From: a virus | Lineage: Duplodnaviria > Heunggongvirae > Uroviricota > Caudoviricetes | Length of the DNA stretch: 39,646 nucleotides | IMG/VR virus record: IMGVR_UViG_3300011827_000030 | Span: 1-39,646 of that record | Strand: one strand, 5' to 3' | In this document: one piece after another, positions 1-39,646 of the stretch | Numbering within the stretch: the first letter of the stretch is position 1 | How the letters are laid out: the number at the start of each line of letters is the position of its first letter | Notes under the pieces: generated by a model | Seen by the model: the letters and a program-made list of their open reading frames with translations, nothing else | Told to the model about the DNA's origin: nothing | The model's database searches: none | Program-made: the position numbers and the translations under genes

Positions 1-1053
1 TTACGGGGTAATGCCAACCGCTGCCGCCACTTTGTCGCCACTTGGCAGCGTTGCCAGAGGATTGAAACGGAGCGCCGTTTCCAGATGATCCGGTGCCAGA
101 TGTGCGTAACGCATAGTCATTTTTATATCGTGGTGTCCGAGAATTTTTTGTAAGGCCAGAATGTTTCCACCCGACATCATGAAGTGCGCCGCAAACGTAT
201 GGCGCAGAACGTGTGTGAGTTGACCGCGAGGGAGCACGATAGACGTTTTTTCCATCACTGATAAAAATTGAAAATAGCAGTCTGTGAAGAAATTGAACCC
301 ATCAAGCGCCATGATCTCTTCGTAAAGCTCTTTACTGATAGGGATGCTTCTGTTTTTCTTCCCCTTCGTTCTGACAAAGGTAATTCGGTATTTGGTCACC
401 TGTGAGCGAGTAAGATTTACGGCTTCACGCCAGCGTGCGCCTGTGCTTAAGCATATCTTAACTACCAGTGCCAGAATTGGGTCCTGACGTTTGCAATCAG
501 CCAGCAATTCAACAATCTGCTCATGGGTAAGCCATGCCATCTCTTTTTCTGCGATGGTGAATTTTCGCATGTTCTCCAGTGGGTTCGGATACGACCATTC
601 GCCCAGACGGGATAGTTCGCTAAAAACACTACTTAGATAGCTTTGCTCCAGGTTAATGGTGACCGGGCTTGCTCCTTTCTTCCATTTCTCGCTGAAGTAG
701 ATCTCGCCTGTCAGGCGTTTATCTCGATAGTGGGCAAACATTTTAGAGGTGAGATCGGTTGCAAGAGGATTGCCCAGAGCGTCAACCATCAACAGCAATT
801 TGTCATAGACATGCTGCCCAGCTGTCAGAGATTTACCATGTAGTTTGAACCATAGTTCAACCACGTCTTTCAGTGTTCGACGATCCACTGATTCACCCAG
901 CCAGGGCTTTGCTTCGGTTTCTTCCATCGTGTGACGCTCAAAAGCCAGAGCTTCGCCTTTGGTGGCGAATTGTTTACGCACACGACGTCCACTACGTCCG
1001 GCGGGGTAACATTCGCAAAGCCATTTTCCTGTGGTGAGTTTTCGTACTGCCAT
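1..1053 (-). CDS. int: Tyrosine-type site-specific integrase (P2/186 Int-like)
   Basis: 350-aa ORF; the C-terminal region (HVLRHTFAAHFMMSGGNILALQKILGHHDIKMTMRYAHL) shows the R..HxxR..Y catalytic signature of tyrosine recombinases; sits at the prophage end next to the att repeat. Confidence 0.9.
   Translation of the reverse strand: MAVRKLTTGKWLCECYPAGRSGRRVRKQFATKGEALAFERHTMEETEAKPWLGESVDRRTLKDVVELWFKLHGKSLTAGQHVYDKLLLMVDALGNPLATDLTSKMFAHYRDKRLTGEIYFSEKWKKGASPVTINLEQSYLSSVFSELSRLGEWSYPNPLENMRKFTIAEKEMAWLTHEQIVELLADCKRQDPILALVVKICLSTGARWREAVNLTRSQVTKYRITFVRTKGKKNRSIPISKELYEEIMALDGFNFFTDCYFQFLSVMEKTSIVLPRGQLTHVLRHTFAAHFMMSGGNILALQKILGHHDIKMTMRYAHLAPDHLETALRFNPLATLPSGDKVAAAVGITP
19..41. other. 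attL: Putative attL core (left copy of direct repeat CGCTGCCGCCA-Y-TTTGTCGCCA), lying inside the 3' end of int
   Basis: Sequence cgctgccgccactttgtcgccac at 19-41 recurs with one internal mismatch at 36821-36843, immediately after the ogr stop. Confidence 0.6.
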
Positions 1054-1078
1054 AAAAAAGCCCTCATATCAGAGGGCT
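1054..1078 (-). terminator. Hairpin GCCCTC-atatca-GAGGGC followed, on the minus strand, by a U6 tract; the 3' arm GAGGG also looks like the int ribosome-binding site
   Basis: Plus strand 1054-1078 aaaaaagccctcatatcagagggc; the minus-strand transcript reads GCCCUCUGAUAUGAGGGCUUUUUUAUG, ending at the int start codon (1053). Confidence 0.5.
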
Positions 1079-1136
1079 AAATTTAACTGTATATACAACC
1101 AGTAATCAATGTGTGATTACTATGAAACATACATTG

Positions 1137-2813
1137 CTAAGCAACATGCAGTTCATCGTTGGCGGAAGTTGCTGCTTTGCGCTCTTGCTCAATCGCCAGT
1201 GACTCTCTATATTCTTTCGCTTCCGCAAACATTGTCCATTGTGCGTTGATGTTCATATCTTCAATAACAGACTTAATTTCTTTAATATTTACGTTGAAAA
1301 ACTCTTTTCGTGAGTTAATTTTATTGACCTGTTTTTCGTTGAAGACTTTATGCAGATGATTTTCTAATGATGGTGCATCATCACTATAAATCATCGCATG
1401 AACATCGAACGAAAAAGGAACACTAGCATCACCGAGTTCACGAACACGATCAAGTGGTTCAAGGCGGCGTGTCATTCCAATTTTATATACATCTTCGCCA
1501 AATGAGCCAATATTACTAATTATATAAACGTGGCCTGATCTAGTTTGTTGAGCCATAGAAATAGCTCGTTGGTTTTTAGCTTCAGCTTCTTCATATTTTA
1601 ACTGTAGTTCAGCTATTTTTTGCTCTAAAGCTAAGCGTTGTTCTTCATTTGCAAGCATAAGCTCTTTTGTTGCTTTATTTATAGCTTGCTGAATAGCTTT
1701 CTCTTCTTTTTCAGCTTCTTTTATCGCTTTTTCATACTCCCTACGAGCTCTTTCCTCTTCACGAAGTTGTTCTTTAATCCTTCTTTGCTCTTCTTTTTCT
1801 TCGAGCATAATTTCATTAACTGCAACTCCCCATTTTAGCTCGTTGAGTCGAGCTTGAAGATAGATGTCACTTATTTTTGCGGACCTAAAGGCAGAACCAT
1901 TGTAATTTACAAGTTGAAACGCATCTTTTATCTCTTGGGAAAGTTTTCCAAAATTGTTGTGTTTGACTTTTGATAAAATACTGTCAACTCTTCCATTGAA
2001 GGCATCTAAAACAAAGTTGATAGCAGTATTACGCCTGTTTTGTTCAACATAATCACACGAAGCAGCTTTATTAGTTTTTATTAATAATTTTGTTAACTCC
2101 CTGGCTTTTTGTAATTCCTTACCTGCATCTGTAAACTCATAATTTTCTGCCAATTCATCGAGAACGCTACGGTTAGGGATGATCCATTCATCACCATAAC
2201 CTTCAATTTTATTTTTCATTGATTTGGCAACTGCTTCATATTTTTCTGCAAACTCTTTAGCTTCATATGCTGAACCAGCAATCTCTTTTGCTCTTTCTTC
2301 TGCATCGGAAATAATTTTCACTGCATTGTCATTAGCATTTGAGATCAGCTCATTTGCTTTACTATTGGCATTATCAAGACGTTCTTTAGCTTTCAGGCGT
2401 GCATCGCGAGCGTCTTTAGTAATTGCTATAGCTTCGCTATTAGCGTTGCTTATTTTTATCTGAGCTTGATAATTTGCTTCGTTTACTGTCTTAGCAGCCT
2501 TTATTTGGGCTTCTTCTATTTTTTGCCTGGCTATTGAGTCTGCATTTTTTATCTTATTCTCTGCTTCCATCACTGCGCTGTGCAATTCTACGTATTGCCA
2601 TAATGGCGCAGCTCGTCCTTCAAGCTCTGATAGATCTCGTACAGTCTGTGCTAATTCTTCTTGATTTTCTTTCAGTTGGTTGGAAAGGGCTATGTTGTTA
2701 GCTGTCAAGGTATTTATAGCCGCTTTATGTTTTTTGCTTTGCTTAAATAATATTACAGCTAGAATGGGGGCGAGAAATGCTAATAAGAATATAACGATGG
2801 AAAATGAATTCAT
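1137..2813 (-). CDS. Cargo protein: N-terminal transmembrane helix, long coiled coil, C-terminal T5orf172 (GIY-YIG-like) domain; candidate defence or lysogenic-conversion gene
   Basis: 558 aa; hydrophobic N-terminus SFSIVIFLLAFLAPILAVILF; K/E/A/Q-rich heptad-like stretches; C-terminal GHVYIISNIGSFGEDVYKIGMTRRLEPLDRVRELGDASVPFSFDVHAMIYSDDAPSLENHLHKVF...EFFNV matches the recalled T5orf172/DUF4041 pattern; gene is AT-rich relative to the phage backbone; RBS AAGGA precedes the ATG. Confidence 0.75.
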   Translation of the reverse strand: MNSFSIVIFLLAFLAPILAVILFKQSKKHKAAINTLTANNIALSNQLKENQEELAQTVRDLSELEGRAAPLWQYVELHSAVMEAENKIKNADSIARQKIEEAQIKAAKTVNEANYQAQIKISNANSEAIAITKDARDARLKAKERLDNANSKANELISNANDNAVKIISDAEERAKEIAGSAYEAKEFAEKYEAVAKSMKNKIEGYGDEWIIPNRSVLDELAENYEFTDAGKELQKARELTKLLIKTNKAASCDYVEQNRRNTAINFVLDAFNGRVDSILSKVKHNNFGKLSQEIKDAFQLVNYNGSAFRSAKISDIYLQARLNELKWGVAVNEIMLEEKEEQRRIKEQLREEERARREYEKAIKEAEKEEKAIQQAINKATKELMLANEEQRLALEQKIAELQLKYEEAEAKNQRAISMAQQTRSGHVYIISNIGSFGEDVYKIGMTRRLEPLDRVRELGDASVPFSFDVHAMIYSDDAPSLENHLHKVFNEKQVNKINSRKEFFNVNIKEIKSVIEDMNINAQWTMFAEAKEYRESLAIEQERKAATSANDELHVA

Positions 2814-2833
2814 TTTTAAATCCTTTTACTATA

Positions 2834-3430
2834 TTAATTTGAAACTATTGTACTTCTTATACAAGCAACTACTTCAATATCAGAAAATGCACATTCAAAG
2901 CTATTCTCTGTACTTGTAATTTTAATCATACCTTTTGGAAGCTTTGTGATTTTTCGAATGGAATAGGTTCCGTCGATGTTGATTAACCAGTGCCCATCAA
3001 GTACTTCAGAAAATTTTTGATCACAAATGTATGTGACGAGCCCATCCTGAATAACAATTGGTGATGAAAGATTTGCAGGAAGAAATGATGAATCGAAGAC
3101 ATATGAACCATCTTCAATCATTTTGCCTGCGGTAAGGCGAAACTTGGCAAGCTCTTCTGTAGCTGCTGTCAGCGAGCTTTGCTTAAGGCCTTGCCCGGTG
3201 GTTAACCATTTCAGTGAGGTTCCTGTTTCAAGAGCACATTGGATTATCCAGTCTGCAGGAAACGTATCCCGCAAATACCTGTTCGCCAGAGTGCTTTTTG
3301 ATACTTCCAAGTGATCAGCTAAAGCCTGTCGTGTCGTAAAGCCATAAGCTTCGACTAATCGCTCAATCGCAGCCTTACCACCTTTATTGGGATTTATTTT
3401 GATCTCATTTGGGTACTTTGATGTTGACAT
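2834..3430 (-). CDS. cI: 186-type CI immunity repressor (CI-like HTH N-terminal domain)
   Basis: 198 aa; N-terminal ...STLANRYLRDTFPADWIIQCALETGTSLKWLTTGQG resembles the phage CI repressor HTH family; divergent from apl/cII across a promoter region. Confidence 0.8.
   Translation of the reverse strand: MSTSKYPNEIKINPNKGGKAAIERLVEAYGFTTRQALADHLEVSKSTLANRYLRDTFPADWIIQCALETGTSLKWLTTGQGLKQSSLTAATEELAKFRLTAGKMIEDGSYVFDSSFLPANLSSPIVIQDGLVTYICDQKFSEVLDGHWLINIDGTYSIRKITKLPKGMIKITSTENSFECAFSDIEVVACIRSTIVSN
3406..3418. repeat. Direct repeat CATTTGGGTACTT, copy 1 (candidate operator / Apl or CI binding site)
   Basis: Exact 13-mer repeated at 3465-3477 in the cI/apl switch region. Confidence 0.5.
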
Positions 3431-3452
3431 ATCTCTTTTGCGATCCTAGTAT
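3424..3452 (+). promoter_or_regulatory. Candidate early rightward promoter (pR-like): -35 TTGACA, 17-nt spacer, -10 TAGTAT
   Basis: TTGACA at 3424-3429 and TAGTAT at 3447-3452 with a 17-nt spacer, about 75 nt upstream of apl; overlaps the cI start codon. Confidence 0.55.
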
Positions 3453-3464
3453 CAATTTTGTCCC

Positions 3465-3477
3465 CATTTGGGTACTT
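3465..3477. repeat. Direct repeat CATTTGGGTACTT, copy 2
   Basis: Identical to 3406-3418. Confidence 0.5.
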
Positions 3478-3525
3478 GTCACGATTACTACAGGCTCACC
3501 ACAAGCCAATAGGAGATGTTGCATC

Positions 3526-3747
3526 ATGACCCCTAACATTTCAATAACTCTGAATACGCCACATGTCACAATTGAGCGTTATAGCGAACTTACTGGTCTT
3601 TCTATCGACACCATCAACGATATGCTGGCTGATGGTCGCATCCCTCGCCATCGCCTTCGGAAAGACAAGAAAAGAGAAAAGGTAATGATCAACCTTGCTG
3701 CTCTTACCGTTGATGCACTTACTGATTGCAATGTTGTATTCAACTAG
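3526..3747 (+). CDS. apl: Apl/Cox-type excisionase and transcriptional regulator
   Basis: 73-aa product [10 protein letters not shown]...; RBS AGGAGA at 3511-3516; first gene of the rightward early operon, divergent from cI as in phage 186. Confidence 0.7.
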
Positions 3748-3779
3748 TTCCATTTTGGGATACATCAGGGGTGTCGACT

Positions 3780-4289
3780 ATGTTTGATTACCAAGTTTCC
3801 AAACATCCACATTTTGACGAAGCCTGTCGTGCATTCGCACTGCGCCACAACCTGGTGCAACTGGCAGAACGTGCAGGCATGAATGTACAGATTCTGCGGA
3901 ACAAGCTGAACCCAGCTCAACCTCATTTATTAACCGCACCAGAAATCTGGTTGCTTACCGATCTGACTGAAGATTCAACGCTGGTAGATGGCTTTCTGGC
4001 ACAGATTCACTGCCTGCCATGTGTACCGATTAATGAGGTGGCAAAAGAGAAACTGCCGCATTATGTCATGAGTGCAACCGCAGAGATCGGGCGTGTTGCT
4101 GCAGGTGCGGTATCCGGCGATGTAAAAACCAGTGCAGGTCGTCGTGATGCTATCAGCAGCATTAACTCTGTAACACGGCTGATGGCGCTGGCCGCTGTTT
4201 CATTGCAGGCCCGTTTACAGGCTAATCCTGCGATGGCGAGTGCAGTTGATACCGTTACTGGCCTCGGTGCTTCATTCGGTTTGCTGTGA
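3780..4289 (+). CDS. cII: CII-like lysogeny establishment regulator (186 CII-like)
   Basis: 169-aa product starting [24 protein letters not shown]..., close to my recollection of 186 CII (same length, similar N-terminus). Confidence 0.8.
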
Positions 4290-4296
4290 GGTGCTT

Positions 4297-4497
4297 ATGC
4301 TGACGAAAGAACCATCATTTGCATCGCTGCTGGTAAAACAAAGCCCGGCAATGCACTACGGTCACGGCTGGATCATGGGGGAGGATGGTAAACGCTGGCA
4401 TCCGTGCCGTTCACAGGATGAATTGCTGGCAGAACTATCTACGAAAAAACGGGGGAACAAATGGCTATTGAAGGCGCTGCGGCAACTGTTCCATTAA
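4297..4497 (+). CDS. Small early protein (position of 186 fil / P2 orf78); function unknown
   Basis: 66-aa ORF from ATG 4297 with RBS GAGGTG upstream; positional analogy only. Confidence 0.45.
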   Translation: MLTKEPSFASLLVKQSPAMHYGHGWIMGEDGKRWHPCRSQDELLAELSTKKRGNKWLLKALRQLFH

Positions 4498-4802
4498 GCC
4501 CCGGTGAACGCCTGAATGGACTTAATCACATTGCGGAGTTAAGGGCGAAAGTTTTTGGCCTGAATATTGAGTCAGAGCTTGAGCGGTTTATTAAAGATAT
4601 GCGTGATCCACGGGATATCAATAATGAACAAAATAAACGAGCACTGGCTGCCATATTCTTTATGGCAAAAATTCCAGCTGAACGTCATAGCATCAGCATT
4701 AATGAGCTGACCACTGACGAAAAGCGGGAGCTGATTAAAGCAATGAATCATTTTCGTGCAGTGGTGAGCTTATTTCCCAGACGGCTAACCATGCCGAATT
4801 AA
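4461..4802 (+). CDS. Hypothetical early-operon protein
   Basis: 113-aa ORF in the early operon; overlaps the previous ORF's stop; no recognised motif. Confidence 0.55.
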   Translation: MAIEGAAATVPLSPGERLNGLNHIAELRAKVFGLNIESELERFIKDMRDPRDINNEQNKRALAAIFFMAKIPAERHSISINELTTDEKRELIKAMNHFRAVVSLFPRRLTMPN

Positions 4803-4869
4803 CCAACTAATGAAATTAATGGCGTAAACCCGCCGGGCATCCCTTTATCTAAATTCAGGAGAATTGATT

Positions 4870-5103
4870 ATGCGTAATATTGAAACCCTCACGACTAAAA
4901 CCGGACCGGATGACGCAGGGCTTAATATTTTACTGACAGAGGCTCGTCTGGAAGAACGCCGGGCAAGGGCTGAAGCAATGGCAGCTCGCCTTGATAGCCT
5001 GGCGTGTCATATCTCATCCAGTCAACTAAACCACGTGGAAGCTGCAGAACTGCTGCGTGTGACTGCTGAAGCAATCCAGAACGAAGCGCAGGAGATCCAC
5101 TAA
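4870..5103 (+). CDS. Hypothetical early-operon protein
   Basis: 77-aa ORF; AGGAGA RBS 8 nt upstream of ATG 4870. Confidence 0.55.
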   Translation: MRNIETLTTKTGPDDAGLNILLTEARLEERRARAEAMAARLDSLACHISSSQLNHVEAAELLRVTAEAIQNEAQEIH

Positions 5104-5330
5104 TGGCTGATGCAATGGATCTCGTACAGCAGCGCGTTGAAGAAGAACGCCAGCGCCATATCCGTGCTGCCCGTGCCAAAACGCCGGGCGTGTCCCGCGT
5201 GCTTTGCGTTGAGTGTGAAGCGCCAATTCCGCCAGCACGCCGCCGTGCCATTCCGGGTGTGCAGCTTTGCATTACATGTCAGGAAATCGCAGAGCTGAAA
5301 GGCAAACATTACAACGGAGGTGCTGTATGA
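5103..5330 (+). CDS. TraR/DksA-family C4 zinc-finger protein
   Basis: 75 aa with CxxC...CxxC (CVECEAPIPPARRRAIPGVQLCITCQ); start overlaps the preceding stop (TAATG). Confidence 0.8.
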   Translation: MADAMDLVQQRVEEERQRHIRAARAKTPGVSRVLCVECEAPIPPARRRAIPGVQLCITCQEIAELKGKHYNGGAV

Positions 5331-6184
5331 GCACCATCTTGAAATGGGCGGGAAATAAAACCGCCGTAATGTCCGAACTGAAAAAACATCTTCCTGCTGG
5401 TCCGCGACTAGTTGAACCTTTCGCGGGTTCCTGTGCTGTGATGATGGAGACGGATTATCCCTGCTATCTGGTTGCGGATATTAATCCTGATTTAATCAAC
5501 CTCTATAAAAAGGTTGCCGCTGATTGTGAATCGTTTATATCTCGCGCCAAAGTTTTATTTGAGATCGCAAACAGGGAGGTGGCTTATTACAACATAAGGC
5601 AGGAGTTTAATTACTCAACTGAAATTACTGATTTCATGAAAGCGGTATATTTCCTGTATCTCAATCGTCACGGTTACCGTGGGTTATGTCGCTATAACAA
5701 GAGCGGGCATTTCAACATTCCCTACGGTAATTATAAAAATCCGTATTTCCCTGAAAAAGAAATTCGCGCTTTTGCAGAAAAAGCCCAGCGAGCAACGTTT
5801 ATCTGCGCCAGCTTTGATGAAACGCTGGCGATGTTGAAGGCGGGGGATGTGGTGTATTGCGATCCGCCTTATGACGGTACGTTTTCCGGCTATCACGCTG
5901 ACGGCTTTACTGAAGATGACCAGTATCACCTGGCATCCGTTCTTGAACATCGGTCATCAGAAGGACATCCGGTCATTGTTTCTAACAGTGACACATCCCT
6001 GATCCGTTCGCTGTATCGCAATTTTACTCACCACTATATCAAGGTAAAACGCAGCATCGGCGTAGCAGCTGGTGAGAGTAAATCAGCAACAGAAATCATT
6101 GCTGTTTCCGGGCCGCGCTGCTGGGTGGGATTTGATTATTCGCGTGGCGTGGATAGTTCTGCCGTGTACGGAGTACGTGCATGA
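5327..6184 (+). CDS. dam: DNA adenine methyltransferase (Dam-like, GATC-type N6-adenine methyltransferase)
   Basis: N-terminal LKWAGNK and PFAGS motifs plus DPPY catalytic motif ([14 protein letters not shown]); RBS GGAGG; ATGA overlap with the upstream gene. Confidence 0.85.
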
Positions 6185-8595
6185 GCCATGCCGATATGAG
6201 CAACTGCTGCGGCTTTAACGAGGCTGCCGCATCGTTCTCATGGAACAGCCCGAAAAAGGCCATTAACCCTTATCTGGACCCGGCGGAAGTTGCGCCGGTT
6301 TCTGCGCTTTCAAACCTGATCACTCTGTACGCTGCCGATAACGAGCAGGAACAACTGCGCCGCGAGGCACTGAGTGATCAGGTCTGGGAGCGTTATTTCT
6401 TTAATGAATCCCGTGATCCTGTCCAACGCGAAATAGAGCAGGATAAGCTCATTAGCCGGGCAAAGTTGGCGCATGAGCAGCAGCGTTTTAACCCGGACAT
6501 GGTCATTCTGGCAGACGTCAGCGCCCAGCCCTCCCATATCAGCAAGCCGCTGATGCAACGTATTGAATACTTCAGCAGCCTGGGCAGGCCAAAGGCTTAT
6601 TCCCGCTATTTACGTGAGACGATTAAGCCATGTCTGGAACGACTGGAGCATGTACGCGACAGCCAGCTATCTGCATCTTTTCGTTTTATGGCAAGCCATG
6701 TAGGGCTGGACGGCCTGCTGATTCTGCCTGAAATGAGTCAGGATCAGGTGAAACGCCTGTCTACCCTTGTCGCTGCGCATATGAGCATGTGCCTTGATGC
6801 AGCTTGTGGTGATTTGTATGCCACCGATGACGTTAAGCCAGAAGAAATCCGCAAGACATGGGAAAAGGTGGCAGCGGAAACCCTGCGTCTGGATGTCATC
6901 CCGCCTGCGTTTGAGCAACTCCGTCGGAAAAGAAACCGCCGTAAACCCGTGCCCTATGAACTCATTCCGGGTTCGCTGGCGCGTATGTTGTGCGCCGACT
7001 GGTGGTACCGGAAATTATGGAAAATGCGTTGCGAATGGCGGGAAGAGCAGTTGCGTGCTGTCTGCCTGGTCAGCAAAAAAGCATCTCCCTATGTCAGCTA
7101 TGAAGCCGTGATGCATAAACGTGAGCAGCGCCGCAAGTCACTGGAGTTTTTCCGTTCTCATGAACTGGTGAACGAAGAGGGCGACACGCTGGATATGGAA
7201 GACGTGGTAAACGCCAGCAGCAGCAACCCGGCGCACCGCCGCAATGAGATGATGGCCTGTGTTAAAGGTCTGGAGCTTATCGCGGAAATGCGCGGTGACT
7301 GCGCCGTTTTCTACACCATTACCTGTCCGTCACGTTTCCATTCCACGCTCAATAACGGCAGACCAAACCCAACCTGGACAAATGCGACGGTAAGACAAAG
7401 CAGCGATTATCTGGTCGGCATGTTTGCTGCATTTCGTAAGGCGATGCACAAAGCCGGGTTGCGCTGGTATGGCGTGCGGGTGGCTGAGCCGCATCATGAC
7501 GGTACAGTTCACTGGCACCTGTTGTGTTTCATGCGCAAAAAAGACCGCCGCGCCATTACTGCATTGTTGCGTAAGTTTGCCATCCGTGAAGACCGCGAGG
7601 AACTGGGTAATAACACTGGTCCACGCTTTAAATCTGAGCTGATAAACCCGCGCAAAGGAACGCCGACAAGCTACATCGCGAAATACATCAGTAAGAACAT
7701 TGACGGGCGTGGTCTGGCTGGCGAGATCAGCAAGGAAACGGGTAAATCCCTGCGTGATAACGCTGAATACGTTAATGCCTGGGCGTCTCTGCATCGTGTT
7801 CAGCAATTCCGCTTCTTTGGTATTCCGGGACGTCAGGCTTACCGTGAACTTCGCTTGCTGGCTGGTCAGGCGGCAAGGCAACAGAGTGACAAAAAAGCAG
7901 GTGCGCCGGTACTGGATAACCCGCGTCTTGATGCCATTCTGGCTGCTGCTGATGCTGGTTGTTTTGCCACCTACATCATGAAGCAGGGCGGCGTACTGGT
8001 TCCCCGCAAATATCACCTCATCAGAACCGCTTATGAAATCAACGAAGAGCCAACCGCCTATGGCGATCACGGTATTCGTATTTATGGCATCTGGTCACCC
8101 ATTGCAGAGGGCAAGATCTGCACTCATGCAGTGAAGTGGAAAATGGTTCGTAAGGCCGTTGACGTTCAGGAGGCGGCAGCCGACCAGGGCGCTTGCGCCC
8201 CTTGGACTCGTGGCAATAACTATCCCCTTGCTGAAAATTTGAACCAACAGGAGAAAGATAAATCAGCTGATGGGGACACCAGAACGGACATTACCCGCAT
8301 GGATGACAAGGAGTTGCACGATTACTTGCACAGTATGAGCAAAAAAGAGCGCCGGGAACTGGCTGCAAGGTTACGCCTGGTTAAACCGAAACGGCGTAAA
8401 GACTACAAACAGCGAATTACAGACCATCAGCGACTGCAGCTCGTCTATGAGCTGAAGTCCAGAGGATTTGATGGTAGCGAGAAAGAGGTCGATTTACTCC
8501 TTCGCGGCGGCAGTATTCCGTCAGGAGCAGGCCTGCGTATCTTCTATCGGAACCAGCGTTTGCAGGAAGATGATAAGTGGCGGAACCTGTATTAA
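6181..8595 (+). CDS. A: Replication initiation protein A (rolling-circle nicking endonuclease, P2 gpA-like)
   Basis: 804 aa; HUH-type motif (GTVHWHLL) and active-site tyrosine motif ([14 protein letters not shown]) typical of P2 A; conserved position after the early genes. Confidence 0.9.
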
Positions 8596-8664
8596 TTACG
8601 CGGGTTAACAATTCGTGCTCTTAATAATACCAGGCATATCAGGCTGATGAACGTAAAAAAACGT

Positions 8665-8693
8665 TTTACATCAGTAATATTATTATATACTGT
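8665..8693 (+). promoter_or_regulatory. Candidate sigma70 promoter whose -10 overlaps the LexA box
   Basis: TTTACA at 8665-8670 with TATACT/TACTGT about 15-17 nt downstream. Confidence 0.4.
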
Positions 8694-8707
8694 AAATATA
8701 AACAGTG
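8688..8707. promoter_or_regulatory. LexA (SOS) box taCTGTaaatataaACAGtg
   Basis: Perfect CTGT-N8-ACAG with an AT-rich centre, about 40 nt upstream of the small ORF and dinI-like gene. Confidence 0.7.
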
Positions 8708-8747
8708 GTTGTCTATACAGTATTGATTTGGTGTCATAGGAGGAAAG

Positions 8748-8936
8748 ATGCAGGACTATTTTTTGGAGTCTTTGAAGCTCCAGCGCATTGATTTTTTTCT
8801 TAAGCTTGTAGCGGCTAGTGAGTGTAGTGATGAAGAGAAGGGGCTGGCTCTGCAGTGGGTTTCTGAACTGACAGATGAACTCATGGCAAAAATCAGAACC
8901 CACGAATACAACCGCTCAATGGATGTCATCAGCTGA
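8748..8936 (+). CDS. Small SOS-box-associated protein (possibly Tum-like antirepressor; unverified)
   Basis: 62-aa ORF with RBS AGGAGG immediately upstream, directly downstream of the LexA box; functional call is by analogy to the 186 SOS-controlled antirepressor, not by recognised sequence. Confidence 0.45.
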   Translation: MQDYFLESLKLQRIDFFLKLVAASECSDEEKGLALQWVSELTDELMAKIRTHEYNRSMDVIS

Positions 8937-8946
8937 GGTGACTTTT

Positions 8947-9180
8947 ATGCGCATTGAAATAATGATCGATAAAGAGCAGAAGATTAGCCAGTCTACACTG
9001 GACGCCCTTGAATCCGAGCTTTACCGCAATCTGCGCCCCCTGTATCCCAAAACGGTAATCCGTATCCGTAAAGGTAGCTCTAACGGTGTGGAACTGACCG
9101 GACTGCAACCGGACGAAGAAAGAAAACAAGTGATGAAAATTATGCAGAAGGTGTGGGAAGACGACAGCTGGCTGCATTAA
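8947..9180 (+). CDS. dinI: DinI-family protein
   Basis: 77 aa, MRIEIMIDKEQKISQSTLDALESELYRNLRPLYPKTVIRIRKGSSNGVELTGL...VWEDDSWL aligns by eye with E. coli DinI. Confidence 0.85.
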   Translation: MRIEIMIDKEQKISQSTLDALESELYRNLRPLYPKTVIRIRKGSSNGVELTGLQPDEERKQVMKIMQKVWEDDSWLH

Positions 9181-9624
9181 GAAATGTTGCCCCCAGGAGG
9201 ATTCATTCTAATGGGGGCTAGTTTGGGCAACGAGTGAAACGAGGCGTAAGGTGGGTAATCATTTTGATAAGTGATCGCCCACTTTGTGCCAAAAGCGGAC
9301 ATCGCAGATATGACAATATGTTAGTCAACCGCGATTAGATCAGTCAGTTGGAGATGGGGGGAAGTTACAAAAACTTGTCGTCCGCCATCTCCGACTACGG
9401 GTATTCTTAACTGTACATGCTCTTTCAATCGATGATTTTTGAGTAAGTGACTAACCTATTGTTTTGATAGTAATTAAACGTATAAACGTGCGGAGTTAAT
9501 TTGAAAGTTATGTGTCTATGTTTGACAAGCAAAATTTTAAAGATTGGTTTTATCCACAGGTAATTTATGCTATTAATAGCCTCAAGCCCTGTAATTATTT
9601 TTATTTAAATGGATAAATTTGAAA

Positions 9625-11745
9625 ATGAGTACATATCATAATGATCAGCCAATACTAGGTGGTCAAAATGACCCCGATTTATTAAACAGGCTCGATTTTG
9701 CAAATCACTTGGCAAATATTCTACTATTAAATCACAATGATGATTGCCTTACTGTATCTATAGAGGCAGAGTGGGGATATGGTAAAACGTCAGTGATAAA
9801 TCTTATAAAAGGTGCTTTGAATGAAAAGGAGTTCTTACCAATAATAATAGAATATAATCCATGGCTGGCCGGTCAACCTGAATCCTTGATTCAGGATTTT
9901 TTATTACAGTTCTCTTCACAACTAAATATTAAAGACAATTCAAAAGCTGCTTTGGAAGCTTCAAAAGAATTAATTGCATACTCCAATCTCTTCAGTGTAG
10001 CAAAACTTATTCCAGGGACAGAACCTTGGGCATCTATCATAGAAAAAGTCCTCTCTAATTTTGGGAGTGCTACTAAAAAGATTGCTGAATTAAAAAAACT
10101 GGATCTTTTAGGTAGAAAAAAACAAGTAGAGAAGGCAATAAAAAAAATAAAAAATCCTATTGTGGTAATAATTGATGATTTTGATCGATTGACTCCTACA
10201 GAAACTTTTCAAGTTTTACGATTGGTTAAAGCAGTTGCAGATTTCTCAGGAACTTCTTTTTTACTTGCATTTGATCCTAATTATTTGATTTCTGTGCTTG
10301 ATAAAAATAATATCGTCAATTCTTCGGAGTATCTTAATAAAATTGTTCAACTTCGAGTCCCACTTCCTGTAATCTCAGAAAGGGGTATGAATGAACTTGC
10401 AAATGCAGAACTGGAAAAGATAGCTAATAAATCTTTAACTGACAGATTCGAAAGTGATCAAGAAAGACTAAGCTGGATTTATCATAATTATTTTAAAAAA
10501 CTAATTAAGAATCCGAGAGAGTTAAAAAGATTTTTTAACCATTTGAGATTCGTTTTAGAGCAAATTGAAGGGCAGGTATGTTTTTCTGATCTCTTTGCTT
10601 TATCTCTGGTTGCCACTAAATCGAGTTTGGTATACGAGCATATTAAAAGCACACCAGAGGCATATATAGGGAAGAGATTCACTAATGATGGCCTTTTGAT
10701 GGATAAACCTCAAGATATTGTGGATAGATTTAGTGATGAGCGAAATAAGAAACTGAGTAATTTTTCTGATCAAGAGCGTTCAGTGATGCAGGAACTCTTA
10801 GGAGATATTTTCCCACTTCTACAGTCAAGCGGGTATTCTCATTATGGGGTTTCTGATCCCGATACAGCAGGAAGGGTTTCTGCACCACAAAGGCTTCATA
10901 TTGCGTTTCATTATAAAACTCCAGCAGGGTATATTTCTGATCATGATATTATCAGTTTCATTAATGGAGATGTTAAAAGAAACGAATTTCTAAGAGATGT
11001 GCTCTCGCAAAATGCAGAAGAAAGATTTTTTGAAATGATGAATAATTATTCGAGTTATTGTAAGGATAATAGTTTTGAAATATTAACGTGTATTTATGAT
11101 ACTTTTCTGTTTTCTCAAGAATTGAAATCCTCATTGGAAAGAAACTATGGTTTTTTGACAAAAGATCTTTATAGAAGGATGAATTGGCTCACTAATAAGG
11201 TAATATCTGAAAGTGATGATAAATATGGGTTAATAAAGGGGGTTGTAGGTAGGCATGAGAATGCGCCACTTGGTGCAGACGTATTATGCCAAGCTCGTAA
11301 ACAGATTCAAAATGGATGGAATGACAAAATATGGGTTAGTATTGAAGAATTGGCTGAACTTGAAGGTATCTTTCAACAGGTGGCTATTAAAGTTTTAAGT
11401 GATAAAATATATTTTGATTATCATCTTGAATCTCATATATTTTTCGAATTAAAGAGAGTTTCATCTCAATTTACATCAGAGTTTATTGCTTCTGTATTAT
11501 CAAGTGATGGCCTGATTAGGATGTGTGAGATTATTGGTGAAACAGGTAGTGATTCAACAAATGGCCCTTTTTTTAAGTTTGATGAAATTTACTTCGGGGA
11601 AATACTTGATGTGAATGAACTTCGAAATAAAGCGAAAAATTTAGATTTTTCAATTTATCCCACACGCATTCAAGCTGTACTTAAGAGTATTCTGGATGGA
11701 CAAAAATATTATTTGAGAGATGCAACTGTTGGTGAAGATTGGTAA
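9625..11745 (+). CDS. KAP-family P-loop NTPase (cargo, candidate defence gene)
   Basis: 706 aa from ATG 9625; Walker A EAEWGYGKTS (9766-9792) and Walker B hhhhDDFDR (IVVIIDDFDRLTPTE) with a long helical C-terminal region, the KAP NTPase signature; gene is AT-rich; no obvious TM helices. Confidence 0.8.
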   Translation: MSTYHNDQPILGGQNDPDLLNRLDFANHLANILLLNHNDDCLTVSIEAEWGYGKTSVINLIKGALNEKEFLPIIIEYNPWLAGQPESLIQDFLLQFSSQLNIKDNSKAALEASKELIAYSNLFSVAKLIPGTEPWASIIEKVLSNFGSATKKIAELKKLDLLGRKKQVEKAIKKIKNPIVVIIDDFDRLTPTETFQVLRLVKAVADFSGTSFLLAFDPNYLISVLDKNNIVNSSEYLNKIVQLRVPLPVISERGMNELANAELEKIANKSLTDRFESDQERLSWIYHNYFKKLIKNPRELKRFFNHLRFVLEQIEGQVCFSDLFALSLVATKSSLVYEHIKSTPEAYIGKRFTNDGLLMDKPQDIVDRFSDERNKKLSNFSDQERSVMQELLGDIFPLLQSSGYSHYGVSDPDTAGRVSAPQRLHIAFHYKTPAGYISDHDIISFINGDVKRNEFLRDVLSQNAEERFFEMMNNYSSYCKDNSFEILTCIYDTFLFSQELKSSLERNYGFLTKDLYRRMNWLTNKVISESDDKYGLIKGVVGRHENAPLGADVLCQARKQIQNGWNDKIWVSIEELAELEGIFQQVAIKVLSDKIYFDYHLESHIFFELKRVSSQFTSEFIASVLSSDGLIRMCEIIGETGSDSTNGPFFKFDEIYFGEILDVNELRNKAKNLDFSIYPTRIQAVLKSILDGQKYYLRDATVGEDW

Positions 11746-12189
11746 TACTTTTATAGGCATGCTTAGAGATGATGGAGTATCTTTTTCTCCCTTTTGAGGA
11801 AGTGATTTCCAACTGGGCATGGATGCCACATCAAATGGACAGTTGTTGTCACCTGTCAGTTAGCTGCTATTTGTTTATAGCAGCTGAAAGCCCACTACAT
11901 AGTTACACCAGAAGGACTAACAATGTAGTGGATAGCTAAATTTGACCACCTTAACAGATATGTTAATTTCCCCCCCCTCGCTCACAGCGGACTTTCATCT
12001 TTGTAAACCCTTATAATTCGCTTTTCAGCGGTCATTCAGATACGGATTTACGCTTTCCTTGGCAGTGCATGACTATGACGCATGAGATCGCATGATAGTT
12101 TGAGGATCGTTTTTGCTGAGGCCAGCCAGAACTGGCGTGCTTTTGCTTATGTCATGCAGGTGCATGAAAACCACTACATAAAGTGGGCA

Positions 12190-12208
12190 GGCGTGGCGGG
12201 GATACGAG
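12190..12208. other. cos: Candidate cos site (cohesive-end region) GGCGTGGCGGGGATACGAG
   Basis: First 13 nt match the 186/P2 cohesive-end sequences as I recall them (GGCGTGGCGGGGA...), followed by a GCGCGC element; sits in a 600-bp non-coding, higher-GC stretch at the A-side/Q-side junction where cos lies in P2. Confidence 0.5.
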
Positions 12209-12341
12209 CGCGCGTTATGACAAATAGATGATTAGCCTGATTTATTTACAGCTGTATAAATGATCACCTTGTAATTAGGTAAGTAATGTCTTCTATTATC
12301 ATTGATTTGATAGGATTAATCTGTTTTTTGAGGATTAGAGG

Positions 12342-14678
12342 ATGATTGAAGAGGTAGTTATTGACAAGGTAGGCTCATATAATGGCCCTACGCAGCTTTT
12401 ACATGGACTTTCTAAATTTAACTATTTATATGGAGCTAATGGTGCAGGTAAAACAACTATAAGTAAAATTATTAATGACCCTGAACAATATCCAACATGT
12501 CCGATTAAATGGAAAAATAATATATCTTTAATAAGCTACGTATATAATAAAGATTTTGTTGAAAGAAATTTTAGTCAAGATAAAATTAAAGGTGTATTTA
12601 CCCTTGGTAGCGATCTTAAGGAGGATGAAGAGAAACTAATATCTCTTAAAGAAGAAAAAAATAAGCTAATGGAATCTATTATAGCAAAGGAAAAGTTAAT
12701 AGATGGTGGTGATAATGAATTAGGCGTTATTAAAAAAATCGAAGACCATGAAAAATCTTTTAAAGATTCATGTTGGAAGCAAAAAGTAAAACATGACAAT
12801 GTGTTCTCAAAGGCTTTTGAGGGATTAAGGAATAGTAGTGAAAAATTTAAAGCCAGAGTGTTGGCTGAGTATGAAAATAATACATCAGAAGTTTGCTCAA
12901 TAGCAGAGTTAATTGAGAAAGCAAAAATTGTTTTTTCTACTGAATTGACATCACATGTATCAATTACAATTCCATCCTTCAATGGGATAGATGATATTTT
13001 GAGTAGGGAAGTTTGGAGTGAGCGCATCCTAGGGAAAAAAGACGTTAGTGTTTCAGACTTAATTACAATGCTCAATAACAGTGATTGGGTTAAGGAGGGT
13101 TTAACATATTTCAGTAAATCTAATCCCAAGTGCCCATTCTGCCAGCAGGATGTAAATGATAATATATTTGATAATCTTTCATCATATTTTGATAAAACAT
13201 ATGAGTTAAAAAAAAGAGAAATCGATGCATTGGTTTTACAATATGAATATCAACTTAATAATATCTTGAAGGCGATAGATGATATAAGGGCGATTAAATC
13301 TCCATTCATAAATTATGAAGTGTTTGAGGATAAGGCTAAGATAGTATTATCTGAATTAAACAAGAATTTTGAATTGGCAAAAAATAAACGCAATTTTTTA
13401 AGTGAATCAGTTCATTTTAGTGACTTAAGTGAAGTTGTTGATGATTTTATTTCTTTTTTGAATGATTCAAATCTATTGATAGATAATAATAACAAAATAC
13501 ATAGTAATAGAAAGGTAGAGGCTAGTAATCTTTCTAAGCAGATATGGGCATATATCGTAAAGGTGGAGTTAAAGTCTGAAATAACTTCTTACCGTAGCAA
13601 ATCTGATAAATTTAATAGGACGTTACAAGGACTTAAATCTGGGATAGAAGAAGACAAAAAGAAGTTAATGTTAAATACTTCGGCTATTGAGGCAATTGAG
13701 TCTAATAAAACCAGTACTCTTCCAACTATTACAAAAATTAACAAGATTCTGGACTCTTATGGCTTCAAAAATTTTTACTTAAAACCCTCCGAAGATAAAA
13801 AGCATTATATGATAGTGAGAGATAGTGGAGATAATGCTCGTACAACCCTTAGTGAGGGAGAAAAGACATTTATCACTTTTTTGTACTTTTATAGCCTTGT
13901 TAGAGGGAGTGATAATGCATCAGGTGTTTTAGATGATCGTGTTGTAGTATTTGATGATCCAATTTCAAGTTTAGATAGTGATATTCTGTTTATTGTAAGT
14001 TCGTTGATTAAAGATTTAATGGAGGATGTTCGTAAGGATGAAGGAAATATTAAGCAAATTATATTCCTTACTCATAATATTTATTTTCATAAAGAGTTGA
14101 CTTTTAATACCAAAAGATCCGGTAATCAAGCAATGAAAGAGGAGACTTTTTGGATTGTAAGGAAAAAAGGGAAGGTTTCATATCTTGAAAAGTGCGAATC
14201 AAACCCAATAAAAACGTCTTATGATTTGCTCTGGTGCGAATTGAGAAGAACAGACATTAATAATAATACTATACAAAATACAATGCGAAGGATTTTGGAG
14301 AATTACTTTAAGATATTAGGTGGGATGGATATTAGGAAGCTTGAGTGTCATTTTTATGGTGATGAAAAAATCATATTTAAATCTTTAGTGTCATGGATTA
14401 ATGATGGTTCCCATTTTGCAGGTGATGATCTTTATATGAATTTAGATACGGAGTCTGTGCAAAAATATTTAATTGTTTTTCAGAAGATATTTGAATGTAG
14501 TGAGCATACTGCCCATTACAAAATGATGATGGGTGAGTTTTATAAACCGTTAAATGAGTCACTTCATCTACAAGATGAGTTTGATATAGATGATAGTGCG
14601 AATGATGAGTATGCTTCGTCAAAAATTGAGATAAAAGATGGAATAAACACATCTCTACATAGCAACACATATTTGTAA
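12342..14678 (+). CDS. RloC-like ABC/SMC-type ATPase with coiled-coil insert, CxxC zinc hook and PrrC-like C-terminal putative nuclease (cargo, candidate defence gene)
   Basis: 778 aa; Walker A GANGAGKTT (12432-12458); CPFC at 13131-13142 near the middle of the predicted coiled coil; signature-like LSEGEKT, Walker B VVVFDDP, H-loop FLTHN; C-terminal region contains RRILE and IRKLECH (14334-14351); RBS AGAGG; AT-rich. Confidence 0.75.
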   Translation: MIEEVVIDKVGSYNGPTQLLHGLSKFNYLYGANGAGKTTISKIINDPEQYPTCPIKWKNNISLISYVYNKDFVERNFSQDKIKGVFTLGSDLKEDEEKLISLKEEKNKLMESIIAKEKLIDGGDNELGVIKKIEDHEKSFKDSCWKQKVKHDNVFSKAFEGLRNSSEKFKARVLAEYENNTSEVCSIAELIEKAKIVFSTELTSHVSITIPSFNGIDDILSREVWSERILGKKDVSVSDLITMLNNSDWVKEGLTYFSKSNPKCPFCQQDVNDNIFDNLSSYFDKTYELKKREIDALVLQYEYQLNNILKAIDDIRAIKSPFINYEVFEDKAKIVLSELNKNFELAKNKRNFLSESVHFSDLSEVVDDFISFLNDSNLLIDNNNKIHSNRKVEASNLSKQIWAYIVKVELKSEITSYRSKSDKFNRTLQGLKSGIEEDKKKLMLNTSAIEAIESNKTSTLPTITKINKILDSYGFKNFYLKPSEDKKHYMIVRDSGDNARTTLSEGEKTFITFLYFYSLVRGSDNASGVLDDRVVVFDDPISSLDSDILFIVSSLIKDLMEDVRKDEGNIKQIIFLTHNIYFHKELTFNTKRSGNQAMKEETFWIVRKKGKVSYLEKCESNPIKTSYDLLWCELRRTDINNNTIQNTMRRILENYFKILGGMDIRKLECHFYGDEKIIFKSLVSWINDGSHFAGDDLYMNLDTESVQKYLIVFQKIFECSEHTAHYKMMMGEFYKPLNESLHLQDEFDIDDSANDEYASSKIEIKDGINTSLHSNTYL

Positions 14679-14691
14679 TTTTATTACAATT

Positions 14692-14717
14692 GCCAGTAGC
14701 AACAATACGGTACTGGC
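14692..14717. terminator. Hairpin GCCAGTA-N12-TACTGGC between the convergent RloC-like gene and Q (weak terminator candidate)
   Basis: 7-bp inverted repeat with an adjacent AT-rich palindrome TTGTAATTTTATTACAA; no clean U-tract. Confidence 0.3.
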
Positions 14718-14727
14718 AACTAATATT

Positions 14728-15759
14728 TTAGTTAAGCTCATATGGAGAAAATTCTATAAGTTTTTCCCCGAGCCATGCATTAATTTCTCTAAATCGTTTT
14801 TGCAAAGGAATTAATTCATTTATCACAAAAACCTTACTAGCCTTCTCCACATCCCCAAACCCCCCGACATTATTAGGCATAATCCCCATCATTTGCGGTG
14901 GAACGCGGTGTGCCGCCATCATGTCATCGCGACTAACATTTTTGATATTCAGAAACTCATCCTTCGCTGCGACTTCTGATAACGGGATAATCTGAAGCCC
15001 GTCCTTTTTGCCGTTAGGTGAGTACATAAACAGGTTGCGGAAGTTGCCCGGCCCTTTGGCGCTTTTCATCGCATTGCGGAGGTTGTTCACATCCTCCTGG
15101 TTTTGCGCGGCATCGGTCATATACATGATGAAGCCTGCATGGCTGCCGTTGATGTAATACTTGCGGCGGAACAGCGTGGCGGACTCGTTGAGCAAAGCGG
15201 ATGGGATGGCAGAAAGATAACCGGGCAGGCCGTAGATCTCCTGGTTGATGTCCGGTTCCATCAGATGAAAGATGCTGCCTTTCGTGAACTGATACGGCTG
15301 TGTTGTCATACCGTATTGCACAAACCAGTAGGTTTCCAGGTCTAACCCGCGTCGGGTGTATTTTGCCAGGGCCGGTTCAAGGGCGATAACTTCACCGAAG
15401 CGGTTCGTGCGTTTCTCCAGGTAGGCGTTACCAAATACCAGATAGTCCTGCACAAAACGTGAAAAAGCCTGCTGGCTGAGCAGCGGGTGAGGGATGTAGG
15501 TACTGGTCAGAATGTTGCATTTTACTGCAATCGGGGAGCTGTGATGCACGGCAGCGCGGAAGGTGCGTGCCAGTCCGTCAAAACTTACGGGTGGCTCATA
15601 CCAGCGATCCGTCTGTACGCATTCCACATAGTCCAGCAGTTCGCGGCGGTCCAGTACAGGAATGGGATCACCAAAGCTGAAAGCTTCGGCTGAAGTTTGA
15701 TTTTTATGCTGGCTCTGTTTCGTCGCCGCAGCGCGGTTTTTCTTACTCTTTCCCATCAA
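14728..15759 (-). CDS. Q: Portal protein (P2 gpQ-like)
   Basis: 343 aa, length and position as P2 Q; leftward, overlapping the terminase gene by 4 nt. Confidence 0.85.
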   Translation of the reverse strand: MMGKSKKNRAAATKQSQHKNQTSAEAFSFGDPIPVLDRRELLDYVECVQTDRWYEPPVSFDGLARTFRAAVHHSSPIAVKCNILTSTYIPHPLLSQQAFSRFVQDYLVFGNAYLEKRTNRFGEVIALEPALAKYTRRGLDLETYWFVQYGMTTQPYQFTKGSIFHLMEPDINQEIYGLPGYLSAIPSALLNESATLFRRKYYINGSHAGFIMYMTDAAQNQEDVNNLRNAMKSAKGPGNFRNLFMYSPNGKKDGLQIIPLSEVAAKDEFLNIKNVSRDDMMAAHRVPPQMMGIMPNNVGGFGDVEKASKVFVINELIPLQKRFREINAWLGEKLIEFSPYELN

Positions 15760-17522
15760 AAAATCTCCACAATATTGCTGGTATTGGCGGACTCGCCCTG
15801 CAGCGGTTCGTTAAACAGTGCGTGCATTGTTGCCCAGGCCAGATCGGCGTGGCTGGCTTCTTCGCTGCGGTTGGCTTCATAGGTCGGGCGGTTGCCGCTG
15901 GCGGTGGTGGCGCGACGGATAGCCATGAATGACTGCGCAATGTCGGTGTGCCCGGCGTCAAACTCCAGACGGCGGTGGCTGATAATGTCGTAGGCCTTGA
16001 GTACCAGGGCGTTTTTAACGTTGGAGTTGTAGACAAACTCCCGGACGGCAGGAAAGAACGCTTTCACGTTCTCATAAACCCCGTGACCAACGCCGGTCGA
16101 GTCGATACCGATATAGGTCACGTTGTACTGTTCGGTCAGTTTTTTGATGGCGTCAGCCTGGGCGCGGAAGTCCATCCCGCGCCACTGGTGACGCTCAAGA
16201 ATGCGGAACTTACCGCCCGGCACGGCTGGCGGTGCCACCACCACGCATCCGGCGCTGTCGCCGTTTTGCGTACCTTTTGCCGGGTCATAACCGATCCACA
16301 CTTCGCGCCAGCCAAACGGGCGCAGAGCCAGTGCATGAAAGTCGGTCCAGACTTCCCAGCTGTCCACCATGCACGCCTGCAGCTCGCTGAGCGGAAACAC
16401 GGACGCGAGATCGTCCACAAACTCGCACATCAGCAGGTTCTGGTATTCGTCCGGGCTGTACTCCATGCGCAACTGGTCAAGGTCGAAAAGGTTACATCCG
16501 CCGCGCACTGCATCTTCCACGGTGACTATCTGGCGGTATTGCCCGTCTGCGCACAGCAGGCCGGGGGCCAGATTGCTGTGGGACAGGTCGATGTCCACCT
16601 TGTCAGCTTTGTTGCGTCCACGGTTGAACAGCGCACCGGACCAGAACGGATAAGCACTGTGGGTCAGGCTGGATGGCGTGGAAAAATAGGTTTGTCGCCA
16701 TTTCTTGTGAATAGCCATCCCGGAAGCCACTTTGCGCAGCTCCTGGAATTTCGGTATCCAGAAATATTCATCCAGATACAGGTTGCCGTGATAACTCTGG
16801 GCCGTGCGGGCATTGGTGCCGAGGAAGTAAAGCGTGGCTCCGTTAGGAAGCACCATCGGATCGCCTTTTAGCTCCACCTCGACTTCTTTGGCGAAGTCGA
16901 TGATGTATTGTTTAAAGACGTGGGCCTGAGCTTTACTGGCAGAAAGGAAAATCTGGTTACGTCCGGTAAGCAGGGCGTCAATCAGGGCTTCACGGGCAAA
17001 ATAGAAGGTCGCGCCGATCTGGCGAGACTTCAGCAGGTTGCGGATGCGGTTGGTTTTTCCGGCTTCCCACCAGTGGCGCTGGTAGTTGAACATGGAGGAA
17101 TGGAAGATTTCTTCCAGCTTCTCAATCTGTTCATCGGTGAAGACATTCTTTTCCGGCTGACGGCGTGGGCCTTTGTTGCGGTTGGCGACGTTAGGGTTTA
17201 AGTCGGCTTCGTTGCCGCCATTGTTAAACTTGCCGATCCGCGCGTGGCGCTCTGACTGGCGCGCCAGCAGGTCAATCTCTTTGAAATCTTTCCCTTCTTT
17301 GTGCTCCTTCATAATGAGCTGGCAGTAGCGGGCGGCGGTGGTGAGCTGCATCTGATCCAGTGGCCCATAGTCACCCCACTTGTCGCGTTTCTTCCAGCTG
17401 TGAACGGTTGCAACTTTCTCGCCCAGCATTTCAGCAATGCGGGCTACGCGGTATCCCTGAAAGTACAGCAGCATGGCCTGCCGACGGGGATCGAGATCTG
17501 CGGGTGTCAGTGTGGTGTTCAT
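15756..17522 (-). CDS. P: Terminase large (ATPase) subunit (P2 gpP-like)
   Basis: 588 aa, length and position as P2 P; divergent from O across a late promoter region. Confidence 0.85.
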   Translation of the reverse strand: MNTTLTPADLDPRRQAMLLYFQGYRVARIAEMLGEKVATVHSWKKRDKWGDYGPLDQMQLTTAARYCQLIMKEHKEGKDFKEIDLLARQSERHARIGKFNNGGNEADLNPNVANRNKGPRRQPEKNVFTDEQIEKLEEIFHSSMFNYQRHWWEAGKTNRIRNLLKSRQIGATFYFAREALIDALLTGRNQIFLSASKAQAHVFKQYIIDFAKEVEVELKGDPMVLPNGATLYFLGTNARTAQSYHGNLYLDEYFWIPKFQELRKVASGMAIHKKWRQTYFSTPSSLTHSAYPFWSGALFNRGRNKADKVDIDLSHSNLAPGLLCADGQYRQIVTVEDAVRGGCNLFDLDQLRMEYSPDEYQNLLMCEFVDDLASVFPLSELQACMVDSWEVWTDFHALALRPFGWREVWIGYDPAKGTQNGDSAGCVVVAPPAVPGGKFRILERHQWRGMDFRAQADAIKKLTEQYNVTYIGIDSTGVGHGVYENVKAFFPAVREFVYNSNVKNALVLKAYDIISHRRLEFDAGHTDIAQSFMAIRRATTASGNRPTYEANRSEEASHADLAWATMHALFNEPLQGESANTSNIVEIF

Positions 17523-17568
17523 GGCACAAACCTACAGCCTTGAATGAAGGCTTTCCCCGCCTGCGGTT

Positions 17569-17586
17569 TGTGTGGTTGTCGGTACA
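17569..17586. promoter_or_regulatory. Late-activator (Ogr) site TGT-N12-ACA upstream of O
   Basis: TGTgtggttgtcggtACA centred about 88 nt upstream of the O start, in the P/O divergent region. Confidence 0.5.
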
Positions 17587-17664
17587 AATACCGCGCATTG
17601 TTTCACTGCCCCCATCACCGCAACCATAAGGCTCCAGTAAGTTTTTTCTAACGGAGCACGGCTC

Positions 17665-18498
17665 ATGACAGTGAAAGCAAAGCGTTTTCGCATCGGGGTG
17701 GAAGGTGCCACCACCGACGGACGCGAAATCCAGCGTGAATGGCTGGAACAGATGGCAGCCAGCTACAACCCGGCGGTGTACACCGCGCTGATTAACCTTG
17801 AGCACATCAAGTCTTATCTGCCGGACAGCACCTTTAACCGCTACGGCAAGGTGACGGCGCTGTTTGCTGAAGAAATCACGGAAGGTCCGCTGGCAGGCAA
17901 GATGGCGCTGTATGCCGATGTTGAGCCAACGGAGTCCCTGGTGGAGCTGGTGAAAAAAGGCCAGAAATTATTCACCTCTATGGAAGTCAGCCCGAAGTTC
18001 GCTGATACGGGCAAAGCCTACCTGGTTGGCCTGGCCGCCACTGATGATCCAGCCAGTCTGGGTACGGAAATGCTGACATTCAGCGCCAGCGCAGCCCATA
18101 ACCCGCTGGCAAACCGCAAGCAGAATCCCGCCAATCTTTTTACCGCTGCAGAGGAAACGGTGATCGAACTGGAAGAAGTCCAGGACGAAAAACCATCCCT
18201 GTTTGCCCGTGTCACGGCGCTGTTCACCAAAAAAGAGCAGTCCGATGATGCCCGGTTCTCTGATGTGCATAAGGCCGTGGAGCTGGTTGCCACTGAGCAG
18301 CAAAACCTGAGTGCGCGCACCGAAAAATCCCTGTCTGAACAGGAAGAACGCCTGTCTGAGCTGGAGACAGCCCTGCAGGCACAGCTGACAGCTTTTAACG
18401 AACTGGTGGACAAGCTGAGCCATGAAGACAGCCGCCAGGACTACCGCCAGCGTGCAACAGGCGGTAACGCCCCCGCTGACACTCTGACCAATTGCTGA
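17665..18498 (+). CDS. O: Capsid scaffolding protein (P2 gpO-like)
   Basis: 277 aa; RBS ACGGAG; conserved position before the major capsid gene. Confidence 0.85.
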   Translation: MTVKAKRFRIGVEGATTDGREIQREWLEQMAASYNPAVYTALINLEHIKSYLPDSTFNRYGKVTALFAEEITEGPLAGKMALYADVEPTESLVELVKKGQKLFTSMEVSPKFADTGKAYLVGLAATDDPASLGTEMLTFSASAAHNPLANRKQNPANLFTAAEETVIELEEVQDEKPSLFARVTALFTKKEQSDDARFSDVHKAVELVATEQQNLSARTEKSLSEQEERLSELETALQAQLTAFNELVDKLSHEDSRQDYRQRATGGNAPADTLTNC

Positions 18499-18514
18499 TG
18501 GAGCACAAAACCTG

Positions 18515-19573
18515 ATGAAGAAGAATACCCGCTTTGCTTTTAACGCTTACCTGCAGCAGCTGGCGCGTCTGAACGGTGTGGCAGTTGAAGAACTGTCCAG
18601 CAAGTTCACCGTGGAGCCGTCTGTACAGCAGACGCTGGAAGACCAGATCCAGCAGTCCGCCGCTTTCCTGACGCTGATTAACGTCACGCCAGTGACTGAG
18701 CAGTCCGGTCAGCTGCTGGGGCTGGGTGTTGGCAGCACCATTGCCGGAACCACTGACACCACCGCGAAAGAGCGTGAACCTGTCGATCCGACGCTGATGG
18801 TCGATGTGGAATACAAATGCGAGCAGACCAACTTTGACACGGTGCTGACCTACGCGAAGCTGGACCTGTGGGCGAAGTTTCAGGATTTCCAGGTGCGTAT
18901 TCGTGACGCCATCGTGAAACGTCAGGCACTGGACCGCATCATGATCGGCTTTAACGGCGTGAAGCGTGCGAAAACCTCCAACCGTAGCGAAAACCCGCTA
19001 CTGCAGGATGTGAATAAAGGCTGGCTGCAGAAAATCCGTGAGGATGCACCGGATCACGTCATGGGCAGCACCACCACGGGCGGTGAAACCACACCGGGTG
19101 CAGTGAAAGTCGGGAAAGGTGGCGAATATGCCAACCTGGACGCCGTGGTGATGGATGCCGTTAACGAGCTTATCGACGTGGTCTATCAGGACGATGACGA
19201 TCTGGTGGTGATTTGCGGTCGTGAACTGCTATCTGACAAGTATTTCCCGCTGGTCAACAAAGAGCAGGAAAACAGTGAAAAACTGGCTGCCGATATGATC
19301 ATCAGTCAGAAACGCATGGGTGGCCTGCAGGCCGTGCGTGCGCCGTTCTTCCCGCCGAATGCGCTGCTGATCACCCGTCTGGATAACCTGTCCATCTACT
19401 GGCAGGAAGACACCCGCCGCCGTTCAGTTATCGACAACCCGAAACGTGACCGGATTGAAAACTTTGAATCCGTTAACGAAGCCTATGTGGTTGAGGACTA
19501 CCGCTGCGCCGCACTGGTGGAAAACATCCAGATTGGTGATTTCAGCGCCGCCGCAGCCGAAACAGGAGCGTAA
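18515..19573 (+). CDS. N: Major capsid protein (P2 gpN-like)
   Basis: 352 aa; N-terminus ...TRFAFNAYLQQLARLNGV...KFTVEPSVQQTL resembles P2 N as recalled. Confidence 0.9.
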   Translation: MKKNTRFAFNAYLQQLARLNGVAVEELSSKFTVEPSVQQTLEDQIQQSAAFLTLINVTPVTEQSGQLLGLGVGSTIAGTTDTTAKEREPVDPTLMVDVEYKCEQTNFDTVLTYAKLDLWAKFQDFQVRIRDAIVKRQALDRIMIGFNGVKRAKTSNRSENPLLQDVNKGWLQKIREDAPDHVMGSTTTGGETTPGAVKVGKGGEYANLDAVVMDAVNELIDVVYQDDDDLVVICGRELLSDKYFPLVNKEQENSEKLAADMIISQKRMGGLQAVRAPFFPPNALLITRLDNLSIYWQEDTRRRSVIDNPKRDRIENFESVNEAYVVEDYRCAALVENIQIGDFSAAAAETGA

Positions 19574-19576
19574 TCC

Positions 19577-20227
19577 ATGAGCCTGAGTCCCGCACGGCAG
19601 CATCGCCTGCGCGTTCAGGCTGAACAGGCCGCCCGCGAGGGCGGCAGTGTTCGCCACGCATCGGGCTATGACCTGATGCTGCTGCAACTGGCGGAAGACC
19701 GCCGCCGTCTCAAGGGCGTTCAGTCCACGGTCAAAAAAGCGGAAATCAAGGTGGAGCTGCTGCCGAAGTACGCCGCCTGGGCAGAGGGTGTCCTGGCTGC
19801 CGGAGGCGCTCAACAGGATGACGTGCTGATGTACGTGATGCTGTGGCGCATTGATGCCGGAGATTATGCCGGAGCGCTGGAGATCGGGCGTCATGCCCTG
19901 CGTCATGGCTGGGTGATGCCGCTGGGTAACCGCAACGTGCAGACCGTGCTGGCAGAGGAAATGGCAGACGCCGCGCAGAGCGCAATGCTTGCCGCCACCG
20001 GCTTTGATGCTGATCTGTTGCTGCAGACGCTGGAGCTGACAGACGGTCTGGATATGCCGGACCAGTCACGGGCGCGTCTGCATAAAGCGATTGGCGCTGT
20101 CCTGAGTGAAAGCAATCCGGCGTCCGCCCTTAATCATCTCAACCATGCGTTACAGCTCGATCCCCGCTGTGGCGTGAAAAAAGACAAACAGCAGCTGGAG
20201 CGCAGACTGCGCAATGACAGCCGCTGA
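19577..20227 (+). CDS. M: Terminase small (endonuclease) subunit (P2 gpM-like)
   Basis: 216 aa; RBS AGGAGCG; position after N. Confidence 0.8.
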   Translation: MSLSPARQHRLRVQAEQAAREGGSVRHASGYDLMLLQLAEDRRRLKGVQSTVKKAEIKVELLPKYAAWAEGVLAAGGAQQDDVLMYVMLWRIDAGDYAGALEIGRHALRHGWVMPLGNRNVQTVLAEEMADAAQSAMLAATGFDADLLLQTLELTDGLDMPDQSRARLHKAIGAVLSESNPASALNHLNHALQLDPRCGVKKDKQQLERRLRNDSR

Positions 20228-20322
20228 CAGAACGTGCCCCCGCGCACGGGCGGCACGGGGTGGCGAAAGGCACAGCCTCATCAAAACCCCGTCCACCGCC
20301 CTCTATTTCAGGAGAAAGCAGC

Positions 20323-20787
20323 ATGAAGTTTGTTGCGCCAGAACAGGCACCGGAACAGGCGGAAATCATCAGAAATACGCCGTTCTGGCCTGATGTGGAC
20401 CTGTCGGAGTTTCGCAGTGTCATGCGCACTGACGGCACGGTGACGCAGCCGCGTTTAAAGCAGGTTGCCCTGTCGGCAATTTCGGAGGTCAACGCAGAGC
20501 TGTATGAGTTTCGCAGACGCCAGCAGATGCTGGGGTATGCCTCGCTGGCAGAGGTTCCGGCGGAACAGCTGGACGGGAAAAGTGAGCGCATTCAGCACTA
20601 TTTCAACGCGGTTTACTGCTGGGCACGCGCCATGCTCAACGAACGATACCAGGACTATGACGCCACGGCATCCGGTGTGAAGCGAGGCGAAGAACTGGCG
20701 GAAGCCAGCGGTGATTTGTGGCGTGACGCCCGCTGGGCCATCAGCCGGGTGCAGGATGCGCCGCACTGCACAGTGGAGCTTATCTGA
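20323..20787 (+). CDS. L: Head completion/stabilisation protein (P2 gpL-like)
   Basis: 154 aa from ATG 20323 with RBS AGGAGAAAG; position after M. Confidence 0.8.
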   Translation: MKFVAPEQAPEQAEIIRNTPFWPDVDLSEFRSVMRTDGTVTQPRLKQVALSAISEVNAELYEFRRRQQMLGYASLAEVPAEQLDGKSERIQHYFNAVYCWARAMLNERYQDYDATASGVKRGEELAEASGDLWRDARWAISRVQDAPHCTVELI

Positions 20788-20990
20788 TGAAAGTGCGTGC
20801 GTATCAGTATGACACGGTGGACGCGCTTTGCTGGCGTCATTACGGGCGCACGCAGGGTGTCACGGAGCAGGTACTGAAGGCAAATCCGGGGCTTGCCGAA
20901 TACGGCCCCTTTTTACCTCACGGGCTGCAGGTGGAGCTGCCGGACATACCGACCACCACCACCGTGCAGACCGTCCAGCTATGGGACTGA
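20787..20990 (+). CDS. X: Tail protein X (P2 gpX-like)
   Basis: 67 aa, same length as P2 X; start overlaps the L stop. Confidence 0.75.
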   Translation: MKVRAYQYDTVDALCWRHYGRTQGVTEQVLKANPGLAEYGPFLPHGLQVELPDIPTTTTVQTVQLWD

Positions 20991-20993
20991 ATT

Positions 20994-21209
20994 ATGACGC
21001 TTGAGCGAATCAGCGCCTTTATCACGTATTGCATCGCCGTCGTGCTGGCCTGGCTGGGCGATTTGTCCATCAAGGATGCCTCAACGCTGGGCGGCCTGAT
21101 GATTGGTGTGCTGATGCTGGCTATCAACTGGTACTACAAACACAAAGCCTACCAGCTTCTGCGCGACGGGCAGATCTCGCGGGAGGACTATGAATCCATC
21201 AATCGTTAA
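20994..21209 (+). CDS. Holin (two predicted TM segments)
   Basis: 71 aa with hydrophobic segments ISAFITYCIAVVLAWLG and LGGLMIGVLMLAINWYY and a charged C-terminus; directly precedes the endolysin. Confidence 0.7.
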   Translation: MTLERISAFITYCIAVVLAWLGDLSIKDASTLGGLMIGVLMLAINWYYKHKAYQLLRDGQISREDYESINR

Positions 21210-21705
21210 ACGCTGCCTTGTCGGGGCCGTGCTGGCTATTGCTGCCACGCTGCCGGGTTTTCAGCAGCTTCACACCTCCGTGGAGGGGCTGAAACTGATT
21301 GCCGATTACGAAGGCTGTCGTCTGCAGCCGTATCAGTGCAGCGCGGGTGTCTGGACCGACGGCATTGGTAATACATCGGGCGTCATTCCCGGCAAAACAA
21401 TCACGGAACGACAGGCAGCAGAAGGGCTGATCTCCAACGTGCTGCGTGTGGAGCGGGCACTGGAAAGGTGTGTGAAGCAACAGCCACCACAGAAGGTGTA
21501 TGACGCTACGGTGTCGTTTGCCTTCAACGTGGGGACGGGCAATGCCTGCAGCTCCACGCTGGTGAAATTGCTCAATCAGCGGCTCTGGGCGGATGCGTGC
21601 CGACAGTTGCCGCGCTGGGTTTATGTAAAAGGTGTGTTTAATCAGGGGCTGGATAACCGCCGTGCGCGGGAGATGGCCTGGTGCCTTAAAGGAGCTGGAC
21701 TATGA
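21190..21705 (+). CDS. K: Endolysin, lysozyme family, with hydrophobic N-terminal signal/SAR-like segment
   Basis: 171 aa; E-x8-C-x5-T arrangement (YEGCRLQPYQCSAGVWT) resembling the lysozyme catalytic triad; N-terminal CLVGAVLAIAATLPG; RBS GGGAGG. Confidence 0.85.
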   Translation: MNPSIVKRCLVGAVLAIAATLPGFQQLHTSVEGLKLIADYEGCRLQPYQCSAGVWTDGIGNTSGVIPGKTITERQAAEGLISNVLRVERALERCVKQQPPQKVYDATVSFAFNVGTGNACSSTLVKLLNQRLWADACRQLPRWVYVKGVFNQGLDNRRAREMAWCLKGAGL

Positions 21706-22130
21706 CGCGTGCGCTGGCAGTAGTGGTGGCGCTGATACTCGTTGCGCTGGGCTGGCAGTCGTGGCGGCTTAACAGCGCCAGCCACACCATCGAAACGCAG
21801 CGCGCGGCGCTAGAAAGTAAAGCGCAGGAACTAACGAAGAAAAATAGCCAGTTGATCAGTCTGTCCATTCTGGCTGAAACCAACAACCGGGAGCAGGCGC
21901 GGCTCTATGCCGAATCAGAACAGACCAGCGCGCTGCTGAGACAACGACAACACCGGATCGAGGAACTGAAACGTGAGAACGAGGATTTACGCCGCTGGGC
22001 TGATATTCCTTTGCCTGCTGACATTATCCGGCTGCGGGAACGTCCGACACTCACCGGAGGTGCAGCTTACCGTCAGTGGTTGTCCGCGAGTGACGCCGTG
22101 TCGGCTGGATCAGGCAACGCCGCGCACTAA
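21702..22130 (+). CDS. lysB: i-spanin (Rz-like, P2 LysB-like)
   Basis: 142 aa; N-terminal TM (LAVVVALILVALGW) then coiled-coil periplasmic domain; follows the endolysin. Confidence 0.8.
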   Translation: MTRALAVVVALILVALGWQSWRLNSASHTIETQRAALESKAQELTKKNSQLISLSILAETNNREQARLYAESEQTSALLRQRQHRIEELKRENEDLRRWADIPLPADIIRLRERPTLTGGAAYRQWLSASDAVSAGSGNAAH

Positions 22131-22263
22131 CGGTGATCTGAACGCGTTGCTGGATGAAACGGAGGCCGCCTGGGCGGTCTGTGCAGACAAAGTGGATATG
22201 ATTATTGCTTGTCAGGAGCGAAACAGTGAACAAACCACAATCCCTGCGCCACGCCCTCAATAA
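21973..22263 (+). CDS. lysC: o-spanin lipoprotein (Rz1-like, P2 LysC-like), in an alternate frame overlapping lysB
   Basis: 96 aa from GTG; lipobox LTLSGC after a hydrophobic signal; proline-rich mature part; begins inside lysB in another frame. Confidence 0.7.
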   Translation: MRTRIYAAGLIFLCLLTLSGCGNVRHSPEVQLTVSGCPRVTPCRLDQATPRTNGDLNALLDETEAAWAVCADKVDMIIACQERNSEQTTIPAPRPQ

Positions 22264-22657
22264 AGCGGTGCCTTATGTCCGCAATAACCCGGACAAACTG
22301 CATCTGTTTGTGGATAACGGTTCGCTGGTTGCCACGGGGGCCAGCTCCATGTCATGGGAGTACCGCTACACCCTGAACGTGGTGATTGAGGATTTCAGCG
22401 GCGACCAGAATCTGCTGATGGCCCCGGTTTTGCTGTGGTTGCGGGATAACCAGCCCGATGCCATCAATAACCCGGCGTTACGGGAAAAGCTATTCACCTT
22501 TGAGGTGGATATTCTGCGCAACGATGTCTGTGATATCAGCCTTAACCTGCAACTGACGGAGCGTGTGCTGGTCAGCACTGACGGCAGTGTGTCGAACGTT
22601 GAAGCGGTAGCGGAACCTGATGAACCTGAAGAAATGTGGACGGTGAAACGTGGCTGA
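22226..22657 (+). CDS. R: Tail completion protein (P2 gpR-like)
   Basis: GTG start with AGGAG RBS 7 nt upstream; about 143 aa; position before S. Confidence 0.75.
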   Translation: MNKPQSLRHALNKAVPYVRNNPDKLHLFVDNGSLVATGASSMSWEYRYTLNVVIEDFSGDQNLLMAPVLLWLRDNQPDAINNPALREKLFTFEVDILRNDVCDISLNLQLTERVLVSTDGSVSNVEAVAEPDEPEEMWTVKRG

Positions 22658-23093
22658 ACTGCAGAAGGTGGACGACTGGCTGAGTGCATTATTGGCGAAT
22701 CTGGAGCCAGCCGCAAGAAGCCGCATGATGCGCCAGCTGGCGCAGGAACTGCGCCGGACACAGCAGCAGAACATCAGGATGCAGCGCAATCCAGATGGCA
22801 GCAGTTATGAGCCGCGCAGGGCAACAGCACGCAGCAAAAAGGGGCGCATCAAACGTCAGATGTTTACAAAGCTGCGCACCTCTAAATACCTTCAAACTAC
22901 CGCCAGCGCCGATTCTGCCAGCGTGCAGTTTGAAGGTAAGGTGCAGCGCATTGCACGCGTTCACCATTACGGCCTGCGTGATCGCGTCAGTCGTCATAGT
23001 TTTAAAGTGAAATATGCGCAACGGCGTCTTCTAGGCGTTAATAAAGACATAGAAATTTGGGTTCGAAACACACTGATGCACTGGCTTGTTTAG
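22650..23093 (+). CDS. S: Tail completion / virion morphogenesis protein (P2 gpS-like)
   Basis: 147 aa from a GTG overlapping the R stop; position as in P2. Confidence 0.75.
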   Translation: MAELQKVDDWLSALLANLEPAARSRMMRQLAQELRRTQQQNIRMQRNPDGSSYEPRRATARSKKGRIKRQMFTKLRTSKYLQTTASADSASVQFEGKVQRIARVHHYGLRDRVSRHSFKVKYAQRRLLGVNKDIEIWVRNTLMHWLV

Positions 23094-23118
23094 TGCTTCA
23101 GTGTGTTAAAACAGAAGA

Positions 23119-24870
23119 CTATTGGTTGAATATAAAGCTGATAATATTTTCAGGAGTGAGCTCTATGTTTTTTTTATTAAGTTTTTGAATGTACATTTTA
23201 TATTTCATTTCAACGTTTCGGAAGCCTTGCGCAACAGAAAGTATTTCTACAGGATGAGATGAAAGCTTTATTAAGGAGTTAATGACTGCATCTAGGTAGA
23301 TGTGAGCATGTTCAACTAAAACATTTGTTTTTGATGGGGTTTTTCCAGTGTGAACTATCAAGTTTCTAGTTCTATATATTCTCCTAATTTGCCAGTTGAT
23401 TCTTTCTGCATGATTTTTAAGTGCCTGATACATAGTATCAGTTGAGGAAATTAAATTGCTAATATATTCAAATCTCTCTTTCAATAACGGAAATTGTGAG
23501 AGTTCTATCTTAAACTGATTGATGCTAGGGGCATGTTCTTGCGAAGCAACAAGAATTACAAATGATTTGGCTGCATCGCTATCTCCAATTAGTCTTAGAA
23601 GTGACATGGTTCGAGGATGATTCCATCGTTGTAAGTCTTTTATAAGATTCCTTACTAGGTCTTCAATATAATTCAGGTTTAAAAATGGTGTTAATGAATT
23701 AACGATATGTTCTATCGTGGATTGTTCTTCTTTTTTTGATTCGTCGGGGATGAGTGATTCAATAGCAATCCATAAATTTAAAAGCTGATTTTCTACAGCA
23801 TTTGTCTGTAGTGCCATTGAATGTAATTGTACACTTCTTATGAATTTATTGAAAGAATCCTTGCGCATTCTGAAATTATTCATGAATTGTTCGAGTCTTC
23901 TGCTTGCGTGTTCCTGAACCAGATCCTTGCAGCGGTGCATTGGGTTTATGCTGCTTCTTATATTGATTTTTTCACCATTTTCACTAACTACAATGTTCTC
24001 TGCAGACCATGATGCTTCTTGCTTATGATGATAGAGAGAAAGCAAAGTTGATGCGAGCTTTAAGTTTCTTTCAGCTACCCTTCTAGCCGTGAATGGATCA
24101 AGTGCTTTAACATGCTTAACTAAAATAGTTCGTTGTTCATGATTATCGAAGAAATCTGTTTCATTAATATTTTCGGGGGTTTCAAGAACAACCTCAATTT
24201 CTAATTGTGATAAGCATGGAGTAATATAACTAAAAGATTTGTCAGCATTGAAATAAACTGAATATTCTTGTGTCTCTGAGGGGATGTTCTCTAGGAATGT
24301 AATAATCTCTTCATTTGAACTGATCTCTCGTTCTCTTTGGAAGAAATGTTTTTTTAGACTTTCCATCAAATATTCTTGACTTAATCCTTTTGATATTAGG
24401 TGGGTAATCAACAGTCTTGTAAACTTTCGAATTTTATTTGGGTTGTATTCTGAAGTTATTGTAGAGCAAAGTTCACTGATGAGTTTGCTTTCATAATTAT
24501 CAACATTAAGTTGAACTCTCAGTAATTCAAGAGTTATTTTTAGATTTTTATTTCCTAACTGATTGTTTTGGAGTTGATCTAAAAATGAACCTAAAGGGTT
24601 TTTTAGAAGACTGATTGCGATGTCATCATTCTTAATATTTTTAGTTAATTCGTCAATGACGTGGGATATATGTGCGGGGCTTATGTTGCCTTTTTCTATA
24701 TCATCGATTGTTGATATTGCTTCTATACATAAACTTGGAGTGTTCATTATAGAAGGTTTATATGTACTATGGGTGTAATCAAAGAGAAGTTCCTCCATTA
24801 ACTCGGTGAAATAAATAAGCGCAGTGCATTGTTCAATATGATTCCAGTTGTGTAGTCTTCTAAATTTCAT
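23119..24870 (-). CDS. Cargo protein with C-terminal HEPN-like RNxxxH motif (candidate abortive-infection RNase), inserted between S and V
   Basis: 583 aa from ATG 24870 (RBS AAGG upstream; the listed ORF extends to a TTG at 24990); motif IRRIYRTRNLIVHTG encoded at 23350-23373; opposite strand to flanking tail genes; AT-rich. Confidence 0.7.
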   Translation of the reverse strand: MKFRRLHNWNHIEQCTALIYFTELMEELLFDYTHSTYKPSIMNTPSLCIEAISTIDDIEKGNISPAHISHVIDELTKNIKNDDIAISLLKNPLGSFLDQLQNNQLGNKNLKITLELLRVQLNVDNYESKLISELCSTITSEYNPNKIRKFTRLLITHLISKGLSQEYLMESLKKHFFQREREISSNEEIITFLENIPSETQEYSVYFNADKSFSYITPCLSQLEIEVVLETPENINETDFFDNHEQRTILVKHVKALDPFTARRVAERNLKLASTLLSLYHHKQEASWSAENIVVSENGEKINIRSSINPMHRCKDLVQEHASRRLEQFMNNFRMRKDSFNKFIRSVQLHSMALQTNAVENQLLNLWIAIESLIPDESKKEEQSTIEHIVNSLTPFLNLNYIEDLVRNLIKDLQRWNHPRTMSLLRLIGDSDAAKSFVILVASQEHAPSINQFKIELSQFPLLKERFEYISNLISSTDTMYQALKNHAERINWQIRRIYRTRNLIVHTGKTPSKTNVLVEHAHIYLDAVINSLIKLSSHPVEILSVAQGFRNVEMKYKMYIQKLNKKNIELTPENIISFIFNQ

Positions 24871-24914
24871 ATTAATACCTTGTTTTGTGAAGCTTGAATT
24901 TACCTTTAGCGCAT

Positions 24915-24932
24915 TGTTTGTTGCTTCATACA
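24915..24932. promoter_or_regulatory. Late-activator (Ogr) site TGT-N12-ACA upstream of V
   Basis: TGTttgttgcttcatACA, part of the longer palindrome tgtttgttgcttcatacaaaca, in the 108-bp gap between the cargo gene start and V. Confidence 0.5.
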
Positions 24933-24978
24933 AACATGGTTTGTTTGTGATCTCAAGTGTTTGATTAAGAATTTGAGA

Positions 24979-25557
24979 ATGAACGTACAACTCACGGAAA
25001 TCATGCGCCTTATCACCAATCTGATCCGCACAGGGGTAGTCACCGAAGTGGACCGGGAAAACTGGCTTTGCAGGGTGAAAACGGGCGAGCTTGAAACCAA
25101 CTGGATCAGCTGGCTGACGCTACGTGCCGGAAATGCCCGGACATGGTGGCGACCATCGGAAGGTGAGCAGGTGGTGCTGCTGAGTCTGGGCGGCAATCTG
25201 GAAACAGCCTTTGCGCTGCCCGCCATCTATTCGAATCAGTTTGCACCGCCGTCGACGTCGGCGGACGCCTGCGTGACAGAACATCCTGACGGTGGCTGGT
25301 TTGAATATGAACCCGCCACCGGGCGCTGGTATGTCAGGGGCATCAAATCAATGGTCATTGAGGCCGCTGATAACATCACCATGAAAACCAGTGAGTTTGT
25401 ACTGGAGGCTGACCGCACGCGCATTAACAGCGAAGTGGTGATCAATGGTGGCGTTACCCAGGGCGGCGGAGCGATGAGTTCTAACGGGATTGTGGTTGAT
25501 GCACATCAGCATACTGGCGTCCTGAAAGGCGGCGACACAACCGGAGGCCCGGTATGA
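24979..25557 (+). CDS. V: Baseplate spike / assembly protein (P2 gpV-like)
   Basis: Contains IRTGVVTEVD...WWRPSEGEQVVLLSLGGNLETAFALPAIYS, resembling P2 V as recalled; start ambiguous between ATG 24979 and ATG 25003. Confidence 0.8.
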   Translation: MNVQLTEIMRLITNLIRTGVVTEVDRENWLCRVKTGELETNWISWLTLRAGNARTWWRPSEGEQVVLLSLGGNLETAFALPAIYSNQFAPPSTSADACVTEHPDGGWFEYEPATGRWYVRGIKSMVIEAADNITMKTSEFVLEADRTRINSEVVINGGVTQGGGAMSSNGIVVDAHQHTGVLKGGDTTGGPV

Positions 25558-25913
25558 CGCTTTATAGCGGGATGAACAATACCAGCGGTAAAGCCATTAC
25601 TGATATTGACCATCTGCGCCAGTCGGTGCGGGACATTTTGCTGACGCCGCAGGGTAGCCGCATTGCCCGTCGGGAATATGGTTCCCTGCTGTCGGCACTG
25701 ATAGACCAGCCACAAAATCCGGCATTACGCCTGCAGGTCATGTCGGCAGTGTATGTGGCGCTGAGTCGCTGGGAGCCACGGCTGACGCTGGATTCCATCA
25801 CCATTAACAGCAATTTTGACGGTTCAATGGTGGTGGAGCTGACCGGGCGGCGTAATAACGGTGTGCCTGTTTCCCTTTCCGTATCAACAGGAGCAGAGAA
25901 TGGCAGTGATTGA
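25554..25913 (+). CDS. W: Baseplate wedge protein (P2 gpW-like, GPW/gp25 family)
   Basis: 119 aa; start overlaps the V stop; position and size as P2 W. Confidence 0.8.
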   Translation: MTLYSGMNNTSGKAITDIDHLRQSVRDILLTPQGSRIARREYGSLLSALIDQPQNPALRLQVMSAVYVALSRWEPRLTLDSITINSNFDGSMVVELTGRRNNGVPVSLSVSTGAENGSD

Positions 25914-26808
25914 CCTTTCGCAGTTGCCTGCGCCGCAGATTGTCGATGTGCCGGACTTTGAGACGCTGCTTGCCGAACGCAAGGCCGAATTTGTTGCGCT
26001 TCATCCGAAAGATGAGCAGGAAGCAGTGATCCGCACGCTGGAACTGGAATCTGAACCCGTCACCAAATTGCTTCAGGAGAACGCTTACCGTGAGTTGCTT
26101 CTGCGCCAGCGCATTAACGAAGCCGCGCATGCTGTGATGGTGGCTTACGCGATGGGCGGCGATCTTGACCAGCTCGCTGCCAACTACAACGTGAAACGCC
26201 TGACTGTGACGCCTGCTGATAATGACGCTGTGCCACCCGTTGCGGCTATGATGGAAAGCGATGAAGCGTTACGCCTGCGTGTGCCTGCAGCCTTTGAGGG
26301 GCTTTCAGTTGCGGGGCCAACTGCAGCTTATGAATTTCATGCCCGAAGCGCCGACGGTCGGGTGGCGGATGCCAGTGCAACCAGTCCGGCGCCTGCAGAG
26401 GTAGTGCTGACGGTCCTGAGTCGTGAAGGCGACGGAACAGCAGAAAAAGACTTGCTGGATGTGGTGGAGAAAGCCCTGAACAGTGAGAACGTCCGCCCGG
26501 TGGCTGACCGTCTGACGGTTCGCAGCGCAGAAATCATTCCGTATCGCGTGGAAGCCACCATTTTTCTCTATCCGGGACCGGAAGCAGAGCCGGTAATGGC
26601 AGCGGCAAAAGCCAGTCTGCAGAAGTACATTGCCAGCCAGACGAGGCTTGGTCGGGATATTCGCCGTAGCGCCATCTTTGCTGCTCTGCATGTTGAGGGT
26701 GTTCAACGTGTGGAACTGGCTTCTCCGCTGGCGGATGTGGTCCTGAACAAAACACAGGCGGCATCATGTACGCAGTGGAGCGTAACCAACGGAGGAACGG
26801 ATGAATAG
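25900..26808 (+). CDS. J: Baseplate protein (P2 gpJ-like)
   Basis: 302 aa from ATG 25900 (RBS GGAGCAGAG); position after W. Confidence 0.85.
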   Translation: MAVIDLSQLPAPQIVDVPDFETLLAERKAEFVALHPKDEQEAVIRTLELESEPVTKLLQENAYRELLLRQRINEAAHAVMVAYAMGGDLDQLAANYNVKRLTVTPADNDAVPPVAAMMESDEALRLRVPAAFEGLSVAGPTAAYEFHARSADGRVADASATSPAPAEVVLTVLSREGDGTAEKDLLDVVEKALNSENVRPVADRLTVRSAEIIPYRVEATIFLYPGPEAEPVMAAAKASLQKYIASQTRLGRDIRRSAIFAALHVEGVQRVELASPLADVVLNKTQAASCTQWSVTNGGTDE

Positions 26809-27406
26809 TCTGCTGCCACCGGGTTCAACTTCACTGGAGCGCCGACTGGCGCAAACCTGTAGCGGGATTTCTGATTTGCAGGTGCCGCTGCGTGACTTGT
26901 GGAATCCGGCTACCTGTCCGGTCAGTTTCCTGCCTTATCTCGCCTGGGCGTTCTCTGTGGATCGCTGGGACGAGGGCTGGACAGAAAGCGTCAAGCGCCA
27001 GGTGGTGAAGGATGCTTTTTATATTCATCAGCATAAAGGGACCACCAGTGCCGTGCGGCGGGTGGTGGAGCCGTTCGGCTTTCTGATCCGCATTATTGAG
27101 TGGTGGCAGACCGGAGAAACACCCGGCACGTTTCGCCTGGATATCGGCGTGCAGGACCAGGGCATCACTGAAGATACCTATCAGGAACTTGAGAGGCTGA
27201 TAAGCGATGCCAAACCATGTAGCCGTCACATGATCGGCATGTCCATCAATCTACAGACCAGCGGCCCGTATTGGTTGGGGGCAGCCAGCTATCTTGGTGA
27301 AGAAATCACGATCTTTCCGTATATCAACGAAACAATTATTTCCGGCGGCACCGCGCATGAAGGCGGGGCGGTCCATGTTATTGACACAATGAGAGTGAAT
27401 CCATGA
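26801..27406 (+). CDS. I: Baseplate/tail protein (P2 gpI-like)
   Basis: 201 aa; RBS GGAGGAACGG; start overlaps the J stop. Confidence 0.8.
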   Translation: MNSLLPPGSTSLERRLAQTCSGISDLQVPLRDLWNPATCPVSFLPYLAWAFSVDRWDEGWTESVKRQVVKDAFYIHQHKGTTSAVRRVVEPFGFLIRIIEWWQTGETPGTFRLDIGVQDQGITEDTYQELERLISDAKPCSRHMIGMSINLQTSGPYWLGAASYLGEEITIFPYINETIISGGTAHEGGAVHVIDTMRVNP

Positions 27407-29154
27407 GCACAAAATTTTATACCCTGCTGACGGATATTGGCGCGGCGAAACTTGCCAGCGCCGCCGCGCTCGGTGTGCCTTTAAAAATTACCCATATGGC
27501 GGTCGGCGATGGCGGCGGAACATTACCAACGCCGGACGCAAAGCAGACAGCACTGGTAAATGAGAAACGCCGGGCTGCGCTGAATATGCTCTATATCGAC
27601 CCGCAGAACAGCAGCCAGATTATTGCTGAACAGGTGATCCCTGAAAACGAGGGCGGTTGGTGGATACGTGAAGTGGGCCTGTTTGATGAGTCCGGAGCAT
27701 TGATTGCCGTGGGCAACTGCCCGGAAAGCTATAAGCCGCAACTGGCTGAAGGCAGCGGGCGTACCCAGACCGTGCGTATGGTGTTGATTACCAGCAGCAC
27801 GGACAATATCACCCTGAAAATCGACCCTGCCGTAGTGCTGGCAACCCGCAAGTATGTGGATGACAAAATATCAGAGCACGAACAGTCACGACGTCACCCG
27901 GACGCCTCGCTGACCGCAAAAGGTTTTACTCAGTTAAGCAGTGCGACCAACAGTGAATCCGAAATACTGGCCGCAACACCGAAGGCTGTGAAGGCTGCAT
28001 ATGATCTTGCAGCAGGTAAAGCATCCGCCAGTCACACACACCCGTGGAATCAGATAACGGATGTGCCTGCAGCTTCACTGACGGTAAAAGGCACCGTGCA
28101 ACTCAGCAGCGCCACTAACAGCACGTCAGAAACGCAGGCTGCCACACCAAAGGCAGTGAAGGCGGCATATGACCTTGCAGCAGGTAAGGCACCTGTCAGT
28201 CACACGCACCCGTGGAGCCAGATAACGGATGTGCCTGCAGCTTCACTGACGGTAAAAGGTACCGTGCAACTCAGCAGCGCCACTAACAGCACGTCAGAAA
28301 CGCAGGCTGCCACACCAAAAGCCGTGAAGGCTGTATATGACCTTGCCAATGGAAAACAACCTGCCGACGCCACACTGACCGCACTGGCAGGCCTTGCCAC
28401 TGCGGCAGACAAACTACCGTATTTTACGGGGAATGATACAGCCAGCCTGACAACCCTGACTAATGTTGGACGGGATATTCTGGCTAAAACAAGCAAACAG
28501 GAGGTTATTCATTATCTTGGTTTGGGAGCTACAAACGGATACGTGGGACGCTTGGTGAATACCCGGGTTTTCACGTCATCAGGTACGTACACCCCGACGC
28601 CAGGAACAAAACGGATCAGGGTCACAATAACGGGCGGCGGTGGCGGAGGGGGCGGCTGCAAGGCTATATCCAATAATGAAACGTTTTTCGGTGCTGGCGG
28701 TGGGGCCGGTGGAACAATAATTTCAATAATGACCCCGACACAGAATAGTTATCCAGTCACTATCGGCGCAGGTGGGGCCGGTGGTGTTAGTGCAACGTAC
28801 GGCATCAATGGCGGTAATAGCTTATTCGCATCGTTAATTGCTCCTGGTGGCGCAGGCGGCGGAAAGTCAGGAGTCACAAACACAAACGGTGGTAACGGAG
28901 GTGTGCCGAGTACTGGCGATATAAACATCATTGGTGGATGTGGAGGCGACGGTCAGTCCGGAAATATCGGCGTCAGCGGTGAAGGCGGAACATCGTACTG
29001 GGGTGGCGGTGGACGCGCAGGCGCTGGCGGTGGTGTTAGCGGCAAGGCATATGGTTCAGGTGGCGGTGGTGCATACGATGCCGGTTATAGCGGAACCAGT
29101 ATGACGGGCGGGAAAGGCGCTGCAGGGATTTGTATTATCGAGGAGTTTGCATAA
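27403..29154 (+). CDS. H: Tail fibre protein (P2 gpH-like) with tandem fibre repeats and a glycine-rich C-terminal domain
   Basis: 583 aa; N-terminus MSTKFYTLLTDIGAAKLASAAALGVPLKITHMAVGDGGG typical of P2-type fibre attachment domains; internal 56-aa tandem repeats; C-terminal about 180 aa dominated by GGxGG runs. Confidence 0.9.
   Translation: MSTKFYTLLTDIGAAKLASAAALGVPLKITHMAVGDGGGTLPTPDAKQTALVNEKRRAALNMLYIDPQNSSQIIAEQVIPENEGGWWIREVGLFDESGALIAVGNCPESYKPQLAEGSGRTQTVRMVLITSSTDNITLKIDPAVVLATRKYVDDKISEHEQSRRHPDASLTAKGFTQLSSATNSESEILAATPKAVKAAYDLAAGKASASHTHPWNQITDVPAASLTVKGTVQLSSATNSTSETQAATPKAVKAAYDLAAGKAPVSHTHPWSQITDVPAASLTVKGTVQLSSATNSTSETQAATPKAVKAVYDLANGKQPADATLTALAGLATAADKLPYFTGNDTASLTTLTNVGRDILAKTSKQEVIHYLGLGATNGYVGRLVNTRVFTSSGTYTPTPGTKRIRVTITGGGGGGGGCKAISNNETFFGAGGGAGGTIISIMTPTQNSYPVTIGAGGAGGVSATYGINGGNSLFASLIAPGGAGGGKSGVTNTNGGNGGVPSTGDINIIGGCGGDGQSGNIGVSGEGGTSYWGGGGRAGAGGGVSGKAYGSGGGGAYDAGYSGTSMTGGKGAAGICIIEEFA
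27898..28368 (+). repeat. Tandem in-frame repeat of 168 bp, about 2.7 copies, inside tail fibre gene H
   Basis: Units starting at 28033 and 28201 are nearly identical at the DNA level (HTHPW[NS]QITDVPAASLTVKGTVQLSSATNSTSETQAATPKAVKA[AV]YDLA...); a diverged partial copy precedes them. Confidence 0.75.
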
Positions 29155-29567
29155 TGAATGCGTCATATGCAGTTATTGAAAATGGGATGGTTGTGAATGT
29201 CATTGTCTGGGATGGCGAGGCTGAATTCACAGTGCCGGATGTTCAGCAGCTCATTGATATTTCTGATATCAGTGAGCAGCCCGGAATCGGCTGGGTTTAT
29301 TCAGACGGGGGATTTACTGCACCACCCACTCAGGAACGTTCTCATGATGAACTGGTAGTTGACGCTGAACAGAAAAAACAGTCGCTGTTAGACGCAGCAA
29401 TGGCCAATATCAGCGTGATTCAGTTAAAGCTGCAGGCCGGGCGCAAACTGACGCAAGAGGAAACTACCCGACTTAACGTTGTGCTGGATTATATCGAGGC
29501 TGTGACGGCAACAGATACCAGCACCGCACCTGATATTATTTGGCCTGTTTTCCCTGCAAGCAGATAA
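29154..29567 (+). CDS. G: Tail fibre assembly chaperone (P2 gpG-like)
   Basis: 137 aa from the ATG overlapping the H stop (TAATG); position directly after the fibre gene. Confidence 0.75.
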   Translation: MNASYAVIENGMVVNVIVWDGEAEFTVPDVQQLIDISDISEQPGIGWVYSDGGFTAPPTQERSHDELVVDAEQKKQSLLDAAMANISVIQLKLQAGRKLTQEETTRLNVVLDYIEAVTATDTSTAPDIIWPVFPASR

Positions 29568-29580
29568 ATACCGTCATTTT

Positions 29581-29598
29581 GTGTGAATAACGGTACAA
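29581..29598. promoter_or_regulatory. Late-activator (Ogr) site TGT-N12-ACA upstream of FI
   Basis: TGTgtgaataacggtACA inside the palindrome accgtcattttgtgtgaataacggt, centred about 85 nt upstream of the FI ATG. Confidence 0.5.
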
Positions 29599-29673
29599 CT
29601 GCGCTTAGCTGCTTGTCAGACACAATCACTTCAACATAGGGCGAAGCCTAATCCAATCAGGAGGTTCGCCACT

Positions 29674-30846
29674 ATGGCTCAGGATTACCACCACGGAGTG
29701 CGCGTTGTTGAAGTCAACGAAGGCACTCGATCCATTACTACGGTGAGCACCGCCATCGTGGGCATGGTCTGCACGGGCGATGATGCCGATGCAAAAATGT
29801 TCCCTCTTAATAAACCCGTGCTGATCACTGATGTGCTTACTGCCAGCGGTAAAGCGGGTGAGTCAGGTACGCTGGCCCGTTCGCTGGATGCCATCGCTGA
29901 CCAGGCAAAACCCGTGACCGTTGTTGTGCGTGTGCCGCAGGGTGAAACGGAAGAAGAAACCACGACCAATATCATCGGCGCAGTGACTGCTGAAGGTAAA
30001 AAAACTGGTATGAAAGCCCTGTTATCTGCCCAGTCACAGCTCGGTGTTAAACCGCGCATTCTCGGCGTGCCGGGGCACGATAACAAAGCCGTTGCTACTG
30101 AGTTGCTGGGCGTGGCGGAAAGCCTGCGTGGGTTTGCTTACCTGTCAGCGTATGGCTGCAAGACGGTGCAGGAAGCAATCACTTACCGTAAAAACTTCAG
30201 CCAGCGTGAAGGGATGCTGATCTGGCCCGACTTTACTGGCTGGGACACGGTGCTGAATGCCGAAGCAACGGCATATGCCACCGCCCGTGCGCTTGGTCTG
30301 CGCGCCAAAATTGATGAGCAGACCGGATGGCACAAAAGCCTGTCCAACGTGGGCGTGAACGGTGTCACCGGAATTTCTGCTGATGTATTCTGGGATCTGC
30401 AGGACCCGGCAACTGATGCGGGACTGCTTAACCAGAACGATGTTACCACACTTATCCGCAAAGACGGCTTTCGCTTCTGGGGTTCCCGCTGTCTGAGTGA
30501 TGACCCACTCTTTGCCTTTGAAAACTACACCCGCACGGCGCAGGTGCTGATGGACACGATGGCAGAAGCGCCAATGTGGGCGGTCGACAAACCGCTGAAT
30601 CCGTCGCTGGCCCGCGACATTATCGAAGGTATCCGCGCCAAAATGCGCAGCCTGATCAGTCAGGGCTATCTCATTGGTGGCGATTGCTGGCTGGATGAGT
30701 CGGTGAACGACAAAGACACTCTGAAAGCTGGAAAACTCACCATCGACTACGACTACACACCAGTGCCGCCACTTGAAAACCTGATGCTGCGTCAGCGCAT
30801 CACCGATCAGTACCTGGTGAATTTCTCCAGCCAGGTCAGCGCGTAA
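29674..30846 (+). CDS. FI: Contractile tail sheath protein (P2 gpFI-like)
   Basis: 390 aa; RBS CAGGAGG; size and position as P2 FI. Confidence 0.9.
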
Positions 30847-30855
30847 GGGGACAAC

Positions 30856-31371
30856 ATGGCTTTACCACGCAAATTAAAACACCTGAACCTGTTTAACGAC
30901 GGGAACAACTGGCAGGGGATCGTTGAGTCGCTGACGCTGCCGAAATTCACCCGCAAATATGAGAAGTATCGCGGTGGCGGAATGCCGGGTGCAGTGGATG
31001 TGGATCTGGGGCTGGATGATAGTGCGCTGGACACAGAATTTTCCATTGGTGGTACTGAACTGCTGCTGTTTAAGCAGATGGGCAAAGCCACGGTGGATGG
31101 TATCCAGTTGCGCTTTACCGGCTCTATTCAGCGTGACGATACCGGGGAAGTGCAGGCCGTGGAGCTTGTGGTGCGTGGACGTCACAAAGAAGTGGATTCC
31201 GGCGAGTGGAAGACGGGCGAAAGCAACACCACCAAAGTGACCAGTACCAACAGCTACGCGAAGCTGACTATCAATGGTGAGGTGCTCTATGAAGTGGACC
31301 TTATCAACATGGTGGAAATTGTGGACGGCGTGGACCTGATGGAAGCGCACCGCAACGCCCTCGGCCTCTGA
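30856..31371 (+). CDS. FII: Tail tube protein (P2 gpFII-like)
   Basis: 171 aa; RBS AAGGGGA; size and position as P2 FII. Confidence 0.9.
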   Translation: MALPRKLKHLNLFNDGNNWQGIVESLTLPKFTRKYEKYRGGGMPGAVDVDLGLDDSALDTEFSIGGTELLLFKQMGKATVDGIQLRFTGSIQRDDTGEVQAVELVVRGRHKEVDSGEWKTGESNTTKVTSTNSYAKLTINGEVLYEVDLINMVEIVDGVDLMEAHRNALGL

Positions 31372-31382
31372 TGTATCTGAAC

Positions 31383-31400
31383 GGCGCGGGATTCCGCGCC
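31383..31400 (+). other. GC-rich hairpin GGCGCGG-gatt-CCGCGCC between FII and E (possible partial terminator / RNA stability element)
   Basis: Perfect 7-bp GC stem with a 4-nt loop; no U-tract follows. Confidence 0.3.
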
Positions 31401-31425
31401 AGAACCCAATTTACAGGACAGAAAA

Positions 31426-31728
31426 ATGAGCGATAAGCAGACTGAAAAGACTATTCAACTGGATACCCCTATCAAGCGCGGTAAAACGGAAATCACCGAA
31501 ATTGTGCTGCGTAAACCGCAGTCCGGTGCACTGCGCGGTACACGCCTGCAGGCTATTATGGATATGGATGTGAACGCGATGATGACCGTGATCCCCCGCA
31601 TCTCCAGCCCGGCACTGACTGCACAGGAAATTGCAGAGATGGACCCGGCAGATCTCACCGCTATGTCGGTTGAGGTTGTCACTTTTTTGTTGAAGAAGTC
31701 GGTACTTGCCGGTTTACCGACAGCCTGA
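31426..31728 (+). CDS. E: Tail assembly chaperone (P2 gpE-like)
   Basis: 100 aa; lies immediately upstream of the tape measure gene; contains a slippery heptamer near its 3' end. Confidence 0.8.
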   Translation: MSDKQTEKTIQLDTPIKRGKTEITEIVLRKPQSGALRGTRLQAIMDMDVNAMMTVIPRISSPALTAQEIAEMDPADLTAMSVEVVTFLLKKSVLAGLPTA

Positions 31729-31862
31729 CGGTTGACGATCTGGTGGCTGATATCGCCACCATCTTTCACTGGCCGCCATCCGTTACTGACGTTATGCCGC
31801 TGACCGAAGTGCTGGAATGGCGGTATAAAGCGATTCAGAGAAGCGGGGCCAACGATGAGTGA
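31426..31862 (+). CDS. E': E+E' fusion produced by a programmed -1 frameshift at T-TTT-TTG (31683-31689)
   Basis: Manual translation in the -1 frame after the heptamer gives an open frame of 57 codons (...VEEVGTCRFTDSLTVDDLVADIATIFHWPPSVTDVMPLTEVLEWRYKAIQRSGANDE) ending at TGA 31860-31862, just inside the T start; matches the P2 E/E' arrangement. Confidence 0.6.
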
Positions 31863-34800
31863 TAATAACCTGCGCCTGCAGGTCATTCTTAATGCGGTTG
31901 ACAAACTCACCCGCCCATTCCGTGCTGCACAGGCCAGTTCGAAAGAGCTGGCTGGCGCAATTCAGAATACCCGAAACAGCCTCAAAGAACTGAATAAGCA
32001 GGCTGGCAGAATTGATGAATTTCGCAAGACGCGCTCGCAACTAGCCATAACAGCCAACAACCTGAACGCAGCCCGCGAAGAGGCGGCAAAACTCGCCACA
32101 CAATTTGCTGCCACTAACAGGCCAACCGCCGCGCAGGCAAAGTTATTCAGTCAGGCCAAAACACGAGTACAGGAACTTCAGCAGACCTATAACGGCTTGT
32201 TGGGGGCGGTCCAGAGACAACGTCAGGCACTTAAAGAATCAGGGATTGATACCAGACAACTCAGTAGTGCCCAGCGAGAACTTAAGAAAAATGCTGAAGA
32301 AACAAGGCAGGCACTGGAGGGCCAGCAAAAAGCACTTAAACGTCTGGGTGAACAACAGGCACGGATGAACGCTGCCAGAGAACAATACTCAAGACGGCTT
32401 GAAGTGCGCGATCGCATCGCAGGAGCCGGAGCCACTACCACGGCTGCAGGGCTGGCAATGGGTGCGCCAGTGATGGCGGCAGTAAAAAGCTATACCAGCA
32501 TGGAAGATGCCATGAAAGGTGTGGCAAAGCAGGTCAATGGTCTGCGTGACGATAATGGCAACCGCACTGCACGTTTTTATGAAATGCAGGATGCCATCAA
32601 GGCTGCCAGCGAACAGTTGCCGATGGAAAACGGTGCGGTGGACTTCGCTGCACTGGTTGAAGGTGGTGCGCGCATGAACGTCGCAAACCCTGACGACAGC
32701 TGGGAAGACCAGAAACGTGACCTGCTGGCCTTCGCCAGTACGGCAGCAAAGGCGGCAACAGCCTTTGAGCTGCCAGCGGATGAACTGTCAGAAAGTCTGG
32801 GGAAAATCGCCCAGCTCTACAAAATACCAACCCGCAATATTGAACAGCTCGGCGATGCGCTGAACTATCTGGATGATAACGCCATGTCGAAAGGGGCGGA
32901 CATCATTGATGTGATGCAACGTCTGGGCGGTGTGGCTGACCGTCTGGATTATCGTAAAGCGGCGGCGCTGGGTTCCACCTTCCTGACACTGGGCGCTGCG
33001 CCGGAGGTTGCAGCCAGTGCAGCAAACGCGATGGTGCGTGAATTGTCCATTGCCACCATGCAGAGCAAGAGTTTCTTTGAAGGGATGAATCTGCTGAAAC
33101 TCAATCCTGAAGTGATTGAAAAGCAGATGACGAAGGATGCGATGGGAACTATCCAGCGTGTGCTGGAGAAGGTGAACGCACTGCCGCAGGACAAGCGTCT
33201 GTCTGCCATGACCATGTTGTTTGGTAAAGAGTTTGGCGATGACGCGGCGAAACTGGCAAACAACCTGCCGGAACTGCAGCGTCAGTTAAAACTGACAGCG
33301 GGCAATGATGCGCTCGGCTCCATGCAGAAAGAATCCGACATCAATAAGGACTCACTTTCTGCTCAGTGGTTACTGGTCAAAACCGGAGCGCAGAACACCT
33401 TCAGCAGCCTGGGCGAAACGCTGCGCCAGCCGCTGATGGATATTCTGTACACGGTGAAAAGCATCACGGGGGCGTTGCGCCGCTGGGTGGAAGCTAACCC
33501 GGAACTGACAGGCACACTGATGAAAGTAGCGGCTGTTGTGGCTGCGGTTACCGTAGGCCTCGGCACCTTAGCGGTGGCGCTGGCTGCAGTGCTGGGGCCG
33601 CTGGCAGTCATCCGTCTGGGATTCTCTGTGCTGGGTATCAAAACGTTACCTTCCGTTACGGCAGCAGTAACACGAACCAGCAGCGCGTTGTCCTGGTTAG
33701 CTGGCGCTCCACTGGCACTGCTGCGACGCGGGCTTGCTTCATCGGGCAACGCAGCGGGTTTACTTACTGCGCCGTTGTCGTCTTTGCGCCGCACGGCATC
33801 ACTGACGGGGAATGTCCTGAAAACTGTAGTAGGTGTGCCGGTTGCACTGTTGCGGTCTGGATTATCCGGTTTACGTGCTGTTGCTGTGATGTTTATGAAT
33901 CCACTGGCAGCACTACGCGGTGGACTGGCTGCCGCAGGCGCGGTGCTGCGAGTACTGGCATCCGGTCCGCTGGCGATGCTGCGCGTTGCCCTGTATGCCA
34001 TATCGGGTCTGTTAGGTGCTCTGCTCAGTCCGATAGGTCTTGTGGTTACTGCACTGGCGGGCGTGGCGCTGGTTGTCTGGAAATACTGGCAACCCATCAC
34101 CGCATTTCTCGCTGGTGTGGTGGAAGGATTCAAAGCGGCGGCAGGTCCCATCAGTGCAGCATTCGAACCACTTAAGCCTGTGTTTCAGTGGATTGGCGAC
34201 AAAGTGCAGGCGTTGTGGGGCTGGTTTACTGATCTGCTGACGCCCGTTAAGTCGACCTCTGCCGAACTGCAGAGCGCAGCGGCAATGGGGCGACGATTCG
34301 GGGAGGCACTGGCGGAAGGGCTGAATATGGTCATGCATCCGCTGGACTCCCTGAAATCCGGCGTTTCCTGGTTGCTGGAGAAACTCGGCATTGTCAGTAA
34401 AGAGGCTGCAAAGGCGAAACTGCCGGAAAGAGTGACGCGTCAGCAACCTGCGACGGTGAATGCAGACGGTAAAGTGATGATGCCATCGGGTGGTTTTCCG
34501 TCATGGGGATATGGCTTTGCGGGGATGTATGACAGCGGCGGCTATATCCCGCGCGGGCAGTTTGGCATCGTCGGTGAAAACGGGCCGGAAATTGTTAACG
34601 GCCCGGCAAATGTGACCAGCCGGAGAAATACAGCTGCACTGGCTGCCGTTGTTACCGGAATGATGGGAGTTGCTGCCGCGCCAGCAGAGCTTCCACCGTT
34701 GCACCCTTTGGCACTTCCCGCGAAAGGTGGAGAAGCAATTGTGAGTCGCGCAGCCACTGTGCCGCCCGTTTACAGGATTGAGGCACCGACGCAGATCATC

Positions 34801-34932
34801 ATCCAGACGCAGCCAGGACAAAGTGCGCAGGATATTGCGCGGGAGGTGGCCCGCCAGCTTGATGAACGTGAACGCAGGCTGAAGGCAAAGGCCAGGAGTA
34901 ACTACAGCGATCAGGGGGGATACGACGCATGA
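31855..34932 (+). CDS. T: Tail tape measure protein (P2 gpT-like)
   Basis: 1025 aa, helical N-terminal half and hydrophobic central region; position after E/E'. Confidence 0.9.
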   Translation: MSDNNLRLQVILNAVDKLTRPFRAAQASSKELAGAIQNTRNSLKELNKQAGRIDEFRKTRSQLAITANNLNAAREEAAKLATQFAATNRPTAAQAKLFSQAKTRVQELQQTYNGLLGAVQRQRQALKESGIDTRQLSSAQRELKKNAEETRQALEGQQKALKRLGEQQARMNAAREQYSRRLEVRDRIAGAGATTTAAGLAMGAPVMAAVKSYTSMEDAMKGVAKQVNGLRDDNGNRTARFYEMQDAIKAASEQLPMENGAVDFAALVEGGARMNVANPDDSWEDQKRDLLAFASTAAKAATAFELPADELSESLGKIAQLYKIPTRNIEQLGDALNYLDDNAMSKGADIIDVMQRLGGVADRLDYRKAAALGSTFLTLGAAPEVAASAANAMVRELSIATMQSKSFFEGMNLLKLNPEVIEKQMTKDAMGTIQRVLEKVNALPQDKRLSAMTMLFGKEFGDDAAKLANNLPELQRQLKLTAGNDALGSMQKESDINKDSLSAQWLLVKTGAQNTFSSLGETLRQPLMDILYTVKSITGALRRWVEANPELTGTLMKVAAVVAAVTVGLGTLAVALAAVLGPLAVIRLGFSVLGIKTLPSVTAAVTRTSSALSWLAGAPLALLRRGLASSGNAAGLLTAPLSSLRRTASLTGNVLKTVVGVPVALLRSGLSGLRAVAVMFMNPLAALRGGLAAAGAVLRVLASGPLAMLRVALYAISGLLGALLSPIGLVVTALAGVALVVWKYWQPITAFLAGVVEGFKAAAGPISAAFEPLKPVFQWIGDKVQALWGWFTDLLTPVKSTSAELQSAAAMGRRFGEALAEGLNMVMHPLDSLKSGVSWLLEKLGIVSKEAAKAKLPERVTRQQPATVNADGKVMMPSGGFPSWGYGFAGMYDSGGYIPRGQFGIVGENGPEIVNGPANVTSRRNTAALAAVVTGMMGVAAAPAELPPLHPLALPAKGGEAIVSRAATVPPVYRIEAPTQIIIQTQPGQSAQDIAREVARQLDERERRLKAKARSNYSDQGGYDA

Positions 34933-35414
34933 TGATGGTGCTGGGATTGTACGTGTTTATGCTGCGCACCGTGCCGTATCAGGAACTGCAGTATCAGCGC
35001 AGCTGGCGACATGTGGCTAACAGCCGGGTAAATCGTCGTCCGTCCACGCAGTTTCTGGGACCGGACAACGACATGCTGACGCTTTCCGGTGTTCTTATGC
35101 CGGAGATAACAGGCGGCAGGCTGTCGTTGCTGGCACTGGAGCAGATGGCAGAACAGGGGAAAGCATGGCCTCTGATTGAAGGCAGCGGCACGATTTACGG
35201 CATGTATGTGATTGAGGGACTGAATCAGACTAAAACGGAGTTTTTCCGCGACGGTATGCCGCGCCGGATTGAGTTCACCCTGTCGCTCAAACGGGTGGAT
35301 GAATCCCTGTCCGATATGTTCGGTGATCTCAGTGCGCAGCTGAATAATCTGCAGGGAACGGCAACATCAGCCTTAAGCGATATCAGTAAAACGGTGGGAG
35401 GGCTTCTGTCGTGA
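34929..35414 (+). CDS. U: Tail protein (P2 gpU-like)
   Basis: 161 aa; start overlaps the T stop; position as P2 U. Confidence 0.8.
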   Translation: MMMVLGLYVFMLRTVPYQELQYQRSWRHVANSRVNRRPSTQFLGPDNDMLTLSGVLMPEITGGRLSLLALEQMAEQGKAWPLIEGSGTIYGMYVIEGLNQTKTEFFRDGMPRRIEFTLSLKRVDESLSDMFGDLSAQLNNLQGTATSALSDISKTVGGLLS

Positions 35415-36511
35415 ATTTCAGCTCTGAACTGCTTAACAAAGGCAACAAAACTCCGGCATTCAGCATCAGTATTGAAGGCAGGGATATCACCACTGTGCTG
35501 GACAACCGCCTGATGGGGCTGACGCTGACGGATAACCGGGGATTTGAAGCGGACCAGCTTGATCTGGAGCTGGACGACGCCGATGGAAAAATCGTGCTGC
35601 CGCGCCGTGGTGCGGTCATTACGCTGGCGCTGGGCTGGAAGGGGCAGCCGCTTTTCCCGAAAGGGGCATTCACGGTGGACGAGATTGAACACACTGGCGC
35701 ACCGGACCGCCTGACTATCCGGGCGCGAAGTGCTGATTTTCGGGAAACCCTGAATACCCGCCGTGAAAAATCTTGGCACAAGACCACCGTCGGGGAAGTG
35801 GTAAAGGAAATAGCCGCGCGTCACAAGCTGAAGATGGCGCTGGGTAAAGACCTGTCGGATAAGCCCGTGGAACATATAGACCAGACTAATGAGAGTGACG
35901 GCAGTTTTCTGATGCGGCTGGCGCGACAGTACGGTGCCATCGCGTCGGTGAAAAATGGCAATCTGCTATTCATCCGGCAGGGGCAGGGCAAAAGCGCCAC
36001 TGGTAAACCACTGCCAGTGATCACTATCACACGCAAGGACGGCGACAGTCACCGCTTTACCCTGGCAGATCGCGGAGCCTACACGGGCGTAATTGCCAGC
36101 TGGTTGCATACCCGCGAACCTGCGAAGAAAGAAAGCACCACGGTGAAGCGTAAGCGCAGAACTAAGAAGCAGAAGAAAGAGCCAGAAGCGAAGCAGGGCG
36201 ATTACCTGGTGGGTACGGATGAAAACGTGCTGGTACTTAATCGCACTTATGCCAACCGGAGCAACGCCGAACGAGCGGCGAAAATGCAGTGGGAACGCCT
36301 GCAACGCGGCGTTGCGTCATTCTCGCTACAACTGGCAGAAGGGCGGGCAGATCTCTACACGGAAATGCCAGTGAAAGTCAGTGGCTTTAAACAGCCGATA
36401 GATGATGCGGAATGGACCATTACGACTCTGACGCATACCGTCAGCCCGGATAACGGTTTTACGACCAGTCTGGAGCTTGAAGTGAGGATTGATGATTTCG
36501 AAATGGAATGA
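35411..36511 (+). CDS. D: Tail protein D (P2 gpD-like, late control gene D)
   Basis: 366 aa from a GTG overlapping the U stop; position as P2 D. Confidence 0.8.
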   Translation: MNFSSELLNKGNKTPAFSISIEGRDITTVLDNRLMGLTLTDNRGFEADQLDLELDDADGKIVLPRRGAVITLALGWKGQPLFPKGAFTVDEIEHTGAPDRLTIRARSADFRETLNTRREKSWHKTTVGEVVKEIAARHKLKMALGKDLSDKPVEHIDQTNESDGSFLMRLARQYGAIASVKNGNLLFIRQGQGKSATGKPLPVITITRKDGDSHRFTLADRGAYTGVIASWLHTREPAKKESTTVKRKRRTKKQKKEPEAKQGDYLVGTDENVLVLNRTYANRSNAERAAKMQWERLQRGVASFSLQLAEGRADLYTEMPVKVSGFKQPIDDAEWTITTLTHTVSPDNGFTTSLELEVRIDDFEME

Positions 36512-36601
36512 TTCTTCGCAATGGAGAACTTTTAAGTTTGCAAAATGGAATAATGCGGTATCATTATTGTGAATTTAGCAAAAATGGGGAGAACTCGAAA
36601 A

Positions 36602-36820
36602 ATGATGATTTGCCCACTGTGTGGAAGTGCCGCCCATACTCGCAGCAGTTTTCAGGTATCTTCATTGACCAAAGAGCGTTACAACCAGTGCCAGAACATT
36701 AACTGCAGCCATACTTTTGTTACCCATGAAACTTTTGTTCGTTCGATTGCAACGCCAAAAGAGTCAAATCCGGTTCAGCCGCATCCAATGAAATCAGGAC
36801 AGGTGGCGCTCTCTCTTTGA
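36602..36820 (+). CDS. ogr: Ogr/Delta-family zinc-finger late transcription activator
   Basis: CPLCGSAAH...ERYNQCQNINCSHTF...PHPMKSGQ aligns by eye with P2 Ogr (four-Cys zinc finger); last phage gene before the att repeat; start could be 36602 or 36605. Confidence 0.85.
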   Translation: MMICPLCGSAAHTRSSFQVSSLTKERYNQCQNINCSHTFVTHETFVRSIATPKESNPVQPHPMKSGQVALSL

Positions 36821-36843
36821 CGCTGCCGCCATTTTGTCGCCAT
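36821..36843. other. attR: Putative attR core (right copy of the direct repeat)
   Basis: cgctgccgccattttgtcgccat, 22/23 identical to 19-41; begins at the first base after the ogr stop codon. Confidence 0.6.
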
Positions 36844-37040
36844 CGTTAAAAAACAGTGCTTCTAACATCATGATTTTAAACAGCTTAAATTTCAGGCAAC
36901 AAAAAACCCATCAACCTTGAACCGAAGTGGCGGGGGTGGTGGGCTCCCCAAAAAGGGGACATCAAAGAAAAGCAGTGGCATTACTTATGACTGATGCCCT
37001 GAGAAAAAGTTCTGCCTGTGACGGCTTTTTTCTCAAAAAA

Positions 37041-38726
37041 TTATTGTAGCCCTGGCCAGATGATCACGATGAGCGTCCCGGCAAGGGTAAGCAGCACGTT
37101 GGCGATGGCGTAGGTCCCTGCGTAGCCGAGCGCTGGAATATTGCTGCGCGCGGTATCGCTGATGATCTCCATCGCCGGGGCGCAGGTGCGGGCTCCCATC
37201 ATGGCGCCGAACAGCATCGCCCGGTTCATGCGCAGCACGTAGGCGCCGAACAGGAAGCAGATCACCACCGGCACCAGGCTGACGATAAGCCCTGCCGCCA
37301 GCATCTGGCCGCCGACGGCGCCCAGCCCGTTATTGATCCCGGCCCCGGCGCTGAGACCGACCCCGGCCATAAACACCATCAGACCAAACTCTTTCACCAT
37401 GTTCAGCGCCCCCTGCGGGATATAGCCGAAGGTTGGGTGGTTGGCGCGCAGGAAGCCAAGCATGATGCCGGCGAACAGCAGGCCGGCGGCGTTGCCGATG
37501 CCGAAGCTGAAGGAGCTGAACTGGAAGGTGATCATGCCGATCATCAGGCCAACGATAAAGAAGGCGCAGAAGGCCAGCAGATCGGTCACCTGGCTGTGAA
37601 TGGAGATAAAGCCGATGCGGTCGGCCACGGTTTTTACGCGGCGGGCGTCGCCGCTGACCTGCAGCACGTCGCCTTTGTTCAGTACGACGTTATCGTCGAT
37701 AGGCATCTCGATCTGGCTGCGAATAACCCGGTTTAAGAAGCAGCCGTGGTCGGTAAGCTTGAGCTGCGCCAGGCGGCGGCCGACGGCGTTGTGGTTTTTG
37801 ACCACAATCTCTTCAGTGACGATGCGCATGTCGAGCAGATCGCGGTCGAACACCTCTTTACCGTTGCGGAAGCTCGGGTCGAGGCGGGCGTGGGCGTCCG
37901 GGTAGCCCACCAGCGCAATATCGTCACCCATCTGCAGCACCGCGTCGCCGTCCGGGTTGGCCAGAATACCGTTGCGACGAATGCGTTCAATATAGCAGCC
38001 GGTCTGGCGGTAAATACCCAGTTCGCGCAGATTTTTGCCATCCGCCCAGGCCACCAGCTCCGGGCCGACGCGGTAGGCGCGGATCACCGGCAGGTAGACT
38101 TTACGTTTGGAATCGGTATCGAGGCCGCGCTCGCGGGCGATTTGCTGGGCGCTGGTCTGCAGATCCTGATGCTGCAGCTTGGGCATATAGCGGGCGCCGA
38201 CGATCAGGCTCACCAGACCAACCAGATAGGTCAGGGCATAGCCGAGGCTCAGATGGTCAAGCGACTGCGCCAGCTGATCGCTGGGCAGGCCGAAATGGCG
38301 CAGGGTGTCGCCCGCGCCCACCAGCACCGGGGTGGAGGTCATGGCGCCTGCCAGCATACCGGCGGTGAGCCCGATATCCCAGCCGAACACTTTACCCAGC
38401 ATCATGGCGATCAGCATCGCGCTGCCGACCATCACCAGCGCCAGCATCAGGTAGTTTTTCCCGTCGCGGAAAAAAATAGAAAAAAAGTTGGGCCCGGCTT
38501 CTACGCCAACGCAAAAAATAAACAGCATAAAGCCGAGATTAAGGGCATCGGTGTTAATCGCGAAATGCTGCTGGCCTAATAATAGAGAAACGACTAAAAC
38601 GCCAATGGAATTACCAAGTTGTACTGAGCCGAGACGCAGTTTTCCCAGGCATAGTCCTAATGCAAGTACAACGAATAATAACAGGATGTAATTCCCGTTT
38701 AACAAATCTGCGACGTTTATATTCAC
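37041..38726 (-). CDS. ybjL: Putative transport protein YbjL (AAE-family transporter with TrkA-C domains); host gene
   Basis: Translation is near-identical over its length to E. coli YbjL as I recall it (…[33 protein letters not shown]…); start taken as the GTG giving MNINVA. Confidence 0.85.
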
Positions 38727-38992
38727 GAAAGCCAACTTCTCATTTACTAGTAAGTTGTTGAAGGAAATGGTTATTTGGTCTAAGGTTGCTCAGGCGTTCG
38801 CGTTGTCGCGAACCTATTCTGGCACCCTGTTATAACCAGCAAAAATATACCGCTAGTTTAATCCTTCCTGGATGCGGCGGCTAGTGACAATCGTTTTTAG
38901 GCTGGTAGGGGAGTTATTGGCATGGATTGCCGAAATGCTTTATCTGACTGGGCGACGTGGACGTGAGTTAGAGGCAACATCAGGAGGATACG

Positions 38993-39376
38993 GTGAAATC
39001 TGAGCGTAGTTGGGCCGGCATTATCTGTGGCTTCGTTCTGTTCATTGTGGTGTGCTTATCGTTGTTGTTACATATGAAAGGGGCATTTCGCGCCAGCGGC
39101 AACCCGGAGCTGGGCCTGCTCTTCTTTTTGCTGCCAGGGGCGGCGGCGAGCTGTCTCTCTCCCGGACGGCGGGTGCTGCGTCCTTTGCTCGGCGCGATAC
39201 TGGCGGCGCCGGTCTGCATGGTGACGATGCGGCTGTTCTTCGTGACCCACCGGACGTTCTGGCAGGAGATGGCGTGGGTGTTGAGCGCCGTGTTCTGGTG
39301 CGCGCTTGGGGCATTGTGCTTTTTGTTTATCTGCGCCTGGCTTGATACCTGGCGCAGTCATTCATCGAGCAAATAA
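38993..39376 (+). CDS. ybjM: Inner membrane protein YbjM; host gene
   Basis: 127-aa hydrophobic protein resembling E. coli YbjM; GTG start with RBS CAGGAGGA; conserved synteny ybjL-ybjM-grxA. Confidence 0.75.
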   Translation: MKSERSWAGIICGFVLFIVVCLSLLLHMKGAFRASGNPELGLLFFLLPGAAASCLSPGRRVLRPLLGAILAAPVCMVTMRLFFVTHRTFWQEMAWVLSAVFWCALGALCFLFICAWLDTWRSHSSSK

Positions 39377-39382
39377 ATTGAC

Positions 39383-39646
39383 TCAGGCAAACAGGCCGAG
39401 ATTCTCTTTTGCCCAGGCTTCAAAATCGGTGCAGCCGCCGATGTGTTTCTGGTCGACGAAAATCTGCGGCACGGTTTCAACCGGTTTGCCAACGGTTTTT
39501 TCCAGGTCAGCTTTGCTGATGCCTTCGGCATGAATATCCACGTAGCGGTAGTTGAAATCATCACGCTCGTTGGTCAGTTTTTCTGCCAGTTCTTTAGCGC
39601 GAACGCAGTAAGGGCAGCCTGGACGACCAAAAATAACGGTAAACAT
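39383..39646 (-). CDS. grxA: Glutaredoxin 1; host gene
   Basis: 87 aa with CPYC active site (VIFGRPGCPYCVRAKELAEKL...), resembling E. coli GrxA; start codon is the last three bases of the window. Confidence 0.9.
   Translation of the reverse strand: MFTVIFGRPGCPYCVRAKELAEKLTNERDDFNYRYVDIHAEGISKADLEKTVGKPVETVPQIFVDQKHIGGCTDFEAWAKENLGLFA

Follow-up and report, generated by a model that had tools for sequence, protein, structure and literature searches.

A hairpin upstream of the integrase gene of a 186-like prophage as a probable insulator over the start site of a putative SOS-controlled int promoter

Introduction

According to the 186/P2 paradigm, the repressor transcript supplies integrase constitutively, and a directionality factor, Apl or Cox, is the sole control on excision. 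Fold-back inhibition and protection of the transposase gene have reportedly been described for the insertion sequences IS10, IS50 and IS200, and the promoters of integron integrase genes (intI) are said to be repressed by LexA. In phage 186 itself the cI stop codon overlaps the start of int, and int is without a promoter, LexA box or hairpin of its own. The CII protein of 186, which is unrelated to the CII protein of lambda (PMC7708051), binds an inverted repeat whose halves are separated by two helical turns and have their centres at -38 and -58 of the promoter pE (Hao et al., PMC6593788).

Here we examine a 39,646-nucleotide stretch of viral DNA (the window) in which int is separated from the genes upstream of it by a short spacer ending in a hairpin that contains the int Shine-Dalgarno (SD) sequence. 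From the sequence and from comparison with related loci, we propose that this hairpin is probably an insulator over the start site of an autonomous, SOS-controlled int promoter.

Results

The lysogeny module and the int spacer

The window is a 186-like (Peduoviridae) prophage, and its left end is a lysogeny module on the minus strand, as judged from the ORF list, Pfam and PADLOC (Table 1). The lysogenic operon runs from cI to a PD-Lambda-1 cargo gene, which starts 20 nt after the cI stop codon and is the final gene of the operon, and is followed by an 83-nt spacer and then by int. Int shares 56% identity with 186 Int and aligns with it co-linearly from residue 1 (N-terminus MAVRK, compared with MTVRK in 186), and we therefore take ATG1053 to be the true int start. 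CII of the window is 69% identical to 186 CII, and the site at the start of cII has a form identical to that of the annotated 186 CII site. A LexA box also lies upstream of a tum/DinI-like operon, with a DinI domain in the ORF at 8875..9180 (Pfam), and by its position this box is the equivalent of 186 p95, the LexA-controlled tum promoter.

Table 1. Coordinates of genes and of observed and predicted sequence elements in the window
Feature	Position	Strand	Basis or detail
int, 350-aa tyrosine integrase	1..1053	-	ORF list; Pfam Int_N + Phage_integrase
int start and stop codons	ATG 1053..1051; stop codon, window bases 3..1	-	
U6 tract, terminator tail	1054..1059	-	sequence; right after the stem, abutting AUG
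Hairpin AGCCCUC-UGAUAU-GAGGGCU	1059..1078	-	5' arm 1078..1072, loop 1071..1066, 3' arm 1065..1059
int Shine-Dalgarno sequence GAGGG	1061..1065	-	sequence; wholly within 3' arm, 7-8 nt upstream of AUG
Predicted transcription start C1074	1074	-	uncertainty about 2 nt; in hairpin 5' arm; 7th nt after -10; 38 nt from right half-site centre
Predicted -10 hexamer TTAAAT	1081..1086	-	relatives TTAAAT, TAAAAT, AAAAAT
Putative LexA (SOS) box TACTGGTTGTATATACAGTT	1085..1104	.	CTG-N10-CAG; 16/20 consensus positions
Predicted -35 hexamer TTGATT	1104..1109	-	17 bp from -10; relatives TTGACC, TTGACA, TTTACA
186-CII-type inverted repeat	1109..1134	.	motif match; ATGTATG (1134..1128), 12 nt, CACACAT (1115..1109)
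Cargo gene, PD-Lambda-1 anti-phage defence protein, 558 aa	1137..2813	-	PADLOC E = 1e-119; Pfam DUF4041 + T5orf172/MUG113
cI, 186-type CI repressor	2834..3430	-	Pfam Phage_CI_repr + Phage_CI_C; ORF list
cII, 186-type activator, 169 aa	3780..4289	+	Pfam Phage_CP76
pE-type CII site	3780..3806	.	ATGTTTG-N13-CAAACAT, at start of cII
Second putative LexA box TACTGTAAATATAAACAGTG	8688..8707	.	17/20 consensus positions; upstream of tum/DinI-like operon

A hairpin over the int Shine-Dalgarno sequence

The preliminary description of this DNA placed a terminator hairpin with a 6-bp stem, a 6-nt loop and a U6 tract directly upstream of int. The loop and the U6 tract running up to the AUG are as described, but the stem comprises seven pairs (A1078-U1059, G1077-C1060, C1076-G1061, C1075-G1062, C1074-G1063, U1073-A1064 and C1072-G1065), five of which are GC. 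The observation that the only SD-like element of int is contained in the 3' arm stands, GAGGG being the sole purine-rich element 5' of the int ATG. RNAfold predicts the hairpin in its context, the region 1030-1140(-) folding with -31.4 kcal/mol and a z-score of -4.2 that is partly due to DNA palindromes (the LexA box and the CII-type repeat) and not to RNA structure. A folding energy calculation for the local hairpin, which had been put forward as a check on it, gives -13.3 kcal/mol with z = -4.0 against dinucleotide shuffles.

With its GC-rich stem, short loop and immediate 3' U-tract, the hairpin has the anatomy of an intrinsic (Rho-independent) terminator. Positions 1..4500 contain no other terminator-like site on the minus strand, and there is thus none other between the lysogenic promoter and int. 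A strict scan of both strands of the 39.6-kb window (perfect stem of at least 6 bp, at least four GC pairs, at least five T in the next six positions) returned this hairpin as one of two sites, with about 0.4 expected by chance. It lies 59 nt past the cargo stop codon, a position that fits the end of a transcription unit. The hairpin has the look of an intrinsic terminator for the cI-cargo operon, and the earlier proposal that it ends the cI-cargo transcript agrees with its canonical anatomy, with its rarity in the window and with its being the sole such site downstream.

Promoter-like elements in the spacer

A total of 77 loci encoding relatives of Int were fetched, one genome per species, and the 100 nt before each start codon were read; together with phage records and three separately fetched E. 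coli strains these made up the set from which loci were collected by requiring CTG-N10-CAG. Forty-four loci, with Int proteins 55-100% identical to that of the window, share a module of elements at fixed spacing, in the order CII-type inverted repeat, -35, LexA box in the 17-bp spacer, -10, hairpin and ATG. They are distributed through the Enterobacterales, in Escherichia, Klebsiella, Raoultella, Enterobacter, Citrobacter, Kluyvera, Serratia, Yersinia, Rahnella, Ewingella, Pantoea, Pectobacterium and Brenneria, among other genera.

The inverted repeat has the consensus ATGTWTG-N12/13-CAWACAT across the module loci, with at most one mismatch in each half-site in most of the 44 and a degenerate left half-site in a few. 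The half-sites are spaced by 19 bp in the window and 21 loci and by 20 bp in 21 loci, the latter being the spacing of 186 pE and of the pE of the window. Elsewhere in the window the repeat pattern is found once, at the pE-type site, which is where the 186 record annotates the pE CII binding site. From the 186 annotation and sequence we reproduced the pE half-sites at -38 and -58, and the int-proximal half-sites are centred near -57 and -38 relative to the predicted int start, the centre of the right half-site being at 1112. With the start where we predict it, the int promoter would have the geometry of pE, and CII would probably bind the int-proximal repeat. Comparing the pE half-sites of each phage with its int-proximal half-sites for covariation was uninformative, as the motif is near-identical in all loci.

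As a LexA operator we considered a 20-bp palindrome of the type TACTGT(AT)4ACAGTA with CTG-N10-CAG, the form taken by TACTGGTTGTATATACAGTT. The 39.6-kb window has only two sites that match at 15 or more of the 20 positions, TACTGGTTGTATATACAGTT and the box of the tum-type promoter, and a match of at least 16/20 is expected by chance 0.045 times per window. CTG and CAG are present in 44 of 44 module loci, a set that was chosen by CTG-N10-CAG, and the flanking T, the ACAG and the AT-rich core are also kept, giving the pattern (T/C)ACTG(T/G)-AT-rich-ACAGT. CTG and CAG/ACAGT are the most conserved parts, and the AT-rich core between them varies, as expected for a LexA operator. With the hexamers as predicted, the box occupies the whole 17-bp spacer, taking in one base of the -35 (its first) and two of the -10, and LexA bound at 1085..1104 would shut out RNA polymerase.

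The promoter scan left out the int promoter, because the hexamers of the window, at 8/12, fall below its cut-off; our argument for this promoter is drawn from conservation among related loci and from agreement with the geometry of pE. In loci with 5 nt instead of 6 between half-site and CTG, the promoter register moves as well, and the hexamers are TTGACA or TTTACA and TAAAAT or AAAAAT. A near-consensus -35 (TTGACC, TTGACA) is present in many relatives, which suggests that their int promoters, unlike pE, would have appreciable basal activity.

The predicted start lies within the hairpin

The -10 hexamer (1086..1081) ends 2 nt ahead of the stem, which begins at 1078, and the geometry of 186 pE would put the transcription start at about C1074. 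Across the module loci the ATG is 16-23 nt downstream of the predicted start, and the hairpin begins a few nt past the -10; in some types the predicted stem reaches back into the -10.

The position of the start has a large effect on the computed availability of the SD sequence. In RNA that enters from upstream, 12-14 kcal/mol would be required to unpair the SD, in keeping with the earlier proposal that the stem occludes the int ribosome-binding site. The cost is 3.3 kcal/mol for RNA starting at 1074 and 2.1-2.6 kcal/mol for starts at 1073-1071, and a start at 1076 or 1075 leaves a residual stem of 4-5 bp at a cost of 8 or 6 kcal/mol. With a start in the 5' arm, the mRNA from this promoter would form neither the terminator nor the SD mask, and the complete hairpin would form only in RNA begun upstream of about 1077. 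If transcription began upstream of the stem, a complete terminator would stand 20 nt into the RNA, and a conserved promoter would be pointless in the Escherichia/Klebsiella clade; a promoter 27 nt from the ATG with a strong terminator in between is futile unless it starts inside the stem.

An alternative is that the int promoter does start upstream of the stem, from a -10 at TACAGT (1091..1086) with a start at about 1079/1078, such that the hairpin stabilises the 5' end of the mRNA and throttles its translation. TACAGT is invariant and matches TATAAT at four of six positions, 5'-terminal hairpins are known as mRNA stabilisers, and tight limitation of integrase synthesis is common. We nonetheless consider such a start unlikely. 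The invariance of TACAGT is accounted for by its being half of the LexA box, the matching -35 would be ACACAT, which shares 0 positions with TTGACA, and the CII half-sites would be displaced to about -33 and -52 and so away from the pE positions. Moreover, in the Escherichia/Klebsiella clade, transcription from this start would meet an intact terminator after 20 nt and be aborted.

The spacer stays with int when the cargo changes

In Klebsiella phage 4LV2017 an unrelated cargo of two ORFs (349 and 201 aa) is located between cI and int, and blastn similarity to the window starts right after the cargo stop codon and continues through the spacer into int. Since the similarity begins at the cargo stop in spite of the unrelated cargo, the spacer belongs to int. 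E. coli strains with unrelated cargo also retain the entire spacer, and the cargo between cI and int in this species is varied, including PD-Lambda-1/DUF4041, a SNIPE-associated protein, a 63-aa YdcA-like protein and a frameshifted ORF. As the 83 nt from cargo stop to int ATG remain with int when the cargo differs, they are not a 3' untranslated region of the cargo gene. The segment from -35 to ATG occurs in a prophage adjoining rcdA in 1096 of 5426 complete E. coli genomes (~20%), and the module in E. coli L73 and OW968288 is an identical one. Among the phage records inspected, those of the Klebsiella 4LV2017 group, KP12 and vB_EcoM-813R9 have the module, and those of 186, PSP3 and Yersinia phage vB_YenM_201.16 lack it; in these last three, int abuts the upstream gene and there is no hairpin.

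These findings bear on the suggestion in the preliminary description that int is under attenuation or translational control within the cI-cargo transcript, which we do not favour, as the spacer reads as a promoter with its predicted start inside the 5' arm. Such an arrangement would leave int without a promoter of its own and dependent on the cI-cargo transcript, with the hairpin acting as both attenuator and translational operator and its read-through or melting being regulated. It would account for a hairpin and U6 tract between the operon and int with the SD in the stem, and int of 186 is itself expressed from the cI transcript, leftward transcription in 186 having been reported by an int-lacZ fusion (PMC7708051). 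We regard it as quite unlikely, however, for several reasons. The spacer is conserved as DNA motifs in promoter geometry, and the relatives that truly couple int to the upstream gene have no hairpin. There is no conserved antiterminator pairing or leader peptide, the minimum free energy fold offers no alternative pairing to the 5' arm, and matches to Rfam leader families reach about 19 bits (19.5) against thresholds of 41-55. A Trp/Phe-type attenuator or leader peptide was considered specifically and rejected, there being no conserved alternative helix or leader ORF.

Predicted SD masking is conserved across clades

To compare hairpins among the module loci, each sequence was folded separately and set against dinucleotide shuffles, with 26 int loci lacking the module as a control; this was preferred to an alignment, which, for stems and loop lengths so divergent, would have had to be guided by the fold and so have been circular. 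Thirty-three of the 35 distinct module sequences fold into a hairpin between -10 and ATG, the exceptions without a real hairpin being loci L027 and L046. The module hairpins have a mean dG of -12.3 kcal/mol and a median z of -4.4, compared with a mean of -2.8 kcal/mol for the control loci. In all of the other 33 sequences the 3' arm reaches the SD region just 5' of the AUG. Their 5' arms extend to the 7th to 10th nt past the -10 and so span the predicted start.

The positions of the arms are conserved, and the sequences that form them are not. There are at least 10 unrelated stem sequences among the module loci, examples being AGCCCUC/GAGGGCU, GCUCUCC/GGAGGGC, CUCUCCUAA/UUAGGAGAG, ACCCCCUU/AAGGGGGU and ACAGUCCUC/GGGGGCUGU, together with CACAUUCUC/GAGAAUGUG in Rahnella and UCCUCCAUU/AAUGGAGGA in Ewingella. 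The U-tract is confined to hairpins of the Escherichia/Klebsiella/Enterobacter/Citrobacter type. In Pantoea, Mixta and Winslowiella there is instead a conventional terminator just upstream of the CII-type repeat, and a separate terminator upstream of the promoter was found at loci L032, L034, L039 and L046. Because other clades keep an SD-masking hairpin without any U-tract, termination is not its conserved property; SD masking appears to be the conserved function, with termination an add-on in the Escherichia/Klebsiella clade.

The same comparison weighs against the simpler idea that the hairpin is just the terminator of the lysogenic/cargo operon and that its overlap with the SD is incidental. 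Its canonical anatomy and its standing as the only terminator downstream of the cargo are as this idea would have them. But the hairpin travels with int across unrelated cargos, the clades lacking a U-tract still pair the SD-bearing 3' arm by means of wholly different sequences, and several of these clades have a separate terminator upstream of the promoter, all of which make an incidental overlap very unlikely.

A small RNA encoded in the spacer and ending at the terminator, whether of RyhB type or from the 3' untranslated region of the operon, is highly improbable: a weak match to Rfam RyhB (RF00057) at 1052..1120(-), with 30 bits and E = 0.013 over 5 kb, and the resemblance of the hairpin, U-tail and preceding A/U-rich stretch to an Hfq-binding 3' module speak for it, but the aligned positions are the -35, LexA box and -10, which are conserved as DNA palindromes, and the hairpin sequence is not conserved between clades. 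The RyhB assignment itself was rejected, as 30 bits compares with a gathering threshold of 55 and many unrelated sRNA and leader models match the terminator weakly.

How an insulated int promoter would operate

Returning to the hairpin as an insulator, we infer that the lysogenic operon ends at it, such that polymerase coming from pL or pE would terminate there. In any read-through RNA that escaped, the int SD would be locked in a stem of about -13 kcal/mol, and no Int would be made from the constitutive lysogenic transcript. Transcription of int would instead depend on its own sigma-70 promoter, which LexA would shut in a lysogen and SOS induction would open, and which CII would probably boost during the establishment of lysogeny, as CII does at lambda pI. 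In a transcript begun at about C1074, the SD would be free in a leader of about 21 nt, and the terminator could not form. The same 25 nt would thus block foreign transcripts and be invisible to that of int itself. Since the mRNA from its own promoter would start inside the 5' arm, the hairpin is best read as an insulator against read-through and not as a regulatory switch.

The placement of the two putative binding sites raises the issue of how Int is supplied for integration. When the cell is undamaged and newly infected, LexA occupying the promoter spacer should stand in the way of CII-dependent activation as well. Plausible explanations are that CII may out-compete LexA, that the operator, which reads CTGG in the window, is perhaps weak, or that residual read-through from the strong pE may contribute.

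Discussion

It is possible, and we advance it tentatively, that a 186-like lineage, found in roughly a fifth of complete E. coli genomes, has detached int from the repressor operon and placed it under a CII-type site for establishment and a LexA operator for excision during SOS, with a single hairpin serving as a promoter-selective gate. In the P2/186 literature searched, neither a LexA- or CII-controlled int promoter nor a hairpin of this kind is described for P2/186-like phages, and the module promoter is apparently undescribed.

Were this arrangement to be correct, a very common group of enterobacterial prophages would time the synthesis of integrase itself through SOS and probably CII, and a widespread prophage gene would join the LexA regulon of Escherichia, Klebsiella, Enterobacter and other genera. 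The hotspot for defence genes between cI and int could be run from the lysogenic promoter without driving integrase. The hairpin would be a natural promoter-embedded terminator that passes the transcripts of one promoter and blocks those of another, a compact design for synthetic biology. The model also makes a testable prediction on the interplay of a 186-type CII and LexA at one promoter.

Several elements of this arrangement have counterparts in known systems. As at lambda int, there would be a dedicated CII-dependent promoter (pI in lambda), and transcripts from other promoters would be made non-productive by a hairpin that forms only in the longer RNA. The sib hairpin of lambda, however, is 3' of the gene and acts via RNase III decay, whereas the hairpin here is 5' of int and is proposed to act via termination and SD masking; lambda pI is also without a LexA operator, in contrast to the int promoter and its LexA box. 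Integron intI resembles what is predicted for the int of the window, as a tyrosine recombinase gene of a mobile element whose promoter is overlapped by a LexA box, coupling recombination to SOS. Integrons are nonetheless a different type of element, with neither a CII-type activator site nor a terminator and SD-masking hairpin over the start.

A close mechanistic parallel to the proposed role of the hairpin is in the insertion sequences, where the fold-back structures of IS10 and IS50, and the left-end terminator and stem-loop over the ribosome-binding site in IS200, shield the recombinase gene of a mobile element from outside transcription. There the ribosome-binding site pairs with sequence upstream of the gene's own transcription start, such that only the native transcript is translatable, and the same would hold at int if transcription starts where we predict it. 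Here the pairing of the SD and its conservation are computed, and the placement of the 5' arm upstream of or across the start depends on the predicted +1. The int arrangement differs from those of the insertion sequences in that terminator and mask are one hairpin, that the gene concerned encodes a phage tyrosine integrase and the transcript coming from outside belongs to the lysogenic operon of the phage itself, and that the native promoter carries LexA and CII-type sites.

With 186, the window shares homologous CI, CII and Int proteins. The int promoter has the half-site motif of 186 pE (ATGTTTG/CAAACAT type) at the same position relative to the -10, and a LexA box of the same type as that of p95. 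It differs from either 186 promoter in that both kinds of site are combined on one promoter, that of int, and in that the repeat has a spacing of 19 bp and not 20 bp in half of the loci. In our analysis, the arrangement is thus most readily seen as a new combination of known parts, those of 186 pE and p95, with a mechanism of the insertion sequence type and a logic like that of lambda pI and sib.

Hairpin and terminator variants among integrase relatives

In the type-B hairpins (loci L001, L004, L012 and L016, each encoding an Int relative), the A-run of the -10 element (TAAAAAT) pairs with the U-tract 3' of the stem, and the resulting 13-bp A-tract/hairpin/U-tract structure has a dG of -14 to -19 kcal/mol. 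It resembles a bidirectional terminator that overlaps the -10 element. In Pantoea, Winslowiella and Mixta (L032, L034, L039 and L046) a canonical terminator, for example GCCCGCTCAGCGGGCTTTTT, extends right up to the base at which the CII-type repeat begins, and in these clades termination and masking of the Shine-Dalgarno sequence are served by separate elements.

In the deposited record of Klebsiella phage 4LV2017 (L001) the integrase is annotated as starting at position 3653 of the locus. The conserved ATG lies 24 codons further upstream, and the promoter and hairpin module thus goes unseen in the 5' region as annotated. The same phage has a CI repressor of 313 aa with two CI-type HTH modules in tandem.

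Two weak Rfam matches were seen in the window. A RyhB match at 1052..1120 (-), scoring 30 bits against a gathering score of 55, was rejected and is accounted for by the terminator and the DNA palindromes of the promoter. A match to a CRISPR direct-repeat model at 3650..3693 (+) within the apl/cox-like region (22 bits against 39, E = 0.17) is most likely due to chance.

Cargo genes and the probably SOS-controlled operon

The cI-int junction, occupied here by an anti-phage defence gene, is a variable cargo site, where genes unrelated to it occur in other prophages of E. coli and Klebsiella that share this int module. The DinI-domain part and the ORF upstream of it are in different frames, so that Tum, compared with its 186 counterpart, appears to be split or frameshifted. 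The KAP-family NTPase downstream is possibly a further cargo for defence or exclusion, one that the SOS response would control.

Features of the window and of two loci encoding Int relatives
Feature	Source	Position	Strand	Remarks
PD-Lambda-1 defence gene (DUF4041 + T5orf172/MUG113)	window	1137..2813	-	between cI and int
Region with both LexA boxes	window	8675..8722		
Strong LexA box	window	8688..8707		5' of tum-like operon (+)
Weaker LexA box, 14/20	window	8703..8722		overlaps strong box; precedes tum-like operon
Tum-like ORFs	window	8748..9180	+	
Upstream ORF, 62 aa	window	8748..8936		
DinI-domain part	window	8875..9180	+	
KAP-family P-loop NTPase, 708 aa	window	9619..11745	+	downstream of tum-like operon, at 186 orf97 position
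int of 4LV2017	L001	3581..4633		conserved ATG at 3581
Hypothetical extra gene, 240 aa	L084 (E. coli AR_0019)	5603..6325		between int and host rcdA

With this placement the extra gene in E. coli AR_0019 separates int from the att site, a situation reminiscent of the minor int-att defence hotspot that has been reported in P2-like phages (PMC13586616).

Follow-up and report, generated by a model that had tools for sequence, protein, structure and literature searches.

A diverged SNIPE-family gene in a P2/186-like prophage: probable anti-phage cargo of the lysogenic operon

What is the gene that separates the repressor gene cI from the integrase gene int in this prophage, and what might it do for a lysogen? 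We analyzed the window, that is, the whole stretch of 39,646 nucleotides of virus record IMGVR_UViG_3300011827_000030. A sequence-only reading had described a membrane-anchored coiled-coil protein with a C-terminal T5orf172 domain, encoded in the same orientation as cI and int and starting 20 nt past the cI stop, and had regarded this placement as typical of superinfection-exclusion or defence cargo. The coordinates agreed with this layout (Table 1): exactly 20 nt separate the cI stop (2834-2836) from the ATG of the gene (2811-2813), and this spacer includes a good Shine-Dalgarno sequence. A scan of positions 900-3800 found neither promoter-like nor terminator-like sites in this spacer, and the spacing and the absence of such predicted signals suggest that cI and the gene are co-transcribed. 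The presumed source of this transcript in lysogens is the pL-like promoter, which faces a pR-like promoter in an arrangement that resembles phage 186. The gene has a GC content of 36.7%, compared with 49.1% for the whole window. From the sequence comparisons reported below, we consider it very probable that the gene encodes a diverged SNIPE-family anti-phage nuclease, which a P2/186-like prophage carries as accessory cargo within its lysogenic operon.

Table 1. Features of the region from int to the promoters upstream of cI (positions in the window)
Feature	Position	Strand	Basis or remark
int, tyrosine integrase, downstream neighbour of the SNIPE-type gene	1..1053	-	Pfam Int_N and Phage_integrase
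Hairpin AGCCCTC-tgatat-GAGGGCT followed by T6, abutting the int ATG	1054..1078	-	Fold z-score
Conserved int leader	1081..1134	-	Inverted repeat and promoter-like element
Promoter-like TTGATT-17-TTAAAT in int leader	1081-1109	-	Sequence pattern
Inverted repeat ATGTATG-N12-CACACAT in int leader	1109-1134	-	CII-operator-like
SNIPE / PD-lambda-1 family gene, 558 aa	1137..2813	-	Intact ORF, ATG start, TAA stop
GIY-YIG (T5orf172/MUG113) nuclease domain, aa 426-526	1236..1538	-	Pfam
Codon of catalytic Glu E484	1362-1364	-	Aligns with SNIPE E414
Long E/A/K/Q/R-rich linker helix from DUF4041 to nuclease, aa 331-425	1539..1823	-	Model and composition
Globular DUF4041 region, aa 206-330 (Pfam core 267-322)	1824..2198	-	PF13250
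Variable N-terminal helical stalk, aa 24-205	2199..2744	-	A/E/K/N-rich, three NAN-containing motifs
Single N-terminal TM helix, aa 4-23	2745..2804	-	Kyte-Doolittle hydropathy
Shine-Dalgarno AAGGA of the SNIPE-type gene	2821..2825	-	7 nt before ATG; read from sequence
cI repressor	2834..3430	-	Pfam Phage_CI_repr and Phage_CI_C
pR-like promoter facing the pL-like promoter	3424-3452	+	Consensus scan
pL-like promoter GTGACA-16-CAAAAT, upstream of cI	3455..3482	-	Consensus scan only

Architecture and family of the encoded protein

The features proposed for the protein were confirmed. The 19-residue Kyte-Doolittle mean reached 2.99 in the N-terminal hydrophobic segment and exceeded 1.6 nowhere else in the protein, in agreement with a single transmembrane (TM) helix. 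This helix is preceded only by MNS and directly followed by KQSKKHK, and hydropathy together with the positive-inside rule points to an N-out/C-in topology. A hydrophobic segment within the first 90 aa was also present in 106 of 124 full-length diverse homologues. The long K/E/A-rich helical stretches were evident both in composition (Ala 19%, Glu 12% and Lys 11% in aa 26-200; Glu 24%, Ala 15% and Lys 12% in aa 331-425) and in helices predicted at aa 2-179, 181-204 and 316-425. The stalk that follows the TM helix is presumed to be an adaptor region. Pfam searches detected DUF4041 (46.6 bits, cut-off 27) and, at aa 427-520, T5orf172 (61.8 bits, cut-off 20), both of which had been expected, as well as MUG113 at aa 443-520 (70.7 bits, also above its cut-off).

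The C-terminal motifs that had been quoted for T5orf172 were present (GHVYII at 427, YKIGMT at 443, RRLEP at 449 and KEFFNV at 503). The protein has the GIY-YIG motif set, V429-Y430-I431, Y443-K-I-G446, R449/R450, E484 and N497, each residue being invariant or at least 90% conserved; in 74 diverse homologues (32-85% identity), Y430, G446, E484 and N497 were invariant and R449/R450 nearly so. Mean identity over these homologues was 64% in the nuclease domain, 49% in DUF4041 (aa 265-330) and 17% in the stalk, and the same order (nuclease, DUF4041, N-terminal part) has been described for SNIPE (PMC13190303).

An AlphaFold2 model built with the 74 homologues (mean pLDDT 82.8) was elongated and consisted of a helix, a globular domain, a further helix (316-387 and 390-425) and an alpha/beta domain. 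The pLDDT was 85-95 over aa 221-340 and fell to 53-59 over aa 201-220. An earlier run with 25 close homologues (81-97% identical) gave a mean pLDDT of 53, left the globular domains unresolved and was discarded. Foldseek yielded local alignments with the GIY-YIG nuclease Slx1 that did not reach significance, and a PDB sequence search with the protein found no relative.

The family of the protein was evident from defence-system models. It matched PADLOC PD-Lambda-1 PDLC03976 (E=1e-119, 398.6 bits), in which aa 114-550 aligned with model positions 35-481 of 491, and PDLC03977 was also matched (E=4.8e-116). BLASTP aligned aa 265-555, which comprise DUF4041, the linker and the nuclease, with a 500-aa E. 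coli reference-type SNIPE at 49% identity (E=2e-76). This E. coli protein has the length of PD-lambda-1 (500 aa; RCP76574.1) and all residues named for SNIPE, namely E223, N250, L253, W257, E264 and E414. Some copies of the gene carry the RefSeq label 'SNIPE associated domain-containing protein'. The protein encoded in the window thus has the full SNIPE architecture with intact catalytic residues, and the gene is a further member of an already characterised defence family and probably represents a known kind of anti-phage cargo.

The combination of a membrane anchor with a nuclease-like domain had been considered unusual. However, PD-lambda-1, which has the same combination, was found in 2022 (Vassallo et al., PMC9519451), and was characterised and renamed SNIPE in 2026 (Saxton et al., Nature 2026, PMC13190303). 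SNIPE, a GIY-YIG nuclease anchored in the inner membrane, cuts the DNA of siphoviruses while it is being injected; its N-out/C-in topology was shown by PhoA/LacZ fusions, and about two thirds of family members have a membrane anchor (PMC13190303). Its N-terminal region associates with ManYZ, and its DUF4041 binds DNA, also on its own, and in addition the tape measure protein (PMC13190303). SNIPE cleaves 32P-labelled lambda DNA and crosslinks to the tape measure, and the W257R substitution enhances tape-measure binding (PMC13190303). Only siphoviruses are within its range, myoviruses being unaffected, and prophage induction is not influenced by it (PMC13190303).

The closest characterised relative is SNIPE of E. 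coli ECOR26 (RCP76574.1), to which BLASTP-level identity is limited to the last 293 aa. Both proteins are prophage-borne, match the same PADLOC model, are encoded by a single gene and share the order TM helix, stalk, DUF4041, long helix and GIY-YIG/T5orf172, with the catalytic E484 corresponding to E414. However, the protein studied here is 58 aa longer overall, its N-terminal region exceeds that of SNIPE by ~70 aa with the domains shifted to a similar extent (~70 aa), and it has Lys (K327) at the position of W257 and Ser at that of E223. BLASTP found no similarity between its first 264 aa and SNIPE aa 1-195; the PADLOC profile alignment extends into this part, back to aa 114. Since BLASTP could not align these 264 residues, the protein may dock to a partner other than ManYZ and act on a range of phages different from that of SNIPE, which includes lambda. 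The longer N-terminal adaptor and K327 could target an inner-membrane entry route or a tape-measure class other than those of ManYZ/lambda. As a diverged natural variant, the protein offers a test case for the proposed role of the N-terminal region in setting phage specificity. The genomic settings also differ: the reference-type copy examined belongs to a lambdoid prophage, where the nin region and ren/P flank it, whereas the prophage in the window is a P2/186-like myovirus that carries the gene in its cI-int slot. The same nuclease domain occurs in PDC-S57 and other stand-alone T5orf172/MUG113 proteins of the GIY-YIG clan (PADLOC PDC-S57, E=3.3e-20, aa 424-546), but PDC-S57-type models comprise the nuclease only and have no TM helix, stalk or DUF4041, the parts by which SNIPE is defined.

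The slot between cI and int and the leader of int

We examined 46 related loci for the content of this slot. cI directly abutted int in 16 of them, the SNIPE-type gene was present in seven, and the other 23 contained different cargo, including AbiU, HEC-01, PDC-M11, PDC-M18, PDC-S20, a PifA-like protein and unknowns. The gene is therefore not a universal component of this phage family's cI-int region. In the window and in four of the seven SNIPE-bearing loci, cI and int flank the gene directly, in keeping with a single-gene system that has no fixed partner in the slot; the other three have extra downstream genes, a 309-aa ORF in L010 and L011 and a different, opposite-strand 286-aa ORF in L012. 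The cI allele travels with the SNIPE-type gene: cI was at least 81% identical to that of the window in all seven SNIPE-bearing species-representative loci and at most 64% identical in loci that did not have the gene. Among 5426 complete E. coli genomes, 165 carried the gene, and Klebsiella, Citrobacter, Salmonella and Enterobacter had relatives with 81-85% identity. The loci of E. coli L73 and SC516 are 99.9% identical to that of the window. A SNIPE-type gene is thus part of the lysogenic operon in a P2/186-like prophage that is common in enterobacteria.

The gene had also been said to have its own hairpin terminator. A hairpin followed by T6 is indeed present, but it is not private to the SNIPE-type gene, as it is common to loci with different cargo. 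We assign it to the int leader because it abuts the int ATG, includes the Shine-Dalgarno-like GAGGG of int within its 3' arm, and recurs with different cargo. The hairpin is terminator-like and may sequester the int Shine-Dalgarno sequence. The number of terminator-like sites in 900-3800 (5, versus 2.5 +/- 1.9 in shuffles) was not significant on its own, and the case for the hairpin rests on folding and on conservation among loci. The 101-nt stretch with the hairpin had a fold z-score of -3.87, and the structure was kept, with at least five different stem sequences, in 23 cargo-bearing loci, whatever the cargo. The mean fold energy before int was -11.6 kcal/mol over all 30 cargo loci versus -4.0 where cI abuts int. 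In Rfam, RyhB was matched at 1052-1120 (minus strand) with 30 bits, below its gathering score of 55, and several other sRNA and leader models reached ~20 bits at this hairpin with its U-tail; the RyhB match was rejected as a generic terminator resemblance.

The conserved int leader was found in 23 of the 30 cargo-bearing loci. Of these 23 loci, 21 had its inverted repeat at a distance of 53-57 nt upstream of int, as did none of the 16 in which cI abuts int. The repeat resembles ATGTTTG-N13-CAAACAT, which occurs in perfect form only once in the window, where cII starts (3780-3806). From this position and from the sequence reportedly described by Shearwin and Egan in 2000, we take it to be the putative CII operator. 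By analogy with lambda pI, the leader would uncouple int from the constitutively made message for cI and cargo. We found no mention of the conserved leader in the literature searched. It is possible, and we suggest it tentatively, that two things hold together, that is, that the 558-aa form, which is common among enterobacterial prophages of the P2/186 type, is a functionally distinct SNIPE subtype that moves with its cI allele and that the leader, in cargo-bearing prophages with this type of int, uncouples int from the cI-cargo message.

Possible action in lysogens and alternative explanations

The sequence context suggests constitutive production of the protein in lysogens from the cI transcript, which would start at the pL-like promoter and would end, or be attenuated, at the hairpin that precedes int. 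If the protein acts as SNIPE does, genome injection by a competing phage, most likely a siphovirus, may lead the stalk and DUF4041 to engage the DNA and the entry machinery, be it an entry protein of the inner membrane, the tape measure protein or both. The nuclease would then cut the incoming DNA and the infected lysogen would survive. The resident prophage, a myovirus already inside the cell, would not be exposed to the nuclease. The earlier idea of defence or superinfection-exclusion cargo is supported, since the gene is accessory and low in GC, its slot-mates match defence models and the mechanism of the family operates at DNA entry.

Other functions have to be weighed against this scheme. 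The protein might be an abortive-infection toxin, an anchored non-specific nuclease that is freed on infection and cuts both host and phage DNA so that the cell dies. Removal of the TM helix indeed makes SNIPE very toxic, with cleavage of the chromosome (PMC13190303), the slot neighbours include Abi-type systems (AbiU and the PifA-like protein), and the divergent N-terminal region could alter regulation. However, characterised SNIPE provides direct defence, with cells surviving at high MOI and DNA being cut only during injection (PMC13190303), and the protein of the window retains its architecture and catalytic residues, so that we regard a suicidal function as unlikely. It was also considered that the protein excludes superinfecting phages, P2/186-like ones included, by plugging or misdirecting the DNA-entry channel, the nuclease domain serving only to bind DNA. 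Placement in the immunity operon, like that of sie-type genes, would suit this possibility, and T5orf172 was first annotated as a DNA-binding domain, while DUF4041 alone binds DNA in SNIPE. On the other hand, the preservation of Y430, R449/R450, E484 and N497 in distant homologues indicates selection on catalysis, the E414A substitution abolishes defence, and SNIPE has no effect on myoviruses (PMC13190303); non-catalytic exclusion is thus very improbable.

We give hardly any credence to the remaining alternatives, a selfish element similar to GIY-YIG homing endonucleases or a coiled-coil protein with a structural or chromosome-segregation role. T5orf172 domains occur in mobile endonucleases, but a membrane anchor and a fixed slot shared with unrelated defence genes are a poor fit to a homing element. 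Some phage records name the gene 'chromosome segregation ATPase', and there were NCBIfam matches to DivIVA/Wag31, SMC and V-ATPase subunit E, but at 15-24 bits these lay far below their cut-offs (260-729), and coiled-coil composition accounts for them. The SMC annotation was rejected, with SMC_prok_A scoring 15.5 bits where 729 are required and no ATPase or P-loop family above any threshold in Pfam or NCBIfam. A misleading phage annotation is thereby corrected, and a SNIPE-type nuclease remains the preferred assignment.

Other systems act at a similar stage of infection. Zorya, Kiwa and sie-type proteins also function at the inner membrane at genome injection, and sie genes are expressed from prophages (PMC13190303). 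However, Zorya and Kiwa each consist of several proteins and detect perturbation of the envelope, Sie proteins of the classical type have no nuclease function, and we found no sequence relationship of any of them to the protein described here. With respect to genomic position, the P2-family hotspots (old/tin between gpA and portal, Z/fun, and the integrase-primase hotspot, PMC13586616) are likewise fixed variable slots for defence genes. The slot described here lies between cI and int in the lysogenic operon, a location that PMC13586616 and other hotspot papers define no more than coarsely, and it is now documented as a small defence hotspot. The window also carries cargo in the gpA-portal slot.

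The SNIPE-type protein and its relation to the reference

The left end of the window carries int, an open reading frame of 558 aa and cI in one orientation on the minus strand; the remainder is a complete P2/186-like myovirus prophage with gpA, portal and tape measure genes (see table). In complete E. coli genomes, the integration site of the same locus adjoins rcdA/ybjJ. The open reading frame occupies an operon position behind cI: its ATG lies 20 nt after the cI stop, AAGGA is found 7 nt 5' of this ATG, and a scan of the spacer for promoter-like and terminator-like sites found none.

Features of the window
Feature	Coordinates	Strand	Basis or remark
int	1..1053	-	Pfam Int_N + Phage_integrase
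Hairpin with T-run	1078..1054	-	fold/terminator scan
Inverted repeat, int leader	1109-1134
558-aa SNIPE-type ORF	1137..2813	-	ORF call
cI, 186-type repressor	2834..3430	-	Pfam Phage_CI_repr + Phage_CI_C
pR-like promoter site	3424..3452	+	consensus scan; faces pL-like site
pL-like promoter site	3482..3455	-	consensus scan; between cI and apl
apl-like gene	3527-3747		divergent from cI
Inverted repeat, start of cII	3780-3806		first codons of cII
cII	3780-4289		divergent from cI
gpA	6181-8595
DinI-like gene	8875-9180	+	just past gpA
KAP-family NTPase, 708 aa	9619-11745	+	PifA match, E=6.4e-64
AAA_13 protein, 778 aa	12342-14678	+	PDC-S06 match, E=1.6e-266
Portal gene	14728-15759
623-aa ORF	23119-24990	-	among lysis and tail genes, on the opposite strand
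Asp-Al_Ex/TrkA_C permease gene	37041-38735	-	right end of window

The sequence-only reading had described a co-oriented gene for a protein with a single N-terminal membrane helix, a long K/E/A-rich coiled coil and a C-terminal T5orf172 domain, each of its sequence-level statements was confirmed, and as a whole this interpretation is supported. The only hydrophobic segment of the protein is aa 4-23 (Kyte-Doolittle mean 2.99), directly followed by KQSKKHK; there are two long A/E/K-rich helical stretches, and Pfam matches above threshold were obtained for DUF4041 (aa 267-322), T5orf172 (aa 427-520) and MUG113 (aa 443-520). An AlphaFold2 model computed from a diverse alignment (mean pLDDT 82.8) contains helices at 2-179 and 181-204, and a globular helical domain at ~216-314; residues 316-425 are again helical, and 427-526 form an alpha/beta domain. 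Searches of structure libraries with this whole elongated model gave non-significant local matches to the GIY-YIG nuclease Slx1 and nothing else of relevance.

The protein matched PD-Lambda-1 in PADLOC (E=1e-119) and belongs to phrog_1847 (function unknown) in PHROGs. PD-lambda-1 was found by functional selection against lambda-vir in E. coli ECOR26 (RCP76574.1; 1503 nt, 500 aa; DUF4041 at 197-252, T5orf172 at 357-448; PMC9519451) and was later characterised and renamed SNIPE (PMC13190303). It is a single-pass inner-membrane protein whose N-terminus is outside and whose bulk is cytoplasmic; its defence is lost with E414A or deletion of DUF4041, and without the membrane helix it is toxic because the chromosome is then bound and cut (PMC13190303). 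In its presence 32P-labelled lambda DNA was fragmented upon entry, with no effect on adsorption or prophage induction; ManYZ and tape measure proteins are its associates, and the N-terminal region is thought to be a specificity adaptor (PMC13190303). Siphoviruses were restricted, but none of the BASEL myoviruses or podoviruses was (PMC13190303).

As a reference we used the 500-aa DUF4041 protein of a lambdoid prophage of E. coli 730V1 (L003:4984-6486), which has all residues named in PMC13190303 (E223, N250, L253, W257, E264 and E414). BLASTP aligned aa 265-555 of the 558-aa protein, i.e., DUF4041, linker helix and nuclease, with 196-487 of the reference (49% identity, E=2e-76) and gave no alignment for aa 1-264; the PADLOC profile match extends back to aa 114. 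SNIPE E414 corresponds to E484 (codon 1362-1364), whereas the positions of W257 and E223 are occupied by K327 and S292, respectively. By these comparisons, the 558-aa protein is a diverged, predicted member of a named and mechanistically explained family that is already present in defence-finder databases.

Among the 1.84 billion cluster representatives that were scanned, relatives numbered 1405 with E<=1e-30 as the limit and 3392 with E<=1e-3; a hydrophobic segment lies inside the first 90 residues in 106 of 124 full-length representatives. The alignment of 74 homologues (32-85% identity) showed Y430, G436, G439, G446, T448, E459, F469, E484, N497 and F506 to be invariant and R449 and R450 to be conserved in at least 90%; these columns are the catalytic set of GIY-YIG nucleases. 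On average, identity to the residue of the window protein was 64% for the nuclease, 49% for DUF4041, 48% for the linker helix and 17% for the N-terminal stalk, and the same order (nuclease, DUF4041, N-terminal region) was seen in the SNIPE paper (PMC13190303).

The context suggests that the gene would share the transcript of cI, starting at the pL-like promoter, and lysogens would thus make its product constitutively. By analogy with SNIPE, the inner-membrane anchor would hold the nuclease off the chromosome, the stalk and DUF4041 would recognise an injecting phage, and entering DNA would be cut such that the cell survives. Resident prophages and myoviruses are spared by SNIPE (PMC13190303), and a P2-like phage carrying such a gene would therefore be safe from it.

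The cI-int slot and its cargo

Of 5426 complete E. coli genomes, 165 have the SNIPE-type gene (>=80% coverage); Citrobacter, Salmonella, Klebsiella, Enterobacter and others have homologues that are 81-85% identical. Its recent RefSeq name is 'SNIPE associated domain-containing protein'; in the GenBank records of Klebsiella phage KP12 and Escherichia phage vB_EcoM-813R9 it is labelled 'chromosome segregation ATPase'.

Published work describes the space between cI and int only in coarse terms. From 77 species-representative loci encoding integrase relatives, we retained the 46 in which int is full-length and is preceded, in the same orientation, by a cI recognisable as 186-type. In 16 of these cI abuts int (gap 9-46 nt), as in phage 186, and the other 30 have cargo of 0.4-3.3 kb. 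The SNIPE-type gene is accessory and far from universal in this position, being the cargo in 7 of the 30 (7/46 overall). The remaining cargo falls into ~27 protein clusters, with matches to AbiU (E=6.5e-127), the two-gene system HEC-01 (E=2e-208 and 6.5e-74), PDC-M11A/B (E=7e-136 and 1.4e-48), PDC-M18A/B and a PDC-S20/PifA-like protein (E=3.7e-82); many cargo proteins had no match in the same defence-model comparison. The cI-int slot is therefore a hotspot for defence cargo.

In all seven SNIPE-bearing loci (L007, L010, L011, L012, L014, L016 and L021) cI is 81-100% identical to that of the window, and in all loci lacking the SNIPE-type gene it is <=64% identical; therefore, immunity allele and nuclease gene appear to travel together. 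Both genes are AT-rich (GC 39.9% for cI and 36.7% for the SNIPE-type gene vs 49.1% for the window), which, with their constant linkage, suggests exchange as a single immunity-plus-defence module.

Three SNIPE-bearing loci have ~1 kb of extra sequence between the SNIPE-type gene and int: a 309-aa ORF in L010:4981-5910 and L011:4982-5911 (+), also present in L074, and a 286-aa ORF on the opposite strand in L012:4845-5705 (-). Neither ORF had a PADLOC match. In E. coli OkiPb01680 (L083:2384-2980), the SNIPE-type gene is intact, and the annotation marks the upstream cI, which has an internal stop, as a pseudogene; a prophage with a defective repressor may retain this defence gene.

The leader of int

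The hairpin with T-run that had been taken for the SNIPE-type gene's own terminator is real, but it is not private to this gene and is part of a conserved int leader. Of the 30 cargo-bearing loci, 23 share a conserved stretch of about 80 nt ahead of int, independent of cargo type; int is at least 55% identical to the window int in these 23 and at least 70% in 22 of them. The leader (~100 nt upstream of int; 1054-1136 (-) in the window; listed for L005-L026, L048, L053 and L074) comprises an inverted repeat, then TTGAC(C)-17-TTAAAT, then a hairpin, usually with a T-run. In the window the T-run extends up to the int ATG; GAGGG in the 3' arm is a candidate int Shine-Dalgarno sequence. The hairpin is kept despite at least five different stem sequences, and the mean fold energy is -11.6 kcal/mol for all 30 cargo loci vs -4.0 for cI-abutting loci.

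The inverted repeat reads ATGTWTG-N12/13-CAWACAT, and its spacer is not conserved. In 21 of the 23 leader loci it is positioned 53-57 nt ahead of the int ATG; it was found before int in none of the 16 loci where cI abuts int. A second copy is present at the start of cII in nearly all loci; in the window it is the sole perfect ATGTTTG-N13-CAAACAT (chance expectation 0.01). In phage 186 the CII operator of the pE promoter occupies this position, and the window copy is presumably the CII operator of a pE-type establishment promoter. The int leader could combine an insulator with a pI-like promoter of int that CII activates. We infer, as an unproven scheme for int control, that cargo between cI and int would separate int from pL/pE, that a hairpin acting as terminator and sequestering the Shine-Dalgarno sequence would prevent the constitutive cI-cargo transcript from reading into int, and that the CII-responsive promoter would provide int expression during establishment of lysogeny.

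A RyhB sRNA match in Rfam (1052-1120 (-)) was rejected: it is sub-threshold (30 bits vs a gathering score of 55) and probably reflects generic terminator resemblance. TarA, MicA and Trp/Phe leaders gave weaker matches to the same hairpin and U-tail.

Other defence candidates in the prophage

The gpA-portal interval, a classical P2 hotspot, holds two further candidates, the KAP-family NTPase and the AAA_13 protein; with the SNIPE-type gene, the prophage therefore has at least three defence loci. The permease at the right end is most likely a host gene outside the prophage boundary. The 623-aa ORF has no Pfam domain and a weak PADLOC match to ApeA (E=1.6e-12), and may be cargo of a second, Z/fun-type P2 hotspot.

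Follow-up and report, generated by a model that had tools for sequence, protein, structure and literature searches.

A probable p95-tum unit of the phage 186 kind, divided into two genes, in a Fels-2/186-type P2-like prophage

We read positions 8665-9180 of the window, the whole 39.6-kb stretch of DNA analysed here, as an SOS operon that represents the split-gene form of the p95-tum unit of phage 186, and we put the probability of this reading at roughly 0.8. The prophage in the window is P2-like (Peduoviridae) and of the Fels-2/186 type. The DNA-damage switch of such prophages has already been characterised, and in that respect the finding is not new. What we document here is the anatomy of the unit, its homology, the conservation of its LexA box and its identity with a gene that has been deleted experimentally in an orthologous prophage.

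Early region of the prophage

The early region of the window has the following order:

1-1053, minus strand, int, the first gene
between int and CI, a cargo gene
2834-3430, minus strand, 186-type CI immunity repressor (Pfam Phage_CI_repr, 8e-32, and Phage_CI_C, 4e-27)
next after CI, an Apl-like open reading frame
after the Apl-like frame, CII (Pfam Phage_CP76)
between CII and gpA, in this order, DUF5347, DUF2732, a TraR/DksA zinc-finger protein and a Dam-type methylase
6181-8595, replication protein gpA (Pfam Phage_GPA, 1.6e-127)

The SOS operon begins at 8665, directly 3' of the end of gpA (8595) and on the same strand, and closes the early region. Placement next to gene A is common to the window, 186, PSP3 and Fels-2. 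Its features are as follows:

8665-8670, plus strand, -35 hexamer TTTACA of the p95-equivalent promoter, assigned by comparison with the p95 annotation of phage 186
8688-8693, plus strand, -10 hexamer TACTGT, separated from the -35 by 17 nt and the same hexamer as the -10 of 186 p95
8688-8707, no strand assigned, predicted LexA operator (SOS box) TACTGTAAATATAAACAGTG, from its consensus match and its conservation
8703-8722, plus strand, second box or half-site CAGTGGTTGTCTATACAGTA, degenerate at 14/20 and sharing 5 nt with the first
8738-8743, plus strand, Shine-Dalgarno sequence AGGAGG of ORF62, with 4 nt between it and the start codon at 8748
8748-8936, plus strand, ORF62, predicted tumA-type antirepressor gene, 62 aa, from a family HMM, PHROG membership and identity with the DuoHS gene
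8925-8942, plus strand, small hairpin over the ORF62 stop codon and the Shine-Dalgarno sequence of the next gene, from a terminator-like scan
8947-9180, plus strand, DinI-family gene, putative tumB equivalent, 77 aa (Pfam PF06183, 1e-22)
9189-9218, plus strand, hairpin 3' of the DinI stop codon, with a centroid energy of -18.7 kcal/mol (z -1.9) and a poor U-tract

The SOS promoter and its LexA box

The promoter hexamers were assigned by their likeness to the annotated p95 of phage 186, which has TTCACA and TACTGT separated by 18 nt where the window has TTTACA and TACTGT separated by 17. A generic sigma-70 promoter scan made no call at 8665-8693, because TACTGT matches TATAAT at only three of six positions. 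The first-pass annotation had described a perfect LexA box lying over a candidate promoter. The placement stands, since the p95-like -10 hexamer falls inside 8688-8707 and is covered by the box. Perfection holds for the palindromic core, CTGT-N8-ACAG, but not for the full 20 positions, 17 of which agree with the 20-nt consensus TACTGTATATATATACAGTA. The CTGT and ACAG arms are intact and the spacer between them, AAATATAA, consists wholly of A and T, in keeping with the LexA operator of Gammaproteobacteria, a 20-bp palindrome TACTG(TA)5CAGTA with invariant CTG and CAG and an AT-rich spacer.

How easily could such a site arise by chance? The core CTGT-N8-ACAG occurs once in the 39.6-kb window, at this box. 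The bare palindrome alone is weak evidence because 0.39 chance occurrences are expected per window, and at least one was found in 33 of 100 shuffles. These figures, together with the silence of the generic promoter scan, are what speaks for a LexA-like palindrome that arose by chance in AT-rich DNA between genes, followed by a spurious ORF62. We give this reading next to no credence. No site scoring at least 17/20 appeared in any of 500 block-wise, composition-preserving shuffles, and comparison with other prophages has already refuted it. That comparison drew on 33 related loci from different Enterobacterales species, each encoding a relative of ORF62; L006, whose sequence ends early, and L034 were left out of the upstream scan. 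All 32 loci scanned with upstream DNA have, 5' of their ORF62 homologue, a CTG-N10-CAG box scoring 15-19/20, which is kept there while the intergenic flanks have diverged. In most of these loci TTTACA or TTCACA stands at a fixed distance from the box, and within the roughly 20-kb loci the box is almost always the sole such site. In the window, Fels-2 and the E. coli HS prophage DuoHS it is identical. Conservation appears to us a stronger argument than score that the box is real, and we infer that LexA binds at 8688-8707.

At the degenerate second site, the '...GGATATATATACAGT' element recurs in related loci with a long leader and is missing from those with a short one. A further candidate LexA site, near int, lies at 1085-1104.

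ORF62 and its relation to Tum

The 62-codon frame at 8748-8936 and its ribosome-binding site, AGGAGG at 8738-8743, follow the box as the first-pass annotation had described. The start region 'ataggagggaa(a/g)atg' is kept in related loci. Among 36 sequences of the ORF62 family, the variable sites at first, second and third codon positions number 25, 14 and 50 of 55, and codon differences comprise 10003 synonymous against 5052 nonsynonymous, or about 2:1. The frame antisense to ORF62 is interrupted by stops in relatives. This pattern shows ORF62 to be a real gene under purifying selection, and this, with the 484 homologues in its family, is further evidence against the spurious-frame reading considered above.

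What kind of protein does it encode? The AlphaFold2 model is a confident two-helix hairpin (pLDDT 89) whose Foldseek comparison with the PDB gave no match at E <=0.001, the hits being generic helical hairpins only and hence uninformative. Pfam gave no family for ORF62 at E values up to 0.01, and Rfam nothing credible between 8500 and 9700. Pairwise BLASTP of ORF62 against 186 Tum likewise returned no alignment. The relationship emerged from profiles. An HMM of the ORF62 family, built from 31 diverse members taken from phmmer relatives, matches residues 6-48 of 186 Tum with 35.2 bits (E 2e-9), where the best of 4000 shuffled decoys reached 8.3 bits; the invariant Trp37 and the conserved Cys26 and Glu40 of ORF62 fall in the Tum-aligned region. 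PHROG profiles give independent support: ORF62 is a member of phrog_698 and also matches phrog_8554 and phrog_1993 (the latter at 2e-3), while 186 Tum matches phrog_1993, phrog_8554 and phrog_698 (the last at 2.4e-5). PSP3 TumA differs from the window protein in belonging to phrog_1993; the ORF62 HMM gives it 3.9 bits, below significance, and the link between ORF62 and TumA rests on the PHROG cross-matches, a weak direct one (2e-3) and those that run through 186 Tum. Profile comparison shows ORF62 to be a homologue of the N-terminal, antirepressor-specific half of 186 Tum.

A phmmer search with ORF62 against 1.84 billion representatives returned 66 relatives, none of which is fused to a DinI domain, so that there is no direct fused intermediate among them besides 186 Tum itself.

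The DinI-like gene and the downstream border

The second gene of the unit had been called a DinI homologue from the first lines of inspection, and this is borne out over 8947-9180. The PF06183 match scores 80.7 bits against a cutoff of 24.2 and spans profile positions 1-63 of 63. A match to 1GHH, the structure of E. coli DinI, covers residues 1-75 (E 2.5e-6). The window protein is 77% identical to PSP3 TumB, 99% identical to Fels-2 STM2726.1 and 41% identical to residues 71-145 of 186 Tum. With ORF62 resembling the N-terminal half of Tum and the DinI-like protein its C-terminal half, the two window genes are the halves of tum encoded separately.

The two genes are closely packed, with a 10-nt gap between the ORF62 stop codon and the DinI ATG, and the DinI Shine-Dalgarno sequence (GAGG, 8935-8938) overlaps that stop codon. 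The small hairpin at 8925-8942 may couple translation of the two. About 12 of the 33 loci lack a DinI gene behind ORF62, and for that reason we regard the DinI-like product as accessory, probably tuning RecA or SOS activity.

Could the operon be a modulator of the host SOS response only, a DinI-type RecA modulator beside an unrelated small moron protein, with no part in the lysogenic switch? DinI proteins act on RecA filaments, RefSeq labels the pair 'hypothetical protein' and 'DinI-like family protein', and PHROGs lists the ORF62 family as of unknown function. We consider this very improbable. ORF62 is related by descent to Tum's N-terminal half and persists without DinI in the loci just mentioned, and precise deletion of a 98%-identical frame abolishes induction of DuoHS (PMC12055606).

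Just past the DinI stop codon, homology with most related phages stops and GC content falls to about 0.3. The hairpin at 9189-9218 is possibly a weak or partial terminator at this low-GC cargo border. Beyond it the window carries PifA-like and AAA_13 defence genes.

An orthologue with published experiments

The closest experimental counterpart of the unit is DuoHS of E. coli HS. In that prophage an in-frame deletion of tum abolishes mitomycin C-induced lysis and virion production, and a lexA(Ind-) background likewise abolishes both (PMC12055606). The study (Phollow, Nat Microbiol 2025) describes tum as inhibiting 'pro-lysogenic regulators' (PMC12055606). The gene that was deleted can be matched to ORF62 directly. 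The deletion primer NHR28, composed of ATAGGAGGAAAGATG followed by TGAGGTGACTTTTATGCGCATTG, joins the start codon of the 62-aa frame to its stop codon (PMC12055606), and each half has one exact match in the window, at 8736-8750 and 8934-8956. The protein of DuoHS 'tum' (ECHS_RS04495) is identical to ORF62 at 61 of 62 positions (98%). From 8596 to 9180, through promoter and DinI gene, mean column identity across the window, DuoHS and Fels-2 is 97%. DuoHS and the window are alike in promoter, LexA box, ribosome-binding site and gene order; they differ in the cargo after dinI, a 225-aa ORF of unknown function in DuoHS and the defence genes named above in the window. The DuoHS deletion-check primer NHR6 matches the start of the orf97-sized gene of Fels-2.

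The system is therefore already known to operate in a 98%-identical orthologue, with the dependence on SOS and the requirement for the small gene established by others on orthologues. The lexA(Ind-) result shows that DuoHS induction depends on SOS, which is distinct from binding of LexA at the box. Two earlier proposals fare well against these data. The suggestion that the 62-aa protein is an antirepressor is strengthened by its homology to the N-terminal half of Tum and by the DuoHS deletion, and the suggestion that control follows a 186-like, SOS-dependent logic (not a P2-like one) agrees with the p95-like promoter, a 186-type CI that gave no S24 peptidase match and the tum deletion and lexA(Ind-) results on the orthologue.

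Comparison with other systems

Splitting of tum has precedents in Fels-2 and PSP3, where antirepressor activity lies with the upstream gene (PMC3121763); for Fels-2 the split is attributed to Bunny et al. 2002, as cited in that paper. In Fels-2, STM2728 is 98% identical to ORF62 and follows gpA as in the window; STM2726.1 is the counterpart of the window DinI-like gene, and the Fels-2 record points to PSP3 TumB. Unlike the window, Fels-2 carries after dinI a 243-aa gene of the size of 186 orf97. PSP3 resembles the window in having a LexA box, a 60-aa tumA and a DinI-like tumB, all after gene A, and its record annotates tumA as 'similar to 5' end 186 tum; UV induction of prophage'. Its leader is shorter: box and start codon lie 20 nt apart, compared with 40 nt in the window.

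Phage 186 itself shares with the window the position after gene A, the -10 hexamer TACTGT inside the LexA site and a CI of the same type. It differs in that a single tum gene, with internal starts, encodes both halves as one protein of 146 aa, where the window has two genes, and in possessing orf97, which the window lacks. According to the 186 record, full-length Tum 'inhibits CI DNA binding', and a C-terminal 76-aa product only 'modulates SOS induction'. Repression of tum transcription by LexA and its induction by DNA damage have been shown for 186 (PMC7708051). Tum binds 186 CI reversibly and stoichiometrically, blocking operator binding (Shearwin 1998, as cited in PMC3121763 and PMC7708051). 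Direct Tum-CI binding has been demonstrated for 186 alone, and the N-terminal half of that Tum has diverged so far from ORF62 that BLASTP does not align the two.

The Gifsy-1/2/3 prophages of Salmonella carry LexA-repressed operons of dinI and a small antirepressor, dinI-gfoA/gftA (Lemire et al. 2011, PMC3121763), and these antirepressors act on several repressors in trans (PMC3121763). We considered a Gifsy-type operon for the window and set it aside on gene order and prophage type: the Gifsy operons begin with dinI and belong to lambdoid phages with unrelated repressors, whereas in the window the antirepressor gene comes first and the prophage is P2-like.

Pairing of ORF62 with CI

On what does ORF62 act? 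The CI encoded at 2834-3430 is its presumed target, by extension from the 186 paradigm. A search for a self-cleaving peptidase (S24) domain in the window CI found no match, so induction would be expected to proceed through an antirepressor. The window CI is 33% identical to that of 186 and 55% identical to that of DuoHS. Across the related loci, ORF62 is 71-100% identical in company with CIs 33-57% identical to that of the window. Copies identical to the window ORF62 accompany CIs with 98, 50, 45, 44 and 42% identity to it, and ORF62 proteins 98-100% identical occur in prophages whose CI is only 38-57% identical to that of the window. Over 378 locus pairs, median pairwise identity is 85% for ORF62, 64% for the CI N-terminal domain and 34% for the CI C-terminal domain, and the divergences of ORF62 and CI show no correlation over the same pairs (Spearman about 0) and so lend no support to direct contact. 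Cognate pairing with the window CI is thus an assumption, because the CIs have diverged and their divergence is uncorrelated with that of ORF62. Among the loci without a CI match, L014 was examined as a possible pairing with another repressor type and proved to be a prophage disrupted by a Mu-like insertion.

This missing covariation is also what could be expected if ORF62 induced the prophage without sequestering CI directly, its target being a host factor or a different conserved regulator that favours lysogeny. The wording of the DuoHS paper, which names only 'pro-lysogenic regulators' (PMC12055606), would fit such a target, as would L025 from Pantoea stewartii, where an ORF62-type gene lies beside a 186-like CI. 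We hold this to be unlikely. ORF62 is homologous to the very part of Tum needed for anti-CI activity, and the better conserved N-terminal domain of CI (64% against 34% for the C-terminal domain) offers a common surface, which would account for the absent covariation.

The same data bear on a further alternative, in which an intact module sits beside a recombined immunity region that it does not fit, so that ORF62 would be made after damage and the prophage not induced. The immunity region is a hot-spot for swaps, as the range of CIs accompanying identical ORF62 copies illustrates (98 to 42% identical to that of the window), and Klebsiella phage KP12 is the sole phage record that joins a window-type CI (98%) to the window ORF62 (100%). 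Such a mismatch strikes us as distinctly unlikely, given that near-identical ORF62 proteins are reported to work with the CIs of DuoHS and Fels-2, which are only 41% identical to each other overall and similar in their N-terminal domains. The N-terminal domain of the window CI is itself conserved, being 82% identical to that of L004 and 71% identical to that of Fels-2, against 28% for the C-terminal domain in the comparison with Fels-2.

Returning to CI as the presumed target, the simplest reading of these comparisons is that ORF62 targets a surface conserved in the DNA-binding domain of CI, largely independently of immunity type. The broader idea that the ORF62/TumA antirepressor is immunity-independent, one protein inactivating many heteroimmune CIs through a conserved N-terminal-domain surface, is tentative and we would not bet on it at even odds. 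If true, co-resident Fels-2-like prophages would be cross-induced in trans, as for the Gifsy phages, and immunity specificity would be uncoupled from inducibility.

Discussion

How would the switch work? In an undamaged lysogen, LexA on the box over the -10 hexamer would keep the promoter off. After DNA damage, activated RecA would provoke self-cleavage of LexA and the promoter would fire, giving a transcript for the 62-residue helical-hairpin protein, the homologue of the Tum N-terminal half, and for the DinI-like protein, the homologue of its C-terminal half. By analogy with 186, ORF62 would then bind the non-cleavable 186-type CI stoichiometrically and reversibly, taking it off its operators, and inactivation of CI would turn on the early lytic promoter. 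Direct contact between ORF62 and the window CI is thus predicted, and the DinI-like product would be dispensable for the switch.

The main value of the finding is practical, and it brings nothing conceptually new on SOS-controlled antirepression; the missing covariation between antirepressor and CI raises a modest question about specificity. Of 5426 complete E. coli genomes, 1125, about a fifth, carry the module of ORF62 and DinI; in them RefSeq calls ORF62 a 'hypothetical protein' and its partner a 'DinI-like family protein'. Despite a published knockout phenotype, the small gene thus remains hypothetical in RefSeq, of unknown function in PHROGs and without a Pfam match at E values up to 0.01, an annotation gap that the present assignment exposes. 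For this prophage the prediction is that it would be released, together with its defence cargo, by DNA-damaging agents such as mitomycin C and UV, and presumably fluoroquinolones.

Elements around the main LexA box

The main LexA box (8688-8707) overlaps a further, poorer match:

8703-8722, degenerate second LexA-like element (GTG-N10-CAG, 14/20), sharing 5 nt with the main box

The motif GGATATATATACAGT is present in all loci with a long leader between the box and the start codon of the ORF62 homologue (40 nt in the window) and is missing from short-leader loci such as 186 and PSP3. The 8703-8722 element may be a weak cooperative LexA site or a piece of the transcript start region.

Relatives of ORF62 and their loci

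Protein alignment showed that a glycine-rich C-terminal tail, '...K(N/S)PQxGGxxxGGxx(L/F)Q', is conserved in many distant relatives of the antirepressor-type protein ORF62 (for example, P0147, P0152, P0155, P0172, and P0181); in the same alignment, ORF62 and the Fels-2 and DuoHS proteins are without it. Two loci carrying an ORF62 relative were also noted. At L014, from Raoultella sp. BIGb0138, the prophage is interrupted at 3410-6714 by a Mu-like transposable phage, whose translations, judged by eye, include a 699-aa transposase A-like, a 319-aa B-like, and a Ner-like protein. This insertion cuts gpA short directly upstream of the SOS operon. The second locus is L025, from Pantoea stewartii ATCC 8199:

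3222-3725, CI
10001-10186, ORF62 homologue

Here the CI is 186-like, its two domains being 68% and 61% identical to those of 186 CI, yet the antirepressor gene is of the ORF62 type and not of the 186 Tum type.

Cargo genes

Whereas 186 carries orf97 after the SOS operon, the window has low-GC cargo at that hot-spot:

9619-11745, plus strand, KAP-family P-loop NTPase
12342-14678, plus strand, AAA_13 ATPase

The GC content of these genes is 0.29-0.37. The NTPase matches PifA in PADLOC (6e-64), and the ATPase matches the candidate defence system PDC-S06 (1.6e-266). Further cargo is inserted between cI and int:

1137-2813, minus strand, 558-aa DUF4041 + T5orf172/MUG113 protein

This gene (GC ~0.36) encodes a match to the PADLOC defence system PD-Lambda-1 (1e-119), while relatives hold other cargo at the same position: HS and BL21 have a 63-aa ORF there, and DH5alpha has a KAP NTPase.

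A candidate SOS-controlled int promoter

A second LexA-like box lies directly upstream of the int ATG (1053):

1085-1104, within 1056-1112, minus strand, second LexA-like box

Its sequence in the int sense is TACTGGTTGTATATACAGTT, which scores 16/20. The box is flanked by a -35-like TTGATT, for which relatives have TTGACA, and by TAAATT/TAAAAT as a -10-like element. Across eight E. coli prophages with different upstream cargo, among them HS DuoHS, D7, CFT073, BL21, and DH5alpha, the half-sites of the box are invariant and its central spacer is variable; no such box was seen near int in Fels-2 and the non-E. coli loci. A literature search demanding P2-like, LexA, integrase, SOS box, and prophage together found no paper.

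How might such a box act on int? It is followed by a terminator-like hairpin, AGCCCTC-N6-GAGGGCT plus T6, that ends at the int start codon and holds within its 3' arm the sole SD-like sequence, GAGGG. The 1085-1104 region could be an SOS-controlled int promoter with its transcript start inside the hairpin. A transcript from this candidate promoter could thereby escape a terminator that would shield int from upstream transcription.

Follow-up and report, generated by a model that had tools for sequence, protein, structure and literature searches.

The window analysed here, a 39,646-nucleotide stretch of Caudoviricetes DNA (IMG/VR record IMGVR_UViG_3300011827_000030), contains at positions 9181-14727 an island of low-GC DNA (31-33%, against about 50-53% outside it) flanked by the genes for the replication endonuclease and the portal protein. 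The left flank, gpA, occupies 6181-8595 on the plus strand (Pfam Phage_GPA, PF05840, 1.6e-127), and the right flank, gpQ, occupies 14728-15759 on the minus strand (Pfam Phage_portal, PF04860, 2e-16); both are annotated as such in the prophage of E. coli D7, which, together with other strains, is 100% identical to the interval. Two AT-rich genes lie inside, both on the plus strand: one for a 706-aa P-loop NTPase of the KAP family (9625-11745; GC 0.333) and one for a 778-aa AAA_13 protein of the RloC family (12342-14678; GC 0.306), while GC is 0.529 in gpA and 0.499 in Q. The flanks, the ORF calls and the fall in GC all bear out the sequence-only reading, which had placed these two genes in an accessory island at the A/Q junction. 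Between gpA and the cargo are two semi-conserved plus-strand genes, encoding a 62-aa conserved hypothetical protein (8748-8936; phrog_698, 3.6e-38; WP_001154434), which is found in every comparator prophage and is not cargo, and a DinI-like protein (8947-9180; Pfam DinI, 2e-22; phrog_189, positions 71-148 of 151; also annotated in D7), the counterpart of the C-terminal half of 186 Tum. The region next to cos between A and Q has been published as a defence hotspot of P2 (Rousset 2022; Vassallo 2022; PMC9122126, PMC9519451, 10.64898/2026.02.27.708500), and its conserved flanks, gpA and gpQ, here enclose just such low-GC, variable cargo next to cos; in the hotspot literature, this cargo is predominantly defence. 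In this prophage as a whole, four low-GC cargo genes are spread over four separate slots.

The two genes are separated by a genuine cos site of the P2/186 type. Its core, GGCGTGGCGGGGATACGAG (12190-12208), can be aligned to the cohesive ends as annotated in P2 (GGCGAGGCGGGGAAAGCAC) and in 186 (GGCGTGGCGGGGAAAGCAT); the flank upstream of it, CATAAAGTGGGCA, matches that of 186 letter for letter. The core sits in a block, 12065-12217, that is conserved by blastn in all compared prophages. Because a real cos lies between them, as had been proposed from the letters, the KAP and AAA_13 genes are at opposite ends of the packaged genome: the left cargo module (9191-12064, plus strand) goes to the right end of the virion DNA, and the right cargo module (12218-14749, plus strand) goes to its left end.

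Comparison of the same junction across related prophages reveals turnover of cargo in both slots. By blastn against prophages with other left cargo, the left module breaks at 9190 or 9288 and again at 11978 or 12063-12065; the comparators carry DarTG, DUF2971 or two hypothetical proteins in its place. A small ORF in this module (11769-11939, 56 aa) matches nothing in Pfam or PADLOC and is therefore treated not as a gene but as a spacer without coding function, carried along with the KAP cassette. The right module begins 6-10 bp past the cos core and extends into the last codons of Q; homology to prophages carrying DprA or RES ends at 12214-12217 and returns at 14750 or 14797. Elsewhere, the KAP gene pairs with DprA or RES in the right slot, the AAA_13 gene pairs with DarTG, DUF2971 or the two hypothetical proteins in the left slot, and one KAP allele is seen with two AAA_13 alleles (100% and 97.9% identity). 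A scan for repeats gave short chance pairs and nothing att-like or bounding the cassettes. These breakpoints, the unrelated partners and the solo homologues establish two separately exchangeable single-gene cassettes split by cos, in agreement with the earlier view that they are independent modules.

The same data bear on the idea that the KAP and AAA_13 genes form one cooperating system straddling cos, for example with the KAP protein as a sensor that licenses the RloC-like nuclease. The genes lie on the same strand, and among complete E. coli genome records nine carry both, nine KAP only and 14 AAA_13 only; the nine shared records among 18 KAP- and 23 AAA_13-carrying ones compare with about 0.3 expected by chance among about 1274 hotspot loci; either gene occurs in only about 1.4-1.8% of these loci. 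This high co-occurrence could reflect clonal descent or cooperation; however, several of the shared records are near-identical prophages in related strains. Each gene stays intact beside unrelated partners, homologues stand alone in chromosomes, the P2 slot, the P4 hotspot and defence islands, and homology breaks exactly at the conserved cos block. Moreover, the two genes are about 600 bp apart, with cos and hairpins in between, and RloC, where it has been characterised, carries its switch internally and is self-contained (PMC3458546, PMC3874168). Given the separate partners and the breakpoints at cos, one operon or one system is unlikely, and we consider true cooperation very improbable.

The right slot, from cos to Q, encodes a protein with every sequence feature by which RloC has been defined, as judged by its motifs rather than by alignment to GkaRloC or AbaRloC. 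The definition comprises the ABC motifs, a length of 658-897 aa, a CxxC zinc hook at the centre of a coiled-coil insert that divides the ATPase head, a gene that needs no restriction-modification partner, and the pattern Arg-X3-Glu-X36-52-His, often with Ser before the His (Davidov & Kaufmann 2008, PMC2610378). The protein matches Pfam AAA_13 over its full length (2.2e-163) and PADLOC PDC-S06 (1.6e-266), and the PADLOC PrrC model matches aa 460-704 (5.4e-11). In the predicted structure (mean pLDDT 80), the ABC head is Rad50-like by fold, the CPFC hook is placed in a loop between long helices (about 93-260 and 274-454), and a C-terminal tail of about 44 aa is disordered. The ABC motifs, the hook (C264-P-F-C267-Q) and every residue of the triad R649-x3-E653-x37-S690-H691, in a C-terminal domain of the PrrC/RloC anticodon-nuclease type, do not vary among 46 homologues with identities as low as 41%. 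JGI labels homologues as 'wobble nucleotide-excising tRNase', and those in Streptococcus prophages are annotated 'translation-disabling ACNase'; others stand alone in the P2 slot of Enterobacter, in the P4 Psu-int hotspot, or beside CBASS genes. Identity to the AAA_13 representative labelled RloC-like by Rousset is only 25%, and one E. coli PDC-S06 protein was missed by DefenseFinder (preprint). An assignment to PrrC itself was rejected, as the protein has a coiled-coil insert of about 360 aa and hsd genes are missing from its neighbourhood; indeed, no restriction-modification genes were found at the island.

By analogy with the Geobacillus and Acinetobacter RloC proteins, the ABC head and zinc hook would hold the C-terminal HEPN-type tRNase silent. 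DNA ends or damage arising in infection would then stimulate DNA-dependent ATP hydrolysis, which may switch on the nuclease to excise the wobble nucleotide of particular tRNAs; translation would halt, and the infection would be aborted.

The left slot, from the DinI-like gene to cos, is occupied by the KAP NTPase, which starts at an ATG at 9625 (preceded by a TTG at 9619). Profile searches with the two proteins of the island returned Pfam KAP_NTPase and AAA_13 as well as PADLOC PDC-S06 and PifA (9.4e-64); together with the CPFC hook and the triad, they confirm the sequence-only assignments of a KAP-family NTPase and an RloC-like zinc-hook ABC ATPase. The KAP domain covers positions 4-288 of 293 in the Pfam model (PF07693, 1.1e-45), with conserved Walker A (AEWGYGKTS) and Walker B (VVIIDD) motifs, and is followed by a family-specific helical domain (about aa 437-706) that occurs in only 38 representative clusters, with a single architecture throughout. 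Many members of the KAP family, though not all, have transmembrane helices in or beside the NTPase domain. Here the top 19-residue Kyte-Doolittle mean is only 1.48, so the protein has no transmembrane-like segment and is taken to be soluble. Its fold is AAA+/STAND-like, with RADAR RdrA, ORC/Cdc6, Avs and NLR proteins as neighbours. Neither Pfam nor fold comparison found a recognisable effector domain, and a partner gene is absent from the cassette and from every context examined.

Several named systems were weighed for this protein. Besides PifA, the PADLOC models PDC-S20 and QatA match it; NCBIfam offered no usable family (its QatA model gives 38 bits where the cut-off is 600), and a PDB sequence search gave chance-level matches only for both island proteins. 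The PADLOC PifA model reaches 214 bits over positions 4-456 of 720 (63%), compared with 963 bits at full length for F-type PifA. By BLASTP, identity to PifA is 26% and confined to aa 43-360; since there is also no C-terminal similarity and no pifC, a true PifA was rejected. Identity with RADAR RdrA or QatA was likewise rejected because their partners, the RdrB deaminase or QatB, QatC and QatD, are absent. By its sequence, then, the protein belongs to a narrow, soluble, partner-less subfamily that is distinct from PifA. Most likely, it would combine sensor and executor in one protein, like PifA of the F plasmid: its helical domain may recognise a phage protein, upon which the NTPase would change state or oligomerise and the infected cell would be disabled.

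It is possible, although quite unlikely in our view, that the KAP NTPase is not primarily anti-phage and is instead a conserved accessory ATPase with another role in the cell or in mobile elements, present here as a passenger. Its homologues in Enterobacterales, Vibrio, Aeromonas and Shewanella share 67-88% identity with it (about 70% between E. coli and Vibrio/Aeromonas), which is unusually conservative for a defence gene, and the neighbours of homologues include housekeeping genes such as gcvP. The missing effector domain fits such a role, a search of 50,697 phage records gave no homologue, some copies are split into two ORFs or lie beside IS elements, and phage exclusion is perhaps not the primary role of PifA itself (PMC12632615). 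On the other hand, the cargo of this locus is mostly defence, and the gene is low in GC, patchy (18 of 5426 genomes) and moves as a cassette; the mobile unit is about 2.45 kb, and homologues stand alone in Vibrio and Enterobacter chromosomes. The matching PADLOC models are PifA, PDC-S20 and QatA, the fold neighbours are immune ATPases, and KAP NTPases elsewhere protect against phage in a Walker-B-dependent manner (PMC12632615). Other KAP NTPases have also been validated as single-gene defences, namely EF_KAP (PMC12632615) and 'Reve' (10.64898/2026.02.27.708500). We retain the PifA-like, single-protein defence as the preferred reading of the left slot.

The arrangement of regulatory-looking elements resembles that of 186, in which the annotated order at the same place is p95 with its LexA site, tum, t95a, orf97, t95b and cos. 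A LexA-box-like CTGT-N8-ACAG at 8690-8705 (plus strand) lies 43 bp upstream of the 62-aa ORF, at the position of the 186 SOS promoter p95. It is the sole match in the window; one or more matches turn up in 33 of 100 shuffles, which makes the pattern weak by itself. Just past the DinI-like stop codon, a GC-rich hairpin (9189-9218, plus strand) with an RNA folding energy of -19.5 kcal/mol (z -2.3) is a candidate for a partial terminator like 186 t95a. A second hairpin, at 14691-14718, where the AAA_13 and Q genes converge, folds at -16.7 kcal/mol (z -4.3), which none of 200 shuffles matched; it is a candidate terminator for both directions, at the position of P2 tQ and 186 tW. Terminator-like sites are somewhat enriched (9 versus 3.1), and these two are the only ones sensibly placed. 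The promoter scan gave 31 sites, within the 26.2 +/- 5.3 expected, and we therefore make no promoter claim; Rfam at a permissive threshold gave no match over 8500-14900.

Two further readings draw on these elements. First, the island genes might serve the cycle of the prophage itself and have no part in excluding other phages, with the Rad50-like protein processing or protecting cos ends or the pair shutting off the host at induction. The genes adjoin cos, the left slot lies behind the LexA-box-like site as with 186 p95, and RloC homologues respond to DNA breaks (PMC3458546, PMC3874168). Most P2-like prophages, however, lack both genes, otherwise near-identical phages carry unrelated cargo in the slots, the AAA_13 triad is of the tRNase type and not that of a DNA-end processor, and the family also occurs in P4 satellites and beside CBASS; among all the readings, we regard this one as the least probable. 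Second, we speculate that the KAP protein may found a single-protein immune mechanism of its own: a soluble, STAND-like protein lacking an effector domain, whose helical C-terminal domain would both sense a phage factor and inflict the harm, unlike PifA, RADAR and the transmembrane KAP proteins. Its place in the slot of 186 orf97, behind a LexA-controlled promoter of the p95 type, would couple its expression to SOS and prophage induction, perhaps by read-through into the KAP gene. We hold this possibility to be tentative and rather unlikely.

The sequence-only reading had also singled out the island as an undescribed defence configuration and the strongest candidate for novelty in the window. 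This is not the case: beyond the published hotspot, Table S5A of Rousset lists exactly this four-protein arrangement, under the accessions annotated in D7. Table S5B of the same study has this very KAP sequence as the representative of system #117 and notes AAA_13 system #5 as 'RloC-like'. Neither AAA_13 nor KAP_NTPase is present in Rousset's table of cloned systems, a literature search by the accessions of both proteins found no paper, and the literature yielded neither plaque nor toxicity data on these exact proteins. Both proteins are new members of known defence-associated families.

We propose, with a probability of roughly 0.7, that the island represents the defence hotspot beside cos in a 186/P2-like prophage of E. 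coli, in which a functional cos splits two exchangeable cassettes, with an RloC-family anticodon nuclease on the right and a KAP NTPase acting in the manner of PifA on the left. The anatomy of the locus, the cos, the cassette boundaries and their independent swapping are observed directly, as are the membership of both proteins in their families by motif and fold and the defence-type contexts of their homologues; from these we infer anti-phage activity, its triggers, tRNA cleavage and the way in which the KAP protein would harm the cell. Published work already contains the hotspot, this arrangement and both family labels, and current understanding is not overturned. The locus illustrates how immunity cassettes are exchanged on both sides of cos in P2/186-like prophages. 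The RloC-like gene offers a natural E. coli test case for whether and upon which triggers an RloC-type tRNase protects against coliphages, and the KAP gene is a candidate defence with no obvious effector domain.

Among known systems, the AAA_13 protein is closest to the RloC of Geobacillus kaustophilus and Acinetobacter baylyi (PMC2610378, PMC3458546, PMC3874168): its 778 aa fit the range of 658-897, and it stands alone with no restriction-modification partner, as its solo occurrence in P2, P4 and island contexts also illustrates; it differs in sitting in the cos-Q slot of a prophage. PrrC shares the ABC ATPase and the C-terminal R/E/H tRNase domain, but lacks the coiled-coil/zinc-hook insert, is about half as large and always lies in a silencing type I restriction-modification locus (PMC2610378). 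PifA resembles the KAP protein in length (741 versus 706 aa), in being a soluble KAP-family NTPase whose C-terminal part, about 300 aa long, is helical, and in being a single-protein abortive-type exclusion factor, a role that is putative for the KAP protein. The former is borne by the F plasmid and excludes T7, whereas the KAP gene is borne by a prophage; pifC precedes pifA on the IncF plasmid, and nothing comparable lies upstream of the KAP gene. EF_KAP differs in having N-terminal transmembrane helices (PMC12632615). The closest parallels in position are P2 old/tin and 186 orf97, low-GC, non-essential exclusion cargo that likewise lies between gene A and cos, with orf97 downstream of the SOS promoter p95, although the proteins are unrelated to those described here. 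P2 Old, too, combines an ABC ATPase with a nuclease effector, and a 2026 preprint reports abortive tRNase activity for it. In P2, both cargo genes are on the A side of cos and are transcribed towards gene A, leaving the cos-Q side empty, whereas in the present prophage both sides are filled.

In this P2/186-like prophage of E. coli, the interval 9181-14727 follows a DinI-like gene (8947-9180), which is preceded by a 62-aa ORF and by replication gene A (6181-8595; matched by Phage_GPA at 1.6e-127), and it ends at the portal gene Q (14728-15759, minus strand). Strain D7 and four more complete genomes match the sequence from 8600 to 15000 with 100% identity. The sequence-only reading had placed both large ORFs exactly, a KAP-family NTPase gene (9625-11745, plus strand, 706 aa) and a gene for an RloC-like zinc-hook ABC ATPase, here the AAA_13 gene (12342-14678, plus strand, 778 aa). 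Its picture of an AT-rich island holds as well, with GC of 0.333 and 0.306 in the two genes versus ~0.50-0.53 in A and Q. The cos-like site noticed between them is, judged by alignment, genuine: the core GGCGTGGCGGGGATACGAG (12190-12208) can be aligned to the cohesive ends annotated in P2 and in 186, and its 5' flank is identical to the right end of 186.

What did not survive is the suggestion of an undescribed system. The cos-proximal A-Q locus is a published P2 defence hotspot (PMC9122126, PMC9519451, 10.64898/2026.02.27.708500), with 1,650 arrangements among 18,150 loci (Rousset et al. 2022); Vassallo et al. (2022) describe it again, as does a preprint of 2026. Table S5A of Rousset already contains the very four-protein arrangement seen here. 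In Table S5B, system #117 (KAP_NTPase/NB-ARC, 26 occurrences) has this exact KAP protein as its representative, and system #5 (AAA_13, 420 occurrences) is already annotated 'RloC-like'; the representative of the latter is only 25% identical to our AAA_13 protein, with the zinc hook aligning. The Rousset tables and an accession search gave no report of either exact protein being cloned or tested.

The proposal of two independent single-gene modules is supported by cargo exchange in related prophages, where one or the other slot holds different cargo. When five other E. coli prophages are compared, three blocks emerge: the left module begins at 9191 or 9289 and extends to 11977-12064, the cos block, which is conserved, occupies 12065 to 12214-12217, and the right module opens 6-10 bp past the cos core and stops within the final codons of Q, at 14749-14796. 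This right-hand non-homology covers 20-70 bp at the 3' end of Q (14728-14796), thus the last 7-23 portal codons are swapped together with the cargo. Prophages sharing the KAP gene carry DprA or a RES-domain protein in place of AAA_13, and those sharing the AAA_13 gene carry DarT-macro, DUF2971 or two hypothetical proteins in the left slot. Among 5426 complete E. coli genomes, the flanking phage sequence (query 8600-15000) is found in ~1274 records, close copies of the KAP gene in 18 (9 without AAA_13) and close copies of the AAA_13 gene in 23 (14 without KAP). A single KAP allele (99.7-100% identical) occurs with two AAA_13 alleles (100% and 97.9%), which indicates exchange at cos. The two genes occur together in 9 records, against ~0.3 expected at random; a functional link between them is formally allowed as the explanation, and we read the excess as clonal inheritance, because several of these records are near-identical prophages in related strains. 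Damaged copies also occur: in E. coli C21 and SCU-176 the annotation splits the KAP gene into two ORFs (match 2120 bp versus 2121), the AAA_13 gene of C21 is cut at 51% beside an IS5-like element, and IS1 and IS903B insertions lie near the island in SCU-176 and CT29, which suggests occasional inactivation.

Other low-GC regions lie elsewhere in the prophage. A 558-aa gene (1137-2813, minus strand), with the integrase (1-1053) on one side and the CI repressor (2834-3430) on the other, matches PADLOC PD-Lambda-1 (1e-119) and Pfam DUF4041 and T5orf172/MUG113; by these profiles, the int-cI slot holds a known type of single-gene defence. A 623-aa gene (23119-24990, minus strand), at the P2 orf30 position between the S and V homologues of the late region and absent there from D7, has a near full-length but weak PADLOC ApeA match (1.6e-12), lacks any Pfam domain and is possibly a fourth piece of defence cargo. 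Short GC dips near the right end (36500-37000 and 38500-39000) fall to 0.43-0.44 versus ~0.55-0.62.

The stretch around the left slot resembles a regulated region of 186, whose annotation starts with p95, an SOS promoter that has a LexA site, continues with the DinI-like tum, the partial terminator t95a, orf97, the terminator t95b and cos, and reports that orf97 expression blocks 186 infection. Here, the sole LexA-box-like CTGT-N8-ACAG of the window (8690-8705), a pattern weak alone with at least one match in 33 of 100 shuffles, lies 43 bp 5' of the 62-aa ORF; together with the DinI-like gene, this ORF looks like a Tum in two parts, and a hairpin (9189-9218) follows. The region 8690-9218 mirrors the p95-tum-t95a operon, with Tum apparently in two genes, and the KAP gene occupies the position of orf97. 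Considering this layout, SOS-linked transcription could plausibly read through into the left slot. Scans for consensus promoters gave no useful information. A strong imperfect hairpin with no Rfam match (9339-9402; -29.7 kcal/mol, z -3.9, equalled in none of 200 shuffles) lies in the spacer before the KAP cassette.

Profile searches place Pfam KAP_NTPase at aa 25-309 of the KAP protein (1.1e-45). The PADLOC PifA model matches at 9.4e-64, only over aa 3-447 (model positions 4-456 of 720); on that model, a real IncF PifA, 741 aa long and encoded after pifC, reaches 963 bits over its full length. The KAP protein is 26% identical to IncF PifA over aa 43-360 only, and sequence comparison finds no similarity between their C-termini; identification as PifA was rejected on these grounds. 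No transmembrane segment was found. Its C-terminal 270 residues have only 38 matches among 1.84 billion representative proteins, and all full-length carriers are ~690-720 aa with the domain in constant position, thus this domain is family-specific and not shuffled onto other proteins. Homologues of 67-88% identity occur widely in Enterobacterales, Vibrio, Aeromonas and Shewanella, with none in 50,697 deposited phage genomes. The gene stands solo amid housekeeping genes in V. parahaemolyticus and Enterobacter; the Enterobacter copy is homologous across 9535-11988, so the unit carries ~90 bp upstream and ~240 bp downstream. By profile and alignment, the KAP protein belongs to the known KAP NTPases and resembles PifA while being distinct from it. 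It has neither an effector domain nor a partner gene, and its C-terminal domain is private to the family, so its function is the less certain of the two. Our best guess is a PifA-style mechanism, in which a single protein would be both sensor and executor, considering that other KAP NTPases are validated as Walker-B-dependent single-gene defences (PMC12632615) and that the 'Reve' system was found in P4 hotspots (10.64898/2026.02.27.708500).

For the AAA_13 protein, Pfam AAA_13 spans the full length (2.2e-163), PADLOC PDC-S06 matches at 1.6e-266 and the PrrC model matches aa 460-704. JGI names homologues of 42-45% identity 'wobble nucleotide-excising tRNase', and the annotation of 26%-identity relatives in Streptococcus prophages reads 'translation-disabling ACNase'. 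Davidov and Kaufmann (PMC2610378) defined RloC by ABC-ATPase motifs, a coiled-coil insert with a CxxC zinc hook, a C-terminal Arg-X3-Glu-X36-52-His triad and a size of 658-897 aa. All of these features, size included, are present: Walker A (GANGAGKT, 31-38), zinc hook (C264-P-F-C267), ABC signature (LSEGE, 503-507), Walker B (DDP, 538-540), switch histidine (H578) and triad (R649-x3-E653-x37-S690-H691), and the core residues are invariant in 46 of 46 homologues, down to 41% identity. Solo homologues occupy the cos-Q slot of an Enterobacter prophage and the Psu-integrase hotspot of a P4 satellite, and another sits beside CBASS genes on a Pseudomonas contig. By motif and profile, the protein belongs to the known RloC family, as a putative anticodon nuclease.

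Following the published RloC work, we propose that the AAA_13 protein would sense DNA ends or DNA damage, then excise the tRNA wobble nucleotide and thereby arrest translation. GkaRloC removes the wobble nucleotide, and its ACNase is turned on by its own DNA-dependent ATPase and hyperactivated by zinc-hook mutations (PMC2610378, PMC3458546); RloC is activated by double-strand-break inducers in heterologous and native hosts (PMC3874168). The RloC nuclease domain has been assigned to the HEPN class, and a relative borne by an E. coli prophage was noted as early as 2013. P2 Old, the canonical cargo of the A-Q hotspot, is likewise an ABC ATPase with a nuclease effector, reported in a 2026 preprint to act as an abortive tRNase.

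Follow-up and report, generated by a model that had tools for sequence, protein, structure and literature searches.

A 19-nt sequence as the very probable cohesive-end site of a Fels-2-type P2-like prophage of Escherichia coli

The locus analyzed here raises the question of whether a 19-nt sequence in a 596-bp non-coding stretch (11746-12341), flanked by ORFs of 708 aa (9619-11745) and 778 aa (12342-14678), is the cohesive-end site of a P2-like prophage, and whether the palindrome and the repeated 9- and 10-mers upstream of it form part of that site. Both were suggested in a preliminary description of the window, the term used here for the whole 39,646-nt stretch of DNA. All motif coordinates given there were exact when re-read in the window sequence, and the cohesive ends of 186 and P2 that it gave (GGCGTGGCGGGGAAAGCAT and GGCGAGGCGGGGAAAGCAC, respectively) were correct and agreed with database records. 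As judged by sequence comparison, the 19-mer GGCGTGGCGGGGATACGAG at 12190-12208 (plus strand) is taken, with a probability of about 0.93, to be the cosN (cohesive-end site) of an apparently complete Fels-2-type P2-like prophage of E. coli. The site is already known: the 19-mer has been published as cos and mapped experimentally in a near-identical phage.

The features of the locus are collected in Table 1. The gene order around the site was gpA, DinI, cargo, cos, cargo, portal and TerL; that is, cos was located between gpA with the right-end accessory region and the portal-terminase (Q-P) operon. A terminase of the gpP/gpM type was encoded on the same element as cos, as were scaffold, major capsid and gpD. 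A match to the att core of the HS prophage of E. coli, a relative of this one, was located at 36898-36911 (attR). An island of about 400 bp with 42-47% GC separated the two AT-rich cargo genes, and the 851 bp around cos were 100% identical to the chromosome of E. coli D7, with 98.2% identity over 14.85 kb.

Table 1. Positions of the features described, in window coordinates.
Feature	Position	Strand	Remarks
Integrase	1-1053	-	
558-aa protein with DUF4041 and T5orf172/MUG113 (GIY-YIG-like) domains	1137-2813	-	Further cargo position between integrase and CI
CI repressor	2834-3430	-	
gpA	6181-8595		
DinI	8875-9180		
Right-arm cargo, KAP family P-loop NTPase, PifA-like	9619-11745	+	Pfam PF07693 1e-45; PADLOC PifA 6e-64; 28-41% GC
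3' flank of the KAP-NTPase cargo gene, structured	11746-11961	+	9-bp palindrome 11862-11885 and 14-nt inverted repeat 11892-11931
Outer right-arm segment	11962-12063	+	80-95% identity in about 250 E. coli genomes including BL21 and REL606 (subset of P2-like prophages)
Whole conserved Fels-2-type cos block	12064-12214	+	Right-arm recognition region, cosN and 6 bp
Distal GCATGA repeats	12065-12095	+	GTGCATGA 12065-12072; GCATGA 12080-12085 and 12090-12095
GC-rich inverted repeat GCCAG-N6-CTGGC, then T-run	12121-12146	+	Terminator scan
Proximal inverted pair TCATGCA / GTGCATGA, then AAAACC	12152-12172	+	TGCAT and AAAACC invariant in 9/9 aligned sequences
Equivalent of the 55-bp block shared by P2 and P4	12161-12215	+	29 bp right arm, 19-mer, 7 bp left arm
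Heptamer GTGGGCA abutting the top-strand nick	12183-12189	+	Partner 12209-12215, bottom strand ACGCGCG
Predicted cosN 19-mer GGCGTGGCGGGGATACGAG	12190-12208	+	Predicted nicks: top 12189/12190, bottom 12208/12209; 5' overhangs
AT-rich leader of the left-arm cargo gene	12215-12341	+	Homology with other cos loci stops here
Left-arm cargo, AAA_13 ATPase ("RloC-like" in the preliminary description), PADLOC candidate PDC-S06	12342-14678	+	PF13166 2e-163; PDC-S06 2e-266; PrrC 5e-11; 24-36% GC
Portal (gpQ homologue)	14728-15759	-	PF04860; 317/342 identical to HS
Terminase large subunit (gpP homologue)	15756-17522	-	Terminase_6N, Terminase_6C, Terminase_5; 375/588 vs P2 gpP
Terminase small/endonuclease subunit (gpM homologue)	19577-20227	+	PF05944 2e-40

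The reading of 12190-12208 as a P2/186-type cos is strongly supported by three bodies of evidence taken together, namely this synteny, ungapped homology to experimentally defined termini, and identity to the cos mapped in a sibling phage. For the second of these, P2, 186, PSP3 and P4, the records of which annotate their ends as cohesive, were each joined at their right and left termini and aligned with the window, Fels-2, SEN8 and HS. The comparison with the cos regions of P2, 186, PSP3 and Fels-2, named as a check in the preliminary description, ran ungapped through the right arm and the 19-mer. The 19-mer was homologous to the family sequence GGCGWGGCGGGGA-N6; it was identical at 19/19 positions in E. 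coli HS phage 1, Fels-2 and SEN8, at 15/19 in 186 and PSP3, and at 14/19 in P2 and P4.

A "55 bp long cos site" is attributed to Ziermann and Calendar (1990) in PMC9594776, and the shared core is also cited in PMC9122126. The figure of 55 bp itself was taken from PMC9594776, and the block was rebuilt from the sequences. In the ungapped alignment of nine sequences, 38 of its 55 positions were invariant, following the pattern TGCAT.AAAACC....C...AAG.GGGC. / GGCG.GGCGGGGA.A..A. /.GCGCG. (right arm, overhang and left arm). The conserved flanks were thus TGCAT-AAAACC...AAG-GGGC on the right arm and GCGCG on the left arm.

The closest experimental evidence comes from the mitomycin-induced phage 1 of E. 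coli HS, for which read-start analysis and PhageTerm placed cos at 926016-926034, 5'-GGCGTGGCGGGGATACGAG-3' (Zünd et al., PMC8008629, Supplementary Table 4). The reported coordinate was checked in NC_009800 and holds GGCGTGGCGGGGATACGAG. TerL and TerS of the window were identical to those of HS phage 1 at 586 of 588 and 215 of 216 residues, respectively, and the replication and head modules of the two prophages shared 96-97% identity. With the same terminase and the same site as in HS phage 1, the cos call is as firm as it can be made short of virion DNA from this strain. For SEN8, the cos site stated by its authors is ggcgtggcggggatacgag (PMC5427200); the SEN8 record begins with the 19-mer, and its last base is the one that precedes the 19-mer (equivalent of 12189).

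When the 596-bp non-coding stretch was compared with phage records by BLAST, only 12064-12214 was matched, by 75 records at 86-93% identity. All of these were P2-like phages of Escherichia, Klebsiella, Salmonella, Yersinia and Erwinia, Fels-2 included. Of 5426 complete E. coli genomes, 1241 (about 23%) carried the cos block.

It is also conceivable that the site is a true cos homologue and yet a relic, carried by a prophage that no longer makes particles, whether because added cargo has lengthened its genome beyond what the capsid can hold or because of a defect elsewhere. With four AT-rich cargo insertions, the prophage measures at least 36.9 kb within the window, compared with 31.5 kb for the inducible HS phage 1 and 33.6 kb for P2; however, phage records of 38.9-39.6 kb, some of them prophage predictions, carry this cos type. 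The window does not include the left end of the prophage, but full-length ORFs were found for integrase, CI, gpA, portal, TerL, gpO, gpN, TerS and gpD, and the cos block was intact. A relic was considered unlikely on this evidence, and the preferred reading is a cos belonging to a prophage that would still be inducible.

Within the conserved block of 151 bp, the repeat GCATGA occurred five times, compared with a window-wide density of 0.71 per kb, and no other 151-bp stretch of the window held three or more. The distal pair GCAT-N5-GCAT (12080-12095) was positioned at -110 nt from the top-strand nick, exactly so in P2, P4, 186, PSP3, Fels-2, SEN8, HS and the window. By analogy, the distal repeats are candidate binding sites of the small terminase subunit (gpM). 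The inverted repeat at 12121-12146 is terminator-like and probably ends rightward transcription before cosN; its equivalents formed a perfect 9-bp stem followed by TTTT in HS and Fels-2, and at this position 186, PSP3 and P4 had an inverted repeat that differed in sequence. A terminator scan called terminator-like sites at 11978 and 12121 on the plus strand and at 12186 on the minus strand. On the minus strand of 12171-12186, AAAACC and a short inverted repeat read as a hairpin followed by TTTT; the stem of this hairpin by the top-strand nick was 6 bp and GC-rich in P2 and P4, 5 bp in the window and 4 bp in 186. An additional role as backstop terminator of the portal-terminase operon, which runs leftward, is conceivable.

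The two nicks are flanked by GC-rich heptamers. Their symmetry was 6/7 in P4 (GCGGGCG / GCGCGCG), 5/7 in P2 and HS, and 3/7 in the window. The heptamers of the family may represent quasi-symmetric half-sites GCGSGCR (top GYGGGCR, bottom GCGCGCR), and by analogy the large subunit may have its nuclease site in these heptamers together with the 19-mer. These family-wide features, that is, the GCATGA/TGCAT repeats, the inverted repeat, AAAACC and the heptamers at both nicks, were not among the motifs listed in the preliminary description. Of the repeat copies given there, the copy of CCACTACATA at 12171-12180 does lie inside cos, filling the variable spacer between the conserved AAAACC and AAG-GGGC, while the upstream copies lie outside. 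In the outer right-arm segment, a run of eight C residues (C8) was found along with an imperfect direct repeat of 13 nt (CAGCGGACTTTCA at 11985, CAGCGGTCATTCA at 12026).

On the left-arm side, conservation beyond the 19-mer was limited to about 6-7 bp (CGCGCG). Among the 39 partial matches listed from E. coli genomes, homology ended at 12213-12221 (query 614-622) in 38 and at 12226 in one. The homology between P2 and P4 ended at the same place, just past the 19-mer.

The upstream motifs are a separate matter. The palindrome consists of the arms AGCTGCTAT (11862-11870) and ATAGCAGCT (11877-11885); the 9-mer CCACTACAT at 11892-11900 and its inverted copy ATGTAGTGG at 11923-11931 extend to a 14-nt inverted repeat with 93% complementarity (11892-11905 / 11918-11931). 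When the 596-bp stretch was simulated with a Markov-1 model, 23% of runs produced a direct 10-mer repeat and 2% produced any 9-mer with at least three copies, so that the upstream repeats are only weakly beyond chance. The segment containing them was found in 18 of 5426 complete E. coli genomes, always at 99% identity or more, and in the three loci inspected (D7, K56-43-un and SCU-176) it lay directly 3' of the KAP gene. The palindrome and repeat motifs were not found in HS, Fels-2, Cartapus or SEN8. When folded as RNA, the 220-nt flank 11746-11965 formed a chain of hairpins with -71 kcal/mol and z-scores of -5.0 (plus strand) and -3.4 (minus strand) relative to shuffled controls.

The preliminary description had proposed that the palindrome and the 9- and 10-mer copies could be binding sites for terminase or host factors; on that view, the palindrome and CCACTACAT(A), present at 11892 and again at 11923, would be accessory sites acting jointly with the 12171 copy. 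A 9-mer repeated three times within 596 bp was seen in just 2% of the simulations, as noted above, and the similarity extends to TGAAA(A/G)CC(C)ACTACATA; the local alignment to the cos core was nevertheless not significant (7%). The distribution of the segment speaks against such a role, with 18 genomes compared with 1241 carrying the cos core. It was missing in Fels-2 and in HS phage 1, a phage whose DNA is packaged from an identical cos, and it lies outside everything common to P2, P4 and 186. The IHF consensus WATCARNNNNTTR was not found on either strand of 11600-12450, all five matches in the window lying elsewhere. In SCU-176, moreover, an IS1 separates the hairpins from cos. An accessory packaging role was accordingly judged very improbable, and the proposal was not upheld.

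The palindrome and inverted repeat at 11862-11931 are instead hairpins of the KAP cargo cassette and not packaging signals. Their most likely role is that of structures that form or stabilize RNA 3' ends, or else insulation of transcription, and the whole flank (11746-11965) could be a 3'-UTR or a non-coding RNA element of the defence cassette. The terminator scan called no T-run terminator at 11862-11931, where the sequences 3' of the stems are GAAAGCCC and ATAGCTAA. An Rfam search of 11600-12450 returned nothing meaningful (isrF, 14 bits against a threshold of 40), and the 56-aa ORF at 11769-11939 had no RefSeq annotation. At three loci with distant KAP homologues (Marinifaba, Shewanella and a Citrobacter fragment), the hairpin segment was not conserved and the DNA downstream of the gene was unrelated.

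Two other origins of these motifs were considered and set aside. The upstream CCACTACATA copy as a relic of a duplicated cos right arm was dropped because its 15/17-column local alignment was matched in 7% of simulations. The hairpins did not conform by eye to the R''/R' consensus of integron attC-like sites, and no integron integrase was present. The IS element of SCU-176 is an IS1A that lies between the KAP flank and cos (4703-5400 of the SCU-176 locus); it is inserted right behind the second hairpin, at the equivalent of window position 11932, and 11924-11932 is duplicated. The KAP gene of that strain was split into two ORFs.

That the cos resemblance is a chance match of a short motif, with nothing else to it, in ordinary intergenic DNA is refuted to the point of being negligible, as the degenerate P2-family cos pattern matched only once in the 39.6-kb window with 0.04 matches expected, and as the match lies at the correct genomic position, within 151 bp homologous to the 75 phage records, in register with the joined termini and the mapped cos of HS phage 1.

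The position of the cargo genes relative to cos was compared among relatives. In P2, 186 and PSP3, the distance from the cohesive end to the portal gene is about 170-180 bp and no gene lies between them. The preliminary description had called this left-end slot normally empty, which is correct for these three phages but not for the lineage of the present prophage, where one or two cargo genes were found between cos and portal in all ten sampled loci with a Fels-2-type cos. The interval held a 565-aa gene in Fels-2, two genes in SEN8, a DUF4145 gene in Cartapus, a 463-aa gene in HS, a RES-domain gene with a small ORF in both K56-43-un and SCU-176, a SEFIR-domain gene in 2011C-3911, a DUF4145 gene in H22, two genes in DG342-2, and the AAA_13 ATPase gene in the window. 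Cargo at this place is therefore the usual arrangement in the lineage. A defence hotspot of P2 has been described in the gpA-gpQ interval that surrounds cos (Rousset et al. 2022, PMC9122126; PMC13586616), and in the window AT-rich defence-type genes of 24-41% GC stand beside cos, compared with about 50% GC in the backbone.

The cargo on the two sides of cos did not always travel together. The AAA_13 gene was present in 9 of the 18 genomes carrying the KAP flank. In K56-43-un, the KAP side was 99.7% identical to the window as far as base 12207 and diverged from 12208, the last base of the overhang (G vs T), with RES-domain cargo in place of the AAA_13 gene on the left arm; the divergence point was determined by comparing window 12207-12215 with 4962-4971 of the K56-43-un locus. 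The co-occurrence in half of the genomes and the divergence at 12208 together indicate that the two sides of cos were exchanged independently. Cohesive-end annealing between genomes has been raised as a speculation (Rousset et al. 2022, PMC9122126). It is a tentative and rather doubtful idea that the cos core acts as the pivot of independent right and left cargo exchange through annealing of cohesive ends between co-resident P2-like genomes, in place of ordinary homologous recombination. The data are compatible with such annealing, and equally with crossovers anywhere inside the 150-bp conserved block.

With the 19-mer as cosN, packaging would proceed as follows. After induction, excision and replication, the prophage's own terminase, composed of the gpM and gpP homologues, would recognize the right arm of about 125 bp (12064-12189), the likely recognition elements being the phased GCATGA/TGCAT repeats and the AAAACC...GYGGGCR element; these assignments of motifs to subunits are predictions from sequence. 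Staggered nicks at the positions given in Table 1, whose polarity was taken from the annotations of 186 and PSP3, would then generate 19-nt 5' overhangs. At its start, the virion chromosome would read GGCGTGG... and then carry the AAA_13 cargo gene; its end would be formed by the KAP-NTPase cargo gene and, after it, ...AAAGTGGGCA. Because only the CGCGCG side of about 6-7 bp appears to be conserved or needed on the left arm, unrelated cargo genes can abut cos there. In a further difference from lambda, P2-type terminases are reported to prefer monomeric circles.

Compared with known cos systems, the window was closest to the Fels-2 type. HS, Fels-2 and SEN8 were identical to it at 52-53 of the 55 core-block positions, and HS phage 1, Fels-2, SEN8 and Cartapus share the 19-mer and the order gpA, DinI, cargo, cos, cargo, portal. 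These relatives differ in the cargo on both sides and in an outer right arm unlike the sequence upstream of 12064; in addition, the window has T for C at 12184 and at 12215, the latter being the last conserved base of the left arm. Phages 186 and PSP3 also have a 19-nt 5' cohesive end, the first 13 bases of which are identical to those of the window, and they match it in the right-arm motifs TGCAT, AAAACC and CATAAAG-GGGCA, in GCGCGC after the 19-mer, and in the distal GCAT-N5-GCAT and the GCCAG/CTGGC inverted repeat at the same distances. They differ at overhang bases 14, 16, 17 and 19 (TACGAG vs AAGCAT) and, as stated, in having no gene between cos and portal.

P2 and P4 share the 55-bp architecture, with 40-41 of 55 positions identical, an equally short conserved part of the left arm (7 bp), and defence cargo beside cos (old/tin in P2, the hotspot in P4). 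In contrast to the window, P2 carries such cargo on the right-arm side only, its overhang matches at 14/19 positions, and its gpP is only 64% identical to TerL, which makes cross-packaging by the P2 terminase uncertain. The cos of lambda (cosQ-cosN-cosB) is alike in having a nicking site with partial two-fold symmetry and repeated small-subunit sites on one side only. It is unrelated in sequence, however, and has an overhang of 12 nt as opposed to 19 nt; no IHF consensus lies beside the putative terminase-binding repeats of the window, unlike a lambda-type cos with an IHF-assisted cosB.

For annotation, the value of the result is that the predicted ends of the virion chromosome of this prophage are fixed, which places one large defence-type gene at each extremity of the packaged DNA, both within the gpA-gpQ hotspot described previously. 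From the comparison, the Fels-2-type cos can also be given a short working definition, namely 12064-12215, of which the left-arm side needs only about 7 bp; this definition helps to spot cos in those complete E. coli genomes that carry it (about 23%) and aids the design of cosmids for a given helper type. It amounts to the correct recognition of a known element and does not raise a new biological question.

One further ORF, of 623 aa and without a Pfam match, was observed at 23119-24990 on the minus strand, opposite to its surroundings within the late-gene region. It is likely an accessory or defence cargo gene, and its position is presumably that of the foreign orf30 in P2.

Follow-up and report, generated by a model that had tools for sequence, protein, structure and literature searches.

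An RloC-family gene between cos and the portal gene of a P2/186-like Escherichia coli prophage: a putative stand-alone defense cassette

Introduction

Between the cos site and the portal gene of a P2/186-like E. coli prophage lies a 778-codon gene, which raises the question of whether it encodes an RloC-type anticodon nuclease and, if so, whether that nuclease would act against other phages. The gene was analyzed within a stretch of 39,646 nucleotides, hereafter the window (positions 1 to 39,646 of IMG/VR record IMGVR_UViG_3300011827_000030). A 2008 description presented RloC as a tRNase that responds to DNA damage, and prediction tools routinely count it as a defense system. In the literature, we found no published proof that any RloC protects against phage, nor a solved structure for either RloC or PrrC, and RloC is entered as "not tested" in PMC12322248. 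The RloC orthologs studied belong to hosts without convenient phages; no infectious phage for A. baylyi ADP1 was known at the time of study. A complete and seemingly functional gene of this family, carried by a P2/186-like prophage of E. coli, would offer a tractable system for tests against coliphages.

Results

Reading frame and family assignment

12342..14678, plus strand: RloC-family gene, 778 aa plus stop (ORF list; RefSeq WP_001741452.1, "AAA family ATPase")

The ATG of this ORF is the first in-frame start following a stop, and the ORF is the same coding sequence as WP_001741452.1. Pfam AAA_13 spans it nearly end to end (residues 10-718 against positions 2-713 of the 713-position model, E 2.2e-163), as does the profile of the PADLOC candidate system PDC-S06 (PDLC04890; residues 1-734 against positions 1-726 of 732, E 1.6e-266), both well beyond what chance would give. 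No experimental validation was found in the literature that mentions PDC-S06. The alignment of the PADLOC PrrC model is restricted to residues 460-704 (E 5e-11). PHROG 2801, a family of unknown function, covers the protein at full length, and a search of NCBIfam returned no model for the family. Homologs at 42-45% identity are named "wobble nucleotide-excising tRNase" by JGI, and distant prophage homologs carry the annotation "translation-disabling ACNase."

RloC was defined (Davidov & Kaufmann 2008, PMC2610378) by ABC motifs common to PrrC (Walker A, signature, Walker B/D-loop, and switch histidine), by a largely helical insert that splits the ATPase and carries a CX2C in a central loop, and by a C-proximal Arg-X3-Glu-X36-52-His, often with a Ser preceding the His; sizes range from 658 to 897 aa. 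The protein encoded here has the ABC motifs, a CxxC in a helical insert, and Arg-X3-Glu-X37-Ser-His, and its 778 aa fall inside that range. Judged by sequence, the ORF is an intact member of the known RloC family with every sequence feature of the founding definition. The profile alignments and motifs thus uphold the proposal of an RloC-like ATPase made in a preliminary description of the same DNA. The comparison with the biochemically characterized orthologs GkaRloC and AbaRloC was indirect, through the Pfam AAA_13 profile and the JGI name, with published motif positions in the case of GkaRloC.

An ABC ATPase head split by a helical arm

The following motifs of the ATPase head were read from the translation.

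12432..12458, plus strand: Walker A/P-loop GANGAGKTT, residues 31-39 (K37)
13848..13868, plus strand: ABC signature LSEGEKT, residues 503-509
13941..13976, plus strand: Walker B VVVFDD and D-loop SSLD, residues 534-545
14064..14078, plus strand: H-loop/switch histidine FLTHN, residues 575-579 (H578)

The Walker B/D-loop stretch, VVVFDDPISSLD, starts at residue 534 and begins VVVFDDP. Conservation was counted over 235 full-length homologs at 27-94% identity, and invariant residues were taken from a separate set of 65 sequences. In the latter set, G31, G36, K37, and T38 of Walker A do not vary, nor do L503, S504, E505, G506, and E507 of the signature, D538, D539, P540, S542, S543, and D545 of the Walker B/D-loop, or T577, H578, and N579 of the H-loop. 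In the larger set, K37 is kept in 231 of 235 homologs and S504, D538, and H578 in all 235. GANGAGKTT, CPFC, LSEGEKT, Walker B, FLTHN, RRILE, and IRKLECH all lie in the translation where the preliminary description had placed them.

The AF2 model of the ORF protein (pLDDT 81) has its best PDB fold matches in Rad50 (7zr1_C, E 5e-7), PARIS AriA, Lamassu LmuB, and SMC heads. By sequence and model, the protein is built on an intact Rad50/SMC-like ABC ATPase head that is split by a ~360-aa helical arm.

12618..13703, plus strand: helical insert splitting the ABC head, residues ~93-454 (AF2 helices, covariation, fold matches)
13131..13142, plus strand: CPFC, putative zinc-hook motif, residues 264-267 (translation, conservation)

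Helices of the insert in the AF2 model include residues 93-121, 129-151, 285-318, 325-351, 363-388, 390-409, and 411-454. The preliminary description gave the coiled segment as ~460 residues long, a figure that fits the distance between Walker A and the signature but not the helical insert itself, which measures ~360 aa. Its single CPFC at about residue 264, near the middle of the segment, was located correctly: it is the sole CxxC of the protein, and the insert midpoint is residue 273. CPFCQ is nearly invariant (C264 in 234, P265 in 235, C267 in 233, and Q268 in 234 of 235 homologs), and in the model CPFC falls outside the helices, in the stretch separating helix 247-260 from helix 274-282. 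Two further cysteines, C53 and C144, are invariant as well.

Covariation within the insert forms ladders at i+j ~552-558 (near the head), ~514-525, ~591, and ~700. The ~552-558 and ~514-525 ladders hold 20 of the 150 top long-range pairs against 6.5 expected, in windows picked after viewing the data. The distal, antiparallel ladder (~514-525) implies a fold-back apex at about residues 257-263, beside CPFC, where pLDDT is 58-66. Covariation thus lends some support to the predicted antiparallel coil with an apical Cys, in a region of low model confidence. Together, the model and covariation indicate that the insert appears to be a coiled-coil arm with several fold-backs rather than a single long two-stranded coil.

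A C-terminal domain with the RloC/PrrC triad

14109..14546, plus strand: putative anticodon-nuclease C-terminal domain, residues ~590-735 (AF2 domain model, PrrC profile)
14286..14300, plus strand: RRILE, R649-R650-I-L-E653, with the Arg and Glu of the RloC/PrrC triad motif Arg-X3-Glu (conservation, PMC2610378)
14409..14414, plus strand: S690-H691, triad histidine, 37 residues past E653 (conservation, PMC2610378)
14547..14675, plus strand: acidic C-terminal tail, residues 736-778, predicted disordered (AF2, homolog coverage)

R649 is present in all 235 homologs and E653 in 234, S690 in 234, and H691 (in NDGSH) again in all 235. H670 of IRKLECH, which starts at residue 664, is kept in just 20 of 235. 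On this sequence evidence, the catalytic-triad histidine is H691 and not H670. Of the two nuclease motifs named in the preliminary description, RRILE at residue 649 is thus retained with its conserved R649 and E653, and the histidine of IRKLECH gives way to H691.

The model of the domain alone (~145 aa; pLDDT 79.5, pTM 0.73) comprises a beta-hairpin and seven helices and has no matching fold among solved structures. Querying the PDB by sequence and by profile, whether with the whole protein or with alignments of its full length or of the C-domain, yielded no meaningful match. A profile search with the C-domain returned 1225 clusters; nearly all of the best 150 share a ~740-aa architecture, and the shorter matches are fragments of the same family, not PrrC. 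The HEPN superfamily group of PrrC/RloC/APECO1_4465 (Anantharaman et al. 2013) is described as having an all-helical fold with an Rx4-6H active-site motif; that canonical spacing was looked for near H691 and is absent. The earlier view that the C-terminal motifs are compatible with a PrrC/HEPN-like nuclease is supported in its PrrC part by the profile alignment over residues 460-704 and the triad spacing, and "HEPN" stays without structural confirmation because the C-domain model matches no solved fold. The same description had set the protein apart from the OLD family, in line with the absence of TOPRIM among Pfam hits at E <= 0.1.

The tail has pLDDT 28-37 across residues 740-778. Most homologs are ~735-760 aa long, with 94% coverage of the query, and do not extend over the last ~43 residues.

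The locus between cos and the portal gene

The gene lies right of cos, inside the cos-to-portal interval of the prophage.

6181..8595: replication endonuclease (ORF list, Pfam, RefSeq annotation)
12190-12208, plus strand: cos core, 19 nt, GGCGTGGCGGGGATACGAG (aligned with annotated P2 cosL, GGCGAGGCGGGGAAAGCAC followed by GCGCG)
12252..12271, plus strand: conserved 20-nt element CTGTATAAATGATCACCTTG, candidate promoter/operator (cross-locus comparison)
14690..14719, no strand: 9-bp inverted repeat TTGCCAGTA/TACTGGCAA, candidate bidirectional terminator (read from the sequence)
14728..15759, minus strand: portal gene (ORF list, Pfam, RefSeq annotation)

The 19-mer of P2 cos, scanned for across the window at <=3 mismatches, was not found; the cos variant was instead read from the sequence and aligned with P2 cosL and with other loci. 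Its core ends 133 bases ahead of the start codon, 75 P2-like phage records share its conserved flank (12064-12214), and the same core stands 145-254 bp upstream of homologous genes in further loci (L008-L011). With the core at 12190-12208 and the minus-strand portal gene ending at 14728, the gene does lie between cos and portal, as the preliminary description had stated.

Promoter prediction gave no consensus sigma-70 site in 12209-12341. The Enterobacter locus L008, which encodes a 63%-identical protein, has the CTGTATAAATGATCACCTTG element unchanged, and the P4-like locus L010 retains part of it. Downstream, the inverted repeat sits amid the convergent stop codons of the RloC-like and portal genes, in a place equivalent to that of the P2 terminator tQ. 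The GC content of the island is 0.31-0.34, compared with ~0.55 for the phage backbone, and searches for Rfam families and tRNA genes in the island found none. A LexA box was sought before the RloC-like gene; the only perfect one is at 8690-8705, upstream of a DinI-like operon.

Distribution in the hotspot

The gene adjoins cos within the interval from replication gene A to portal gene Q of a P2-like prophage, the cos-adjacent interval published as a defense hotspot of P2 (Rousset et al. 2022). Table S5A of that study lists the present locus, by protein accession, as "AAA_13"; its table of evaluated systems contains neither the present AAA_13 lineage nor the 25%-identical "RloC-like" one. The gene is an ordinary, already catalogued RloC-family member of the kind expected in a known hotspot.

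The lineage was found in 23 of 5426 complete E. coli genomes. Full-length copies at 97.9-100% identity occur in 21 E. coli genomes, and the copy of strain C21 is disrupted about halfway, with the IS5-like ISKpn26 annotated at the same locus. In each of the four annotated E. coli loci that were inspected, the cassette lies directly next to the portal gene, and the cargo left of cos varies. Elsewhere, a 63%-identical gene fills the equivalent cos-portal slot in Enterobacter, a 51%-identical one lies in the P4 psu-int hotspot, and a 43%-identical one adjoins a CD-NTase and Cap15 (a CBASS neighborhood). The RloC-like gene assorts independently of its neighbors, and each side of cos forms its own independent cargo slot in the hotspot. 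An abortive-infection role, considered plausible in the preliminary description, is in keeping with a hotspot whose other occupants include validated anti-phage systems and, for the gene itself, with homology.

Comparison with known systems

GkaRloC and AbaRloC (Davidov & Kaufmann 2008; Klaiman et al. 2012, 2014), wobble-nucleotide-excising, Zn-responsive anticodon nucleases activated by ATP hydrolysis with linear DNA, share the overall plan and motif order of the present protein. K44, C291, and D572 of GkaRloC are equivalent to K37, C264, and D538 here, and the GkaRloC triad R692/E696/H737 (n=40; PMC2610378) to R649/E653/H691 (n=37). Replacing hook cysteines of GkaRloC by Gly makes it hyperactive. 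Like the studied RloC genes, this is a lone single gene of a size within the family range and free of R-M linkage. Unlike them, it resides not on a chromosome or transposon but in a temperate phage, immediately next to cos, and its protein has an extra ~43-aa acidic disordered tail and an arm that seems to be a multi-helix fold-back.

The "RloC-like" AAA_13 cassette of the P2 hotspot (system #5, 420 occurrences; Rousset et al. 2022, Table S5B) belongs to the same Pfam family and hotspot, is likewise a single gene, and carries CPFCQ and DWVK.G motifs at the same relative position. At 25% identity over the first ~400 aa, it is a separate lineage, and the present lineage, in 23 of 5426 complete E. 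coli genomes, is much rarer.

PrrC (EcoPrrC), an abortive, tRNA-cutting defense protein, also joins an ABC ATPase N-domain to a homologous C-terminal nuclease with Arg-X3-Glu...His. It differs in being 341-416 aa long without a coiled-coil/CxxC insert (PMC2610378), compared with 778 aa and a ~360-aa insert here, in nicking the anticodon loop only, and in lying invariably inside a type Ic R-M (hsd) locus that silences it; the RloC-like gene has no hsd genes nearby and is neighbored by cos, a KAP-family NTPase gene, and the portal gene.

P2 Old, PARIS AriA/AriB, and Lamassu LmuB couple an ABC ATPase sensor to a nuclease effector in the same hotspots, and a 2026 preprint reports that Old, too, cuts tRNA abortively in response to DNA defects. 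The effector of Old and of AriB is a TOPRIM domain and that of Lamassu a separate LmuA subunit, whereas a PrrC/RloC-type helical domain is fused here; P2 old lies left of cos and the RloC-like gene right of it. In Rad50/SbcC, with Rad50 the top structural match, an antiparallel coiled coil bearing a CxxC at its apex interrupts the ABC head. The present protein departs from that pattern in its much shorter, multiply folded arm, its added 145-aa C-terminal nuclease-type domain, and its lack of an Mre11/SbcD partner. Membership in OLD, PARIS, Lamassu, or Rad50/SbcC was rejected, as either the TOPRIM domain or the partner genes are missing.

Discussion

Homology suggests tRNase activity and phage defense for the ORF protein, and we consider it probable that the gene is a stand-alone defense cassette right of cos encoding a single-polypeptide, self-regulated anticodon nuclease of the RloC family. 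Four other readings were weighed against it. The KAP-family NTPase gene (9619..11745) and the AAA_13 gene could form one two-gene sensor/effector system: they are adjacent on the same strand in a common low-GC island, and Table S5A of Rousset et al. gives a single arrangement "KAP_NTPase + AAA_13." We nevertheless regard such a system as very unlikely and rejected it on the position of cos and on independent assortment. About 600 bp with terminator-like sites and cos separate the two genes, and because cos lies between them they occupy opposite ends of the packaged genome. They co-occur in only 7 of 5426 E. coli genomes; the AAA_13 gene is paired with three other left-hand neighbors and stands alone in Enterobacter and P4 satellites, while the same KAP gene is elsewhere accompanied by a RES-domain protein in the cos-portal slot. 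Characterized RloC proteins, moreover, are self-contained. That the gene is a remnant of horizontal acquisition, no longer functional and in decay, is barely credible. The low GC, the lack of a strong consensus promoter, and the disrupted C21 copy would fit it; the 778-codon frame, however, is unbroken in AT-rich DNA with all catalytic and structural motifs intact, and the nearly identical full-length copies retained in 21 genomes speak against decay.

The gene might also encode a true RloC-type nuclease that serves the prophage's own cycle as a DNA-damage brake or kill switch, tuning SOS induction or stabilizing the prophage. Native A. baylyi RloC is activated by the DNA-break inducer nalidixic acid without phage, its authors discuss prophage-related roles, and the LexA box upstream of the DinI-like gene recalls the SOS-inducible phage 186. 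We think this unlikely, as the gene occupies variable hotspots of P2, P4, and a CBASS neighborhood, where cargo is freely exchanged and other occupants are validated anti-phage systems, and, carried by just 23 of 5426 E. coli genomes, it falls outside the phage core cycle. Doubtful to a similar degree is a C-domain that is no anticodon nuclease, whether because it acts on another substrate (mRNA, rRNA, or DNA) or because it is a non-catalytic regulatory or oligomerization domain of an SMC-like DNA-binding protein. The missing solved-fold match and HEPN spacing leave room for such a domain, and substrate specificity could have drifted, given the 25% identity to the other RloC-like lineage of the hotspot over the first 400 aa. 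Against it stand the (near-)invariance of R649, E653, S690, and H691 and the match of R649/E653/H691 in order and spacing to the GkaRloC triad, mutants of which lose tRNA cleavage and toxicity (PMC2610378). The PrrC profile alignment, furthermore, passes through the C-domain, and no Mre11/SbcD-type partner gene adjoins the RloC-like gene.

For the preferred reading, a self-regulated anticodon nuclease used in defense, the steps of a mechanism can be proposed from experiments on Geobacillus kaustophilus and Acinetobacter baylyi RloC (PMC2610378, PMC3458546, PMC3874168). In a lysogen, the hook/ATPase switch would hold the nuclease silent. Infection by another phage would create DNA ends or breaks that the ATPase head could capture, ATP hydrolysis would turn on the C-terminal nuclease, and tRNA anticodon loops would be cleaved. 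GkaRloC excises the wobble nucleotide, and damage of that kind is expected to lie beyond T4-type tRNA repair. Translation would halt and the infected cell would yield no phage (abortive infection), which would protect sibling lysogens and therefore the prophage. By analogy with the studied orthologs, we infer tRNase activity, Zn binding, a DNA-end trigger, toxicity, and phage protection for the ORF protein. As the prophage has a LexA box before the DinI-like operon, DNA damage might both induce the prophage and trigger the RloC-type switch.

More speculatively, and with rather low probability, the location itself may matter for function: the gene may be a cos-linked mobile cassette that P2 phages and P4 satellites swap via their cohesive ends, with a head tuned to the ends of linear phage genomes that enter the cell or replicate in it and ignoring those made by its own terminase. 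If so, it would be the first natural E. coli system able to show the antiviral role and DNA-end trigger long proposed for RloC. A short upstream element recurs among the loci, and in every P2-like, Enterobacter, and P4-satellite locus inspected the RloC-like gene keeps one orientation and begins 145-254 bp to the right of the cos core.

A very probable RloC family gene in the prophage

The open reading frame at 12342..14678 (+) comprises 778 codons counted from the first in-frame ATG past a stop, and is the same coding sequence as RefSeq WP_001741452.1 ("AAA family ATPase"). All motifs named in the preliminary description were recovered from the translation at the residues it gave.

Motifs in the translation
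residue 31, GANGAGKTT
residue 264, CPFC, the sole CxxC of the protein
residue 503, LSEGEKT
residue 534, VVVFDDP
residue 575, FLTHN
residue 649, RRILE
residue 664, IRKLECH

The protein matched Pfam AAA_13 over model positions 2-713 of 713 (E 2.2e-163), PADLOC candidate family PDC-S06 over its whole length (E 1.6e-266), and PHROG 2801 (function unknown) over its full length, and the PADLOC PrrC model aligned with residues 460-704 (E 5.4e-11). Matches this strong cannot be due to chance. Of 675 homologues returned by a database search, the top 120 were mostly ~735-780 aa long, and several at 42-45% identity bear the JGI name "wobble nucleotide-excising tRNase."

RloC proteins were defined by ABC motifs common to PrrC, a helical insert with a CX2C loop at its centre, a C-proximal Arg-X3-Glu-X36-52-His with the His often preceded by Ser, and a size of 658-897 aa (PMC2610378). 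All four sequence features are present here, including R649-X3-E653-X37-S690-H691, with K37, C264, and D538, in 778 aa. Mutation of any residue of the GkaRloC (Geobacillus kaustophilus RloC) triad, R692, E696, and H737, abolished tRNA cleavage and toxicity (PMC2610378); these residues, together with K44, C291, and D572, correspond here to R649/E653/H691, K37, C264, and D538. The gene very probably belongs to the RloC family, and the initial RloC-like identification is supported. Residue conservation was counted over 235 aligned full-length relatives (27-94% identity).

Conservation of selected residues among the 235 relatives
K37, 231/235
C264, 234/235
P265, 235/235
C267, 233/235
Q268, 234/235
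S504, D538, D539, and H578, 235/235 each
R649, 235/235
E653, 234/235
H670 (IRKLECH histidine), 20/235
S690, 234/235
H691, 235/235

The preliminary description had named IRKLECH, but its histidine, H670, is kept in just 20 relatives; H691, in the motif NDGSH, is kept in all 235 and is therefore the conserved one. Cysteines C53 (12498-12500) and C144 (12771-12773) were invariant in a 65-sequence alignment and kept in 212 and 206 of the 235 sequences of the wider set; each lies beside an invariant tryptophan, one in the N-lobe and one in the first arm helices.

Predicted structure of the helical insert and C-terminal domain

An AlphaFold2 model built with 65 sequences (mean pLDDT 81.3, pTM 0.58) was confident for both ABC lobes and predicted residues 740-778 to be disordered. 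In a Foldseek search of the PDB, Rad50 (7zr1_C, E 5e-7) ranked ahead of PARIS AriA, Lamassu LmuB, SMC heads, and retron PtuA. The modelled insert spans ~residues 93-454, or ~360 residues rather than the ~460 first estimated, which is the Walker A-to-signature spacing, and forms a run of 20-44-residue helices rather than one hairpin. CPFC falls between helices 247-260 and 274-282, in a non-helical gap where the model is least confident (pLDDT 58-66). Its placement at an apex was checked by mean-field direct-coupling analysis of the 235 sequences.

Antiparallel coupling ladders
i+j ~552-558, ~100-151 with ~404-455, head-proximal coiled coil
i+j ~514-525, ~196-261 with ~270-318, fold-back apex at ~257-263, directly before CPFC
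i+j ~591, ~200-215 with ~378-392
i+j ~700, hairpin 320-352 / 360-392

Of the 150 strongest long-range pairs, the first two ladders held 20, against 6.5 expected; since the ladder windows were picked after the data had been seen, this is supportive rather than decisive for a predicted position of CPFC at the end of a distal hairpin of helices, in a low-confidence region. In our reading, the arm would be a compact multi-helix fold-back, unlike a long Rad50-like rod.

Residues 590-739, modelled alone, formed a beta-hairpin and seven helices (pLDDT 79.5, pTM 0.73). Searched against 1.84 billion representatives, a profile of this domain matched 1225 clusters (781 with E <= 1e-10). The same ~740-aa architecture is shared by nearly all of the top 150 of the 1225, and the shorter matches that were checked are fragments of the same family. 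Foldseek with the domain model gave no meaningful fold match (best E 0.86), and sequence and profile searches of the PDB returned nothing for the protein or the domain and no solved structure of the family. The HEPN fold proposed for RloC/PrrC-type C-terminal domains (PMC3710099) is neither confirmed nor refuted by this structure comparison. The invariant triad and the PrrC profile alignment running through it point to a putative nuclease.

Genomic context and relatives

The window holds a P2/186-like E. coli prophage with host DNA on its flanks; RybB and a transporter gene are host DNA, which places the right prophage end near 36.5 kb.

Features of the prophage and flank
1..1053, -, integrase, first in gene order
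after the integrase in gene order, CI repressor
6181..8595, replication endonuclease
8947-9180, +, DinI-like gene, after the replication endonuclease
~9-15 kb, low-GC island (GC 0.31-0.39, against ~0.55 in the phage backbone)
14728..15759, -, portal
15756..17522, -, large terminase
beyond the large terminase, P2-type head, lysis, and tail genes
36898-36976, -, RybB sRNA (Rfam, 91 bits), host DNA marker
37041-38735, -, Asp-Al_Ex/TrkA_C transporter gene, host DNA marker

Positions 12190-12208 read GGCGTGGCGGGGATACGAG and are followed by GCGCG; this sequence aligns with annotated P2 cosL (GGCGAGGCGGGGAAAGCAC, then TGCGCGC). The 150 bp ending just past this core (12064-12214) are conserved in 75 P2-like phage records, and similarity between loci ends within ~10 bp right of cos. 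The RloC-like gene lies between the cos core and the portal gene, as first described.

A KAP-family NTPase gene (9619..11745, +, 708 aa) lies on the opposite side of cos, in the left-hand cargo slot. Its product matched Pfam KAP_NTPase (E 1e-45) and, over the N-terminal ~450 aa, PADLOC PifA (E 6e-64), with no match for the C-terminal ~260 aa. Among 5426 complete E. coli genomes, the RloC-like cassette occurred at >= 95% identity in 23, and both genes together in 7. At the four annotated E. coli loci inspected, the cassette abuts the portal gene and has four different neighbours left of cos, and the same KAP gene also occurs where the cos-portal slot encodes a RES-domain protein. Independent assortment of the two genes and the cos site between them argue strongly against a linked two-gene system.

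The cos-adjacent hotspot comprises two independent cargo slots, one per side of cos (window, 12190-12208; compared locus L007, 4691-4703; Enterobacter prophage L008, 7856-7868; E. coli P4-like satellite L010, 1030-1042). The cos-to-portal slot, occupied here by the RloC-like gene, holds a RES-domain NAD+ phosphorylase in strain K56-43-un. P2 has no gene in its 186-bp cos-to-Q gap, and its old and tin genes lie across cos from it. In E. coli strain C21, the cassette match breaks off about halfway along, and the annotation of the same locus includes an IS5-like ISKpn26 transposase and a split KAP gene, a case of cassette inactivation.

An Enterobacter 186-like prophage carries a 63%-identical gene in the same slot, and a 43%-identical gene of Pseudomonas lies near CD-NTase and Cap15. 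In L010, a 51%-identical gene (1284-3569) lies between psu and int (the psu-int hotspot), 254 bp right of the satellite's cos, which agrees with the idea of an exchange of cos-adjacent cargo between P2 phages and P4 satellites. In every phage or satellite locus compared, the start of the gene is 145-254 bp to the right of the cos core. A 20-nt element, CTGTATAAATGATCACCTTG, lies between cos and the start codon (12252-12271); it is identical in L008, where the protein is 63% identical, and partly kept in L010. The remaining cos-to-start spacer is unalignable. The element may be a promoter or operator.

The A-to-Q interval beside cos is a published defence hotspot of P2-like phages, and the locus was inventoried by accession in Table S5A of that survey, its KAP, AAA, and DinI-like accessions being those of strain D7 (Rousset et al. 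2022, PMC9122126). Table S5B there lists "AAA_13" as system #5 (420 occurrences, note "RloC-like"); its representative is just 25% identical to the protein described here across the first ~400 residues and therefore belongs to a different lineage. The survey's table of systems evaluated for defence includes no AAA_13 system, the five papers mentioning PDC-S06 give predictions alone, and another defence survey enters RloC as "not tested" (PMC12322248). Both the family and the hotspot of the gene were known before, and the gene itself had been inventoried; it is of use chiefly because it offers a convenient way to test RloC's antiviral role, trigger, and structure in E. coli.

Proposed mechanism and possible SOS control

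In GkaRloC and AbaRloC (Acinetobacter baylyi RloC), the nuclease is kept silent by the ATPase and hook, mutating the hook gives a hyperactive enzyme, mutating Walker A or B abolishes activity, and the wild-type enzyme is inhibited by Zn2+; native RloC is activated by DNA-break inducers. The nuclease cuts on the 3' side of the wobble nucleotide first and on its 5' side second, damage expected to withstand T4 Pnk/Rnl1 repair (PMC2610378, PMC3458546, PMC3874168). Judging from these two enzymes, the ATPase and hook of the prophage protein would hold its nuclease silent until a superinfecting phage supplied DNA ends or caused host DNA breakdown; the nuclease would then cut tRNA on both sides of the wobble nucleotide, and translation arrest would lead to abortive infection. 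Architecture, conservation, context, and independence from the neighbouring gene are shown by the present analysis, and this mechanism as a whole probably holds for the gene.

CTGTAAATATAAACAG at 8690-8705 is the window's sole perfect LexA-box consensus and lies upstream of a 62-aa ORF (8748-8936, +) and the DinI-like gene. The arrangement is as in the SOS-inducible phage 186, whose SOS-controlled antirepressor operon this one presumably resembles, and suggests that the prophage is SOS-inducible. Given the LexA box, DNA damage could both set off prophage induction and activate an RloC-type switch, a puzzling combination.

Other possible cargo of the prophage

An ORF of 623 aa (23119-24990, -) lies in a second island of low GC (0.33), flanked by virion-morphogenesis/tail gene S and baseplate gene V. 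It had no match in a Pfam search and matched PADLOC ApeA (HEPN) weakly (E 1.6e-12); in strain D7, whose prophage matches elsewhere, no gene is annotated here. The 558-aa protein encoded between the integrase and CI repressor genes (1137-2813, -) has DUF4041 and T5orf172/MUG113 domains and matched PADLOC PD-Lambda-1 (E 1e-119). It is probably one more defence cassette, located at a third variable prophage site.

Follow-up and report, generated by a model that had tools for sequence, protein, structure and literature searches.

An Ec2ApeA allele at the junction of tail genes S and V in a P2-like prophage

Identity of the antisense gene

Why should a large gene of foreign base composition lie between two tail genes of a P2-like prophage, on the strand opposite to the late genes, and what does it encode? 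The question is raised by a virus of the Caudoviricetes (IMG/VR record IMGVR_UViG_3300011827_000030), whose 39,646 nucleotides make up the window that was analyzed. An earlier note, made from the letters of the DNA, had described an AT-rich ORF of 583 aa placed antisense and exactly between S and V, and had taken it for a HEPN RNase moron with an abortive-infection or toxin role that it could not assign to a named system. The coordinates of the ORF, its strand and its 108-bp gap to V were all confirmed (Table 1). The gene S, named "phage virion morphogenesis protein" in the identical RefSeq locus, closes the O late operon and converges with the antisense gene across a spacer of 25 bp. On the other side, 108 bp (24871-24978) separate the start of the antisense gene from the ATG of V, which opens the V late operon. 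The AT-rich character of the ORF was equally borne out: the GC content of the island (23094-24978) is 33%, compared with 53% in S, 57% in V and ~55% in the flanks. At this composition, the chance of an open frame of 583 codons is ~4e-20. A longer mechanical ORF reaches a TTG at 24990, within V; the 583-aa form has the start used by both RefSeq and the PDB construct.

When the protein was compared with the PDB using phmmer, it matched Ec2ApeA of E. coli 2-156-04_S4_C1 (PDB 9HXB, 9HXD-9HXI), with 581 of 583 residues identical to chain 9hxi_A and a score of 1271 bits over residues 1-583. The two proteins have the same length and the same start. The two substitutions, D124 here (G in Ec2ApeA) and D210 here (E in Ec2ApeA), fall outside the functional residues named in the Ec2ApeA preprint (Juozapaitis et al., bioRxiv 2026, 10.64898/2026.01.26.701840), and the window allele keeps all of these residues (31/31), be they catalytic or part of the pocket, the oligomer interface or the regulatory loop. 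The ApeA profile of PADLOC, PDLC02157, also gave a full-length match (E=1.3e-12): its positions 21-553, out of 601, pair with residues 20-534. Further phmmer matches were Ec3ApeA (E=1.9e-133), Ec1ApeA (E=1.6e-12, over residues 20-534) and Ec4ApeA (E=7.5e-11). Among the databases searched, PADLOC and the PDB sequence search were the only ones to name ApeA. Searches of Pfam, NCBIfam and PHROGs with the protein gave no significant match, and the identical RefSeq entry, WP_072664300.1, is labeled "hypothetical protein". DUF7625 and MauJ scored below threshold and were set aside. The near-identity to Ec2ApeA upholds the nuclease role proposed in the earlier note, and supplies the system name that the note could not give.

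Table 1. Features of the S–V region, in window coordinates. Domain coordinates are the published Ec2ApeA residue limits converted to window positions.
Feature	Position	Strand	Basis
Gene S, P2-type (tail completion / virion morphogenesis)	22650..23093	+	Pfam Phage_tail_S in identical loci, RefSeq
Diverged 3' end of S, ~110 nt, within the exchanged variable segment	22980..23093	+	identity drop
apeA (Ec2ApeA allele), single-gene anti-phage defence; 583 aa and stop	23119..24870	-	first ATG
Split HEPN_ApeA domain, residues 335-583	23122..23868	-	limits from Ec2ApeA structure paper
RTRNLIVH, residues 500-507, catalytic HEPN motif R502-N503-x3-H507	23350..23373	-	read directly
Regulatory loop, residues 331-341, relays ligand binding	23848..23880	-	loop described in Ec2ApeA preprint
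Mid domain, residues 199-309	23944..24276	-	limits from Ec2ApeA structure paper
N-terminal domain, residues 1-198, part of ligand pocket	24277..24870	-	limits from Ec2ApeA structure paper
Ogr-type activator site of P_V (late promoter), a TGT-N12-ACA dyad	24915..24932	+	conserved position, P2 annotation
Gene V, P2-type (baseplate spike)	24979..25557	+	RefSeq "baseplate assembly protein V", Pfam Phage_base_V

The octapeptide RTRNLIVH had been read as a HEPN signature. Taken alone, such a motif is weak evidence, because R[NHQ]xxxH arises in 16% of shuffles of the ApeA protein. The protein has no significant HEPN match in Pfam, and a HEPN domain is therefore not shown by sequence profiles alone. 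R502, N503 and H507 are, however, invariant across 38 homologues (35-90% identity). In Ec2ApeA, R502 is catalytic and the R502A mutation abolishes defence; the HEPN core of the cryo-EM structures consists of four helices (H1-H4), of which H3 bears the motif (10.64898/2026.01.26.701840). With the Rx4-6H motif present here and the four-helix core taken from the solved structure of a 99.7% identical protein, the protein belongs to the HEPN superfamily, as had been claimed from the motif.

The remaining functional parts of the protein were examined in the same way. All 15 named pocket residues (15/15) and all nine inter-dimer interface residues (9/9) are kept in the window allele, including T36, Y37, S40, I41, M42, E74, R148 and R152 of the N-terminal part of the pocket, and the regulatory-loop residues R334, M335, R336 and K337 are intact. 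Ten pocket residues (T36, Y37, S40, E74, R148, R152, Y401, H487, R490, Q494) are invariant among the 38 homologues, and an eleventh, Y525, is nearly so. Against the 76%-identical Enterobacter allele, pN was 0.142 and pS was 0.723, which indicates purifying selection; the comparison is given for this allele only, dS being saturated against the 55% and 41% alleles. We conclude that the gene is very probably the Ec2ApeA allele, residing as accessory cargo in the S–V slot of an apparently complete P2-like prophage and acting by the mechanism reported for Ec2ApeA. The antisense gene between S and V is a real observation of a system that is already known. It is not new, because Ec2ApeA has already been characterized as a single-protein anti-phage defence.

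Control region and expression of apeA

The 108-bp gap between apeA and V had been proposed to hold a late-activator site and to serve as a compact control region, shared by divergent late and cargo transcription. The late-activator site stood up, while a promoter for the cargo was not found in the gap. Across the window, the bare pattern TGT-N12-ACA occurs 11 times against 10.3 expected and is not enriched. Since this count is within chance, the significance of the dyad rests on its kept position. In four junction types whose surroundings are otherwise unrelated, the dyad ends 46 nt before the ATG of V (its center lies 55.5 bp before it), and this geometry is nearly that of the P2 feature annotated as "activator binding site; activation of pV promoter" and of the P2 transcription start. 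The dyad is an element of the phage backbone and does not serve the cargo.

For apeA itself, no sigma-70-like promoter was found in the 108-bp gap. The four promoter-like sites detected in 22900-25100 all fall outside it, inspection of the gap by eye yielded only poor -35/-10 pairs, and an alignment of the gaps from four ApeA-bearing junctions revealed conservation of only the late-promoter dyad and the start of V. Expression of apeA from the repressed prophage is therefore assumed. At the other end of the gene, a scan of the spacer between the convergent S and apeA found no terminator, and this spacer folds no better than its shuffles (z=0.34). Two plus-strand terminator-like matches lie inside apeA where 1.1 are expected, a number within chance. 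An Rfam search found no RNA in the island.

These results raise the alternative that apeA is not transcribed in the lysogen, perhaps because H-NS silences it as an AT-rich passenger, and that it belongs to a recently spread cassette that provides no native defence. Such silence would agree with the lack of a promoter-like site upstream of apeA on the minus strand, with a gap that has no conserved cargo-strand element besides the late-promoter dyad, and with the 33% GC of the island. A recent spread would also fit the identity of 99.7% or more among the Ec2-type copies in E. coli. On the other hand, the low pN relative to pS reveals strong purifying selection between alleles, and the catalytic and pocket residues have remained invariant. 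Full-length, intact apeA ORFs are found in five divergent alleles of the S–V slot, where S and V are the only neighbors, and a defective prophage that has lost V to H still retains an intact apeA. Moreover, the consensus promoter scan is crude and many real promoters are missed by it. Taking both sides into account, we consider silence in the lysogen unlikely.

Mechanism and comparison with related HEPN proteins

The mechanistic evidence on Ec2ApeA comes from a single preprint (10.64898/2026.01.26.701840), in which a synthetic gene was expressed from a plasmid under a T7 promoter and not in its native prophage context, whereas the window copy is seen in the natural S–V slot of a P2-like prophage. 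[quoted passage not shown] The phages sensitive to Ec2ApeA include Vequintavirus, Justusliebigvirus, RB69 and Bas27. Cryo-EM revealed a decamer ring with density for dpCG within the pocket. The activators are 5'-phosphorylated deoxydinucleotides (pdNG): dpCG activates tRNA cleavage by Ec2ApeA in vitro, and in the pocket mutants Q494Y and R490A both binding and defence are lost. Overexpressed Ec2ApeA is toxic, and co-expression of a diDNase relieves this toxicity (10.64898/2026.01.26.701840).

Judging from its sequence, the window allele, with D124 and D210, would act like Ec2ApeA. HEPN dimers would build a decameric ring, the active sites of which would face a channel of the size of a tRNA. 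The activator pdNG is thought to build up when a superinfecting lytic phage breaks down host DNA. Ligand binding would then rearrange loop 331-341, and the HEPN site (R502/N503/H507) would be turned on. Active ApeA would cleave tRNA anticodon loops, whereupon translation would stop and the infection would be aborted. The lysogen, and hence the prophage, would in this manner be shielded from competing phages. The P2-type lytic cycle is not known to degrade host DNA, and ApeA is probably not triggered by it.

A different mode of action, in which ApeA is mainly a direct, non-abortive nuclease on the RNA of the invading phage, and not an agent of tRNA cleavage and abortive infection, is suggested by Ec1ApeA of E. 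coli NCTC8008, the original, founding ApeA. Like the window ApeA, Ec1ApeA is a single protein (~600 aa) whose HEPN domain lies at the C-terminus. Its subunits assemble into a decameric ring, and it is associated with cleavage of tRNA anticodon loops in T2 infection (10.64898/2026.01.26.701840). The preprint of Drobysheva et al. reports that Ec1ApeA acts against ssRNA phages, cutting their genomic RNA without cell killing, and that the same conserved pocket does the sensing. Since Ec1ApeA is non-abortive on RNA-phage genomes, targets and outcome can differ by allele and phage. Ec1ApeA is, however, only remotely similar to the window ApeA: it has other residues at several pocket positions, deoxydinucleotides do not activate it, and the phages against which it protects are others (10.64898/2026.01.26.701840). 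Ec2ApeA itself has dinucleotide-activated tRNA cleavage and protects at low MOI only, and direct cutting of phage RNA and tRNA cleavage are not mutually exclusive. That the window allele acts mainly on phage RNA is thus quite improbable.

We also give very little weight to ApeA being the toxin of a toxin-antitoxin (TA) or addiction module that stabilizes the prophage, with an unrecognized antitoxin nearby. HEPN domains are common among TA toxins, the HEPN domain of ApeA resembles HepT most closely in structure (10.64898/2026.01.26.701840), and the toxicity of overexpressed Ec2ApeA might be read in the same sense; this background toxicity is, however, explained by endogenous dinucleotides, and diDNase relieves it. 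No credible antitoxin-like ORF was found in the island: the other ORFs encode only 43-61 aa and are overlapping or antisense to apeA, and the Rfam search offers no RNA in place of a protein partner. As apeA is alone in the island and no nucleotidyltransferase gene lies in its neighborhood, the locus is not a type II TA system of the HEPN/MNT (HepT-MntA) kind. The lack of an antitoxin-like partner is in line with ApeA being described as a single-gene family.

The minimal HEPN toxins of the HepT type and the HEPN RNases Csm6 and Csx1 share with ApeA the Rx4-6H motif on a dimeric HEPN core, and the two RNases, too, are activated by nucleotide ligands. ApeA differs from them in having no antitoxin or CRISPR partner, and in its additional N-terminal and Mid domains and HEPN insertions. 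Its rings are 10- or 12-mers, and its ligand is a breakdown product of DNA, not a synthesized second messenger.

The S–V junction as an accessory slot

The gene apeA is present in 11 of 5,426 complete E. coli genomes (11 of the ~1,050 that have matching S/V genes), and every copy lies between S and V. The lysogens JNQH497, W21 and NCTC9008, for example, have a locus identical to that of the window. Most of the sampled S–V junctions (32/51) are empty, while the other 19 contain at least eight kinds of cargo. The same slot, again antisense to the late genes, holds Ec3ApeA (PDB 9HXJ) and alleles from Enterobacter, Pantoea and Klebsiella. These proteins are 583-584 aa long, are 41-76% identical to the window ApeA and conserve its catalytic and pocket residues; their genes lie 79-114 bp from V and 8-66 bp from S. 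Ec3ApeA differs from Ec2ApeA in forming a dodecamer instead of a decamer, and its protection is only moderate (10.64898/2026.01.26.701840). Distant ApeA homologues reside in chromosomal defence islands with unrelated neighbors. A tblastn search of 50,697 phage records with ApeA found no match, and a search of plasmids gave only remote matches, of at most 28% identity.

At the equivalent place in P2 (GenBank AF063097), flanked by S on one side and by the activator site of pV on the other and near the late promoter, the complement strand carries orf30, as the earlier note had pointed out. The P2 gene is annotated as nonessential, and its cargo is of another kind: Orf30 has 261 aa, its function is unknown and its partial sequence has no Pfam match, whereas the cargo in the window is a 583-aa defence nuclease. 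Apart from the position between S and V, nothing favors ApeA as a structural or morphogenetic part of the virion tail, a role to which we attach almost no credence given the opposite strand, the foreign composition, the gene's absence from ~99% of E. coli genomes with matching S/V and from most sampled junctions, the lack of a homologue in the deposited phage genomes, the distant homologues in chromosomal defence islands and the nonessential orf30 at the same site.

The borders of the exchanged segment can be seen in comparison with other E. coli P2-like prophages. Identity in S, at least 0.9 over most of the gene, falls to ~0.5-0.7 from about nt 330, and the C-terminus of S varies with the type of cargo. 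Similarity restarts exactly at the ATG of V. The S–V junction is an accessory slot, with variable, dispensable cargo of foreign base composition. Other hotspots of the same prophage hold PD-Lambda-1, a PifA-like KAP NTPase and a PDC-S06 ATPase.

Read jointly, these observations would make S–V a site dedicated to cassette exchange, in which an enterobacterial clade of ApeA has resided for a long time, with a functional antisense placement, a reading that we put forward tentatively and regard as possible but rather doubtful. According to it, cassettes may move together with their own S C-terminus and their own P_V control region, and the antisense orientation of the gene where two late operons meet, with a spacer of only 25 bp and no terminator behind S, could be functional. 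On induction, read-through from the O operon together with Ogr-dependent firing of P_V might silence apeA by transcriptional interference. If true, this interference would spare the phage's own lytic cycle an abortive-infection nuclease.

For the gene itself, the structure, the activating ligand and the RNA target have already been reported; the value of the present analysis lies in annotation and context. Prophages are not mentioned in either ApeA preprint. A modest addition is that Ec2 and Ec3, both experimentally studied, are natural prophage cargo at one P2-like junction, which they share with the relatives from Enterobacter, Pantoea and Klebsiella. This context suggests that ApeA is worth studying as a tool of phage-phage competition deployed from the lysogen, and not only as a chromosomal defence gene.

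Identity of the antisense gene

The 583-aa protein encoded between the P2-type tail genes S and V gave nothing significant in Pfam, NCBIfam and PHROGs profile searches; the PADLOC ApeA profile matched it over its full length (E=1.3e-12). Its identity was settled by a PDB sequence search, in which 581 of 583 residues were identical to Ec2ApeA (PDB 9hxi and related entries). The two substitutions are D124 (G in Ec2ApeA) and D210 (E in Ec2ApeA). Other characterised E. coli ApeA proteins matched more weakly (Ec3ApeA, E=1.9e-133; Ec1ApeA, E=1.6e-12; Ec4ApeA, E=7.5e-11). Judged by its sequence, the gene is therefore apeA, in the Ec2ApeA allele, and belongs to an already known system whose structure and mechanism have been reported. 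All 31 residues named in that report are kept here: 3 catalytic, 15 pocket, 9 interface and 4 loop residues, with R336 counted in both the interface and the loop lists. The identification is of value for annotation, as RefSeq still calls the protein "hypothetical protein".

The 583-aa form is that used by RefSeq and by the PDB construct; mechanically, the ORF extends to a TTG at 24990, within gene V. The island carrying it (23094-24978) has a GC content of 33%, a sharp drop from 53% in S and 57% in V, and the chance of a 583-codon open frame at this composition is about 4e-20. The gap between the apeA and V ATG codons is 108 bp, as the earlier note stated. Neither a partner ORF nor an Rfam element was found in the island, and no terminator-like structure was found in the 25-bp spacer of the convergent genes S and apeA.

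Features of the prophage and of compared loci (window positions unless a locus is named)
Feature	Location	Strand	Basis or remark
PD-Lambda-1-type gene	1137-2813	-	558 aa, AT-rich; PADLOC PD-Lambda-1 E=1e-119; Pfam DUF4041 + T5orf172/MUG113
KAP-family NTPase	9619-11745	+	708 aa; PADLOC PifA E=6e-64, N-terminal 449 aa only
AAA_13 ATPase	12342-14678	+	778 aa; PADLOC PDC-S06 E=1.6e-266; weaker PrrC, LmuB matches
Dyad, P/O intergenic region	17569-17586	+	
Gene S, P2-type	22650-23093		RefSeq annotation of identical locus; Pfam families in identical contigs
apeA	23119-24870	-	583 aa from first ATG
TGT-N12-ACA dyad before V	24915-24932	+	Centre 55.5 bp before V ATG
Gene V, P2-type	24979-25557		RefSeq annotation of identical locus; Pfam families in identical contigs
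Tail-fibre gene H	27403-29154	+	583 aa, glycine-rich C-terminal part
Dyad just upstream of sheath gene FI (29674)	29580-29597	+	
RybB sRNA gene, full-length	36898-36976	-	Rfam RF00110, 91 bits
TIR-domain protein, S-V slot	L002 2063-2863	+ (sense)	266 aa; weak PADLOC PDC-S66, SpbK, ThsB matches
288-aa protein, S-V slot	L003 1974-2840	-	No Pfam or PADLOC match
Ec3ApeA, E. coli, S-V slot	L015 3253-5004	antisense	
ApeA of Enterobacter, Pantoea, Klebsiella, S-V slot	L011, L014, L016 4001-5752/5755	antisense	

Conservation and reported mechanism

The earlier note had read the gene as a HEPN RNase with an abortive-infection or toxin function and had named no system. This reading is supported, the system being ApeA. 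The string RTRNLIVH on which it drew corresponds to residues 500-507 (R502-N503-x3-H507). Because R[NHQ]xxxH turns up in 16% of shuffles of the ApeA protein, the motif by itself is weak evidence. The HEPN fold has been seen experimentally in the near-identical protein, and aligning 38 homologues (35-90% identity) showed no variation at R502, N503 and H507, nor at the pocket residues T36, Y37, S40, E74, R148, R152, Y401, H487, R490 and Q494. Comparison of the window allele with a 76%-identical Enterobacter allele (pN 0.142 vs pS 0.723) indicates that apeA is under purifying selection. A role as a virion component was rejected: among 5,426 complete E. coli genomes, of which about 1,050 have matching S/V genes, 11 carry the Ec2-type gene, and the lack of any ApeA homologue among 50,697 deposited phage genomes also counts against it.

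The ApeA system consists of one gene (Juozapaitis et al., bioRxiv 2026, doi 10.64898/2026.01.26.701840). According to this preprint, Ec2ApeA protects at low but not at high MOI, which indicates abortive infection, and protection is abolished by R502A. Each monomer has three domains: residues 1-198 make up the N-terminal domain, 199-309 the Mid domain and 335-583 a split HEPN domain, which structurally is closest to the HepT toxin. Paired as HEPN dimers, the subunits build a decameric ring whose active sites point into a channel of tRNA size. Ligand binding rearranges loop 331-341, and defence is lost in pocket mutants (Q494Y, R490A and others) and in the interface mutant R551E. Background toxicity is relieved by a co-expressed dinucleotide-degrading diDNase, and the authors propose that the activating 5'-phosphorylated deoxydinucleotides (pdNG) arise when the infecting phage degrades host DNA. 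This mechanism was shown for a plasmid-expressed protein 99.7% identical to ours; the window allele would act in the same way and would be expressed from the prophage.

The S-V slot and the late promoter

In the P2 GenBank record, orf30 (annotated "nonessential") likewise lies between S and V and is encoded on the complement strand, which bears out the earlier note's comparison of the antisense gene with orf30. We surveyed the slot in an even sample drawn from the 1,056 matching records, which gave 51 rows with both S and V matched. The junction was empty in 32 of these and held cargo in 19. By size or annotation the cargo sorts into at least eight classes, among them DUF6216, TIR and FRG proteins, ApeA and several proteins labelled "hypothetical". 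Several of these cargoes are uncharacterised candidates for defence functions. Homology to other E. coli P2-like prophages is lost ~110 nt short of the end of S and picks up again precisely at the V ATG, so the exchanged module spans approximately 22980-24978 and, on this alignment evidence, takes in the S C-terminus and the control region of the V promoter (P_V) besides the ORF. Both the last ~110 nt of S (~22980-23093) and the whole P_V control region (24871-24978) vary with cargo type; since the 3' end of S differs by cargo, the C-terminus of the S protein co-varies with it.

The P2 record also annotates an "activator binding site; activation of pV promoter" 14 bp after orf30, and V transcription as starting at the V start codon. 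The P2 site is centred at the same distance from the V ATG as the window dyad, and the TGT/ACA dyad readable inside it has an 11-nt spacer and lies ~1 bp further from the ATG. The dyad position is kept in four junctions otherwise sharing little sequence: empty (68 bp from S to V), an antisense 288-aa hypothetical protein, a sense TIR-domain protein, and ApeA. Across the window, the bare TGT-N12-ACA pattern is about as frequent as chance predicts (11 copies vs 10.3 expected); three of the non-overlapping dyads fall in short regions upstream of late operons, and those in the P/O region and before FI are at positions expected for other P2-type late promoters. From the kept position and the dyads at other late operons, we conclude that the activator site claimed in the earlier note is real, though it belongs to the phage backbone. 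When the gap was compared across four junctions that carry ApeA, nothing but the dyad and the V start proved conserved, and a scan of the gap found no promoter for apeA.

Prophage context of ApeA

Public assemblies contain the exact window protein in 303 blocks. In the contigs read, apeA adjoins S in all cases (25/25), and the full S-apeA-V arrangement is present in all but one. The exception (L007, CP055964.1, at about 3077-4001 of the locus) is a copy of this prophage from which 3.35 kb has been deleted, corresponding to 25457-28808 in the window. W, J and I are lost entirely, together with the 3' end of V and most of H, and the neighbouring apeA is intact; it looks like a defective prophage still keeping its defence gene. 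In strain JNQH497, H encodes ~695 aa, though the S-apeA-V region is 100% identical to the window; tail-fibre modules have been swapped separately from the other parts of the prophage.

ApeA relatives are also found antisense in the S-V slot of P2-like prophages from Enterobacter roggenkampii (76% identity), Pantoea agglomerans (55%) and Klebsiella (41%), as is E. coli Ec3ApeA itself (PDB 9hxj, 41%). The more remote relatives, in Burkholderia and Vibrio, are found in chromosomal islands, with an Eco57I-like methyltransferase as neighbour in the former and SIR2 and HerA genes in the latter. Complete E. coli genomes contain a single Ec3-type apeA (NZ_AP027404.1, 3812032-3813785), which spans 1,754 bp against a query of 1,752 bp and for which the annotation shows two hypothetical proteins; this copy may carry a frameshift.

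The window prophage carries three defence-type genes besides apeA. The PD-Lambda-1 gene, a second defence cargo, lies in a different hotspot from apeA, flanked by the integrase gene (1-1053) and the CI repressor gene (2834-3430). The PifA-like KAP NTPase and the PDC-S06 AAA_13 ATPase share an island of ~30% GC at the classic old/tin hotspot, which separates replication gene A from portal gene Q. The rybB gene lies just past the right end of the prophage, between the ogr region and host ybjL, a position that suggests phage integration at or next to this gene.

The word "prophage" is absent from both ApeA preprints, and neither ApeA nor orf30 is mentioned in the P2 hotspot papers covered. The S-V slot is known in general terms, and its occupation by ApeA appears to be unstated in those texts, making it a modest addition to the literature. 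The natural prophage context invites study of apeA expression in the lysogen, and of its silencing or tolerance on induction.
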